NCBI GenBank assembly: GCA_043228905.1 | Contig: JBHGNT010000005.1 | Span: 23,374,001 to 23,438,000 of the forward strand | Direction: 5' to 3' | Origin: Azolla caroliniana | Taxonomy: Eukaryota; Plantae; Polypodiophyta | DNA length: 64,000 nt | Part shown: positions 1 through 64,000 of the stretch, one piece after another | How the letters are laid out: each line of letters starts with the position of its first letter | How positions within the stretch are numbered: the stretch's first letter is position 1 | Program-made: the position numbers and the translations under genes | Notes under the pieces: model-generated | What the model was told of the DNA's origin: nothing | The model's input: the letters and a program-made list of their open reading frames with translations, nothing else | Database searches by the model: none

Positions 1-1300
1 AGGGACCTGTCTCCCAATAAACTCCCCCTTCACTCCGGCATGGGGTGTCTTACTAGTCCGATCCGCTTCCGGCATGCATCCAGCATGTTGGGTATCAGCA
101 CTTTGGTCAGCATATCTGACTCGTTCTCGGCCGTGTGGATCTTCGTCAGCGCGAACTCCTGGTCATATACTCTTTCCCGGATCCAGTGAAATCTTCGCTA
201 GATATGCTTCGTTCGGGAATGGTAGGCCGCATTCTTAGCAAGATGGATGGCACTTTGACTGTCGCAATAGAGCCGGTATTCATCTTGCCGAATACCGAGC
301 TCTCCGATTAAGTCCTTCATCCATAATATTTCCTTGTCGGCTTCCACAGCCGCCATGTACTCCGCCTCCGTGGTTGACAACGCAACCGTCTTCTGCAGCC
401 TCGACTGCCACGAAACAACTTCCCCTGCATATGTCATTATATACCCAGATGTAGACCGGCTGGTATCCACATCAGCCGACATGTCCGAATCGGTAAAACC
501 GTCAAGTTGAGGTTTTCTGGAGCCGAATCGGAGACACGTATTTGAAGTGCCCTTCAAGTACCGGAGTATCCATTTTGACCACGTTCTAGTGCTCCTTGCC
601 GGGATTGCTCATAAACCGGCTTACCACTTCGACTGCGTATCCTATATCCGGTTGGTTACACACCATTGCGTACATTAAGCTCCCGACGGCAGAGGCATAT
701 GGAACCTTCATCATATCAGCCTTCTCTACTTTCGTCTTCGGGCTTTGCTTACCGGATAGCCTGCAGTTTGCCGGAAGTGTCGATCCGACCGGTTTCGCAT
801 CTGACATGTTGAACCGCTGAAGCACCTTTGTCACGTATTTCTCCTGTGACAGCCACAGTTGCTTCATTGGCCGGTTCCGGATGATATGCATCCCCAACAT
901 CTGTCTTGCCGGACCCAAGTCTTTCATTGAGAAGGTTTGGTTGAGAGCTTTCTTCAGCATCCGGATTCTGGCTTGGTCTCGTCCGACAATCAACATGTCG
1001 TCCACGTACAGAAGGAGTATCAGGAAGTCGCCTCCTTCGAACTTCTTCACAAACACGCAGTGATCGGCTTGCGTCTTGTGGTATCCTTGATCAGTCATGA
1101 AGGAGTCGAACTTCCGGTACCATTGTCAGGGAGCCTGCTTCAGTCCGTACAAGCTCTTCTTCAACCGGCAAACCAAGTGCTCCTTCCCTTTCTCCACAAA
1201 TCCTTCCGGTTGTTGCATGTAGATCTCCTCTTCGAGGTCACCATTTGCTCATCAGCATTATTCTTCTCCCTTCCCATCCGGAGGGACCTGTCTCCCAATA
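1..1300 (-). mobile_element. Internally deleted Ty1/Copia LTR retrotransposon (RT C-terminal part + RNase H); 3' LTR runs off the left edge
   Basis: ORFs 586-1098 (LLLYVDDMLI) and 198-557 (FTDSD..., LSTTEAEY, HSRTKHI) are Copia RT/RNase H. PPT AAGGGGGAG at ~22-30 (-) is followed by an LTR start at 19. The same LTR start recurs at 1300 and runs only ~55 bp before joining RT ([14 protein letters not shown]) at ~1245. LTR matches the solo LTR at 46083. Confidence 0.88.
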
Positions 1301-1398
1301 ATTATGTACAAGTTATCAATTCACACGCCCACACATGGAAGGGCCGGTTCATGCACGATTTCTCTCGTTTCCTCCTAGGGACGGTTTTCTGCACGACA
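1301..1398 (-). mobile_element. Terminal fragment of a Trp-primed Gypsy-type LTR (related to element C LTR), interrupted by the Copia at 1300
   Basis: ...gggccggttc...tagggacggttttctgcacgaca aligns by eye with the C LTR end (...tagggacggttttctccacgaca, 29383/35500). Flanked by ACGG in the host gag. Confidence 0.75.
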
Positions 1399-1957
1399 AC
1401 GGCTCGACTAATGGCCTCTGTTAAGTGTAAGCGACTTCAGACCTTCAGGGAAAGTAAGAAGAAGATCTTTGACATCATTTCTCAAACTTTGACAGAATTG
1501 ATCCATTAAGGCCGCCTCATCCCAAGGGATATCACATGTCAAGAGACGAAAATCAGTTGCGTAAGCCGACGCAGGACGATCTCCTTGTCGGAGCCTTCAA
1601 ATCTTGTTTATCGATGTCCTAGTGTTGTTAGTGTCTCCGAAACTAGCTTGAAACTCCTTAACAAATGCCTTGAAATCCTCCAGCAACGGCGATTTCTTCT
1701 CGAGAAGTGGTGCGAACAATGCTAACATTGTACCGCATAGCAAAGTTCCCACTAATCCCACACGAGCAGTGTCAGTTGGATACCGATTGGGATGTAGCTG
1801 AATAACTAGACAAACTTGATTCAAAAAACCTCGAAATAAAGACCTTGTACCATCAAACTTGGTGGGGAGGTTAATCTTTGGTTCTTTAAGGGAATTTTGA
1901 ACCCCTAACGCTTGTTCTCGTAATGATAATATAGTTGCCTCGAGTTGGTGAACCCGT

Positions 1958-2767
1958 TGTCGTGCCTTTCGGCTCCGGATCGTTGCGTGAGTCGGGTGGG
2001 AACCACAGAGGTCTTGGACTAGGAGAAAAGAAGTTCGTGAGATAGAGATTAATTATGAGTAAATAGCAAAGAGAAAGATAAGAAACTCGTGAATCACACG
2101 AGTATCCTATTTTAATTGGTACTTAGGGTGTTAAGAGAGAAGTAGATGTATAAATCGTGAATCCCACGAATAATTTTTGTATTGAAAATATATTTAATCC
2201 AAATAATCAACCACCCTTTACATATTTCTCTCCTCCTTATATAAGGAAAGAAGAGCTAAGCATGGCTTCATGCTTTTTTTTTTACAAAAAGTGTTCATGT
2301 CCACTAAATGTGCATGTGATGCTTTTTTATTTCCTAAGTATAGGGCTCATGCACGCTAGATGTGCATGAGTTATTTTTAGTGTCTCGCGTTTTTCTTTTT
2401 CATATATTAAAAAAAATACACGATTTACCTTTTAATAAAGGTATGCATAAATAAAGGTCTTATACGTATTAAATCTATATTTAAAACACTTAAGATAAGT
2501 TAATGTAATGGTAAGGTTGGGGTTTGTCAACGTGGAGGTGCAGAGTTCGAATCACGCCCTGCGCAGTAGTGAGTATTTCCTTTCTTTTTACATTTATGTC
2601 TCTTTATCCGGCTCTTCCTTGCCGGTATGCCGTTTTCTTCCTTGCCGGTATGCCGTTTTCCTCCTTGCCGGTATGCCGTTTTCTTCCGGTTCTCACCGAG
2701 CACTCCATTCTCTATCCCGAGGGACAAAAATATAATTTCCACATAGTGTGCAACCTACACTACGACA
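1958..2767 (-). repeat. 3' LTR of element A
   Basis: Direct repeat of 8435-9244 (offset 6477), TG..CA ends, adjacent to PPT GGAGGGGGCGAG at 2768-2779 (-). Contains a 23-bp unit x3 (2617-2685). Confidence 0.96.
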
Positions 2768-5700
2768 CTCGCCCCCTCCAAACCCGCACATCCTCCGGTA
2801 TGTGCCGAAGTTCTTGATTCTTCGTATCCGTCTTCATCCGAAGCTTCCTCCGATTCTCCCCTTATGTCGACTATGAGTTGTAATCCACTTTCTTCGCTTC
2901 CCGCATCATTGTGGTCTTCGTCCGATTGCTCCTCGTTGTCGGCCTCGACTTGGATCACATAAGGTTTGTCGTCGGTCCGCTTCTTGAAAATCTTCACCCG
3001 CTTCCCGGCTATAGGCACTCGTAGTATTGTTCCATCCAACTCGGACAGTCGGTACGTCCCGTTGTCGAAGACCTTCCGAACCTCGTACGGCCCGAACCAC
3101 CTTTTCGCGAATTTCCGCATCGTTGTATGTTGATGGTCCAAGCTACTATCATAGACGATCACCCAATCTCCTTCTTCAATCCTCCTCGGTCGTAGTCGGT
3201 GCTTTGTGTCGAACCGGCTTTTGTTCCGGAACCGTGCTTCTTGTTGTCGGCGTGACGCTTCCGCTACATCTTTCGGTCTTCCCTCCAGTTGTCGTATCCG
3301 GACCGCTAGTAGTTCTTCCCGGCTCATCTCTTCCTTCCACGGTAGTATTGTCCATGTCGCGATTGCGGTTTCCGTTGGCATTACCGGTGCTTGTCCGGTC
3401 ATGAGTTCTGCCGGCATGTAACCGGTCACGGAGCTATGCGTCGTCCGATCCGCCCATAGTGCATACGGAAGCATTTGTGGCCAATCCTTCACCCTTCCGT
3501 CGCATGCCTTCGCAAGTGCTTTCACGATCGGACTATGTCCTCGTTCGATCTTCCCGTTGGCCTCCGGATTGTAGGCCGTTGTCAACGTTAACCGAACTCC
3601 ATGTTTGGCGAAGAATCCCCTAGCTTTGTCCGAGTCGAGTTCTCCCCGGTCCGCAATCACTTGTCCTACACAGCCGTACCTACAAAACACTTCTTCCAAA
3701 AGAAATTGGCACACCGCGGCACACGTTTTCCTCCGAAGCGCTCGACCTTCAACTTGGTTTGTGAGATCTTCTCGAGCTAACACCAAGTATTTCTTTTGTC
3801 CCATCCCGGTCGGCATAGCTACAATGTCGACCATCCACTTGAAGTTGATTGTCGGTGAGAATGTCGGATGCAACTCATCTCGGTGTCGGACCCCGGAGTA
3901 GACTTGACATTTCTCGCAGCTTTCTGTGAACTCCGCGACATCTTTATACATGTTCTTCCACCAATATCTTTGCTTGATTTTCACAAAAGTTGCCCATGTT
4001 CCTCGATGTCCAGCCCAATCGGATTCGTGGAACTCGGACATTATCCGGTTTCGTTGCTCTTTCGTCCCGACTACTCGAAGTGGTATCCCATCCGGTCTTT
4101 TCGGCGTCCTCCATATTAAACCGTTTTCCAAGAAGAACTTTTGGACTTGCCTCTTCTTCCTTCGGATCTCGGCTCTCCTTTCTTTATCATCGGTTGAATC
4201 CTCGACCTCTTGTAGCATCTTCCCGATCATCAAGGTTTCCCCCTCGTATTCTTCTTCCCGGAATTCTCGGATCACGTTCACTCGGCATATGTGTTCTGAC
4301 GTGAAGTAGTCTTCGGAAACTTCTTCATTATCTGATTCGGTTATGTCGTCTTCAAACCGCGCCCTCGATAACATGTCCGCTACCGCGTTGTCCTTCCCCG
4401 AGATGTGTCGAACCTCCGGATTAAGTGACTTGACATATGCAATCCACCTTAGCATAGCCACATCCGGTATCGTACAACACCGCATCATCCCGAGTATCGG
4501 AAGACAATCCGTCTCGATCACCACTTCAGCTCCGATCAAATAATCCCGATCCGATTTTATCGCCGACACGACTCCCCACAATTCTCTTTTGACTTGTGCA
4601 TATCCGCGTTGCCTTTCGTTGAGGACCTTTGCTCCAAATCGGATCGGATACCGCGAACCATCCGAGTCGGCTTGATTGATGACCCACCCGATACCGGTTG
4701 GACTTGTATCAACCGTTACTATGATTGGCCGCTCGTAGCTTGGCTTCTTAAGTGATTCCGCCCTCCATAGTGTCTTCTTGAGCGTCCTCATGGCTTTAGT
4801 GTGTTCCGGTTTCCACTCGAATTTCTTACCTTTCCGCAACAAGTGATATAGCGGGTCCGCTATATGTGCATAGTGCGGAATCCATATGTGATAGAATGCA
4901 CACGCACCCAGAAACCTTCGGACTTCCGATGTCGACTCACATACTTCCTTCATAGCTTGAATCGCATCGATCTTTGTTGGTGACGGTCTTCGGCCGTAGG
5001 GTCCACATAGATGTCCGACCACCAATATTTCTTCTTGCCCGAATGCCGATTTCTCCCCGGAAAGTGTTAGGTGCACATCTTCTAGCTTTCGCAACACTTT
5101 CTCGCAATCATGAATATGGTCGACCACGAACTTTCGGCATCCCCGATCATCCATAGTCTCATCTTTTTCTTCCACCGCGCATCCTTTCATCGGAATGTCA
5201 TCTAGAAACGGCATCGTTATCTCCGGGATGCAATCTCGAAGCACCTTGTTCATCGCGTTCATCATATGTGCAACCGAGTTTGTCGCTCCTTGTGGTAGTG
5301 TGCACATTCGAACTAGTCCTATCGGTGTCCGCATGGTAGTGATGTCTCGGCTCTCCACGGCTAGTTGGAATTGATCATACCCCGAGTATAGGTCCCCGAT
5401 GGAGTATATCGCACGTCCGGCAAAAGCTTCCGCAAATTCGTCCACTATCGGACCGACTCCCGAGTTCCGGATCGTGACCTTATTCACCGGTTGCAAGTCT
5501 TGGATAAATCGGAGTGACCCATTCTTCTTCGGAACCGTAAACCATCGATTTGAGTACGGAGCACTTGATGGCTCTAGAATCCCCATCGCCACCTTCTCCT
5601 TGAGCAAGTCGATGACTTTCGGAATATGCGCCCGTGGCACCGGAATCGGCTTCAGATTCCACGGTACATGGTCAATCGTAAAGATCACCATCGGCTCCAC

Positions 5701-6366
5701 TATTCTCGGATCGACGCACCCTATCTCCCTTGATGTAAATGCAAACGCTTTGCCGTGTTGCTCCAACATCTCGCGAAACCGTTCTTCTTCTTTCTGTAAT
5801 AGGAACCCACCTCCACCGATCCAAAGTTTCTTCCGGGTCTCATCCGTGAAGGCATGTCCGATATCCACGGACTTCCGAAGTGTCGGATCTCCCGAGACTT
5901 CTTTCTTCTTTTGTTCGCTATCGGCGGGTAGTGGTCCCGCGGCCGGTTTCACCTTCTTCTCCACGGTCTTGTATTTCGTACTTACCATTGCTTCTTCTTT
6001 GCGGAGCGCATCCGGCCCCATTTTCGCAACGATCTCGTACATCTCGACCGATTCCACCGGGACTACCCGGTTCCCTTGGCTTTTATCTTCCGCAAGCTCT
6101 TCAAGCCGTTGTAGTGTATTCCCATAGAACACTTCCTCGATCACTCCCACGATTTCTTCGTCTTCTTTTATTATTGATGCCGACCGTAACTTATCCTCCA
6201 CTTGTCGGTATTGTTTCTTCATTCCTCCGGTTACGGCCGTGTACGTAGATGCCCCATCCGGGCCGATTCGTACTTGTTTTGCTCCGAGAGTTTTCTTCCT
6301 GTGTGGGGTATCAGGGCTTCTCGGACTATCACTTCCCCACTCCGCAACAGTCCGCTTTAAAAATCC
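2755..6366 (-). CDS. pol: Pol (RT-RNase H-integrase) of element A, predicted to be reached by -1 frameshift; first ATG at 6222
   Basis: RT (LPQGATNS, FLDD), RNase H (VTVDTSPTGIG), integrase HHCC (HESDWAGH...CEKC) and DDE core (VIADRGE, NGKIER). Frame is open from the slippery site at 6366 to the stop at 2755 inside the 3' LTR. Confidence 0.93.
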   Translation of the reverse strand, partial: GFLKRTVAEWGSDSPRSPDTPHRKKTLGAKQVRIGPDGASTYTAVTGGMKKQYRQVEDKLRSASIIKEDEEIVGVIEEVFYGNTLQRLEELAEDKSQGNRVVPVESVEMYEIVAKMGPDALRKEEAMVSTKYKTVEKKVKPAAGPLPADSEQKKKEVSGDPTLRKSVDIGHAFTDETRKKLWIGGGGFLLQKEEERFREMLEQHGKAFAFTSREIGCVDPRIVEPMVIFTIDHVPWNLKPIPVPRAHIPKVIDLLKEKVAMGILEPSSAPYSNRWFTVPKKNGSLRFIQDLQPVNKVTIRNSGVGPIVDEFAEAFAGRAIYSIGDLYSGYDQFQLAVESRDITTMRTPIGLVRMCTLPQGATNSVAHMMNAMNKVLRDCIPEITMPFLDDIPMKGCAVEEKDETMDDRGCRKFVVDHIHDCEKVLRKLEDVHLTLSGEKSAFGQEEILVVGHLCGPYGRRPSPTKIDAIQAMKEVCESTSEVRRFLGACAFYHIWIPHYAHIADPLYHLLRKGKKFEWKPEHTKAMRTLKKTLWRAESLKKPSYERPIIVTVDTSPTGIGWVINQADSDGSRYPIRFGAKVLNERQRGYAQVKRELWGVVSAIKSDRDYLIGAEVVIETDCLPILGMMRCCTIPDVAMLRWIAYVKSLNPEVRHISGKDNAVADMLSRARFEDDITESDNEEVSEDYFTSEHICRVNVIREFREEEYEGETLMIGKMLQEVEDSTDDKERRAEIRRKKRQVQKFFLENGLIWRTPKRPDGIPLRVVGTKEQRNRIMSEFHESDWAGHRGTWATFVKIKQRYWWKNMYKDVAEFTESCEKCQVYSGVRHRDELHPTFSPTINFKWMVDIVAMPTGMGQKKYLVLAREDLTNQVEGRALRRKTCAAVCQFLLEEVFCRYGCVGQVIADRGELDSDKARGFFAKHGVRLTLTTAYNPEANGKIERGHSPIVKALAKACDGRVKDWPQMLPYALWADRTTHSSVTGYMPAELMTGQAPVMPTETAIATWTILPWKEEMSREELLAVRIRQLEGRPKDVAEASRRQQEARFRNKSRFDTKHRLRPRRIEEGDWVIVYDSSLDHQHTTMRKFAKRWFGPYEVRKVFDNGTYRLSELDGTILRVPIAGKRVKIFKKRTDDKPYVIQVEADNEEQSDEDHNDAGSEESGLQLIVDIRGESEEASDEDGYEESRTSAHTGGCAGLEGASVVV

Positions 6367-8396
6367 ATTCTCACTTGGGACAAGAGTTCCCTCTTGTTCC
6401 TTTCGTGATTTGCCGGCACCGTTAGGAATTGGACGGATTTCCCTCCGTTTTGGCTCCGAATTCGCGCAAAAGCCGCACCACTATCGAGCACCTTCGTCTC
6501 CATCCGTGAAGCCGTGATAAAGGGTTGGCCGAGGATGACAGAATGTGAAACCTCATCCTGCACAAAGAAATTTTGGTCAATTTCGACATCCCCGATCTTT
6601 ACCGTCACATCCGGACAAGCCGCAAATAGGTCTTCTGTCGTTTTCGTGGCTGCCCGAATCTTCCATCCATGGTTGGTGTTTATAGGCCACTTCCCCTTTC
6701 GGTAGAACTCCTTGGACATCAAGTTGATCTCCGATCCGTGATCAATCAATGCTAGCACGGGTTCTTTGATGTTGCCGATTCGGACCGGAGTCTCCGTAGT
6801 CGCACGTGCCCAGTGTGGCCTTGTATAGTGGGAGTTCGGAATTTCGCCTTCCACTTCGGTGTCGTTCATTGAAACGGTATTTGCATTCACCCTTGGAGCA
6901 TTTTCCTCCGTACTTTGTCTCTTCCTTTTCACGAGATCCACGAGAAGATCGTGAAACTCCTTCTTCGCTATTCCGAGTAGTTCCCGCAGCGAAAAATCTA
7001 CCCGGCTATCCAAGATTCTTTCCTCGAACACTCTTTTCAAGTCGGTTTGTTGTTCTATGTCCGAGGCGAGCTTGAATGCCGGAGTCGCCTTTTCTTTTCC
7101 CTTACCTCCGGAGTTCCAGCTTTCCGGTATCTTCGATGGTCCGGCCGCATCCTCCGTGCGCCGTCGTTTCTCGTCCACATACACCTCATGTAATTGACAC
7201 AGGGCGTATATGCTATTCTTGTCGACAGGGCACTCCCATCCCGTAGCTTCCCGGACGCCTTCCGCGGTGTTTCGGATATCGTTGGAGTCGGTTTTCTCGG
7301 TGTTTCCTAGCACCTCCGGCCAGAAAGACGCCTTCGCTCCCGATGACTCCCCGACACATATTCCCGCGGTTGTCGCATAGTTGCTTCTTGCCGCTAACTC
7401 CTCCTCGAGCACCTTCTTCATGCCGCCTTTCCGGAAGTTCGGTCGGAGTGGCTTCCGAGAGTCCATCGAATGAATCCGGTTTCCCTCGTAGTAGATGAGA
7501 TCCCGTCGTAGCGCCTCCTTATGGTCGTCGCAATCCCTCCGATCGTGTTCGGCGCTATCGCACCATATGCACCGTCGATCCGTATATTTGGAGCTTGTGG
7601 GGCGGTCATCCGACTTCTTCACCATCGCGATCTTTAGATTCTCCATCTCCTTCAGCAGCTGCTCCACCGTAGACGCGTCGACTCCCTTCTCGGCCGTAAT
7701 CTCCCGAGCCCTCGGTTGATGGTCTTCCAGTCCCGTTCTCGGTTTCGGAATCGGTTCCGAAACCCTCTTTTCTTCGTTGGCAAGCCATTGCCCCCTCTTC
7801 GTGTACCGCGCGACGATATCCCGCACGCTTTCCCATGTTTCGGTGAGGCCGCTTTCGGTGGTCGTGTCCTCAAGAAGCACTCCGAGATCTTTCCGGTCCC
7901 GGACATCCACAGCTCGCAAAAACATGATGACTTTGTCCGGTGCAAGAATAGTTTGATCTCTCGCGGACAACCTCCCAAACTGACTTTCGAATGTCGAAAA
8001 CACTTCGAGGACCTTCAGCCCCTTACCTGACGTTTCCACCCAATCCTCGAATCCCCTTCGCGTTGCCTTGGAGGAGTCCTCGATGGCAAACGTGGTCTTT
8101 AACGCCTCTTCGAATGCTTCCCACGTCGGATTTTGTTGTTGCAACCCGTGGATACTCCCTTGAAGCCCGTCGGTCGCCACCCGGTTAAAGGATGTCACTT
8201 GCAGTCCTTCCGAAGCCCGGCACCGGAGCATCTCCGCCTTGTAGTCCTGCAAATATCGCGACACATCCTTACCATTAAATTGCCCGTTGCGTTGCACGAG
8301 CCGCTCTACTGATGCCGAAATCTCCGACATCGTGCGTTGTTCTTGAAGCATCCGTTCGAACATCGCCATCATATTGTTAGCTTGTTGAGCCTCCAT
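6357..8396 (-). CDS. gag: Gag-protease of element A (~679 aa from ATG 8396)
   Basis: Zinc knuckle CIWCDSAEHDRRDC and retropepsin-like ALIDHGSEINL...VILGQPF. The ORF-track start (8483) lies in the LTR; the first ATG after the PBS is at 8396. Confidence 0.92.
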   Translation of the reverse strand: MEAQQANNMMAMFERMLQEQRTMSEISASVERLVQRNGQFNGKDVSRYLQDYKAEMLRCRASEGLQVTSFNRVATDGLQGSIHGLQQQNPTWEAFEEALKTTFAIEDSSKATRRGFEDWVETSGKGLKVLEVFSTFESQFGRLSARDQTILAPDKVIMFLRAVDVRDRKDLGVLLEDTTTESGLTETWESVRDIVARYTKRGQWLANEEKRVSEPIPKPRTGLEDHQPRAREITAEKGVDASTVEQLLKEMENLKIAMVKKSDDRPTSSKYTDRRCIWCDSAEHDRRDCDDHKEALRRDLIYYEGNRIHSMDSRKPLRPNFRKGGMKKVLEEELAARSNYATTAGICVGESSGAKASFWPEVLGNTEKTDSNDIRNTAEGVREATGWECPVDKNSIYALCQLHEVYVDEKRRRTEDAAGPSKIPESWNSGGKGKEKATPAFKLASDIEQQTDLKRVFEERILDSRVDFSLRELLGIAKKEFHDLLVDLVKRKRQSTEENAPRVNANTVSMNDTEVEGEIPNSHYTRPHWARATTETPVRIGNIKEPVLALIDHGSEINLMSKEFYRKGKWPINTNHGWKIRAATKTTEDLFAACPDVTVKIGDVEIDQNFFVQDEVSHSVILGQPFITASRMETKVLDSGAAFARIRSQNGGKSVQFLTVPANHERNKRELLSQVRMDF

Positions 8397-8412
8397 CTCC
8401 TTGCCACCCGTC

Positions 8413-8430
8413 TTCACGTCGGGTTCACCA
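8413..8430 (-). promoter_or_regulatory. Primer-binding site, tRNA-Trp (element A)
   Basis: TGGTGAACCCGACGTGAA, 4 nt downstream of the 5' LTR, complementary to the plant tRNA-Trp 3' end (..UCACGUCGGGUUCACCA, from recall). Identical PBS at 34816-34833 and 44752-44769. Confidence 0.85.
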
Positions 8431-8434
8431 ACTG

Positions 8435-9244
8435 TGTCGTGCCTTTCGGCTCCGGATCGTTGCGTGAGTCGGGTGGGAACCACAGAGGTCTTGGACTAGG
8501 AGAAAAGAAGTTCGTGAGATAGAGATTAATTATGAGTAAATAGCAAAGAGAAAGATAAGAAACTCGTGAATCACACGAGTATCCTATTTTAATTGGTACT
8601 TAGGGTGTTAAGAGAGAAGTAGATGTATAAATCGTGAATCCCACGAATAATTTTTGTATTGAAAATATATTTAATCCAAATAATCAACCACCCTTTACAT
8701 ATTTCTCTCCTCCTTATATAAGGAAAGAAGAGCTAAGCATGGCTTCATGCTTTTTTTTTTACAAAAAGTGTTCATGTCCACTAAATGTGCATGTGATGCT
8801 TTTTTATTTCCTAAGTATAGGGCTCATGCACGCTAGATGTGCATGAGTTATTTTTAGTGTCTCGCGTTTTTCTTTTTCATATATTAAAAAAAATACACGA
8901 TTTACCTTTTAATAAAGGTATGCATAAATAAAGGTCTTATACGTATTAAATCTATATTTAAAACACTTAAGATAAGTTAATGTAATGGTAAGGTTGGGGT
9001 TTGTCAACGTGGAGGTGCAGAGTTCGAATCACGCCCTGCGCAGTAGTGAGTATTTCCTTTCTTTTTACATTTATGTCTCTTTATCCGGCTCTTCCTTGCC
9101 GGTATGCCGTTTTCTTCCTTGCCGGTATGCCGTTTTCCTCCTTGCCGGTATGCCGTTTTCTTCCGGTTCTCACCGAGCACTCCATTCTCTATCCCGAGGG
9201 ACAAAAATATAATTTCCACATAGTGTGCAACCTACACTACGACA
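8435..9244 (-). repeat. 5' LTR of element A
   Basis: Direct repeat of 1958-2767, followed by the PBS on the - strand. Confidence 0.96.
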
Positions 9245-9489
9245 CCGTTGTAATAATTCTTCATATTGTTGAGCTTTTTCGACACTCACATGTTGTAGGT
9301 CTCCAAGTAGCCTTTGATTTTCATGCTCTAATGCCACAAATTTATTCGTGAGCATGTCGAGCTCAGAAAGAACACGCATATACTCATGTTTTCTCACGGA
9401 CTCCATAGCTTACGAGGGGAGAGGAGAAGGAAGAAGAGAACTTGTTAGGGTTTGTGGAAGAGGAAGAAATGAAATAAATTGGTTCAAAC

Positions 9490-9884
9490 TGTTGAGAGAG
9501 AGAAATATTGTATTGCAGAGTAAAATGGGTTACAAGGAGTAGGCAATAGACTGCTACAAAATGGCGTTGAACCAATTTAGGTTTGGGATGATTGATAGAT
9601 CCCTATTTATAAGTAATAGAGAACATTCTAGGTCATCCTAGAATGTAGAGTACTCTAGAAGGTTTCTAGAGTATTCTAGAAGGTTCTAGTGTATAGAACA
9701 CTCTAGAATATTCTAGGTTATTCTAGAATGTAGAGTAATATAGAATATCCCTATGATATTAGATTATACATTCTAAAAATTATACATATAAGAATATTAA
9801 TACAATGGTTAAGGATTTGACATGTGTACAACAAGGTCGTAGGTTTAAATCCTTTCGAGGCATGATGTGAGTGTCATCATGACA
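9490..9884 (-). repeat. 5' LTR of the old chromovirus-type element whose gag is at 1399-9406
   Basis: TGTCATGAT start (-) as in family G, TCTAGA-rich U3, TATA, AAATTGGTTCAA inside the LTR and its complement GTTTGAACCAATTT just after the LTR (9476-9489). Confidence 0.78.
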
Positions 9885-9917
9885 CAACCATGACAACTCC
9901 TATGATTTGTCATTTTA

Positions 9918-10324
9918 GGAGGGGGATAGTGTGATGATGGCGACGGTCAACTTGTAATGCATATATGCCAAGAATTGAACCATTAAGCTATCTGATACAC
10001 ATATTTATTACATTGTAATATAATATCATAATTTGCAGAATCCTAGAACATTCTAGAACTTCCTAGAACTTCTTTAGAGAACATTCTAGAAAACCCTCAG
10101 AGAATCCATGATCCACTATATAATGAAGCCCCCTCACTCTCGTCGAACCATTCTGGTTCAACACTAGTCTCGAGTCCTCCAAGTAAGATCTCTCTTGTAT
10201 CTCTTTATCTTAATACATATTTTCTTTAATTGTTACTCTATCTCTCTCTCACTCTCTCCACTAATACCTCATCTATCACTCTTTCTCTCACGCTTTCTAT
10301 TGCTATCTTGTCTCAATTCTGACA
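9918..10324 (+). mobile_element. Orphan 3' LTR with PPT, chromovirus-type
   Basis: GGAGGGGGATAG (cf. G PPT AAGGGGGAGATAG), then TGTGATGAT...TCTGACA (9930-10324) with TCTAGA-rich U3, TATA, TGGTTCAA motif and CT-rich U5. Confidence 0.65.
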
Positions 10325-13300
10325 CTTTGTGACAATGCATTAAGGGCTAATAAGCCAAGGTAACTATTGTTTATGGTTTATTGTTATCTGTTTTTATTTT
10401 GGTGTAGGTTGATTTATTTGTTAGGTTTAAGAGATTGTCTCCCAAAATCAAGTTCAATTAGAAACATTTGAATCACCTAAACCATGATTTTGGAAACACA
10501 TTAAGGGCTAGTTCATATGTTATATTTACGATGAACAATTGAGTTTTCTCAAAGGTACAATTAATCTACTTCATCACCATAGTTCCTCACTTTAGGATGT
10601 CGTGTGTTCTCGTCCAATCCAATCTATTAATGCCAATCATATGTTGCGTGTAACTGTAAAAACATATTCTTCGTCGAATGGGGACACTACACACATCAAT
10701 ATATGTTACAACCATAGTATGAACCATACACACCATACGTGCATTCGCATTCGTGAATGTTTCAATCATTCGTGTAAGAAAAACACCCTCAAAGAATGAT
10801 AAATACCATACTTTTGGATTAACTATTTATTATGTGGTAAATAAGCCTAAAAAATGGAAAAAAAACATTAAAAAAATGGGGAAAAACAAAGAAAAACACA
10901 ATAATGTTTGAATAACATTCACATTCATTTTCCAACGTAGGAAAACAAATGTTATGCTAGAAGAACACGAATTTTACATACTATGATCATACTATGATGC
11001 ACTCTAAAATATAGGGACGTGTGGGTGAAAGCATATGATCATACTATGATGCAAAAAGCATATTACATTTAGAGGATGTCCCCCATTATTGATCAATGCA
11101 TCACACAACTTCTTCATGTTGGATGATAGTCACTTCCACATACTAGGCACATGCATATGCTCATTAGAACATTCTAAAGCTCTCTTTAGCAACATGAAGT
11201 ATACTTGTTCTATTAGCACTTATCAGGGTAAAAAATTGCACAGCCTAAAATTCTTGAGAGAGGACAATTCATTGGCAGTCAAAAAATTGCCAATGAGCAA
11301 CTCCTCTAGCACAAACTTTTACCAATTCATAATTTTGTGAAAATGAAACTAAAAGCCACCAAGGACTAATCAACACGAAGGCATTTGTTTGACTAGCATT
11401 GTCATTTCACAAGTGCATTGGTGTTGCTACAAGGCCCCTTTTCTTCTTCTTCTAAAATATTAGATCTCCTAAATGTACCAGGAAGTGCTCTTCACAATCC
11501 TACGAAGTGAAACTAAAAAAAATCATGTCAGTCTGATGGGTTTATCAATTCATGTCGAGTGTATTGATGTTGATATGAGGCATCTTTCGTTTTCTTCTTC
11601 TAAAACATACACTCTCCAATTAATGCATTTTAATATATAAGTTCTTCTAGAATAGAAGCTCTCCATTTTATTCGGAGGAAACGGGTCATATCTATAAAAT
11701 TCTCATTTTAAATGTATAAACATATGAAGTTTTTTAAACTTAAAACATATGTATAGTCATTTGCATTTTAGCATAAAAAAGTTCCCTAAACACATGGATT
11801 TTAGAAATCATTCATTAATCATAAATGAGAAAAAGACTTGATCCTTCATAAAAATAGTGGCACAGTTGTATAGTTAATTAATGTGTCTCCAAATTGGGAA
11901 TCTTACTTGTATATCAGTGAACTTAGTATGTGAGTGACACTCAATGTCATAGTCTTGAAAATTAGCAAACGAAACGAAGTATGATCATTTGTTATTTTTG
12001 AATTGTAAAGTGAATCTTAAAAGATAATGCGTGTGAATCTAGATTAGTATTTGGGACAATGGAACCCTCATTCACTTAAACATATGATTAAACTTTTAGT
12101 TTTGGTTAGAATTCTTTTAGGAGGAACAAGATCCGAGGGGAAAATTTTTTGCCAAATTTTAGTATTTTCTTAGAATTCCATATCATATTTTTGGGGGACA
12201 AGCTTCTTGGGAGGTTACCCATCTCATAAATTTTTGCATGCTTGCTGACACAACTTTAGGGATCCCACGTTGATGTAGCCATCCCATTCCTAAAATCTTA
12301 AATTGTTACAAACATCTAGGTTAACCAACTTGAACCAAGCTTGTAGCTTTGACACCGCCTCATAACATCCCCCTTGATTCTGCAGCTTAATGGCTAAATC
12401 ATCCTCCCATTTGCATACAGAAGAGGGAAACAATTGAACCAAAAGTAGATCCCTATTGGTGGCCAATGGGTTTGGAAAATCAAAATCTTGAATAATTGTT
12501 TGAGCATCATTCAAGACTTTTGATCTACGGGAATAATTCACTTGGTGGATGGAAACATGAACTATGGGATCTCAAAACATGACTTGTTGAAGAAGAGGTT
12601 GTGGTCTCACATGGTTTCTCTCTATTTGGTTGAGTTCCTGACAGAGCAAATCATTGTTGGGTAGTTCAAATAGAGTCACCACATTCCTTCTCTTAAATGC
12701 TTTGTGTGTGTCACATGGCCAACTAGAAAACAAAATTTTATGTCTTTTTTTGTCCCTTGTGTTGTAATAGAGTTGATCTCAAGTTTGATTTCATGTCCTT
12801 TATTTTAGTCATGTACATGCAGACTTTAATCAAACACTATACCTCAGTTCGTTTCACCAAATTCCAAGTAACATCTTTTGGAGTTTCTAATGTTACTTCA
12901 TGTAGACAAGATATAGTAGATTAGGATAAAGCTCACTATGCAGGTGTCCTAGTTATAATTGAGAAACACCAGTGACACATGGGCAAGCATCTAGCTACCT
13001 AGTTTTAATTATTATGCATTTAATTCACATTGCATGCTTTAAAACAATACTAGGGAGAGGGAGAGAGAGACCAAGAAATGTCAAAGTTGAAATGTGGAGA
13101 AAGGAAATGCAAGAGTTGAAGAATTCAATAGAGTACGATACTCTATCTTGTAACCTTGTTTAGGGCTAAACATGCATCATCTAGAAGTCTCCTTGTTGAT
13201 GCCTTGACATACAACCCGATAGTTACTTTTAAGAAATAAATGTAGGTGTAACAATGATATTTCTGACTAGTAATATTGAAATAACAAGACGTGAGAATTT

Positions 13301-15640
13301 CGTAAATCTCTTCGTGATGTGAATGATGATTTAATTGAAGAGGACAAAACCTCAACGCCCAGAAATAATTGCAGAAATATTTAAATATGAGACTTTAGCT
13401 CAACTTTGTATCTAGAACACGCAACATGCACCGAAAATGTTTGAATAAGTTTGTCTTGAAGAAAAATATTTAACGTTGACTTATAGAAAACACGGTTTGT
13501 CTTTACTCTCTTTCGTCATGCATGCACATTTTTACGAAGCAAAATAAAAGGAAATGGTGCCTAACATGAAAAGGACATCGAAGAATTCTTAATCTCTTCT
13601 TTGTTTTAGATTACACCTTTGTGTATTTTAAAAAAGGTCTACGTTAAGGTTTAACTTGTAGTTTCTTATTTTTAGTACAAGTCTCGTAGTTTTGACTAGA
13701 TGACAAAGGAAGAAGAATAAAATAAGAACATGTGGTTGACATTAGGAAACTGAATCTACGGGAAAATAACCCAAATGGGAGTATGCATCCATGGAGCCGT
13801 CTTATCCGAAGGTGTTGACTTGTGTTCTAGAGTTTTACATACATTATTTTTCTAATGGCATGGCCCGTAGTTGTTTTGACATCATATGCAAGCCTTACCA
13901 AATAATTACAATTTATTGATTTAATAAGCAATTTAACATTATCTAGCAAGTCTTGTAATGGGCAATTGAACCTTATCTAGGAAGTCATGTCATAATAAAA
14001 AAGAGGTGATGAAAGATACTTATATCCCATGCTAATCCAAAATCTTTTGGAGTACATCCTTCGTTAAGAGGAGAAATCTACACTTGCATATGTTGTTTAG
14101 TTGTATACATGTCCTAGTTGCAAGACACGTGCATCAAGCCCGAGAAAGAAACTGGGATGGAATAAATATATCCCATATTTGGATCTAGTATATTTCATGA
14201 AGAAAGTTACATCTTCCTCAAAACGGAAAGAACGAGAATTGATCTCAATAGAAAGCGTCTTTAATTTGGAGACTTTGAAAAAGTTACTCATGCAATCTAT
14301 ATCTAAGGAGAAAGAAGATATATATAGCTAGCAAACAACTTTTGTGAATCCATAAACAATGTGGTATTGATGAAACATTTAGGTCTAGTTAGCCTAGATG
14401 TCAAAATGAAATTGAATCAGTTTGTACGTTTGTCGAACGTACAAATATTTTACCAATTTAGTGGGAATGTCGACAATTAGAGTTAGGATAAATGAAAGAA
14501 AACATCATATAATGACAACCAAAGCCAAGATCCAACAAAAAAGGTCCACTCAAGAATATACTCTCACTAGGGCTGCGATGTTTATGGTCTTGACTCTTCT
14601 CCCACATTGATTTGACAATTTGAAAGGCTCCATTATTGGGGGCGCAAGTTTCATCAACTTCTATATTATTCTAAAGTCAACCATCATGAATACTAATGAC
14701 AACTCAAAATCCTGCCATGTACGGAGAAACCCCCTAAAAACAAATATATTGATGCTAAGATTAGTGCATTATTACTTCTCTTATTCCATATACATAGTAG
14801 AGTTGACATCATATACCAATGTCTTTGGGATAAGGTTATTGAATTTATGACTTCATCCATGTGAATACATGACTATAATAACCTGTAGTGAAAGACACAA
14901 TTCACACATTGCTCAATACTCCTAAGCGAGGTTGTCCCAAACATGGAACACAAAGAACTAGAAACATGGGCGAACACTTTGGCTTCTTTCATGTTTAGAA
15001 ATTGGGAGTATTTCTGGTGGAAGAAAAGCATTATGAGGGAGCTACATTTCCCCACTCATAACAAGATAGAAAACGTTGGAGATAGAAATCCATTAGCTAG
15101 TGTGATTTGGACATTTGAGATCAAGATTATTTTTATTGAACCAACAATAATAAGCTTTGTTGGAAGACACCAATGAGCACATCTCATTCAGAGCAAGCTT
15201 TGAGGAAAATCTAATGTGTCAAATGATTAAGCACATAACGAGAAGGCGAAGAAGAACCTGTTGGCTTGAGCACAAGAGAGGATTGATCAAAAGTGATATG
15301 AGATTAGATAAGGTGATGATAAATGCAAGAGGACAATCATGGCTGGACAAGGGAATCTTGCAGTTGACGGGGTGAAAAGGCCTTTAAAATGTGTTATTGG
15401 TATATACCACGTACTCAGAAAGCTCTTGAAGTACCCATGCCCACCCCCAAGGTGTGCATAGTGTCCACAAACGCAATTATGTTATCGATATTTCCCAAAA
15501 ATGCCTTTGGCCAAGGGCACTTTGCATGTGCTAGTTGAGCATGCAACCATACCATCCCCTCGTCAATTCATTCTCATTACCAAGGGTTTGACAAAGTAGT
15601 TATACGAGGGGAAAAGCTTCCGAGGTGTCCAAGGAACAAA

Positions 15641-15643
<3 letters not shown>

Positions 15644-15692
<49 letters not shown>

Positions 15693-16092
15693 AACGTTTC
15701 CGACGATGTCAGGGCATGGAACGGACGGGTTTTATGTGTGTTTTGTCCCCTAGTAAAGAAGAAGAAGAAGAAGAAGAAGAAGAAAAGGGTGATGCGTACT
15801 TAGAGGAGCTAGAAAGGCATGGTTCTATTTATTTATGGTTTTAGGCCGATGGGCAAGAGGCGGTTTGAGAGAGAGAGAAAGAGAGGGGTGGGTGTTCCCT
15901 TGGCCTAGCCCTAGCCCTAGCCCTAATAACCCTATCTTAAAACGGTGGAGTGGCCAATTCTCTATAAAAAGCTCCCCCTCCCCTCCCCCACTTAAAACCA
16001 AGCTTTTGCGCGCCATTAAAGAAAAACAAAGAAAAAAGAACAAAGCACAACAATTTTACTTGACACATATTGGCTATGGTCAAAAGGTTACA

Positions 16093-16123
<31 letters not shown>

Positions 16124-16313
16124 TATACACATATATATATAGAGAGAGCCTTCCCTTACTCTTCTCATACATACACAACTCTCAACATGGCCATTTTACA
16201 CCCTCACTAGATAGATAGGTTCAATCCATCCATCTCCTAGGACCTCCTAGCCTCTGACACCCCGGCCTGCCGGGCGGCACCACCACAATCGGTGGCGGCA
16301 CCATACCATTCAC

Positions 16314-16352
<39 letters not shown>

Positions 16353-16380
16353 CATCCATCCATCTATCTATCTATCTATC
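15644..16380. repeat. Microsatellite cluster upstream of CHX: (CA)n ~15644-15690, (AAG)n ~15756-15784, (CT)n ~16093-16118, (TATC)n ~16313-16380
   Basis: Directly visible simple repeats. Confidence 0.9.
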
Positions 16381-16446
16381 TTGGCACGAATTTGCCCCCA
16401 CCCCCGCCCTTACCTCCCCTAGGACCTTCGGGACTTTCGGACCCCA

Positions 16447-16659
16447 ATGGCTTCGAATGTTACTAGTAACTCCTCTTCTTCTTCGTCTTGCCCGAAGACG
16501 ATGGCCGCCACTTCGAATGGTATATTCCAAGGCGACAACCCTGTCCATTTCGAGCTCCCCTTGCTCATTATCCAGGTCTGCCTCGTCCTCCTCGTCACTC
16601 GGACCCTCGCCGTCATCCTCAAACCCCTCCGGCAACCCCGTGTCATCGCCGAAATCATC
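16447..16659 (+). CDS. CHX: Cation/H+ antiporter (CPA2/CHX family), exon 1
   Basis: MAATSNGIFQGDNPVHFELPLLIIQ...LKPLRQPRVIAEII is a typical CHX N-terminus. GT donor at 16660, phase 0. The start could alternatively be ATG 16501. Confidence 0.9.
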
Positions 16660-16772
16660 GTAAGTTTGCTCTTTAAAATCACCAATTCCCCCAACCCATC
16701 TGAATTTTCAATTTCAAATCCATCCATACCTTACCTACCTCACCCATTGATTCGTATGTAATCTGTCTCTTT

Positions 16773-17100
16773 GGATCCATTTAGCTCATAATTTGATTTC
16801 AATCTGGATTTGTATGCAATCTGTCTCCTTCGATCCATTTAGCCCGTAGTTTGATTTCAATCTGGATTCGTATGCAATCGGTCTCCTTCAATCCATTTAG
16901 CCCGTTGATTTCAATCTGGATTCATACTCCGATCCATTTAGCCCATTGATTTCAATCTGGATTCATACTCCGATTGTGTCAATTCGATCCATTTAGCCCA
17001 TTGATTTCAATCTGGGATTCATACTCCCATCGTGTCATTCGATCCATTTAGCCCGTTGATTTCAATCTGGATTCATACTCCGATTGTGTCAATTCGATCC
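16773..17100. repeat. Degenerate minisatellite (~40-57-bp units, core GATCCATTTAGCCCRTTGATTTCAATCTGGATTC) in CHX intron 1
   Basis: About six visible copies. Confidence 0.85.
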
Positions 17101-17627
17101 GTTTGCTCACCCTAAAGTTTGTCATATATGTTTCCTGATTAAAACAAGAGCTTGAAAATCCATGGATCCATGTTTTCCTTCATCTGATGATTTTGATTTG
17201 GTCCATTTTGGCTCAATAAAATTATATCATATGTTTCCTCATTAAAACGCCAATTCCTAATTCGATTTTATATATTTTAAACCCTCATGTTTCTGGATTC
17301 AATCAAATCCTGCATCTTCTAATGGTACGATTCCCATGGAGGATCGATTCTTTGTTTCATCCCTCATGGATCGCTGGGCATAAGTAAATCTTTTGGGAAT
17401 TTGATCGGAAAAATAAAATAAAAAATATCGATCCGAATCTCTAATCTCTCCATCACTTTGATCTGATACCCTTAGCAAGAATCAGTTTCTCGCTCTCTTC
17501 TTTGTTTCGCTTTTCTTGGAAGACTAGTGAAACCCTAAACCTATGATTCTTGTTTCTCTTTTCTTTTTGTATGTGGCGCCTAAGGAATATGTGGTTCTTT
17601 TTGCTTTTTTTTGTTTGTATGTTGCAG

Positions 17628-18629
17628 GGTGGGATCTTGCTGGGTCCATCAGCGCTAGGCAGAAGCAAGGCATATACAGAGAACATATTCCCAAAGCAGA
17701 GCCTTGTGGTACTGGAGACAGTGGCAGATATAGGGCTCATCTTCTTCTTATTCATGGTAGGGCTAGAGCTGGACCTGAGGTCTCTCCGGAAGACGGGCCG
17801 GCAAGCCATGGCCATAGCGGCGGCCGGGATCACAGTCCCATTCGTGGCGGGGGTCGGGGTCTCGGTGGTCCTACACAACACAATTGTGAAGGAAGGGAGC
17901 TTTGCACCTTTCTTGGTCTTCATGGGGGTGGCCTTGTCCATCACCGCCTTCCCCGTCTTGGCCCGAATCCTGGCCGAAAGGCGCCTCTTGACCACGGATG
18001 TCGGACAAATGGCCATGGCCGCGGCGGCCGTAAATGATGTGGTGGCATGGATCCTTCTCGCCTTGGCCGTGGCCCTCTCGGGATCCAACCAGAGCCCAGT
18101 CATTGCCGTATGGGTCCTCCTCTCCGGCCTCGCCTTCGTGGCCTTCATGTTCCTAGCCGTCAAGCCCCTCATGAGCTTGGTCGCGAGGCAAACCCTAGAG
18201 AACGAGCCCGTCCACGAGGCCTATGTCGCCATCACCCTCGCCGGTGTCCTTATCGCCGGCTTCTGCACCGATGCCATCGGTATACATAGCATCTTCGGGG
18301 CCTTCATCTTCGGGCTCGTGATCCCCAAAGACGGGCCCTTTGCTGGAATCCTTATCGAGAAGATCGAAGACTTTGTCGCCATCCTCCTGCTCCCGCTCTA
18401 CTTCGCCGCGAGCGGATTGAAGACCAATATCGGGTCCATCCATGGGGCCCAGTCGGTCGGCCTCCTGGTCCTCGTAATCACGGTCGCGTGCGTGGGCAAA
18501 ATTGCCGGGACCTTCGTTGTCGCCAAGCTTCACAAGATGAGCGTCCGCAAGTCGCTCACATTAGGGTTTCTGATGAATACCAAAGGTCTAGTCGAGCTCA
18601 TCGTGCTTAACATCGGCAAAGATCGACAT
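17628..18629 (+). CDS. CHX: CHX exon 2 (transmembrane exchanger domain)
   Basis: TTGCAG acceptor at 17627; LSITAFPVLARIL, VNDVVAW, LMNTKGLVELIVLNIG motifs; GT donor at 18630; 334 codons. Confidence 0.95.
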
Positions 18630-18826
18630 GTAAGCATTAAATTTATTTCTGTTTTTCAAGTTCCAAGTTTTTAAAACCCTAAGTCTATGTCCATCCCCCT
18701 ACCCCCCCTCCCCAATTTAGGTTCCTGGCTGTTAAAACCCTAAGTCTATGTCCAAACAATAGAATGCAGACTATCCCTTAAAATTCGCATAGAAACATCC
18801 CGTGTAACCGAGGTTTTATCGCGCAG

Positions 18827-20320
18827 GTTTTGAACGACGAGACATTCGCCATCATGGTCATCATGGCTCTCTTCACGACATTCATCACCACTCCGATCGT
18901 CATGGCGATCTACAAGCCAGCCAGGAATCCTGTACCCTACACGAGGCGGACGCTCTCGGTGCCCGATAGCAAGATGGCCGATTCGGAACTAAGAGTCCTT
19001 GCGTGCGTACACGGCATGCCGAATGTCCATGCCATCATCAATTTGGTGGAGGCGGCTCGGGGCACAAGGAAGAGGCCACTCCACATGTACATATTGCATC
19101 TCCTCGAGTACTCGGAAAGGCCTTCGTCCATCATGAAGCTGCAACGGGTGAGGCGCAATGGGCTCCCGTTCTGGGACAACGAGCACCACGAGATGGACAA
19201 TGTGGTGGTGGCCTTCGAGGCTTATGGCCAGCTTAGCAAAGTCACTGTGCGTCCTATGACGGCCATCACGAGGTTCGACGACATGTACCAGGACATATGT
19301 GCCACGGCTGAGGACAAACGTGCGGCCATCATTGTGTTGCCTTTCCACAAGCACTCAAGGCCATCGGCCATGAGCCATGCCGGGGTCGGCACTTGGGAAG
19401 GTCATAGTGCCGGCCTCCGCCACGTAACCCAGAAAGTTCTCCTACACGCGCCTTGCTCCGTCGGGGTGCTCGTAGATCGAGGCATTGGCATGGCATCTTT
19501 TCCTTCCTCGTCCGTCAACCAACATGTGGCCGTTCTTTTCTTCGGCGGCCCCGATGACCGTGAAGCCCTCGTGTTTGGCTACCGTATGGCCGAACACCCC
19601 GGCATTAAACTCACCATCTTCCGCTTCGTGTTCGCCGACCACCACCATGGTGGCCATGTGGCCATCAACTTGCCTCCATCAGCGAGCAACTCGTTTGCAG
19701 GCGAAAGTGCGGTGCATGTGCCACGGTTCTCGATGAATTCAAGGTTCTCATTGGGCCATGATACGTTCGATTACATGGTGGGGGACATAGATTGGGCAAA
19801 AGAGAGCAAGCTAGACGAGGAGTGCTTGGCATTGGCAAAGAAGCGGATTGTTAGTGATGATGGAGTCCCCACGGCAACGATGGTTATTGAGTTTGAGGAG
19901 AAAGCGGTGACGGACCCCATCTCGGCGGCCTTGGAAATTGCCAAATCCGAAGAGTTCGGCCTTTTGGTAGTTGGAAGAGGAAGGAAGCCATCACCTCTTA
20001 TTGCACCTTTTGCTGGCAAACACGCCGAGTATGTAGAGCTCGGGCCCGTTGGGGAGGCCTTGACGACAACACCCGAGATGAGGTGCTCGGTGCTCGTGGT
20101 TCAACAATACGAACAAGAGCTCATGCAAGTTGCACCCCCATTGACCAAAGTGGTGGATGTGTCCACACCCAAGGCGAGTGGTTTAGTCGCGCTCTCGCCG
20201 AGTGTTGTTGTGATGACAGGCCCATCAGCATCACCTGCTAGCACAACCCCATTGGGTGGGTCTCCGCTTGACATCTCGTCTTCACCCTCACCACTTCTCC
20301 CTAGCAACAAAAGGCTATAG
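18827..20320 (+). CDS. CHX: CHX exon 3 (last TM + C-terminal cytosolic domain); total ~902 aa
   Basis: GCAG acceptor at 18826; VLNDETFAIMV, ELRVLAC, HAPCSVGVLVDRG, FFGGPDDREAL, ELGPVG, SVLVVQQ; stop TAG at 20320. Confidence 0.95.
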   Translation, partial: VLNDETFAIMVIMALFTTFITTPIVMAIYKPARNPVPYTRRTLSVPDSKMADSELRVLACVHGMPNVHAIINLVEAARGTRKRPLHMYILHLLEYSERPSSIMKLQRVRRNGLPFWDNEHHEMDNVVVAFEAYGQLSKVTVRPMTAITRFDDMYQDICATAEDKRAAIIVLPFHKHSRPSAMSHAGVGTWEGHSAGLRHVTQKVLLHAPCSVGVLVDRGIGMASFPSSSVNQHVAVLFFGGPDDREALVFGYRMAEHPGIKLTIFRFVFADHHHGGHVAINLPPSASNSFAGESAVHVPRFSMNSRFSLGHDTFDYMVGDIDWAKESKLDEECLALAKKRIVSDDGVPTATMVIEFEEKAVTDPISAALEIAKSEEFGLLVVGRGRKPSPLIAPFAGKHAEYVELGPVGEALTTTPEMRCSVLVVQQYEQELMQVAPPLTKVVDVSTPKASGLVALSPSVVVMTGPSASPASTTPLGGSPLDISSSPSPLLPSNKRL

Positions 20321-23300
20321 CTCTACACATCCAAGTGTGAAAGTACTAGGCTTGGCACTACTTCCTCTAGCCTTTGGTGTTGTATCATATCTAACAACAA
20401 TGAATTTAATAATTCTAGCCATGTTGGCATTATAAATTTATATGCACAAACCAACCTCGCTATATATAGATTCACACGGCCATTGTGTTACATATACTTA
20501 TATTCCCATGGCGTCTCCTTTTACTAGCCCAAAGCCCAACCAAAGTATGGAAAACCCAAAAAGTGTGATATTGTGACTTGCTTTCTCAATATATGATGAA
20601 ATGCATTAGATCAATAATCATCGGTCTCATGCATTCTCATGGGATTTGAGTTTTTTAAATCATTCTTCTTTAACATCCTTTATGTACCTACACACACTGT
20701 TTACCTTTTTCCTTTGATTTTGGAAAGATCTAAACATTGTGGGGAATCAAACTACAAAAGATTGTTGTTTATTGCAAATTATCAAGTTATTTTAAAACCA
20801 AAGGGTAGTCTTATAGCTAAGTGGTAAAAGGAGCAATATTTCAATGTACATGTAAACAATGAGCGGTAATATCTTAGATCTATGGAAATCAAGAAAACTT
20901 GATGGAAGTCTTATAACTAAGTGATATAAACGGAGTGAAATGTGTGTGAGTGTCATTGTGTATCCAAATGGTGGCAAATTCCTAAATTTCAATTGACAAA
21001 CTTGTTTACAAAGATATATCCTAACAAGTAGTAGAAGATAAGATAATGAGAGTTAAGTGACTTATCAAATGAGCCACAACCTTCCTATAAAAGAAATCCA
21101 AGGACAGTATGCATTGGCCATATTGCTAAAGTTCACAACATAGAAAGGGAGTTTGTCATTTAGTTTACATGGAAACCATCATCCAAAGTAATTGAGGCGT
21201 ACATTAGAGTATTAGATCAAAATACATTTTGATGGTGTTATACGAGAAGTATCCCTATCAATGTTCTTTCGTTACTTTATGTGGATGGGCATGTGTCAAA
21301 TGCAAAGCCAAGGGTGTAATGGAGGAAAGTCTTAAGGAAAACAAATGGCAGAGATGACAAGCCAACTATTCTTAGATATTGTGTCATATGAAGGCTTACC
21401 CTAGTCATCTCATTGATGAAAAGCTATATGTATAAAGTTCCAATATGTGATCTAATACCTAGATGTGAAGTTGGAAAACTAGTTAAACTATGAAATCATT
21501 AAAAATACTACGGCAAATGCCAAAGAGTCCACATGAGACCAATGATGTAGAAAGACAGAAAGGTGAATGTGGAAAACAGTAAACTAATTAAAGTATGCCG
21601 GGAATAAAGAAACTTGGTCAAGAGTCGTCCACATAATACTAGACTCTAGTTGTGTAGAAAGGCAAAAGGTAAAGGTGCGAAGTCAAGAAAAATGAGACAA
21701 AAGTCAAATACAAAGCTTGTCAGGGCAAATCATAGGTGACTCACTTGTAGAGGTAGAACGATTCAAATATGATATGACATGCTAAATCACAATGTGAAAG
21801 CTTTGAATCGATATATGATATAAACCATTTTAGATGGTCCCCTTGGAAGGCTCCTTATGAATTCATGAGGTTGCCCTATTGTATTTCTGAAATTTGAATG
21901 TACTTAAGTTCATGTTTTTGGGCAACCTTGTGTTCACAACGAGCAACAACAATTTAGAGTCGTTTTTACTAGTAAAACTCATCACATAGTTTTGTTTATA
22001 CACTCATACTAATTGTTTTTGTTTCAATGACATAATGAACGAAACTAAAAGCATAGTGCTTAAAAAGGCCATGCTTCAAAAAAGCCATGACAGAAAAGTG
22101 ACGATGAAGAATAATGTTGTATGTAGACTTTTTGGATGAACCTCGAAGAAAACAAGGATGATGGAGAAATGTTTTAATGAGTACATTGAACATTCATTCT
22201 ATAATCTCATAGAAAAAGAAGAACGAGACCAACTTTTAAGAAAGTTGTATCATGAACCTTTTTCTTTAAGAGATCAATTGGATTATATTTGACGAATTCC
22301 ATGCAAAGTGGACAATAGGATGTAGTGTTTGTACATTGATTTTAATGTTGTCATATATGTTTTATTGACTATTTCTTTTCATGTTTTGAAAGTTTTTTGA
22401 ACTCATTATTTATAAACTCCTTGAGTCATTCTTCAAATCTACAAACTCAACTTCCATGAAATTTGTTCTTCCAATGGCATTGGTCTTGCATTATGTGTAA
22501 CGCTTTCATATTAAATATACTCGAAATACTTAAAAAGGCATGTCTTTGAGCATGAATACCTTTCTTTCATGAAAACCACTTTCGTGACATCCACTCTATA
22601 ATGTTCCTAAAATTAGGACAATCATTGGGTTGGACCCTCCTAGTTCAATATACGTAACCATAATTGTATTACATCGTGGAGTAAATGACAATCGAGTAAC
22701 CTCAAGAATATGATTGGCGTGAAGAGTTCTGTAACGAAACAATGTTGAAAAAAGTGCAAGGTTCAAATTTAGATTTGATGGTAATTGATGCTTGATAGGG
22801 GCTTCCACGATAATATGGTTGGTTATGTTAATTGAATCAAAGGCAAAGTAAATGTATTCAGTTTTTGAGGGATCACAATAAGTATCAATGTGTATATATT
22901 AAGTAAGACTAAACATGCTAAAAGACAATGTGAAGAGATTCACTTTAAGGATTATATAAAAGACTTTATTGACACACCCACGAAGTATAGTTTTCATGTT
23001 TCTACATTAATTTCGACATTTATATAAACAAACATGATGGTGTTGTGGTAAGTTATATTAAGGTTAAGGGGTTTACTCTCAAACACTTTTTATGATATTG
23101 CTCGTAAAGTTAGTTTGACCAAACCTAAAGGAAAGAGTAATTGATAGATTTTCACAATACAAAGAGTGAAAATCATAGCATTGCCTCATAAAGGTCCCCA
23201 AGTATGGAAAACCTTAAAAATATTCATTCAATTGGACATAGAGAAGGAAAAACATTAATTTGATAACATTGTCTTTAAAAAGGGTCCCTATAAATAACGT

Positions 23301-24848
23301 CCACAAGAGGTTGAATTTGATCTATGGGAGAGAACCATGTCAAGGATAAAATCTGGGATTGTTTCATGTTTATGATTTCAATAAGATGGTGTATATCACT
23401 GACTAACAACCTAAAGAAGAACTCTAAAGAATCTCTATCTTGAAAAAATATATAGTATAAGAAACCTTGAGAAGAACATGTATATGAATTTTGTCATTTT
23501 TATTGATTCAATTGTCTAAAGAGTTTAAGAAATGAACCCATCCTTAGAAGTCCATCACCATCAATTCAACCCATTTTCTCTGACATCTTCTATAGATTCC
23601 CTACCAATGTAGTAAGCATAAAAAATGTTGTCCCTTATCCACATTGTAAGCATTAACAAGATGCTCCCTAGCTATTGGTTAAACACTCTTGTTCAGTTTT
23701 GGAGGAAAATTGAAAATCTTAATTTTGGTTTCGTCACTTTCCTCGCTATTTAAAGTCTACGATTTTATCCTAAGGAAATGCCATATCTTTCCTTCAGTGC
23801 TCTACGCTTATATGGACAAACTCCTCCCACGTTGTCTTGAGAAAATTGCATTAGACATCAAATTGCAAGAATGAGTTGTTTGTAATGAAAAATGCATATT
23901 TGGCTTTGTGATATATGTCTAGTTGACTCATTTTATCATATTGAATCATGCATAGTATGAATACAAATAAATTGTTATTACATTCTTCGCCTTACGAGGA
24001 AAATATTTAGAGCCCATTGTGCATGAAATGAAGTTTACAATTCAATATGTGTTTTAAGGTTTGGAAGTTTGATTTTGGACATTATGGATCAATCATTGTT
24101 ACGAGGATGACCATAATTTATCGCGTACCTATCCTGGAGTAAGTTGTATCGTAGTATTCTATACACGAGGATAAAGTGTGAGGGTTAATCGAGAGTATAA
24201 AAAAAACAGTATTACTTTTAATTCTATTAATTGAGACAATCTATAAGGGCCAAGTGTGAACTTGCTTGTGGACCTTAGCTCTAGCTATAAATATGAGGTC
24301 TAACCATTATCACGATATGGTGACATCAAATACATAGTTGACGAGTATTGAACTTACAACCTCACATGAACAAGATGTCATGCTTGACCATTTTATATAT
24401 AATACTTTTGTATTGTATAGTCTAACATATAATAAATTTCAAAATCAAAATATTCTAGTTGTTAGTATACTCTAGAAATATTATATTGTATATTCTACAT
24501 GAGTACATTCTAAAGATATTTAATATTGAAACTTGTATAAATACTTATAACTTCCTTAATTCCATTCAAGGGATTCAACGCCAATCATTAACACATCAAT
24601 CTAGTATTCTTGTTCCATTACATTTTGTGTCATTCTTCATCTTTGTCTTCATGCTCTCCATAGCTCCCTAAGCTCATAGTCTCATCACTCACAACTTCTA
24701 GAGTTCCTAGCCTCATCACCTCTAGTTCTACGTTCATCATCCATGCTCCATCATAGTTTACGGTTGGTGTGTTTGTGATAGTTTAAATCCCTTTGAACCA
24801 TCACAAGTTGCTTCCAAATATGAGACAATGCATTTCTATTCACATACA

Positions 24849-25293
24849 ACCGGGTAGACACGGCAAGAAAAACGAACAACCGGACCGAACAAACGACTAG
24901 AGGGCCGAACGACAACCGAACAGACATGGCCAAGGTGGATAGAGATAACGACGTAATGAAGAGGAGCGACGGTTGAACAAGCCGAACAAGCGGCGATGGA
25001 GCGGCAATCGGGGAATGATCGAACAACGACCGGAGTGGCCAGATTGCCATTGAATAGCAGCCAGAAAGAAAAACGAACGACCGGGTAGACACGGCAAGAA
25101 AAACGAACAACCGGACGGGACAAACGACTATAGGGCCGAACGACAACCGAACAAACATGGCCAGGCTGGATAGAGATAACGGCGTAATGAAGAGGAGCGA
25201 CGGTTGAACGAGCCGAACAAGCGGCGACGGAGCGGCAATCGGGGAGTGATCGGACAACAACCGGAGTGGCCAGATTGCCATTGAATAGCAGCC
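24849..25293. repeat. 231-bp tandem duplication in purine-skewed internal DNA
   Basis: accgggtagacacggcaagaaaaacgaac recurs at 24849 and 25080; ORF-track repeats are offset by 231. Confidence 0.88.
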
Positions 25294-28200
25294 GGAACAG
25301 TGATGATGCCAAAACAATGGGCCAGGCAACCGATAAAGACAAATAGAACAGAGACCGACACCTACGGGGACAAAGCGGCGGACAGGAGGCCGAAAAGTGG
25401 TGACGAAGTGGAGACCGAGCGAACGAACGAGATGACGGCCAAAGAAACGGACAAACAAAGAGTCGGCCGGAGAACGAACGGACAACCGAACAGATGGTCA
25501 AAACTACAATGGTCGAACGGTGCGATCGGAGTGGCCGAGACGGAACTGGAATGGCCGGGCAACGATCGAAGCAGCCAAACAATAGCCGGAGAAACAGACA
25601 GACGACAGGGACGACGGATCGAACGCATGGCCGGAACGCTGAAAAACGACGGGCCAGACAACCGGAATGACATGGCCGAACAGTGGGCGGACAACGGCGG
25701 CGACGACCGGAATAGTGACGGACAGAGGAGCGGCGACAACAACCAGATGGGCCAAACAAAGATAGCAATGGTGGAGCTGGAGACCGAGAGCGATGGAGAA
25801 GGAGAAGGAAATGAAGAACACAAGAAAGTGGAGAGAAACAAGAAAACGGTGAGCCAAGTGAGAACAAGAAATAGAGAAAGAGAAGAAGAAGAAAGAAGGA
25901 GAAAGAAGATACAGACACACAGAAAAGCAGCAAAACGAGAGGAAGTAGTAGAAAAACAGAGATGATTCCATGAAGAAGACACGCGCACAGACAAAAACAT
26001 AAACTTGAAGGAGGAGAAGAAGATGCAAGAAAGCGCAAAAGAAGAAGAAAAAGAAATAGACCTAAAATAAAATTGAAAGAGAGAGTGGGGAAAAAGAGAA
26101 AAAGCAGGGCATACACAGAATTTTAAAAATTGCAGGGGTATTGGGTAGAATGTTTTTTAAAAGACTCTAGGGGGTACATAGTAAAATTTTAAAAATTAGA
26201 GGGCATCACCAAAATCTTGAAATCCCGTGACTACTCACACAAAATCAACGAGAGGAATAATACACATACACACAACGTTTTTAAAGACCCGAAAGATGAT
26301 ACGACAGTTCGTGTGCCGACAGAACGAGATGTTCGTGTCGAGGAAGATTCTCTGACCGAAGGAGATGTTCGAGTCAAGCGTTTCGAGCCAGGGAGTCGAT
26401 CGATGAGAAGGTCGATGAAGTTTTCTATTTATTAGAGATGATCAAGGCATGTGGGATCGACGTGCAAGGCACTGTCCCACGGGCCTGCCATAATGTGTTA
26501 CCATACGATATGTACATAGAGTTGAGTGAGGGTGAAAAGACTTAATGTTGTTGTTTGTATGTGTAATGTATACGATTATGAGTGTGAATATATACGTATG
26601 TAAACACATGCACACGTTGTCGCGGTATTCCGTGTGCACGCGTCGAAAGGGGCAGGACCATTGGGGTTTCAGACGAGGAAGAGATAGATGTCGGGAGATC
26701 GACTCTCTCCGGTCCTAGTTGCACAGGTTGTGGCGCAAAACCGGAGCGATTTCGGACGTGTACCGAAAGCTATCGAACGCGAGAGAGGGAGAGAGAGAGA
26801 ATACGTGCAACACCGACTCAACACACACTACTTATGTACAAGAAAAGGAAAGAAGAAACTCTAAAGATGCATACACAGACACAGATGCACAAAACTTCAC
26901 TATATATGTACAAGAGTAAGATACAACCCTGGCTTCGAGTCGGACTAAGGTAGGTTAGGTTACAATAGCAGTCTGCTGCCAAGCCGCCGATCGGGGAGCT
27001 CTCGAGCTCGTCGCGCCGAGCGGGCGCTTGCACAGGAGACCGAGTAGTAGCAAACCCCACTAGACATACAAGCCCTTCACCAGACTTGTAAAGAATCAGA
27101 TATGATTCTTGTGAAACGGAAGAGATGTGAGTTATATGTGTATGTGTGAGAGAAGAGAGGAGTGGAGAGAAACACAAGATAGATAAGAGGCAATATGAAG
27201 TACTCAAGAAGAAGAAGGAGATGTATATTAACAAGTAGAATATGAGATAAAAAATAGCGTTACAAGGAGTCACAACCGGCTTAGTATGAAGTATGACGAG
27301 GGTGCTTTATATAGAGTCACCCTCTCTCTTCATTAACTTACAACAACCACTCTCTCTCTCTTGGGGAATGTGAAGACTCATAGTCATAGGGAATATGTAA
27401 CTCATTAGTTATCTGTCATAGAATATGATTCTATGACACATAGTTAATGTGTAGAGAGTAGTGGTGTGACTCTTGACCTTTGAGTAATCATAGATTCTCA
27501 GAATGTACGCTCACACGTTGTGCTATGTTGAGCTTGATTCTCAACACGCCCCCTCAAGCTCAACTCGGGTTGGTTCCTTTCGATTGATGTCTGCTTCGGT
27601 TGGTATCCGGTTTGGACGATCTCCGGTGTTTGCTTCGGCTCGTACCCGATTTGGACGGTATCCGGTTCTCACTTGTACTCCCCCTCAAGCTTGGCAAGTC
27701 AGGGATTGTCAATCCAAGGTCTGACATGAATTGCCGAAGCTTGTCGGTTCCTAAGGCTTTGGTGAAGATGTCGGTCGTCTGAAGATTCGTGTTGATGTGT
27801 TGAAGGTCGACATCTTCGGCCTCTACGCGCTCTTGAATGAAGTGATATTGCACTTCGATATGCTTTGTGCGTGCGTGGAACACCGGGTTCCGAGCCAGAT
27901 ATATATTGCTCATGTTGTTGCAGTAAAGGGGAGTCGGATCCTTGATGGGAACGCCTAGATCCTTCAAAATCCTCATGAGCCATACGGCTTCACATGCAGT
28001 TACGGTTGCGCCCCTGTATTCTGCCTCCGTACTCGAAAGAGTGACGGTAGGCTGCTTCTTGCCACTCCACGAAATCGCTTCGCTGCCGAGGGAGAAGACA
28101 AATCCGGAGGTTTATCGTCGATCGGCTTTGTAGCCAGCCCAGTCCGCGTCTATGTACCCTTTGAGTCGTATTGGTGTGGCCGATGCGTAGAGAATGCCGT

Positions 28201-28721
28201 AATCCATTGTTCCGCTCACATATCGTAATACTCGCGTAGCGCAATCAAAATGGATATCTTGCGGAGTTTGCATGAATTGGCTAAGGAGTCTGACCGGATA
28301 ACTAAGGTCGAGTCGTGTGATCGTGAGATAGATGAGACTCCCGATCAGTTGTTGATATTGAGTTGGATCACACTCGTTCGTGTTGGAGTCGGCATCTAGT
28401 TTGAGGTTTCTATTGAGAGGTGTAGCGATCGATTTGCACTCCGTCATCCCGAACTTGTATAACAAGTTGAGAGATCATAATGCCGGCCAGAATCCAAATT
28501 ACTTCGATGCCAAGGAAGTAATGGAGCTCCTTCATGTCCATCATCTCGAATTTTCTGGAGAGGAGGGACTTGACCTTGTTGATGTCGACTAGACTTTCAC
28601 CTCCAATGACCAGATCATTCACGTATAGGATGATAACAATTAAGCTTCTAGAGTCGTGTCGTACGTAGAGGGAATTGTCAGATTTCGACATTTGAAAGCC
28701 GATTTGATGAAGATATTGCGT

Positions 28722-31700
28722 TGTCGCGTTATTACGCACGTGCGTGTAGAACGAGGCGGGACCATGGGGGTCTTGGACCGAGGAACAAGAGAGCAGCAGG
28801 GGAGCAAGAAAGACAACGGCCATGCTTCGCACACACACAAATACACAGAAACTGCAACCGATTGAAACAAGATGAATGTGTGTATGTATATATATATATA
28901 TCAGATGAAAGGGGTTACAACCGGCGGGCTGGTGAGCGACAAGCTTTGACGCCTACACGCACACACACACATAGACGCGAGATGGAGACTCTGCCGGAAG
29001 CACTTGGGCGTTCCGCGGAGCAGAGTCAGCCTCCCGAAAACTTGCACGACGCAAATACAGAGAAAGACGGAGGAGAAGAGCTCGGTCCCAGTCCGGCAAC
29101 AGTTCATCCTCGACAAAAAGCGATCCTTCCACAATACCTCTCCCTCTCTTTTATAGCCCAAGGAGGGAGGCCGTTACAACCCGTTACATCTTCTTTATTC
29201 TCCGTCCTTTCGGATAGAGATATGCCTTGATTTCCTACCTACCAAATCCGTGCGACCTAGAATATTCACATCAGCTGACTGGTACCTAAATATGTACATT
29301 ACAACAAAACTTGTGCCCACGTGTAAGGCCGGTTCGCGCACATCATTCTCCGATTCCGCTTAGGGACGGTTTTCTCCACGACATCCGCCCCCACATAACC
29401 GCGCATCCACCGGTATGCGCCAAAATAGACTCTTGCCAGAGAAGACCGGCTTGCGCTTACCCATCGTCCTCTAGATCGCCGTTCGCTCCGAACCGGTCGT
29501 CCTCTATTGCCATCCTCGTCCCGTCAAGCTCCGCAAGATGGTAGGTCCCTTTGTCGTTGGCGCTTGTCACCACGTAAGGCCCGAACCACCTCCTTGCGAA
29601 CTTCCGCATCGCCTTGTGCTGGTTGTCGAGGCTGCTGTCATATACCAGAACCCAGTCGCCTTCCTTGATTTTCTTCGGCCTTAGTCGGTGAGTCCGGTCG
29701 AATCATCCCTTGTTCTTTACCCTCGGGCCCGTTCCACATCCTCTGGTCTTCGCTCAAGCTGTCGGATCCACGCTGCTAATAGCTCCTCCCGGCTCATCTC
29801 ACCTCTCTAGTCCACCGTGGCCCATTAGGAGATTGTTCGCTCCATCGGCATGACCGGCTTCTGTCCATACATCAGCTCCTCCGGCATGAACCCGGTTACC
29901 GAACTGTGCGTAGTTCGGTCGGCCCACAACGCATAGGGTAAGAGCCGTGGCCAGTTTCCGACTTGGTCTCCACATGCCCGCACTAACGCTTTGACGATCG
30001 GCCTGTGCTCGCGTTCCACCTTCCCGTTCACCTCCGGATTGTACGCCGTGGTGAGCGAGAGTTTAACCCCTAGCCGGCCAAACAGCTCTTCAGCCTCCTG
30101 CGCGTCTAGTTCTCCGCGGTCGGCTACGATCTTTCCTACGCACCCGTACCGGCATACCACTTCTTCGATTAGAAATTGGCACACGACCGCAGTTGTTTTG
30201 TTCGGCAACGCTCGACCTTCCACTTGGTTCGTCAGTTCCTCTCGAGCTAGCACTAGATATCGCATCTGCCCTACCCCCATCGGCATCGTCACCAGATCCA
30301 CCATCCACTTGAAGTGGATGGTTGGAGGGTAGGTCTGGTGGAGCTTGTCCTGATGTCGGACTATGGAGTGCATTTGACAGCTTTCGCAAGCTGTCACGAA
30401 CCGATGCACGTCCCGGTATAGTCCTGGCCACCAGTACTTCCCCTTCAGCTTCTTGAATGTGGCCCACGTCTCGCTGTGTCCGGCCTAGGGACTCTCGTGG
30501 TACGCCGTTAGCAGTTCCACCTGTTCCTCTTTCTTTGCCACAACCCAGAGCGGGATGTCGTTTATCTTATGCACCCAACCCATAGGAAGAATCGGTACGC
30601 TTTCTTCCGAATTTGGTTGGTCTCTTCCTTCGTCCACGCCACATCTGGTGTCATTGTCTTCAGGAACCCGCTGATCTGGAGCCACTCCCCGTCGTACTTG
30701 CTCTCGTTGAACTCACTAAGCTCCAGAGTGCTCCCCTTCCTTGTTGTTACATAAGCCGTCTCAAAGAAGTCCACGCCGACTTCTTCGTCCTCCGAAACCA
30801 TGTCGTCCTCATCATTGAATCTCGCCCTCGAAAGCATGTTGGCCATGGCGTTGTCCTTTCCGAAAATGTGTCGTATTTCCGGATTCAGGGACTTGATGTA
30901 CGCTATCCACCTGAGCATTGCCAGGTCCGGCGTCGTGCATCCGGTAACCATACCGAGAAGCGGCAGGCAGTCCGTCTCAATTATCACCTCCGTCCCAATT
31001 AGGTAGTCCTTGTCGGCCTTGACCGCCGAAACGATACCCCAGAGTTTGCATTTAACTTGCGCGTACCCTCATTGTCGTTTACTGAGGACTTTCACGCCGA
31101 ACCGGATGGGGAACCTCATGCTATTCTCATCCTCCTAGTTGATCACCCATCCGATTCCAGTCGGACTCGTGTCTACGGTCACGTAGACTGGAATGTCTTT
31201 ACCATAGACCGCTTTCCAGAGTGCCGGTGCCCCAACAAGTGCTTCCTTCATTTTCCGGATTGACTCCGTATGCTCCTCTCTCCACTCGAATTTACGCCCT
31301 TTCTTCAGCAGTCCATAGAGCGGCTCCGCGACGTGGGCGTAATGCAGGATCCAGATATGGTAGAATGCGCATGCTCCCAAGAATCTCCAGACTTCCGTGA
31401 CTGAATTGCAGTCGCGCTTCATCGCGGAGATGGCCTCTACCTTGGCTGGCGATGGCTTCCGACCGAATGGCCCGCATAGGTGCCCGACGACCATGATCTC
31501 CGATTGCCTGAAGGCTGATTTTTCCCCGGAGAAGGTGAGCCTCGCGCCTTATGCTCTTTTCAGCACCTTCTCGCAGTCATGGACGTGGCCCGCCACAAAT
31601 TTCTGGCATCCGTCCGGTCTGATTGTCTCGTCCTTATCCTCCACCGGGCATCCTTTGATCGGGATGTCGTCTAAGAATGGCATGGTGATGTCTGGGATAC

Positions 31701-34700
31701 AATCCCTTAGCACTTTGTTCATTACGTTCACCATGTGGGCTACCGAGTTCGTCCCTCCTTGCGGAAGGGTACACATCCGTACTAGGCCGAGAGGAGTCTG
31801 CATCGTCATATTGTCCCTGCTCTCCACCGCTAGTTGAAACTGATCGTATCCTGAGTACAGATCACCGACCGAGTAAATTGAACTTCTGGCGAAAGCCTAC
31901 CCGAACTTGTCTATGGTCGGTCCTATTCCTGCGTTCCGAATGGTCACCTTGTTGACCGGTTGCAGGACTTGAATGAAGCCCAACGTGCCGTTCTTCTTGG
32001 GCACAGTAAACCATCGATTAGAATACGGGGCACTCGACGGTTCGAGGATGCCCATATCCACCTTCTGTTTCAGCAACTCCATCAGCTTCGGGATGTGAGC
32101 TCTGGGTACTGGAATCGGTTTGAGATTCCACGGTACATGCGGTACTGTGACGATCACCATCGGTTCCACAATCGTCGGGTCTACGCACCCGATCTCCTCC
32201 GACGAGAATGCGAAGGCCTTTCCGTGCCTCCCGAGCATTCTCCGAAACTGGTCCTCCGCCAGTAGTAGAAAGCCACCCCCCACCGACCTTGAGCTCTCGT
32301 AGCGTTATGTCGGTGAACCGGTGTCCTATGCCGGTCGGATATCGTAAACTCGGGTCCGACGTGACCCCTTTCATTTGTAACTCGCTGCCCTCCAGCATGG
32401 GTGCCGCAACTGGCGAGACCTTCCGGTCCACAGTCTTGTACTTCGTGTCCACTTGGGCCGTTTGATCCGACTCGAGTCCTCTACCAAAGTCGGCGATGAC
32501 TTTGTACATCTTTTCCGAACATACCGGAATCGTCCGGTCTTCACTAAGGCCCTCTCCAAACACCTCCCGTAGCTTCCCCAAGATGTCGTCGAAGGAGACT
32601 GCCTCCACGGCTCCATTGATTTCCTCTCTGGGGCCGAGGACTCCGCATGCTCTGAGTCGCTCTTCTGCCCGCTCCTTCTCCCCTTTCTAAAAATCCCCTC
32701 GACTTTCGCCGCCGAGGGTCTCTTGGTTCTGTTCATGGTTCGGCCGTACCGTCAGAAACTGGACGGAGTGACGCTCGTCCTAGCTTTTGACTCGCGCGTA
32801 CACCAAATTGTTGTCCAACACCTTCGTCTCCATTCGTGCCGTTGTGATGTACAGTTCCTCGAGTATCACCGGGTGCGAGGATCTCTCCTGCACAAAGAAG
32901 TGTTGATCGATCTCGACATCACTGATTTTCACTCGTACATTCGGGTAGGCTCCGTGTAACTCCTCCGTGGCGCGCGTTGCCGCTCGTATTTTCCACCCGT
33001 GCTTGGAGTTGATCGGCCACTTGCCCTTCTTGTAAAAGTCCATGGACATCAGGTTGATTTCCGAACCATGGTCTACCAACGCCACCACCGACTCCTGGAC
33101 ATCTCCGATCTTAACAGGGGTCTCCGTAGTGGCTCTGGCCCAATGTAGCCTCGAATAGTGGCTTTCCGCCAACTCGTCTTCCAGGGCCATGTCTTCTAGG
33201 TGCGTCGTTCGCACCTCCACTGGCTTCTCCGACTTCGGCTCCGTCGAAAGCCTTTTTCGCTTCACCAAGTCTACGATGGAGTCGTGGAACTCCTTCTTGG
33301 TGATCCCGAGCACTTCCCTCAGTGACAACTCCACTTTGTTGTCGAGGATCCGTTCCTCCAGGACGTTTCGATCTCCGTGCTCAACCAGTAACCGACCTTC
33401 TTGGCTTTATCCGGTGCGCCGGGTGCACCGGTGTCATTTTGCCTCAGCCCGAACCGGGTCTCATACCGTTATGAGGGTCCAGCCCCTCCGGTTTTTCCCG
33501 CACGCTTCTCTTCCATCAGAACCTCCTAGTTTTGGCACGCGGCTTCTACAAAGCCCATCTTTTCTTTGACCGGGTCACTCCACCTGGTTACCTCTTGAAC
33601 CCGTCTTTCCGCATGGTCCACTTCCTCTTTCCTCAATCGTACACCGACGAGGCCTTCTAGCATCAATGGCCAGAACCCGGAGTCCTTCGTCTTCCGGACT
33701 TCGTCGTTCCCGACCCGGATTCCTACCGACACCGAGTAGTGGACAGTCTCTGTGTGGCGAGCCGCCGCTTCTTCCATCAACCGCTTCATTCCCCCTCGTC
33801 CGACGTTCAGTTCAAGGGCTCTCCTGGTTTCGCTAGCGTGTACCCGCCTGTTCCACAGGTACACCACGTTAGACCTTATCGCTTCGGTGAAATCCCCGCA
33901 GTCCTTCCGGGCGTGGCCGACCACGTCACACCACAAGCACCGATGCCTGGCCGGAGGCCTTTGGGTATGGGCTTGCTCGCCGCCGTCCCTCCATGCTTGC
34001 GCAATCTGGAGGTCCCTCACCATCTGAGTCAGCTCCTCTAGAGCCGCACCTCCAGATGGGCCCTTAACCACACCAGTCGAAGTCGAGCCGGTCTCAAGCC
34101 AATCTCGGGTCTCCTCCCTTCGCGCCAGTGGGGGTACCTCGAGCTTCCTTCCTGTAACAGAGCCTGCCCCCATCGAGCTTTATCGACCCATTCTCGTCGT
34201 TTGTCGAAATGGCCGTAGACTCTCTTCACCACGGCCTAGTTGGCCATCAGCCCGTTGTCGGTCTCTAGTAGGAGGCCCACTTGCTCCCGGTCCCTCACGT
34301 CCACCGATTTAACGAACAATAGGACACGAATTGTGTCCAGTACGGTCCTGTCCAACGCCGAAAGATGTGCGAAGCGTTCTTCAAACTCATGGAGGAGCAC
34401 GGACGCGTTTCTCCCCTTTTCGGGGGTCTCCACCCATTCCATGAAGTCTCGCTTCGATAGCCAAAGTGCGTCATCAAGCTTGTATTTCTGAAGGAGCCGA
34501 CCTTCAAACTCTTCCTAGGTTCGGCTCTCAGTTCGTACCTCGAGCACCTCCGCATGGATGCCCGACGTTGCCACCCGAGGGAATCCGACCAGTCGCCTGT
34601 CCTCCGGAATGTCCCTCATCACCATTTCGGCTCGATAGGCCTCCAAATAGCTCGTGGCGTCCTTTCCACCGAACCGGCCTATCGTGCAGACGATCGCTTC

Positions 34701-35500
34701 AATGGCCCTATCGAGGGTGCTTGTGCCTTCACGCGCACTTACTATCCGATCCACAGCTGAAGCCATGGCTTTTGCAAGCTCCGATCCCCTCATCTTTCTA
34801 TTCCTCTGCCGCCTTTTCACGTCGGGTTCACCAATTATGTCGCGTTATTATGCGTGTGTGTGTAGAACGAGGCGGGACCACGAGGGTCTTGGACCAAGGA
34901 ACAAGAGAGCAGGAGGGGAGCAAGAAAGACAACGGCCGTGCTTCGCACACACACAAATACACAGAAACCGCAACCGATTGAAACAAGATGAATGTGTGTA
35001 TGTATATATATATATATCAGATGAAAGGGGTTACAACCGGCGGGCCGGTGAGCGACAAGCTTTGACGCCTACACGCACACACGCACACAGACGCGATATG
35101 GAGACTTTCCCGGAAGCACTCGGGTGTTCCGCGGAGCAGAGTCAGCCTCCCGAAAACCTGCACAGCGCAAATATAGAGAAAGATGGAGGAGAAGAGCTTG
35201 GTCCCAGTCCGACAACACTTCTTCCTCGACAAAAAGCGATCCTTCCACAACACCTCTCCCTCTCTTTTATAGCCCAAGGAGGGAGGCCATTACAACCCGT
35301 TACATCTTCTTTATTCTCTGTCCTTTCAGATAGAGATATACCTTGATTTCCTACCTATCAAATCCGTTCGACCTAGGATATTCACATCAGCTGACTGGTA
35401 CCTAAATATGTACATTACAACGAAACTTGTGCTCGTGTGTAAGGGCCGGTTCACGCACATCATTCTCCGATTCCGCTTAGGGATGGTTTTCTCCACGACA
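28722..35500 (-). mobile_element. Element C: full-length degenerate Trp-primed Ty3/Gypsy inserted in the RT of B
   Basis: LTRs 28722-29383 and 34838-35500; TSD GCGT; Trp PBS 34816-34833; gag-PR (32687-34793) and pol (~29390-32696) homologous to A but with many stops and frameshifts. Confidence 0.94.
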
Positions 35501-36094
35501 GCGTAATCTTCGAATGCCAAGCACGCGGTGCTTGCTTGAGGCTGTAGAGAGGCTTCTTGAGTTGGTATACGGCTTTTGGATGAATGCGCGATTCGAAGCC
35601 GGGTGGTTGTACCATGTACTGTAACACCTCCTCGTCTAATTCGCCTTGAAGAAAGGCGTTCTTGACATTCATTTGGTGGAGGTGCCACCCTTTCGCCGCT
35701 GAAAGTGCGATCACGGTCCGCACAGTCGTCATCTTTGCCACGGGGGCAAAGGTCTCTTCGTAGTAGATTCTATGTTGTTGCGCATATCCTTTCGCTACGA
35801 GTCAAGATTTGTAGCGATTGACGGAGCCATCGGCATTATACTTGACCTTGTAGATCCATCTACAACCTATCGCCTTCTTGTGCGATGAGTGGGGAACGAT
35901 ATCCCATGTGTCGTTCTTGCGTAGTGCCCGCATCTCCTCGTTGCTTCGATCCATCACGGGTCCTTCGCGGCTTCGGAAAAGAATTCCGGCTCCCGTACTG
36001 TTGCGACCTTCATCATAAAGGTGTAATGGTATGCCATATACTCATCGTAGCCAAAGCGGCTTACGGGGTTCTTTTCACGGGTGGATCAGTGTAG

Positions 36095-38937
36095 CTTCGA
36101 ATAAATCAACAGATCATCTAGATAAATGATCAAACAGATATCCAAGAGGTCTCTGAATATATCATTTGCCATGTGTTGGAAGACTGCGTGTGCATTGGTT
36201 AGGCCAAACGGCATAACAGTATACTCGAAATGCCCATACCGCGTGCGAAAGGCGGTCTTCCACTCATCTCCCGGTCGGATCCGCACGAGATTATATGCTC
36301 CTCGTAGGTCGATTTTAGTAAAAAACTTGGCACCATTAACTCCCTCTAAAAGACTTGATATAAGAGGAAGTGCATACCTATTCCGGATGGTGACTTTATT
36401 CAATCCGCGGTAATCAACGACAAGACGAAGTGAGCCATCTTTCTTCTTGACAAAGAAGATGGGTGCACCGGCCGGAGATTTCGAATGGCGGATGAACCCG
36501 CTTGCCAAGTTCTCCTCTATGTAGGCTCGAAGGACTTCTAACTCGGTGGGTGACAAGTTGTAAATTGGTCCCCATGGTGGCTCGGTTCCTGGTTGTAAAT
36601 CGATGGGACAGTCATAGGGACGGTGATGAGGAAGGGTACCGGCTTTTACCTTGTCAAATACATCGGCATAAGGATGATATTTTGCTGGAAGTTGTACTGA
36701 GGAGTCCTTCTTAATAGTGCTGGAGGGATGTACTGATATTGCAAATAGGAACATTGCCTCCTTGGGTCCTTCTTCGCGTAGTTGATGGAGTGAAATGGTC
36801 GAAACTTGGTGAGTTGATTCTTGGGGTGGTCGATATCAGACTTCTCTTGTTCTCCAATCTATGGCTGGATTATGTAATTCAAACCAAGGTAATCCTAGGA
36901 CAATGGGATTCTTTGGACTACTAATTATATTAAATGATATTACACACACAAAACTACCTAGGACAACTTGAATGGGTTCTGATTCTTCTACAATACTCCC
37001 GGAAGCAATGGGACGACCATCAATGACTACTACAGATGCGGGACAAGGAAGTTTACTTAAGGATATCTGAGAAGCTTGGGCAAAATTTCGATCCATGAAA
37101 CAGGAATTAGCTCCGGAATCTAAAAGTGCTAGGATGGGTACTGGGGGAGTACTTTTAGTACTAACAATGACTTGGGCTAGGAACACATTGCTAACTTGCT
37201 TGGAAGGAATGGGACCACTAATGGGCTGTACAGATCTAGGGCTGCTGTCCAACCAAACGACTCCTATTTTGGCTAGACTCAATCGTTTAACTCTTCATCT
37301 AATTGACTAAGGATTTCAAATTTATTTGAGATACTTGGGTTATTAGTACTATGAATACTATCAAACACTCTATTAGTATTATTAATACTATCAGACACTC
37401 CTAAGGGAAGAATTGACTCGGGTTTAGTACAGGCTACAATTTGATTTACCTGTCGTCTTGGCCTATGGGGACAATTGATTGCGATATGCCCTGGTCCACC
37501 GCAATAAAGACATAATCGATTTGCACGTCGTCGTTGCTTTTCTTCTTCCGATAACGGGTTGCGTCGACGCATGGTATCGATCTCCATCAGTGTCGAAGTA
37601 TTTGCTTGAGGAGTGTCTCGTGCAAATGTCTAGCCGCGACTGCGGCGTAAGTGGGCTCCGGCCTAGCGCGTGGTATCTGTAATTGATGTTTCGAACGCCG
37701 TTCGAAGAGGCGGTTGTCACATCGGACCGCTCGACTGATTGCCTCCGTAAGAGACTTTGGTTCTTCGGGGAAGGTTAGAAGTAGATCTTTGACATCATTT
37801 CGCAGGCCATAGCGAAACTGCTCCATTAGTGCTTGATCATCCCAGGGTATGTCGGAAGCGAGTAGGCGGAAATCCGCCGCATACGCAGAGGTTGGACGAT
37901 CGCCTTGACGCAATCGTCGGATCTTGTTGATTGCTGTCCTGATGCTGTCGGTGTCTCCAAAGCAGGCTTTGAACTCACTAATAAAATCTTCAAAGTTATT
38001 AAGCAAGGGTGATTGTTTTTCTAGAAGCGGAGCGAACCATGCTAAGGCTGAGCCGCTAAGCAACGTGCCTATTAAGCCGACTCGGGATGCATCGGTGGGG
38101 TATTAGGAAGGATGCATTTGGAGGACTAATCGTACCTAATTAAGGAATCCCCTGAATTGCGATCGCGTTCCATCAAATTTCACAGGAAGTCCAATCTTAG
38201 GCTCTTTGTGAAATCCTTGGGGACTTGATCCTTGTTGTTGTAATGCCGCTTCGAGTTGTTGCACCCGTAACGCTAACTCCCCATGTTGTTGCTACGTTTG
38301 TTGCTTTTCTAGAGCGATTTGTTGCAGATCCCCTATCAACCGTTGGTTTTCTTGTTCCAGGGCAACGAACTTTTCTTTTAGGCACTGTAACTCGGAGAAA
38401 ACGGATTGATATTCTTGGGCGCTAACAGTAGCCATAGTAGAGGGAAAAGGATAGGAGGATGAGGGAGAACGACAAGTAGGCTGGAGGAAAGAGGAAAAAA
38501 TTGGTTCAAACTGTCAGGAATAGTACTAAAGCAGAGATGGAATTAGTACTAAGAAGAGTAGTACTATTAGTACTAAGAGGACGGGACTACGTAAGATTCC
38601 CGAGAGAGAGAAAGTGAGAAGAGGAAAGAGAGAGAGATAGGATGATGACAACAACTCTTATATTATATGAAAGATAATTACAAATCGGCTAAGAGGCTTA
38701 AGACTGGTGTTGAACCAATTTGGTTCAAAACAATGCCTTGTGCCTCCTTTTATAGTGTTTTTAGGAATAATCCTGAAGCTTCTAGAATGTTCCAGAGAGA
38801 TCTGGAATATACATCAATTTTATATGATAAAGCATAAATGAAAATAATATCCTATAAAATAAAATTCATAGTCTAATGGTAAGAGCTCGACCCATGTAGC
38901 ATAAGGTCATGGGTTCGAGTCTTGCCATATCATGACA
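36095..38937 (-). mobile_element. Element G': 3'-truncated chromovirus-type Gypsy (5' LTR, gag, PR, partial RT) in the integrase of B
   Basis: LTR 38512-38937, gag 37279-38435, PR (LLDSGA) and RT to YLDD are nearly identical to G. A deletion at ~36095 removed its 3' half together with adjacent Copia sequence. Confidence 0.92.
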
Positions 38938-41900
38938 GGATGTGCACGTACGCAATGGAGCCAAATATCAGAACATGCGATATGTTCGGCTTCTTTCCGA
39001 AGAATTTCTCGTGCGGAGTAAGTTCGTGCACGCCCGATGTTGTACACCGATTCATGAGATAGATGGTCGTGTTAGCTGCTTCCACCCAATACGATTTTGG
39101 CATGTGCTTTTCGTTAAGCATAGCCCGTGCCACTTCGAGGATGTGCCGATTCTTGCGTTCGGCCACTCCATTTTAAAGTGGTGTATGCGGATACGAAAAC
39201 TCTCGCCGTATTCCTTCTTTCCGTAGAAACGCTGAAAATTTGTCGGAGAAGTACTCCTTGCCTCCATCCGACCGAAGACATCGTACATGTTGGCCCATGG
39301 CTTTCTCGACTTTATTCTTAAATTTTTGGAAGTGACCGAACACTTCGCTCTTTTGCTGCATCGGGTAGATCCAAGTGTGCCTAGAGAAGTCGTCGATGAA
39401 GGTCACGTAATATCGGCATCCGCCGAATGTCGCCGTTTGAGCCGGACCCCATACATCGGAATTAATTACGTCAAGTACGCCTTTGCTCACGTTCCGCTCC
39501 TTCGGAAATGGGTGCCAATGTTGCTTGCTGATTTGGCAAGTGACACACACGCCTTCAATCTCTTTCTCCGTGAATGTTGGGAACCCGATGACGACTCCTT
39601 TCGATTGCATTGCCTTGAGCTTTTTGGAGGTTGATATGGCCAATCCGCTTGTGCCATAACTCTATGTCGGAATCGGCTTTCATGCCCTTTGCGGTGGCCG
39701 ATTTTGCCGCAATATTCGCATTCGATTGGGGTTTGTCGGCTCGAACCGGAATGGAAGCTCCCGCTTCTTCCGAAGGTTCCTCGATGGCTTCTGTCTTGAT
39801 GCCGAAATTGCAAGTTTTTTTCGTAAGTCGGGCCTCGTCCGCCTCGTCCTTGGCCGAATCGGCCTCTTCTTGCACAACCGCGTCCTCTTCCTCCGTCCGA
39901 ATGCGTGTAGAGCATGTGGCATTTCGAGGCGTTGCTCCTCATTCAAACATGATTCTCTTCGACCAACAACATGGATTGAAGATCGAAGAAGGAGGGCAGA
40001 TTCTCCCGTGCTAATACGGCAGTCCGCATCACGCCGAATCGTGGTGCAAGGCCGCTGAGACATACTTGCACCATCTCCTCATCCTCCACGTTTACCCTTA
40101 TCGAGCCGAGTGAATCAAAAAGCCCCTTGATCTTCAAGGTGTAGCTCGTGACGGACATATCCCTTTGTTGGATATTATTCAACTCTTGGCGGAGATGAAG
40201 CTTTCTCGTGGTAGTGTTGGCGGCGAAAATCTTTCGTAGATTCTCCCATGCTTCCTTCGGCGTCTTGGCTTCTCGAATGTACCCGAGCATGTGGTCGTGA
40301 ACACATGTCGCCAAGCAATACATCACTCGGCTTGCCGCTTGCTCCCACATTGCATAGTCGGCGTCTTCCGGGTTGGGCCGATTTTCTTGTGCTCCTTTGA
40401 TGTAGCTCCAATAGCCTTGGCCGACAAGGTATTGGTGCATCTTGTACTCCCAAGATGCAAAGTTGTTGCGATCCAACTTCTCGCTAGGGAGAGCGCTCCC
40501 CATTTGAGTATTCATTGTCGATGTAGATTTCTTTCTTCTTTTCTTTTCCTTCTCTCTCGGACACGAGCTATGTAGTCGCACTACAATAGCGATGAGCCGG
40601 TTCTTCTTGAACATCGACATAGAGCACAACACACGATCACGATAAGGCGAGTGGGCTAGATCGATCTACGAAATTGCTCTGATACCATGTAAAGAATCAG
40701 ATATGATTCTTGTGAAGCGGAAGAGATGTGAGTTATATGTGTATGTGTGAGAGAAGAGAGGAGTGGAGAGAAACACAAGATAGATAAGAGGCAATATGAA
40801 GTACTCAAGAAGAAGAAGGAGATGTATATTAACAAGTAGAATATGAGATAAAAAATAGCGTTACAAGGAGTCACAACTAGCTTAGTATGAAGTATGAGGA
40901 GGTTGCTTTATATAGAGTCACCCTCTCTCTTCATTAACTTACAACAACCACTCTCTCTCTTGGGGAATGTGAAGACTCATAGTCATGGGGAATATGTAAC
41001 TCATTAGTTATTTGTCATAGAATATGATTCTATGACACATAGTTAATGTGTAGAGAGTAGTGGTGTGACTCTTGACCTTTGAGTAATCATAGATTCTCGA
41101 AAGGTGCGTTCACACATTGTGCTATGTTGAGCTTGATTCTTTACACAGACATGAATAAGAAGACCTCAAAGAAACTCTAAACTTAAGAAGAAGAAGAACT
41201 AACACATCTTCGACCTAAGTGGTATACCCTCCGAACTCAAAATGGGCAACCCTTTTAAAAGGGACCCTCCCTTACTTTTATAGCACAAGGAGGGAGGTGC
41301 GTAGCAATGTCCCGAATAAACTCATGTTCGGCACCCCCTATTATTTGCATGTATACACTAGGGTGAGTGCTCATGCCGCACCCCGCCGATGTTCCCATTA
41401 TTCCTGGTTTTCTCACTATGGCCGTGAATCTTCACGACATCCGCCCCCACCAAACCGCACGTCCACCAGTACATGCCAAATCTAAAGAAGGGCGAGCGAT
41501 TCCGGCCGTAGTGAGTAACCGGCCTTCCGTAATCCGCATCTCGGCTACCGTGTTGGACTCCGCTGGTCCGAACCGTCAGCTCCGGTTCCATCCTCGTGCT
41601 CGCCTCTCCGTAGGCTCGTTTGACCTGTCGACATGTCGTTTGCCCCGATCTCTTCTCGTACACATGCTCGTCTCGTGGCCCTTGATCGACTGTATGCACG
41701 CCATTTCTACGCCGTATACCCGGTGTCCTCCGCGTCTAAGGAGCACCCAGTAGTGGCCCGCTTGGCCCCCACCGATCGTCGTGATGCCTTGATTACTCAT
41801 TCAGTGTTGTGGTTCGCTATTGCCTTTGTCCCCTCGTTGCCACCTCCCTTCTCCTCGGTCTTACATTACCACGGCGGCCGGACTACCAAGGTCTCCAAAA

Positions 41901-43519
41901 ATGGTGTGAAGGATCCTTCTTGGGTCGTCGATGTTCTTCGAGGCAACCGACCCGACCAATTCATCCTTTGCCCCGTATTCTGGTCCAGGCACCTCTGTGT
42001 GCCGCGTAACTCTTGACTACGCCCCGCAAGAGGCTTAGTCCGCCGTCCTCCTTCGCTCAGCGCCACCCGTGCTGAACTCCGGTCTTTCTCCGTGCACGCT
42101 TCGTCGGCCCCTGCCCGACTAGATCGTGCATCGTCGCTTGTCGTTTCTTCGCATACTGGTGTCCTCCGCGTTCGAGGAACACCCTGTGTCGGCCCACTTG
42201 GCCCCTTTTGTTCCGCGGTACTGCAACTGGTTCGGCACCATACACTTGCCGCCGTTTCTTCGCCCCCACCAACTTGTTATCTCGGGTTTGGCTTGCCACG
42301 CGAGTTGTTGCCACTCCAACTGAGCCGCCGAGATCTCCGAAGCGAGTGTGGAGGATCCTCCTCCGGTCAACGATACCGTGTCCGGCTACCGATCCGTGCG
42401 GCCTATCCTACGCCCGGTTTTCGACCCGGCACCACCATGTGCTATCTTCCACTTTCCTTGCTTGGCATCGCCTATGCCGAAAGCCGTCTCGTACCTGTGG
42501 TTTACTTCGGCCCTCGACGGCCACACGCACGTCTTCCGATCCGCTTCTGAGTGTGCCCTTTCGGCTCGACACTCCGCTCCCTGCTTGGGTGTCCTTGGTA
42601 GCTTTCCGTGCTGCTACCCACGAAGGATCACTCTTGCTGATTTCGGCAGGTCTGGCCTTCATTGTTCTCGCGATGCCTTGGTTTCCCGGTTCCTCTATTG
42701 CTATGGCCTTCGTCCCCTCGCCGCCACCGTCAATATCTTGGTCTTATGTTGGATTCGATGCTGACGGCCGAAGTCTCTAGCCTAGTATGGAGGATCCATC
42801 TCCGTCCTCTCGTCTTTCCAACCCTATCCCGGGTCTTCCTTCTCCACATGTCGAGAGGGTGGCTCACTCCACACCCTCTACTGTGGTACCGCCGTACCGT
42901 GTTCCCGGCCTCTCTGTAGGCCTGCTTCCTCCACCCTTCCGGATCGGTTATCCGGAAGTCCGCTTCCCCGGTTCTCATCCGGGCTTGTCCGTCATTCCGC
43001 ATTGCCGGGTCCCGTTCTCCCGCCACCACCGTCCATCTCTCTAGGTCTCATGCTGGCACTCCTTGCTGGTTGCCGGAGTCTCCGGATTGGTGTGAGGAAA
43101 CCCATAGGACTGGTCTTCCTTTCTCTTCTACCGATGTGCTTCTCTCAAACTTGTCATCGCTCTCCTTGTTAAGATCCTGCCTCCATCTCCCATCTCTCTA
43201 AGTCTCACACCGGAACTCGTTGTCGGCTACCGGAGTCTCTGGATGAGATGTGGGGTTTCCGATTCCGAAATGACTCCCGAAGACTCGTCCAAGGCCACCG
43301 ACCCTTTTAGTGGTGTAAGTGGAAGCATCCACTCTATAATCAATCAAGCCTCGCCTGGGCTTGATTCTCCAATGTCCAGAGTTTCGGCTCTGATGCCGAT
43401 CCCGCCGGACTCGTCCTGCTCCGACCTTCGCCTTGGTCGATCTTTCTCCCCATGTAAAGAGGGTGCCTCCTCCCGCACCCTCTTCCGTGTCGGCTTCTTC
43501 ATACCAAACCCTGTCCTTG

Positions 43520-44736
43520 TCAAAAGATCCACATCCGGATTGTGCTCCATCCGAATCGGAATGCCGACCAGTTCGATCCCTGGTCGGGTCGACTTCCAAT
43601 TCCGCTCCCTTCGTCACCGGCTCTCATTTCCTCTTTCTCTGCCGCGGCTCCGTCCTCGACCTCCTCGCAAGCCGTTTCCCATCCATCTTCGCTGGCATTG
43701 TGCCAAGACTCCTCGTTGGCACCTTCCATCTCTTTGGTCTTATGTCGGCACACGGGCTCGATTGTCGGAGTCTCCAGAATCTGCGTGGAGGGCTCTTCTC
43801 CGCTTCTGACCTCCTCCTCGGCCGGCCTTTTTCCGCAAGTCGAGAGGGCATCTTGCTCCACACCCTCTCCCGTGGTACCGTGGTACCATTCTTTGGCCTC
43901 TATTTGGGCCATGTTCGCCTTGTTCGGAAGGCCGACTAGCTCAGAGTCTTCAGAATCCGTTCGCGTGCTGAATCTCTCTTCTTCTTCAACTATCGCCTTC
44001 AGAGCCTCGTACGCTTCCCGAACCAAGGCTTCGGCATCGAGCTTCGCCGATCCTTCTTGTTGCGTGCCCACCTCCTGCCGTGATGACATGTCGTCGCGCG
44101 TTATCTTCCCCTTTATCTTTGCGGACCGCTCCTCATCTAACCATCGGCATACTCGTTCGACTTCCGACCAATCCTCGGTAAGCCCATTCGCTTCGTCATC
44201 GTCTTTGGGCTCAATTCCGATGACCTCCCATTCCGCTCCATCGATCGACCTAACGAAGAACAGGACTTTGTCCATCCCCACCGGACTTTGCTCCCACTCC
44301 GGGAGCGGAGCAAGCCGCCGCTCGAACTCTCGGAACGCCTTCGTTGCGCCTGGTGGGTCTTCACCGATGCAACCCACTAGTCGAAGTCGCGTCATCCCCG
44401 GCTCTTCGGACGTCCTTCGTATGCTTGCAAGAGTGCCTCTTCGAAGGTCTCCCACGAACTATGAGCTTCTCGGAGCTCCTTTACTTCCGCGTGGATACAG
44501 ACAACTACAACCCGACAGAAGAACTCCAACCTCAACGCCTCATCTACGCCTCGCACCTCCATTTCCGTGTTGTAGGCTGCTAAGTAGAATGGGATTTTGT
44601 CCCCGTTGAAACGGATGACTCTTTCGACCACTCACTCAATAGCTCGTTGCACTGCTTCTCGCTTCATCACCACTCGTCTGAATTCCAACACCACTTCGGC
44701 CACCATCTCCGCGAAGTCATCGTATTCCGACTCCAT
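43520..44736 (-). pseudogene. gag: Degenerate gag of element D
   Basis: VIRFNGDKIPFYLAAYNTEM..., DKVLFFVRSID..., GLTEDW are homologous to the Gag N-terminus of A and C; frameshifted. Confidence 0.8.
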
Positions 44737-44825
44737 CCTCCCTTGCCGCCCTTCACGTCGGGTTCACCAAAGATGTCGCGGTATTCCGCGTGCACGTGTT
44801 GAAAGGGGCGGGACCACGGGGGTCA

Positions 44826-45967
44826 GGAGACCGTCTCTCTCCGGTCCCAGCTGCACCGGCTGTGGCGCGAAACCGGAGTGATTCCGGACGTGTACCGGAA
44901 GCTATCGAACGTGAGAGAGGGCGAGAGAGAGAATACGTGCAACACCGACTCAACATACGCTATTTATGTACAAGAATAGGAAAGAAGAAACTCTGAAGAA
45001 GCATACACAGACATAGAGGAAGATATGGATGCTAGGAGACCGTCTCTCTTCGGTCCCAGCTGCACTGGCTGTGGCGCGAAACCGGAGTGATTCCGGACGC
45101 GTACTGGAAGCTATCGAATGCGAGAGAGGGGGGGAGAGAGAATAGGTGCAAGACCGACTCAACACACGCTACTTATGTACAAGAATAGGAAAGAAGAAAC
45201 TCTGAAGAAGCATACACAGACATAGAGGAAGATATGGATGCTAGGAGACTGTCTCTCTCCGGTCCCAACTGCACCGGCTGTGGCGCGAAACCTGAGCGAT
45301 TCTGGACGCGTACCGGAAGCTATCGAACGCGAGAGAGGGGGAGAGAGAGAATACGTGCAACACCGACTCAACACACGCTACTTATGTACAAGAATAGGAA
45401 AGAAGAAACTATGAAGAAGCATACAGAGACATAGAGGCACAAAACTTCACTATATATGTACAAGAGTAAGATACAACCCCGGCTTCGAGCCGGACTAAGG
45501 TAGGTTAGGTTACAACAGTAGTTTGCTGCCAAGCCACCGATCGGGGAGCTCTCAGGCTCGTCGCGCCAAGCGGGGTCTTGCATAGGAGACCGAGCAGTAG
45601 CAAACCCCACTGGACATACAAGCCCTTCACCGAACTAAACCCTAAACAGACATGAAGAAGAAGACCTCAAAGAAACTCTTAAAGTAAGAAGAAGAAGAAC
45701 TAACACACCTTCGACCTAAGTGGTATACCCTCTGAACTCAAACAGTAGTTTGCTGCCAAGCCACCGATCGGGGAGCTCTCAGGCTCGTCGCGCCAAGCGG
45801 GGTCTTGCATAGGAGACCGAGCAGTAGCAAACCCCACTGGACATACAAGCCCTTCACCGAACTAAACCCTAAACAGACATGAAGAAGAAGACCTCAAAGA
45901 AACTCTTAAAGTAAGAAGAAGAAGAACTAACACACCTTCGACCTAAGTGGTATACCCTCTGAACTCA
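44826..45967. repeat. Tandem expansions in the 5' LTR of D: ~3 x 209 bp (44826-45437) and 2 x 227 bp (45514-45967)
   Basis: Unit starts at 44826/45035/45244 and 45514/45741. The 3' LTR has single copies. Confidence 0.9.
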
Positions 45968-46082
45968 AAATGGGCAACCCTTTTTCAAGGGACCCTCCCT
46001 TCCTTTTATAGCACGAGGAGGGAGGTGCGTAACAATGTGGGATAAATCCTATTATACATGGGATCCTCTGTCCCAAATAAAC

Positions 46083-46794
46083 TGTTGGGAGATAGGTTCC
46101 TCCGGATGGGAAGGGAGAAGAACAGTGCCGATGAACAAGCTACAGAGAGCCGGATGGTGCAGACCCGGTATAAACCGGACGAGGAGTACTCGGGTACGGA
46201 GAGCCGGATGATACAGACCCGGTGAAGACCGGATGAGGAGTACCCGGTTACGGAGAGCTGGATGATACAAACCCGGTGAAGACCGGATGAGGAGTACTCG
46301 GCTACGGAGAACCGGATGGTGCAGACCCGGTGAAGACCGGATGAAGAGACATATTCGTAAATATGTTTCTGAGAGTCCATCGAGGCTATATTTGTAAATA
46401 GCTGAAAAGTCATATTAGTATAAATATGACTTAGGGCAAACTTTTGTAGTCGTTGTCATTTCTGTTTTGCATGAGATTAGAGCGCGTAACAGTGTACAGA
46501 GAGAGAGAGAAAGAAAGAGGTCGCTGCCTCTGTTGTAACCGCTGTCTGTGGCGAAGATCGTGAGCACGAGGTCGTTGCCTCCGTGAACTCACTGTTTGTA
46601 CATTCCAACATAGTGATAGTTTGCAGCCTATGCGCTGCCGTGGTTTTTCCCTTGGTTTGGGTTTTCCACGTAAACATCTTGTGTACCTTTTTTTCTCTCC
46701 TTTGTGTGGTGCATTTAGTTCCCGTTTTTCTATGTATGATTCTAAGCTCGGTTGTGGCCGAGCGTTGAGCATAAGGAACGACCAGTTCCCGTCA
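46083..46794 (+). mobile_element. Solo LTR (Copia family of the element at 1-1300) in the 5' LTR of D
   Basis: TG...CA, 5-bp TSD TAAAC (46078-46082/46795-46799), ~3.7 x 54-bp internal repeat (~46145-46345); first 55 bp match the reverse complement of 1246-1300. Confidence 0.9.
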
Positions 46795-47666
46795 TAAACT
46801 CATGTTCGGCGCCCCCTATTATTTGCATGTATACACTAGGGTGAGTGCTCACGCCGCACCCCGTCGATGTTCCCATTATTCCCGGTTTTCTCACTATGGC
46901 CGTGAATCTTCACGGCAACGTGTGTGCATGTGGATAGATAAGAAGAGGTGTGAGTGAGTGAGTAGTGTGAATGACCAAGGGGGCTTGCACTCCTATGTAT
47001 CTACCCCTCTTGTAACTATTTCACCCCCTTATGGGAATGAATGAATATGGAACAACTTATCTCTCTTGTTCTCTCTCTCTCTCTCTCTCTCTCCTTTATG
47101 TTGAACCCTAGTGGGAGGGGGATGGAGCCATTCTAGGCACCACCCCCCACCCCGCAATGCTTATCAATCTATCAACCCTAAATGTTTATCAATCTCGCCA
47201 TCACTATTTCCATGTTCATTATTATCACTACCCCACAATGTGTATCAACATCAACACCATCTCCATCATCAATAATCAATATTCCATCCATAACCCTATT
47301 CCACCATTTCTATCTTCATCAATGCTAATCATCAACACTATCAAAATTATCAACCCCAAACCTACAACACCATTCCAACTGGAAGCATTACCCGTCAACG
47401 TCATCGCCCTTGCTTCTAGAGTTACCATCATCACCGTCCTTGCTTCTAGAGTTATTGTCATCAACATCCTTGGTTTTAGAGACGCCATCATCACCATAGT
47501 TACAGTCTTTCCTTGTAGAGATGCCTCCTCCTCATCATTGTCTTCACTGCCTCGTCTTCGGCATCATCATTTTCAACACGTCTTCATTGTCATTGTTCCA
47601 CCCTCTTCATTGTCCTTGCCATTGTCATTGTCATCATCTATAGGTATCATTTTGCATCATGATTTT

Positions 47667-48621
47667 GGCGAGGATTGATTTTGATCACTCACCTTCACAG
47701 TTCCCGTGAGGGTTACAACCACTCACTTTGTTGGTGGGGATTGAATCATTGCTCATTTTCACTCTATTTTCATTTCGGGTCAAGTTTCACTCCACTTTCC
47801 TTTGGCAAGGATCGATTTTGATTGCTCACCTTCCCAATTCTGGTGGGGGTTACAACCGCTCACTTTCCTGGTGGGGATTGAATCATTGCTTGCTTGCACT
47901 CCATTTTCATTTTAGTTCAAGTCTCGCCACACTTTCCTTTGGCGAGCACCTATTTTGATCACTCACCTTCTAGTTCCGGTGGGGGTCACAACCACTCAAT
48001 TTCCTGGTGGGGATTGCATCGATTTCTCGCTAGCACGACTGTTTGTGCCATGTTTTGGGTCAACCTCGACTATTTACCCTCTCATGATAGAAGAAGTCGA
48101 GTCAACCGTTTTACCCAGTTCTGGTGGGGGTTACAACCGCTCACTTTCCTGGTGGGGATTGAATCATTGCTTGCTTGCACTCCATTTTCATTTTAGTTCA
48201 AGTCTCGCCACACTTTCCTTTGGCGAGCACCTATTTTGATCACTCACCTTCTAGTTCCGGTGGGGGTCACAACCACTCAATTTCCTGGTGGGGATTGCAT
48301 CGATTTCTCGCTAGCACGACTGTTTGTGCCATGTTTTGGGTCAACCTCGACTATCTACCCTCTCATGATAGAAGAAGTCGAGTCAACCGTTTTACCCAGT
48401 TCTGGTGGGGGTTACAACCGCTCACTTTCCTGGTGTGGATTGAATCATTGCTTGCTTGCACTCCATTTTCATTTTAGTTCAAGTCTCGCCACACTTTCCT
48501 TTGGCGAAGACCGATTTTGATCGCTCACCTTCTAGTTCCGGTGGGGGTCACAACCACTCACTTTCCTAGTGGGGATCACATCGATTTCTCGCTAGCACGA
48601 CTGTTGTGCCGTGTTTTGGGT
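47667..48621 (+). repeat. 281-bp tandem repeat built from GTGRG..CTCAC subunits (continues at 53754-53805 after Copia E)
   Basis: ORF-track repeats are offset by 281 (47894/48175); the repeat resumes in register after the insertion. Confidence 0.9.
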
Positions 48622-51600
48622 TGTAAAGAATCAAGAGATGGATTCTTGTGAAGCGGAAGAGATGTGAGTTATGTGTGTGTTTAAGGGAGAGAGAGAGAGA
48701 GAGAAACACAAAGAATACGCAAGGTAAAAGTATATTGACAAAGGACAAAGGAGTTGCGGAATCCATGCTCCAGCTTGCGTTGTGCGTAGTTACGAAGTCT
48801 GTGCTTCGGCTTGCGTCTTTCTTCGCGGCTTTGTTGTGTGGTTGCGTAATCCACTCGTTATTGTGTAATATCTTCAGTACTCCCCCTCAAGCTTGGCAGG
48901 TTAGGGATCGTCAATCCGAGATCGGTCATGAATTGCCATAGCTTGTCGGCCCCTAAGGCTTTAGTGAAGATGTCAGTCATTTGAAGATTGGTGCTAATGT
49001 GTTGTAGGTCGACATCGCCAGCTAGAACGCGCTCTCGGATGAAGTGATAGTGCAATTCGATGTGCTTTGTCTGCGCGTGGAACACAGGGTTCCGAGCCAG
49101 ATAAATACTGCTCATGTTGTTGCAATAAAGGGGAGTCGGATCCTTGATGGGAATGCCCAAATCCTTCAAAATCCTCTTAAGCCATACGGCTTCACATGCA
49201 GCTACGGCGGCGCCCCTATATTCCGCCTCCGTACTCGAAAGAGCGACAGTAGGCTGCTTCTTGCTACTCCAGGATATTGCTTTGCTGCCGAGGGAGAAAA
49301 CAAATCCGGAGGTTGATCTTCTATCGGCTTTGTAGCTGGCCCAATCGGCATTTGTGTACCCCTCGAGTCGTATTGGCATCGCGGTCTTGTAGAGGATGCT
49401 GCAATCCATTGTGCCACTCACGTATCGTAGAACTCGCTTAGCGCAATCCAAGTGAGTATGACGCGGTGTTTGCATGAATTGGCTAAGGAGACCGACCGGA
49501 TAATTGAGATTGGGTCGAGTGATCATGAGGTAGATGAGACTCCCGATGAGATGCCGATACTGAGTCGGCTCACACGCTTTGGTGCCAGAGTTTGCATCTA
49601 GTTTGAGATTACGATCAAGTGGGGTTGCCACTGATTTGCACTCAGACATCCCGAACTTGTATAACAAGTTGAGCATGTAGTGCCGTTGAGAGATCATGAT
49701 TCCGGCCGGAGTCCGAATTACCTCGATGCCGAGGAAGTAGTGGAGCTCCTTCATGTCCGTCATCTCGAACTTGTCGGAAAGGAGGGATTTGACTTTATTG
49801 ATTTCGACGAGATGCTCACATCCAATGACTACGTCATCCACATATAAAATGATGATGATCGGACTTGTGGAATCGCTTCATATGTAGAGGGAGTTGTCCG
49901 ATTTTGACATACGGAAGCCGATTTGATGAAGATATTGCGTTATCTTCGAATGCCAAGCACGCGGTGCTTACTTGAGGCCGTAGAGTGGCTTCTTGAGTCG
50001 GCAAACCGCTTTCGGATGGGTGCTTGAGTTGAAGTCGGGTGGTTGGATCATGTACATCTCCTCTTCTAATTTGCCTTGTAGAAAGGCGTTCTTGACATCC
50101 ATTTGATGGAGGTGCCACCCTTTCGCCGCGGCAATCGCAATTACAATCCGCACTGTCGTCATCTTTGTCATTGGGGCAAAGGTCTCTTCGTAGTCGACGC
50201 CATGCGTGTGAGCGTATCCTTTCGCTACGAGTCGAGCTTTGTAGCGGTTTACGGAGCCATCAGCGTTATACTTCACCTTGTAGATCCATCTGCATCCGAT
50301 CGCCTTTTTGTGTGGTGAGGTGGGAACGAGATCCCATGTCTCGTTCTTTTGTAGTGCATGCATCTCCTCGTTCATTGCTTCGATCCATCGTGGGTCCTTC
50401 GCGGCTTCCGAAAAGGTTTCTGGCTCCCGTACTGTCGCTACCTTCATCATAAAGGCGTAATGGTATGCCATATAATCGTTGTAGCCGAATCGGCTTACGG
50501 GGTTCTTTTCACGAGTGGATCGGCGGAGTTTTTCATTTGCAGAGATGAAGGCTTTCTTAGCTCCGATTGGTACATCGAAGCCGCCGAACTCACTATCGAG
50601 TGAATGAGTCGATTCATCGTCGTCAAAGCGATCATCTTCATATTCCGCCATTTTCGCCTTGCCTTTGTCCATCTTCGGGCTAGGCCGTGATGTGCTTTGA
50701 TCGCTCAAAGGCTCTTGTGGTCCGCTCAATCGGGTCGTGATCGGACTTTCTTCGAATATGCGCATAAGGCGATCTTCATCCTCGATCTCTTGTTCGGCGA
50801 ATTCCGGGTTGAGCGGAATCGGAGTTGGAGTTGTCTCTGGTGCGTACCAGGATGCGGACTCGTCAAAAACGACGTCTCGACTTCCTCGAGATTTTCGAGT
50901 TGAGGGGTTGTAGCACTTATACCCCTTTTGCTCCAATGAGTATCCTACGAGGATACATTTCTCCGACTTCGGGTCAAGCTTTTGATGCTTCTCGTTGGGG
51001 ATGTGCACGTATGCTATCGCGCCGAATATCCGGATGTGCGATAAGTCCGGCTTCTTTCCGAAGTATTTTTCGTGCAGAGTGACCTTGTGCACGCCGGATG
51101 TTGTGCACCGGTTCATTAGGTAGACGGCCATATTTGCAGCTTCGGCCCAATATGACTTGGGCATATGCTTCTCGTTCATCATGGCCCGCGCTACTTCGAG
51201 GATGTGCCGATTTTTGCGCTGGGCTACTCCGTTTTGTTGCAGAGTGTGTTGGCAAGTGAATTCTCGCTGAATTCCTTCCTTTCAGAGATATGCCATGAAA
51301 TCGTCCGAGAAGTACTCCTTGCCGCCATCCGATCGAAGGCATCGTACATGTCGGCCCGTGGCTTTCTCGACTTCATTCTTGAAATTTTGGAACTGTCCGA
51401 ACACTTCGCTCTTTTGCCGCATCGAGTAGATCCAAGTGTGTCTAGAGAAGTCGTCGATGAAGAGCACGTAATATTAGCATCCGCCGAATGTAGCCGTCTG
51501 CGCCGGTCCCCGTACGTCGGAATGGACTGCGTCAAGTAGACCTTTGCTCATGTTCCGCTCTTTCGGGAACGGGTATCAGTGTTGCTTGCCGAATTGGCAC

Positions 51601-53753
51601 GCTTCGCATACACCTTCAATCTCCTTCTCTTTGAATGTCGGGAGTCCGATGACGACTCCTTTCGATTTCATTGCTTTGAGTTTGTTGAGATTGATGTGGC
51701 CAATTCGCTTGTGCCATAGCTCTATGTCGGAGTCGGCTTTCGTGTTTTTCGCGAACATGGTGAATTTCATCTCGCGTGAATCGAGAATGAACATCCGGCC
51801 CTCTCTTCGTCCACGTGCGATGAGTTGGCCCTCTTTTTCAATGAAGCAACTACCTTGATTAAATCAAACTTGCATTCCCTTGCTCTACAATTTGGCCGAT
51901 GGAGACCAAATTCTTCGTAATGGTCGGTACATGCAAGACATTTTTAATGTAACTTTGCTTACCTTCTTTTCCGAACGGAACATTGCCAATGTGCTGAATC
52001 GGGTGTGTAGTGTCGTCTCTTGTTTTGACATAGCCGGGTCGGTCCAGCTCTCGAAGTTCTCGGAACCATTCTTGATGCAATGTCATATGGTTCGAGGCAC
52101 CGTAATCGACGAACCATATGTCTTCCGGACCGGAGGCACTAGTTGAGGTAGCGGCCGACATAGAGTTTGCTCTATGTGTCATCATGAACATTCCGCCACG
52201 GTCAGAGTTGTGCGCATACATTCCGCCACGATCTTCGTAGTCGGAGTTGTGCCCGTACATTTCGCCACGGTCGGAGTTGTGTGCATACATTCCGCCATGA
52301 TCTTCGTAGTCGGAGTTGTGTGCGTAATTCGTGAGTTGTCGGCTTGTGGAAGCCGATTCACGCATCTTCTTTCGGCAGTCTTCTTCATGGTGGCCGAGCT
52401 TTCCGCAATATCTGCATTCAGTTGCGTTTTGACGGCTCGGGTTGGAGTGGAAGCTCCCCCTTCTTGCGAAGGTTCCTCGTTGGCCTCCGTTTTGCAGCCG
52501 AAATTGGGAGTTGTTGTTGTAGGTCGGACCTCGTCCGCCTTGTCCTTGGCCGAATCGGCCTCTCGCTCGTCCGCGTCCTCTTCCTCCATTAGAGTGCGTG
52601 TAGAGCATGTGGCCTTCCGACTCATTGCTCCTTGTACGCACGTGGTTTTCTTCGACCAATAACATTGAGTGGAGCTCAAAGAAGGAGGGATATTTCTCCC
52701 GTGCGAGAACGGCGGTTCGCATCGCGCCGAACCGTGGTGCGAGGCCGCCGAGGCATATTTGCACCATTTCATCATCATCTATACTTACGTTTATTGAGCC
52801 GAGCGAGTCACAAAGCTCCTTGATCTTCAAGGTGTATGTCGTGATGGACATGTCCCTTTGTTGAATGTTGTTCAACTCTTGGCAGAGTTGAAGCTTCCTC
52901 GCGGTCGTGTTGGCGGCGAAAATCTTTCGTAGATTTTCCCACGCTTCCTTCGGCGTCTTGGCTTCTCGAATGTAACCGAGCATGTGGTCGTGAACACATG
53001 TCGCCAAACAATACATCACGCGGCTTGCGGCTTGCTCCCATGTCGCGTATCCGAGAGCCGCTTCGGCGGGTCAGTCTTCATGCGCTCCTTTGATGTAGCT
53101 CCAAATAGCCTTGTCCCACAAGGTATTGGTGCATCTTGTACTCCCAAGATGCGAAGTTGTTCCTATCCAACTTCTCAGTAGGGAGAGCGCTCCCCATTTG
53201 AGTATTCATTATGTCGATTCTTCTTCTTCTTCTTCTCTCTTCGAATGTGAGCTATGTGGCGAAGGTACGATAGCGATGAGCCGGTTCTTGGTCGTCGGCG
53301 TGGAGCACAACACACGATCACAATGAGGCGAATGGGCTAGATCGAGCTACCAAATCGCTCTGATACCATGTAAAGAATCAAGAGATGGATTCTTGTGAAG
53401 CAGAATAGATGTGAGTTATGTGTGTGTGTAAGGGAGAGAGAGAGAGAGAGAGAGAAAAACACAAAGAATACGCAAGGTAAAAGTATATTGACAAAGGAGA
53501 AAGACTCAACATTATACAAGGTGGGAGGAGGGTGCTTTATGTAGTCACCCTCTCTCTTCATTAACTACAAGACTCATGGAGCATGGGGAATGTGAAAGCT
53601 CATAAGTTATGTGTCATAGAATATGATTCTATGACTCATACTAAATGCTAGAATACAAAGAGGTGACATAATGGTGACTCTTGACCATTGGAGTGTCTAT
53701 TCACTCTCAAGGTGAGTTCACACACTAGACCAAGTTGAGCTTGATTCTCAACA
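48622..53753 (-). mobile_element. Element E: near-complete degenerate Ty1/Copia
   Basis: 5' LTR 53369-53753; iMet PBS 53357-53368; gag-PR-INT-RT-RH fragments 48858-53210; 3' LTR reduced to 48622-~48750 (U3 and PPT deleted); flanks share GGGT. Confidence 0.93.
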
Positions 53754-53845
53754 GGGTCAACCTCGACTATTTACCCTCTCATGATAGAAGAAGTCAAGTC
53801 AACCACTTCACTTGCACTCCTTCGCCTGTTGTTGTTCCAGTTCTT

Positions 53846-54299
53846 GGTGAGGACCGCACATGGTTGCTCACATTCCAATTCCCGATGAGGGCCACACATG
53901 GTTGCTAACACTTGTTTGTGTTCTAGTTCTTGGTGAGGACCGTATGGTCGCTCACGTTCATTCGTGTTCCCGGTGAGGACCGCTCATGGTCTCTCACGTT
54001 CCAATTCTCCGTGAGGGCCTCACAAGGTCGCTCACGTTCCAATTCCCGGTGAGGGCCACACATGGTCGCTCATGCCCGTTCGTGTTCCAATTCTTGGTGA
54101 GGACGACACATGGTTGCTCACGTCCATCGGTGTTCTAGTCTCCGGTGAGGACCGAACATGGTCGCTCACGCCCATCGATGTTCCAGTCTCTAGTGAGGAC
54201 CGCACATGGTCGCTCACCTAGTCTCCGGTGAGGACCACACATGGTCACTCACGCCGTTGGTGTTTGCGCCTCCGATGAGGAAAACACATGGTTTCTCAT
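53846..54299 (+). repeat. Array of 11 palindromic units (GGTGAGGACCRCACATGGTCGCTCAC) upstream of the PPT of H
   Basis: Counted by eye; spacing 35-48 bp. Confidence 0.9.
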
Positions 54300-56944
54300 G
54301 ACCGTCACTGCTCCACTTCTTGTTCACTCCTACACCACGCTTTCGAAAAAGCGGTCGTAAAGGGGAGGATAATGTCACGACATAGTGACATCAAATACAG
54401 AGTTGGTGAGGATTGAACCTACAACCTCACATCAACAAAATGTCATGCTAGACCATTTTGATATGAGCATGTATTTGTATTCTAGTTTTTATTGTATAGT
54501 CTAGCATATAACAAATTTCAGAATTAGAATACTCTAGTTAGTATATTCTAGAAATATTGTATGGTATATTCTAGACGAGTATATTCTAGAGATATTCAAT
54601 CTCGCAACTTGCATAAATACTTCTAACCTCCATGGTCCCTTTCAGAGGATTCAATACCAGTCATTGACACATTAATCTAGTATTCTTGTTCCATTCCATT
54701 TTGTCTCGTTCTTCATCTTTGTCTTCATGCTCTCCATAGCTCCCTAAGTTCATAGTCTCATCACTCACAGCTTCTAGAGTTCCTAGCCTCGTCACTTCCA
54801 GTTCCACGTTCGTACTCCATGCTCCGTCGTACTTTGGTTCGTCATCCATGCTCCGTCGTAGTTTGCGGTTGGTGTGTCCATGATAGCCACCCTCAGTAGG
54901 GACTTGCATTGACTATGTGGAGACTACGATTTTGTGGTGAACATTCTCTTGTAGCAAGTATGCCAGTACGAGGTAAGACTCGATGCCATGGCGGTGGTAT
55001 GGGACACCGATCAATGCTTGAGTACGTCTCGATCTCTTCCCTTGGGGTTGGTCGGGTGGATCGACACCCTTCTCTCTCTCTCTCATCTACCTATCATTTA
55101 TTTCCTGGTTTCATGCTTACATTAGGAACAATCTCTAACAATAGTTGTGAGGGAATTCAGAAACTTAGGTATCAAGAAAGAATGTTCTTGAAAATATCAT
55201 AGTGTTAATGGACTCCCTAGGTTTTTGGAATCACCCAAAATGAAAAATAAGAGGGAGTTGTAAGACTGTCAGAGTGAAGGTTTGTTGAGAATCAACCTCA
55301 ACCTAGTCTAATGTGTGAACACACCCTTGAGAGTGTATGAACACTCAAAGGTCAAAAGTCACACCACTACTCTCTAAACATATTTGCTGCCAATATGACG
55401 ACACGAAAGCTTCAACTCTGCCAAGAGTTAAACAACATCCAACAACGAGACATGTCCATCACAAGACAGAAGCCATCAAGGAACCTTCGGAAGAAACGGG
55501 AGCTTCCATTCCGGTCCGAGGCGACAAACCTCGACTAAATGCGGATATTGTGGCAAAATTGGCTACCACAAAGAAGAGTGCCGAAAGAAGAAGTGTGAAT
55601 CGGCTTCCACAAGCTGACAGCTCAGAAACTATGACACAAACTTTGACTATGAAGACCATGGTAGAATGTTCGTGATGAGACATAGAGCAAATTCTATGTC
55701 AGCTTCTACTTCGACTAATGTCTCCAATCCGGAAGATGTATGGTTTGTTGACTCCGGTGCTTCGAACCATATGACGTCTCATCAAGAATGGTTCCAAGAC
55801 TTACGAGAGTTGGATCAACTCAGCTATGTTGAAACCGGAGACGACACCACTCATCCGATTCGGCATGTCGGCAATGTCCCATTCGGGAAAGAAGGTGAAC
55901 AAACTTGTATAAAAAATGTCTTGCATGTACCCACCATAACGAAGAATTTGGTCTCAATTGGCCAAATTGTGGAGCAAGGGATCCACGTTCAATTCAACCA
56001 AGGTGGTTGCTTCATCGAGAAGGAAGGCCAAATGATTGCTCGTGGTCGAAAGGAAGGCTGAATGTTTATCCTCGAATTGAACAAGGTAAAATCAGCCATG
56101 TTTGCAAAGGGCCTCAAAGTCGACACGGACGTAGAGCTATGGCATAAAAGAATTGGCCATTCAATCTCAACAAAGTCAAGGTGATGCAATCGAAAGGAGT
56201 CATCATTGGACTTCCGACATTCAAGTAGAAAGAGATTGAAGAAGTATGTGCAGCATACCAATTCGGCAAGCAACATCGGCACCCGTTTCTGAAGGAGAGG
56301 AACGTGAGCAAAGGCCTATCGGCACCCGTTTCTGAAGGAGAGGAATGTGAGCAAAGGCCTATTGGACGTAGTCCATTCGGATGTGTGGGGACCGGCACAG
56401 ACGGCCACATTCGGAGGATGTCGGTACTATGTGTCATGATATGGCAAGACTCGAACCCATGACCTTATGCTACATGGGTCGAGCTCTTACCATTAGACTA
56501 TGAATTATAATTTATAGAATATTATTTTCATTTATGCTTTATCATAGAAAATTGATGTATATTCCAAATCTCTCTAGAACATTCTAGAAGCTTCAGGCTT
56601 ATTCCTAAAAACACTATAAAAGGAGGCACAAGGCATTGTTTTGAACCAAATTGGTTCAACACCAGTCTTAAGCCTCTTAGCCGCTTTGTACTTATCTTTC
56701 ACATAATATATTAGCTGTTGTCATCATCTCTCTCTCTCTCTCGTTCTCGCTATTTCTCTCTCTCCTCTTCTCACTTCCTCTCTCGGGAGTCTTACGTAGT
56801 CCCGTCCCCTTAGTACTAATAGTACCACTCTTCTTTAGTACTAATTCCATCTCTGTTTTAGTACTATTCCTGACAGTTTGAACCAATTTTTTCCTCCAGC
56901 CTACTTGTCACTCTCCCTCATCCTCCTACCCTTTTCCCTATACT

Positions 56945-58102
56945 ATGGCTACTGTTAGCGCCCAAGAATACCAATCCGTTTTCTCCGAGCTACAGTGCCT
57001 AAAAGAAAAGTTTGTTGCCCTGGAACAAGAAAACCAACGGTTGATAGGGGATCTGCAACAAATCGCTCTAGAAAAACAACAAACGCAACAACAACATGGG
57101 GAGTTAGCGTTACGGGTACAACAACTCAAAGCAGCGTTGCAACAACAAGGATCAAGTCCCCAAGGATTTCATAAAGAGCCCAAGATTGGACTTCCTGTGA
57201 AATTTGATGGAACGCAATCGCAATTCCGGGGATTCCTTAATCAGGTACACTTAGTCATCCAGATGCATCCTTCTCGATATCCCACTGATGCATCTCGAGT
57301 CGGCCTAATAGGCACGCTACTTAGCAGCTCAGCCTTGGCATGGTTCGCTCCGCTTCTAGAAAAACAATCGCCCTTGCTTAATCACTTTGAAGATTTTATT
57401 GGTGAGTTTAAAGCCTGCTTTGGAGATACCGACAGCATCAGGACGACGATCAACAAGATCCGAAGATTGCGTCAAGGCGATCGTCTAGCCTCTGCCTACG
57501 CGGCAGATTTCCGTCTACTCGCCTTAGATATCCCCTGGGATGATCAGGCCCTCATGGAGCAGTTTCGCTACGGCTTGCGCAACGATGTCAAAGACTTGCT
57601 TTTAACCTTCCCCGAAGAACCAAAGTCTCTTACAGAGGCAATCAGTCGAGCGGTCCGATGCGACAACAGCCTTTTCGAACGGCGTTCGGAACATCAGTTA
57701 CAAATACCACGCTCTCGGCCGAAACCCACATATGCCTCAGTCACGGCTAAACCGTTTGCATGCGATGTACCTCAAGCCAATATTCCGACACCGATGGAGA
57801 TCGACACCATGCGTCGACGCGGCCCGTTATCGGAAGAAGAAAAGCAACGACGACGTGCCAATCGATTATGTCTTTATTGCGGTGGACCAGGGCATATCGC
57901 CATCAATTGTCCCCATAGGCCAAGAAGACAGGTAAATCAAATCGTCGCATGTATTAAACCTGAGTCAATTCTTCCCTTCGGAGTGTCTGATAGTATTAAT
58001 AGTACTAATAGAGTGTCAGATAGTATTCATAGTACTAATAGCCCAAGTATCTCAAATAAATTTGAAATCCTTAGTCAATTAGATGAAGAGTTAAACGATT
58101 GA
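56945..58102 (+). CDS. gag: Gag of element G (385 aa, open)
   Basis: Coiled-coil N-terminus, PVKFDG, LRQG...AYAADF, PTPMEID and zinc knuckle CLYCGGPGHIAINC. Confidence 0.9.
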   Translation: MATVSAQEYQSVFSELQCLKEKFVALEQENQRLIGDLQQIALEKQQTQQQHGELALRVQQLKAALQQQGSSPQGFHKEPKIGLPVKFDGTQSQFRGFLNQVHLVIQMHPSRYPTDASRVGLIGTLLSSSALAWFAPLLEKQSPLLNHFEDFIGEFKACFGDTDSIRTTINKIRRLRQGDRLASAYAADFRLLALDIPWDDQALMEQFRYGLRNDVKDLLLTFPEEPKSLTEAISRAVRCDNSLFERRSEHQLQIPRSRPKPTYASVTAKPFACDVPQANIPTPMEIDTMRRRGPLSEEEKQRRRANRLCLYCGGPGHIAINCPHRPRRQVNQIVACIKPESILPFGVSDSINSTNRVSDSIHSTNSPSISNKFEILSQLDEELND

Positions 58103-60636
58103 GTCCAGCCAAAATAGGAGCCGTTTGGATGGACAGCAGCCCTAGATGTGTACAACCCATTAGTGGTTCCATTCCTTCCAAGCAAGTTAGCAATGTGTTC
58201 CTAGCCCAAGTCATTGTTAGTACTAAAAGTACTCCCCCAGTACCCATCCTAGCACTTTTAGATTCCGGAGCTAATTCCTGTTTCATGTATCGAAATTTTG
58301 CCCAAGCTTCTCAGATATCCTTCAGAAAACTTCCTTGTCCCGTATCTGTAGTAGTCATTGATGGTCGTCCCATTGCTTCCGGGAATATTGTAGAAGAATC
58401 AGAACCCATTCAAGTTGTCCTAGGTAGTTTTGTGTGTGTAATATCATTTAATATAATTAGTAGTCCAGAGCATCCCATTGTCCTAGGATTACCTTGGTTT
58501 GAATTACATAATCCAGCCATAGATTGGAGAACAAGAGAAGTCCGATATCGACCACCTCAAGAATCAACTCACTGAGATTCGACCATTTCACTTCATCAAC
58601 TACGCGAAGAAGGACCCAAGAAGGCAATGTTCCTATTTGCAATATCAGTACATCCTTCCAGCACTATTAAGAAGGACTCCTCAGTACAACTTCCAACAAA
58701 ATATCATCCTTATGCCGATGTATTTGACAAGGTAAAAGCCGGTACCCTTCCTCATCACCGTCCCTATGACTGTCCCGTCGATTTACAACCAGAAACCGAG
58801 CCACCATGGGGACCAATTTACAACTTGTCACCCACCGAGTTAGAAGTCCTTCGAGCCTACATAGAGGAGAACTTGGCAAGTGGGTTCATCCGTCATTCGA
58901 AATCTCTGGCCGGTGCACCCATCTTCTTTGTCAAGAAGAAAGATGGCTCACTTCGTCTCGTCGTTGATTACCACGGATTGAATAAAGTCACCATCCGGAA
59001 TAGGTATGCACTTCCTCTTATATCAAGTCTTTTAGAGCGAGTTAATGGTGCCAAGTTTTTTACTAAAATCGACCTACGAGGAACGTATAACCTCGTGCGG
59101 ATCCGACCGGGAGATGAATGGAAGACCGCCTTTCGCACGCGGTATGGGCATTTCGAGTATACTGTTATGCCGTTCGGCCTAACCAATGCACCCGCAGTCT
59201 TCCAACACATGGCAAATGATATATTCAAAGACCTCTTGGATATCTGTTTGATCATCTATCTGGATGATCTATTGATTTATTCGAAGACCCAGGAAGATCA
59301 CAATTCTCATGTACTATTAGTACTAAAGCGACTATGCGAGAATGGTCTTTATGCCAAGCTAGAAAAATGTAGCTTTGATTGCAAGCAAGTGGAATTTCTA
59401 GGCTACGTCATCTCCTCAAAGGGCATCGCCATGGATCCAGCTAAAATCCAAACTGTACTAGAGTGGCAAATTCCACGGTCGGTACGAGATGTACAATGTT
59501 TTCTAGGTTTTGCTAACTTCTACCGTAAGTTTATACAGGATTACTCGAAGATTATTTTACCTCTCACACAACTTACGAAGAAGGGCCAAGCATTTCTTTG
59601 GTCCATCGAAGCAGATATGGCTTTTCGGCATCTTAAGAAAGCCTTTACATCAGCACCGATTCTAGCTCATGTGGATACAAGAAAACCATTCATCATGGAG
59701 GCCAACGCATCAGATTTCGCCCTCGGTGGCATCCTTTCTCAACAAGGAGATAAAGAAGAGTTGCATCTGATGGCTTTCCATTCGTGCAAATTTGATGTCG
59801 CAGAAATCAACTACGAAATACATGACAAGGAAGTATTAGCCATCATGGATTCATTTGTGCAATGGCGGCATTTCTTAGAGGGCTCTCCACATCAGGTCAT
59901 TGTCTTTAACGATCATAAAAATCTTGCTTATTTTCAGAACGCTCGCGTACTAAATCGATGGCAAGCTCGGTGGGCGCAATTCCTCACGCGTTTCAATTTC
60001 AAAATCACATATCGACCGGGGAAGCAGCAAGGAAAAGCAGATGCACTATCACGGTGTTCATATCTTGCACCTCGTCCTGGTGACGCAACATTTGATAATC
60101 AAAAGCAAGTAATCTTGGGACCAACACGATTGCACACGACGCGGATTTTTCACACCCCGATGGATTCAGGGATTACCGATGACATACGTGCAACCTTGAA
60201 AACGGATAGTTTTGCTCAAGACATCCTGGCGCACATTGATACTTCTAGGGCATCCTGTTCTCGGTCTCAACAACCAATTATTGACTACTGACAATTCGAA
60301 TATCATGATGGTTTGTTATTCTTTAAAATGTGTGTATATGTCCCCAATTGCTCCTGTCACCTTCAAATCGTCCAGCATTGTCACAACACCCATACGGCGG
60401 GACATTTCGGTAGTACTAACCCGGAGTATGAAGTTGCTGCCATCCTCGATTCCAAACTTGTTCGCAACCACCTTTATTACTTCGTCGATTGGCTCAGTTA
60501 TAGTCCGAGCGAACGTACTTGGGAACCCGTCGAGCATGTTGCCAATGCACAGGATCTTCTTGCTGATTTCCACCGAAAGTATCCGGACAACCCTGGTCAA
60601 CAATCAGCGTCGACTCTTTCCACTCGTCGTCTTTAA
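58090..60636 (+). pseudogene. pol: Pol of element G (PR, RT, RNase H, integrase stub, chromodomain) with premature stops
   Basis: [37 protein letters not shown]...VDW...TWEP; stops at 58573 and 60289. Confidence 0.92.
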
Positions 60637-60938
60637 GGGGGAGATAGTGTCATGATATGGCAAGACTCGAACCCATGACCTTATGCTACATGGGTCGAGC
60701 TCTTACCATTAGACTATGAATTATAATTTATAGAATATTATTTTCATTTATGCTTTATCATAGAAAATTAATGTATATTCCAAATCTCTCTAGAACATTC
60801 TAGAAGCTTCAGGCTTATTCCTAAAAACACTATAAAAGGAGGCACAAGGCATTGTTTTGAACCAAATTGGTTCAACACCAGTCTTAAGCCTCTTAGCCGC
60901 TTTGTACTTATCTTTCACATAATATATTAGCTGCTGTC

Positions 60939-60977
<39 letters not shown>

Positions 60978-63900
60978 CTCGCTATCTCTCTCTCTCCTCT
61001 TCTCACTTCCTCTCTCGGGAGTCTTACGTAGTCCCATCCCCTTAGTACTAATAGTACTACTCTTCTTTAGTACTAATTCCATCTCTGTTTTAGTACTATT
61101 CCTGACACTATGTTACCTTCATCGATGACTTCTCTAGATACACATGGATCTTTCCCATGAGGATGAAGAGTGAAGTGTTTTCACACTTCCAAAAATTCAA
61201 AAGTGAAGTCGAAAAGACAACTAGCCGCCATGTACGATGTCTTCAGTCAGACGGAGGAAAGGAATACTTCTCTGATGTGTTCACGACATACCTTCGACAA
61301 GAAGGAACTTGGCGAGAATTCACTTGCCGACACACACCGCAATAGAACGGTGTAGCGGAACACAAGAATTGGCACATCCTTGAAGTAGCAAGGGCCATCC
61401 TAAATGAGAAGCATATGCCCAAGTCATATTGGCCAGAAGCTGCAAATACAACCATCTACCTCATGAACCGGTGCACAACATCCAAAGTGCACGAGGTCAC
61501 CCTGCACGAGAATTACTATGGGAAGAAGCCGGATCTATCCCATGTGAGGATATTTGGCTCCATTGCATACGTCCACATTCTCGATGAGAAGCGGCAGAAG
61601 CTTGACCCAAAATCAAAGAAGCGCATCCTCGTGGGGTACTCACTGGAGCAAAAGGGGTACATGTGCTTCAACCCTTCTATTCAGAAGGTTTGTGTAAGTC
61701 GGGATGTCGTCTTTGACAAATCGACATCATGGTACAAACCCGGGCCGACTACTCCCGAACCATCTACGAACGACCTTGGCAACACAAAAGACGATGGTCA
61801 ACGAAGGTCAATACTCGAAGAGAGTCCGATATCAACTAGATTGAGCAAACCATAAGAGTGTCCAAGCAGCCAAAGCACATCTCGGCCAAGTCCAAAGATG
61901 GAGAAAGGGAAGGCCAAAATGTCGGAATATGAAGACAATCAATCTGACGACAACGAATCGACTTGCTCACTCGGTAGTGAGTTTGATGGCTTTAATGTGC
62001 CTCTTATGAGGTCAGCCGGACTTAAGAAAGCACTCACATTGGCAAACGAAAAACTCTATCGCTCCAACTGAGAGAAGAATCCAGTTTGCCGATTCGGCTA
62101 CAACGACTATATGGTATACCACTATGCCTTTATGATGAAGGTGGCAGCAGTTCGAGAACCGGAGAGCTTTGCCGAAGCCGCTAAAGATCCGCAATGGGTC
62201 GAAGCAATGAACGAGGAGATGCAAGCTCTCAAAAAGAATGAGACATGGGATCTTGTCCCTCACTCACCGCATAAGAAGGCAATCGGCTGCAGATGGATAT
62301 ACAAAGTGAAGTATAATGCCGACGGTTCCGTCAACCGTTACAAAGCTCAACTCGTAGCAAAGGGCTACACACAAACACAAGGAGTCGACTATGAAGAGAC
62401 CTTTGCCCCGGTGGCAAAGATGACAACCGTGCAAACCGTGATAGCGCTTGTTGTAGAGAAATGGTGGCACCTCCACCAAATGGATGTCAAGAATGCCTTT
62501 CTTCAAGGCGAATTAGAAGAGGAGGTGTACATGGTATAACCACTCGGCTTCGAATCCAACATTCATCCGAAAGCCGTTTGCCGACTCAAGAAGCCTCTCT
62601 ACGACCTTGCGCAAGAACCATGTGCTTGGCACTCGAAGATAACACAATATCTTCATCGAATGGGCTTCCGAATGTCAAATTTTGACAATTCTCTTTTTGT
62701 AAGAAGCGATTCTGAAAGTTTGATTGTCATCATCATATACGTGGCTCATTGGAATTGAGCATCTAGTCGACATCAACAGGGTCAAGTCCCTCCTCTCCAG
62801 CAAATTCGAGATGACGAACATGAAAGAGCTTCATTACTTCCTTGGCATTGAGGTAATCTAGACTCCAACCGGAGTAATGATCTCTCAACCACACTACATC
62901 CTCAACTTGTTATACAAGTTCGGGATGACCAAGTGCAAATCTGTGGCAACCCCTCTCGATTGAAACCTCAAACTGGATGCCAACTCCGGCACCACAGAGT
63001 GTGAGCCGACTCAGTATCGACGTTTGATCAGGAGCCTCATCTACCTCACGATCACTTGACCCGGTCGGCCTCCTTAGCCAATTCATGCAAGCTTTGCGAG
63101 ATATCCATTCAGATTGTGCTAAGCGTGTGCTACGATACATGAGTGGAACGATGGACTATGACATTCTCTATAAGTCGGTCACGCCAATTCAACTCGAAGG
63201 GTACATAGATGTTGATTGGGCTGGCTACAAAACCTATTGATGATCAACCTCTAGTTTCGTCTTCTCCCTCGGAAGTGGAGCCATCTCTTGGAGTAGTACG
63301 AAGTAACCAACCGTCGTTCTTCCGAACACAGAGGCCGAATATAGAGGCGCGACGGTGGCTGCATGTGAAGCCATATGGCTCAAGAGGATATTGACGGATT
63401 TGGGCATTCCCATCAAAGATCTGATTTCCCTTTATTGCGACTACATGAGCAATATTCATATGGCTCGGAACCCGGTGTTCCATGCACGCACGAAGCATAT
63501 TGAAGTGTACTATCACTTCATTCAAGAGCGCGTTCAAGCCGAAGATGTCGACCTTCAACACATCAACATGAATCTTTAGACTACCAACATCTTCACCAAA
63601 GCCCTAGGAGACGACAAGCTTCGGCAATTCATGTTAGACCTTGGATTGATGATCCCTAACTTTCCAAGCTTGAGGGGGAGTACATCCAAACCGGGTATCA
63701 GCCGAAGTGGACACCAAACAAGAGAGAACCGAATACCGTCTGAACCGGGTACCAGCCGAAGCAGACAAGCCGACCCAACTTGAGCTTGAGGGGGCATGTT
63801 GAGAATCAAGCTCAACCTAGTCTAATGTGTGAACACACCCTTGAGAGTGTATGAACACTCAAAGGTCAAAAGTCACACCACTACTCTCTACACATGAACT

Positions 63901-64000
63901 ATGTGTCATAGAATCATATTCTATGACACATAACTAATGAGTTTTCACATTCCCCATGACTCATGATCTTCGGTTGTTAATGAAGAGAGAGAGTGACTAT

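What the first reader, a model, noticed from the sequence alone, without database searches (positions are those of the whole stretch)
38869..38922. tRNA-type Pol III A-box/B-box module, always antisense, in the U3 of several unrelated LTR families
Seen: the G-family LTR reads TAGTCTAATGG-TAAGAGCTCGACCCATGTAGCATA-AGGTC-ATG-GGTTCGAGTCT, ending 15 nt from the LTR terminus (also 56447-56500 and 60663-60716 on -). This matches the A-box (TRGYNNARTGG) and B-box (GGTTCRANTCC) with tRNA spacing and a variable-loop-like AGGT. Modules with the same spacing (+/-1 nt) but different intervening sequence occur in the LTR at 9798-9852 (B-box GGTTTAAATCC, consistent with CpG decay), in both H LTRs (~24345-24400 and ~54409-54463 on -), in element A, and weakly at ~9968-10020. 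All are antisense to their element. A full cloverleaf does not form, so these are not tRNA genes. Established: A/B boxes bind TFIIIC, tDNAs and B-boxes can act as chromatin barriers in yeasts, and Cassandra TRIMs carry 5S Pol III units in their LTRs. Inference: a retained Pol III promoter or TFIIIC site that insulates the LTR promoter in heterochromatin or produces antisense RNA. I do not know of a description of this, but I could not search.
Basis: partly seen in the sequence, partly recalled or inferred. Interest (0 to 1): 0.85.

Follow-up and report, generated by a model that had tools for sequence, protein, structure and literature searches.

The report
Fern retrotransposons carry outward tRNA promoter
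The end repeats of a large group of protein-coding jumping genes in a fern keep, at their outer edge and facing away from the element, just the promoter signals of a tRNA gene, which likely bind the tRNA-gene transcription machinery and would shield the element's own promoter from the silenced DNA it lands in.

Summary
The module is real and conserved. Host: a fern. G, B, C and probably H are not unrelated: they are self-priming Tcn1-type chromoviruses; only A (Phygy) is another lineage, and its sister D lacks the module. Relatives fetched by Gag similarity, with LTRs located without looking at the module, carry it antisense in U3, 10-48 nt from the outer LTR end: 22 of 28 with at most 4 mismatches (sense strand: 0 of 28 at 3 or fewer), A-B gap 32-33 nt in 25 of 28. 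Identity between families: boxes 79-85%, the unscanned AGGT before the B box 84%, spacer and flanks 34-39%; no cloverleaf. That is the pattern of DNA read by TFIIIC, with an AT-rich stretch where TFIIIB would sit. Binding, transcription and function are untested. Best reading: a portable boundary protecting the LTR's Pol II promoter. Closest known: Helenus TRIMs (sense, non-autonomous; membership fails). Ten literature searches found no description. This scan noted a similar module in chromovirus LTRs of a gut-fungus-like genome (unchecked); its landing-pad role found no support here.

The parts
38869..38879 (+). A box of the G1 module (0 mismatches)
38904..38907 (+). AGGT at tRNA positions 44-47, just before the B box; not part of the scan pattern, 84% identity between families
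   Evidence: TFIIIC contact at this place in yeast, PMC11724288
38912..38922 (+). B box of the G1 module (1 mismatch), 15 nt from the outer LTR end
38829..38868 (+). AT-rich 40 nt on the inner side of the A box, where TFIIIB would bind (inferred)
   Evidence: 81% AT versus 58% in the rest of U3 in 17 related LTRs
38512..38937 (-). 5' LTR of G1, a 3'-truncated Tcn1-type element (36095-38937) nested in a Copia element
38749..38754 (-). TATA box of the G1 LTR (consensus match), about 115 nt inward of the A box, facing the other way
38710..38721 (-). 12 nt complementary to the PBS: predicted self-primer and start of R, which places the module in U3
   Evidence: Tf1-type self-priming, PMC7175516, PMC6317226
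38498..38509 (-). self-priming PBS of G1
56447..56500 (-). module in the 5' LTR (56432-56875) of G2 (56432-61107, +; 5-bp TSD; integrase missing)
60663..60716 (-). module in the 3' LTR (60648-61107) of G2
9798..9852 (+). module in the 5' LTR (9491-9885, -) of Tcn1-type element B (Gag remnant at about 1399-1957, interrupted by element A)
9971..10020 (-). degenerate module (28-nt gap) in the 3' LTR (9930-10325, +) of element C, which shares LTR motifs with the Tcn1 families
54409..54463 (-). module in the 3' LTR of H (54375-about 54883, +), probably a self-priming family without coding remnants seen
24344..24398 (-). decayed module in the 5' LTR of H (about 24309-24782, +); 6 mismatches, seen only by homology
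8978..9031 (+). module in the 5' LTR (8435-9244, -) of Phygy element A (1958-9244; identical LTRs, long ORFs, NCGN 4-bp TSD); a T5 run follows 30 nt after the B box
2501..2554 (+). module in the 3' LTR (1958-2767, -) of element A

Best explanation
The LTRs of autonomous, self-priming Tcn1-type chromoviruses of this fern, and of one Phygy family, carry a conserved, outward-facing tRNA-type promoter skeleton in U3 that likely binds TFIIIC and loads TFIIIB and would act as a portable boundary, keeping silent chromatin and read-through transcription from the flank away from the element's own Pol II promoter. Shown: the module, its place (10-48 nt inside the outer LTR end, 114-208 nt outward of the TATA box), its orientation, selective conservation of A box, positions 44-47 and B box at 32-33 nt, loss of the tRNA stems, an AT-rich inner flank, intact chromodomain-bearing ORFs in carriers. 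Inferred from yeast and human work: TFIIIC binding (about 0.8) and, because the A box and spacing are kept although the B box alone is enough to hold TFIIIC, TFIIIB loading (about 0.65). Inferred, untested: the benefit. Chromodomain integrases are proposed to aim at H3K9-methylated chromatin, tRNA genes and TFIIIC sites are barriers and Pol II roadblocks in yeast, and a self-priming element needs its exact 5' end, so a boundary at the outer edge of the 5' LTR is what such an element would gain most from. Origin: likely a captured tRNA gene or SINE head that has lost everything TFIIIC does not read.
For: Module-blind set: 78 metagenome loci fetched by Gag, 28 LTRs located by PPT, TATA and R motif. 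Best antisense A+B match: <=3 mismatches in 21 of 28, 4 in 1, 5 in 6; sense strand <=3 in 0 of 28; at most 1 of 40 shuffles as good in those 22; gap 32 or 33 in 25 of 28 although 28-45 was allowed; all 23 LTRs of the main clade (Gag 62-88% identical to G) carry it. Identity among 12 cluster representatives: fixed A-box sites 79%, B-box sites 85%, positions 44-47 84% (G46 and T47 12 of 12; not in the scan pattern), spacer 34%, flanks 37-39% (19 non-redundant modules give 87, 84, 74 [44-48], 33, 30-39%). Gap s.d. 0.5 nt against 10 nt (B box to LTR end) and 26 nt (A box to R) in 17 LTRs; inner 40 nt 81% AT versus 58%. No consensus fold; cloverleaf 48% paired versus 46% shuffled, 55 of 500; modules pair 6-14 of 21 positions, two host tRNA genes 18 and 19. 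G subfamilies diverge beside the A box but keep it, varying at its free positions (loose ends); B-family and, in two related organisms, A-family majorities read a full B box. PMC11724288 passages: TFIIIC contacts a base upstream of the B box, changes at 44-47 alter binding and transcription, 32 bp is the commonest A-B distance, the A box is needed for TFIIIB loading, not for TFIIIC binding. Barrier and roadblock roles: PMC12409998, PMC4228148. Chromodomain in 4 of 4 Pol proteins tested, 3 carriers and 1 non-carrier; MAGGY precedent PMC3350952.
Against: No binding, transcript or chromatin data. The same module sits in the 3' LTR, where a stable TFIIIB complex would stand head-on in the path of the element's own Pol II. 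Pol III complexes can also silence neighbouring Pol II promoters (tgm silencing). Chromodomain-bearing relatives do without it: L075/L077, L084/L085, L086, Selaginella SM-Tcn1 (read by eye), 10 of 10 distant IMG/VR elements; and Phygy A has it without a chromodomain hit. Picking the best match inflates identity at scanned positions; only 44-47, the gap and the AT flank are free of that. The families share one ancestor and most loci are collapsed assemblies that probably come from one host group, so counts are not independent. A weak D-stem remnant persists (62% paired; 6 of 500 shuffles for double changes, 81 of 500 for pairing). Barrier activity of TFIIIC has not, in the passages read, been shown in plants.
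Confidence: 0.45

Rival explanations
1. Pol III transcribes the module and the antisense RNA is the point: from the 3' LTR it runs over the PPT and integrase end, from the 5' LTR into the flank, and tunes the element through small RNA or a primer-like role.
For: A complete type 2 promoter is kept. Element A has a T5 run 30 nt behind the B box, which would give a discrete RNA of about 100 nt. The Leishmania tRNA-like unit is transcribed (abstract).
Against: No conserved terminator in Tcn1 modules: first T4 at 0 to over 1000 nt or absent. The transcribed spacer and 3' flank are as divergent as unselected DNA and have no common fold.
Confidence: 0.15
2. The module is an upstream activating part of the LTR promoter: TFIIIC/TFIIIB, or the TBP and open chromatin they bring, directly drive the divergent start site, as divergent tRNA-like A/B boxes do for trypanosomatid snRNA genes; no barrier is involved.
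For: Same geometry as the Leishmania U2 locus: a divergent tRNA-like unit upstream whose boxes are required (abstract of PMC4950102).
Against: The A-box-to-start distance is free (153-247 nt to the R motif) while TATA-to-R is fixed at 39-40 nt (the latter partly by the 22-45 search window), so the LTR keeps an ordinary Pol II core promoter; the trypanosomatid genes are Pol III genes.
Confidence: 0.13
3. The module dampens the element: tRNA-gene-mediated silencing of the neighbouring Pol II promoter, or a roadblock in the 3' LTR, keeps transcription low or stress-dependent and so limits harm to the host.
For: tgm silencing and Pol II roadblocks by Pol III complexes in yeast; the module lies in the path of the genomic transcript in the 3' LTR.
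Against: Carriers are very abundant (3189-5055 contigs laid on the G LTR per run) and include a copy with identical LTRs (A); retention of a brake in all 23 main-clade LTRs needs element-level selection that is harder to explain.
Confidence: 0.08
4. [quoted passage not shown]
For: Antisense orientation in U3 and strict tRNA spacing are what pairing with a tRNA predicts; the HIV-1 precedent was seen as a title only.
Against: Most carriers self-prime and need no tRNA. Pairing would tolerate G-to-A and T-to-C changes in the module through G.U wobble, and transitions dominate in these LTRs, yet G18, G19, G46, G53, T47, T54, T55 are 12 of 12 (five of the seven are scanned positions). No single tRNA body is kept.
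Confidence: 0.07
5. A neutral relic: a SINE head or tRNA pseudogene fell into an ancestral U3 and is merely being carried.
For: Several relatives lack it or hold only a B-like remnant (L084/L085, L075/L077); individual copies decay (H1, C); a second capture sits in a PR-RT linker.
Against: Spacer and flanks are at 34-39% identity while boxes and positions 44-47 stay at 79-85%, and indels avoid the A-B interval.
Confidence: 0.06
6. A landing pad or decoy for Pol III-targeting retrotransposons (Ty3-like), as earlier notes of this scan propose for gut-fungus chromovirus LTRs.
For: Ty3 and Tj1 target Pol III genes; earlier findings e1-10420520 and e1-10420559 (unchecked); one contig (L076) has a Copia piece joined in U3 about 30-100 nt inward of where the A box would be.
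Against: None of the 9 module-bearing LTR copies in the window has an insertion in U3; no pile-up of contig ends there (table 6 empty; table 7 shows 24 of 799 rows); 0 of 15 outer flanks hold an A/B pair with <=3 mismatches within about 300 nt. It would be a by-product, not a reason for retention.
Confidence: 0.06

Closest known systems
Helenus / TRIMp3 (Kojima 2024, PMC10886601; parts 1-4 of 6, searched passages and supplement passages read)
   Same: tRNA-derived sequence inside LTRs, A and B boxes conserved, mostly no functional tRNA; AGGTC-like stretch before the B box in several supplement sequences; origin by SINE or tRNA capture proposed; one plant family (Selaginella).
   Different: Helenus are non-autonomous (311-1263 bp); in the LTR entries seen the tRNA part is in sense, towards the LTR 3' end, and is thought to be the element's own promoter. 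Here: autonomous elements with long gag/pol ORFs, antisense, at the outer end of U3, acceptor stem gone, separate TATA and self-primer kept. The paper notes that 'not a few' Repbase LTRs resemble part of a tRNA but does not describe them, so a passing precedent may exist.
Cassandra and Ajax TRIMs (as described in PMC10886601)
   Same: Pol III promoter carried in an LTR, widespread in land plants including ferns (Cassandra).
   Different: 5S-derived type 1 promoter that transcribes the TRIM itself; non-autonomous.
tDNA and ETC boundaries of yeast and mammals (PMC12409998, PMC4228148; passages)
   Same: TFIIIC-bound boxes acting as heterochromatin barriers, insulators and Pol II roadblocks: what the module likely works like.
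   Different: Fixed host loci, not carried by a mobile element; ETC sites have a B box without TFIIIB, whereas this module keeps the A box and tRNA spacing.
Divergent tRNA-like A/B units upstream of trypanosomatid U2 snRNA genes (PMC4950102; abstract)
   Same: A non-tRNA A/B unit, head to head with a neighbouring transcription unit, serving it.
   Different: There the neighbour is a Pol III gene; here it has a TATA core promoter and the distance varies by about 100 nt.
HIV-1 U3-R tRNA-Lys3-like sequence (Piekna-Przybylska 2010; title seen in a reference list only) and Ty3 split primer site (recalled)
   Same: tRNA-complementary sequence in U3.
   Different: Those match the element's own primer tRNA and act as RNA; most carriers here self-prime and keep only promoter-type positions.
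Tcn1 clade and Phygy clade (Neumann 2019, PMC6317226; Novikova 2010, PMC2864245; passages and one supplement)
   Same: Host elements: self-priming chromoviruses with chromodomain; Phygy with NCGN target.
   Different: Neither paper's searched passages mention Pol III boxes in the LTR; Novikova found no Tcn1 in ferns by PCR; SM-Tcn1's LTR shows no module by eye.

Membership tests
Type 2 (tRNA-type) Pol III promoter | A box and B box consensus on one strand | tested here: met
Type 2 (tRNA-type) Pol III promoter | A-B spacing in the tRNA range (32 bp commonest in yeast) | tested here: met
   32-33 nt in 25 of 28
Type 2 (tRNA-type) Pol III promoter | AT-rich upstream DNA for TFIIIB (plant requirement recalled) | tested here: met
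   81% versus 58% AT in 17 LTRs; related sequences, not independent
Type 2 (tRNA-type) Pol III promoter | T-run terminator close behind | tested here: inconclusive
   T5 at +30 in A; no fixed position in Tcn1 modules
Type 2 (tRNA-type) Pol III promoter | TFIIIC/TFIIIB/Pol III occupancy and a transcript | not testable with these tools
   needs ChIP and stranded short-RNA data
tRNA gene | cloverleaf with four stems | tested here: not met
Helenus / TRIMp3 | tRNA-derived sequence with A/B boxes in the LTR | tested here: met
Helenus / TRIMp3 | short non-autonomous element without coding capacity | tested here: not met
   carriers L012, L028, L046, L080 and A have long gag and pol ORFs
Helenus / TRIMp3 | Pol III promoter oriented to transcribe the element | tested here: not met
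   antisense in all carriers; sense in the Helenus LTR entries seen
ETC site | B box without a working A box, TFIIIC without TFIIIB | tested here: not met
   A box conserved at fixed distance; occupancy itself not testable
Tcn1 chromovirus (G, B and relatives) | self-priming PBS complementary to the R start | tested here: met
   12-13 nt exact in G1, G2, B; 11 nt with 1 mismatch in H
Tcn1 chromovirus (G, B and relatives) | chromodomain at the integrase end | tested here: met
   Pfam Chromo in 4 of 4 relatives; window copies lack that part
Tcn1 chromovirus (G, B and relatives) | RT phylogeny with reference Tcn1 elements | not tested
   only by-eye likeness of Gag, RT and R motif to SM-Tcn1; no reference set in the tree
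Phygy (A, D) | 4-bp NCGN target duplication, no chromodomain, short element | tested here: met
   TSD CCGT (A) and GCGT (D); no Chromo hit in A
Phygy (A, D) | RT phylogeny with reference Phygy elements | not tested
   closest named homologues are unnamed liverwort proteins

The most novel reading that the evidence does not exclude
Chromoviruses that land in silent chromatin carry their own Pol III-machinery boundary: an outward-facing, TFIIIC/TFIIIB-bound promoter skeleton in U3 that licenses the LTR's Pol II promoter, acquired more than once (fern Tcn1, fern Phygy, perhaps gut-fungus chromoviruses) and scattering thousands of mobile TFIIIC sites through the genome.
Probability: 0.35. Interest if true: 0.85.

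Novelty: new variant of a known kind. Interest (0 to 1): 0.66.

Why it matters
How chromodomain retrotransposons stay transcribable after inserting into heterochromatin is an open question; a conserved cis element read by TFIIIC gives a concrete handle that point mutants and ChIP can test. It would extend tDNA/TFIIIC boundary biology, known from yeast and animals, to plants and to a mobile carrier, and it would mean that very abundant LTRs supply a large share of a fern genome's TFIIIC sites. It also widens the known use of Pol III promoters in LTRs from 'promoter of a miniature element' to 'accessory part of an autonomous one'.

Tried and rejected
No whole genome is held for this window, so no genome-wide LTR scan was possible. 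Expression: no RNA holder listed; the runs laid were contigs, which cannot show strand or start. Rfam and ARAGORN gave no tRNA match. A first pair count looked significant (1 of 500) only because two real tRNA genes were in the alignment; without them it fell to 55 of 500. A recalled likeness of A's module to its primer tRNA was dropped: related organisms mostly read the generic B-box letter at 9031. Variant rows over the G module (1 of 40 shown rows in 54 of 481 nt) are weak evidence: 97 rows were not shown and alignments were clipped at 56488. Viral contigs gave no Phygy or Tcn1-Gag relatives; genome contigs gave one locus without the LTR start. No Phygy loci beyond the window were fetched, so the A-versus-D contrast rests on two families. 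tRNA-gene targeting by these elements: 0 of 15 flanks; tRNA genes in 3 of 60 loci scanned lie at no fixed distance. Negative controls without the module: 2 of 2 D LTRs and 4 of 4 Copia LTRs (best 5-7 mismatches). The Gag tree (38 rows) leaves the deep forks open, so one old gain with losses cannot be told from repeated gains. The HIV-1 paper was not held. Literature searches that found no description of this module; subscription journals and Repbase were not searched, and five DOC supplements of PMC2864245 could not be read.
Full report
Setting. The window is plant DNA: the one host gene (a cation/H+ exchanger, about 16449-20320) has its best named matches in the ferns Adiantum and Ceratopteris at 63-65%, so the host is a fern other than those. 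The rest is nested LTR retrotransposons. No assembly of the host is held.

Observation. The module is at the stated place and is not chance: three copies with 1 mismatch and one with 2, against 0 and 0.125 per shuffled window. It is not a tRNA gene.

What carries it. G1, G2 and B have a primer site complementary over 12-13 nt to a sequence about 33 nt behind their TATA box, the Tf1-type self-priming arrangement (passages of PMC6317226 and PMC7175516). That sequence marks the start of R and puts the module in U3. G and B Gag fall in one clade and resemble Selaginella SM-Tcn1 by eye. C shares LTR motifs with them; H self-primes more weakly (11 nt, 1 mismatch) and no coding remnant was recognised. 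Element A is different: 4-bp NCGN target duplication, tRNA-type primer site (isotype Trp recalled), DUF4100 Gag, no chromodomain hit, which fits Phygy. Its sister D has the same target and primer site but no module, nor have four Copia LTRs. A's LTR shows no similarity to Tcn1 U3 beyond the boxes.

Independent test. An alignment of 50 Gag proteins fetched 78 metagenome loci, the best 80 matches of 299. In 28 places an LTR could be located from PPT, TATA and R motif alone; the other loci lack the LTR start or failed that pattern. The best antisense match in U3 had at most 3 mismatches in 21, 4 in one and 5 in six; the sense strand never reached 3; the gap was 32 or 33 nt in 25 of 28 with 28-45 allowed. 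All 23 LTRs of the main clade carry it. Of 14 clusters at 80% identity, 11 have a member at 4 or better, one more (L083, with sister L080) is recognised by a weight matrix, and two (L075/L077, L084/L085) lack it. L086, SM-Tcn1 (by eye) and 10 distant IMG/VR elements, which look fungal to me, lack it too. These contigs are collapsed repeats, most from one series and probably from the window's own host group, so breadth beyond this fern group is not shown. Laid contigs show the G, A and B LTRs to be abundant in four differently labelled organisms' or samples' runs (X1, X3, X11, X12).

Anatomy of conservation. In tRNA numbering, 12 module-blind representatives keep T8, A14, T16, G18, G19, then AGGT at 44-47, then G53-T54-T55-C56-R57-A58; identity is 79% and 85% at fixed box sites and 84% at 44-47, against 34% in the anticodon-arm region and 37-39% in the flanks (similar for 19 non-redundant modules). 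Positions 44-47 were not in the scan. In yeast TFIIIC a winged-helix residue reads a base in that stretch and changes at 44-47 alter binding and transcription; the A box is needed to load TFIIIB rather than to hold TFIIIC; 32 bp is the commonest A-B distance (passages of PMC11724288). Indels avoid the A-B interval (s.d. 0.5 nt) but not its neighbours (10 and 26 nt), and the 40 nt on the inner side are 81% AT against 58%. Stems are gone: no consensus fold, 48% versus 46% pairing, a weak D-stem remnant only. G subfamilies diverge right beside the A box yet keep it; the B family and the A family in two related organisms mostly read a full B box. This is selection on a DNA protein-binding site, most simply TFIIIC.

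How it likely works. The module faces outward from the outer edge of the LTR, with the TFIIIB side toward the Pol II TATA box 114-208 nt away. Carriers are autonomous, with long ORFs and a chromodomain; the related MAGGY chromodomain binds H3K9me2/3 and is proposed to aim integration at heterochromatin (PMC3350952). In yeast, tRNA genes and TFIIIC sites stop heterochromatin spreading and block Pol II read-through and 5'-extended transcripts (PMC12409998, PMC4228148). A self-priming element depends on its exact 5' end. I therefore commit to a portable boundary (0.45). Against it: the 3' LTR copy would obstruct the element's own transcript, Pol III complexes can also silence neighbours, and chromodomain-bearing relatives manage without. 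Rivals: antisense RNA (no conserved terminator), direct activator as at trypanosomatid U2 genes (abstract), brake, tRNA-binding RNA as in HIV-1 U3-R (title only; disfavoured by self-priming and by intolerance of wobble-type changes), relic (disfavoured) and landing pad (no support; one ambiguous case).

Comparison and novelty. Helenus TRIMs are the nearest described kind, but are non-autonomous and, in the entries seen, sense-oriented; two defining features fail, so this is not a Helenus. Ten searches of the open library found no description of antisense A/B modules in autonomous LTRs; Kojima's remark that not a few Repbase LTRs resemble part of a tRNA leaves room for an unseen precedent. Earlier notes of this scan report similar boxes in chromovirus LTRs of a gut-fungus-like genome and a decaying antisense half-tRNA in another LTR (unchecked); no look-alike of this LTR sequence was on record.

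Verdict. A real, selectively conserved cis element in a lineage of autonomous plant retrotransposons, with a strong TFIIIC signature and an untested function: new variant of a known kind, interest 0.66.

Noticed in passing
L028 2953-3005, L054 7399-7451, L046 2653-2712; also L031, L048, L052: A second antisense A/B module lies in frame inside the protease-RT linker of one Tcn1 subclade, whose linkers are longer (101-108 aa versus 58-98 in most others); 2-5 mismatches, B core kept. Likely a separate capture.
   Followed up: partly
window 38703-38713 region and equivalents in B and C: The self-primer at the R start of several families is itself B-box-like in the sense direction (1 mismatch in G), but not in SM-Tcn1; may be coincidence.
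   Followed up: no
L035 128-201, L065 3892-3963, L054 96-5317: Host tRNA-Asp and tRNA-Pro genes and an array of about eight degenerate, intron-bearing tRNA-like copies lie beside Tcn1 pieces, at no fixed distance.
   Followed up: partly
L076 about 1240-1314: A reversed Copia gag-protease piece is joined into U3 some 30-100 nt inward of where the A box would be; single case, may be an assembly chimera.
   Followed up: partly
SM-Tcn1 supplement of PMC2864245: By eye, the sequence after the 5' LTR is complementary to a stretch behind the TATA box, i.e. self-priming, which that paper reported as not found.
   Followed up: no
window 56432-61107: G2 has a 5-bp target duplication and 95% identical LTRs but no integrase region: an internally deleted copy.
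   Followed up: no
window 9885-9930: The 5' LTR of B and the 3' LTR of C stand head to head 45 nt apart, so their two modules point at each other.
   Followed up: no
collection-wide: Tcn1-type elements are abundant in this fern although a PCR survey had not found them in ferns.
   Followed up: partly
window 16771-17077: Short tandem repeats of about 53-58 nt in the first intron of the exchanger gene give weak (4-mismatch) A/B-like hits.
   Followed up: no
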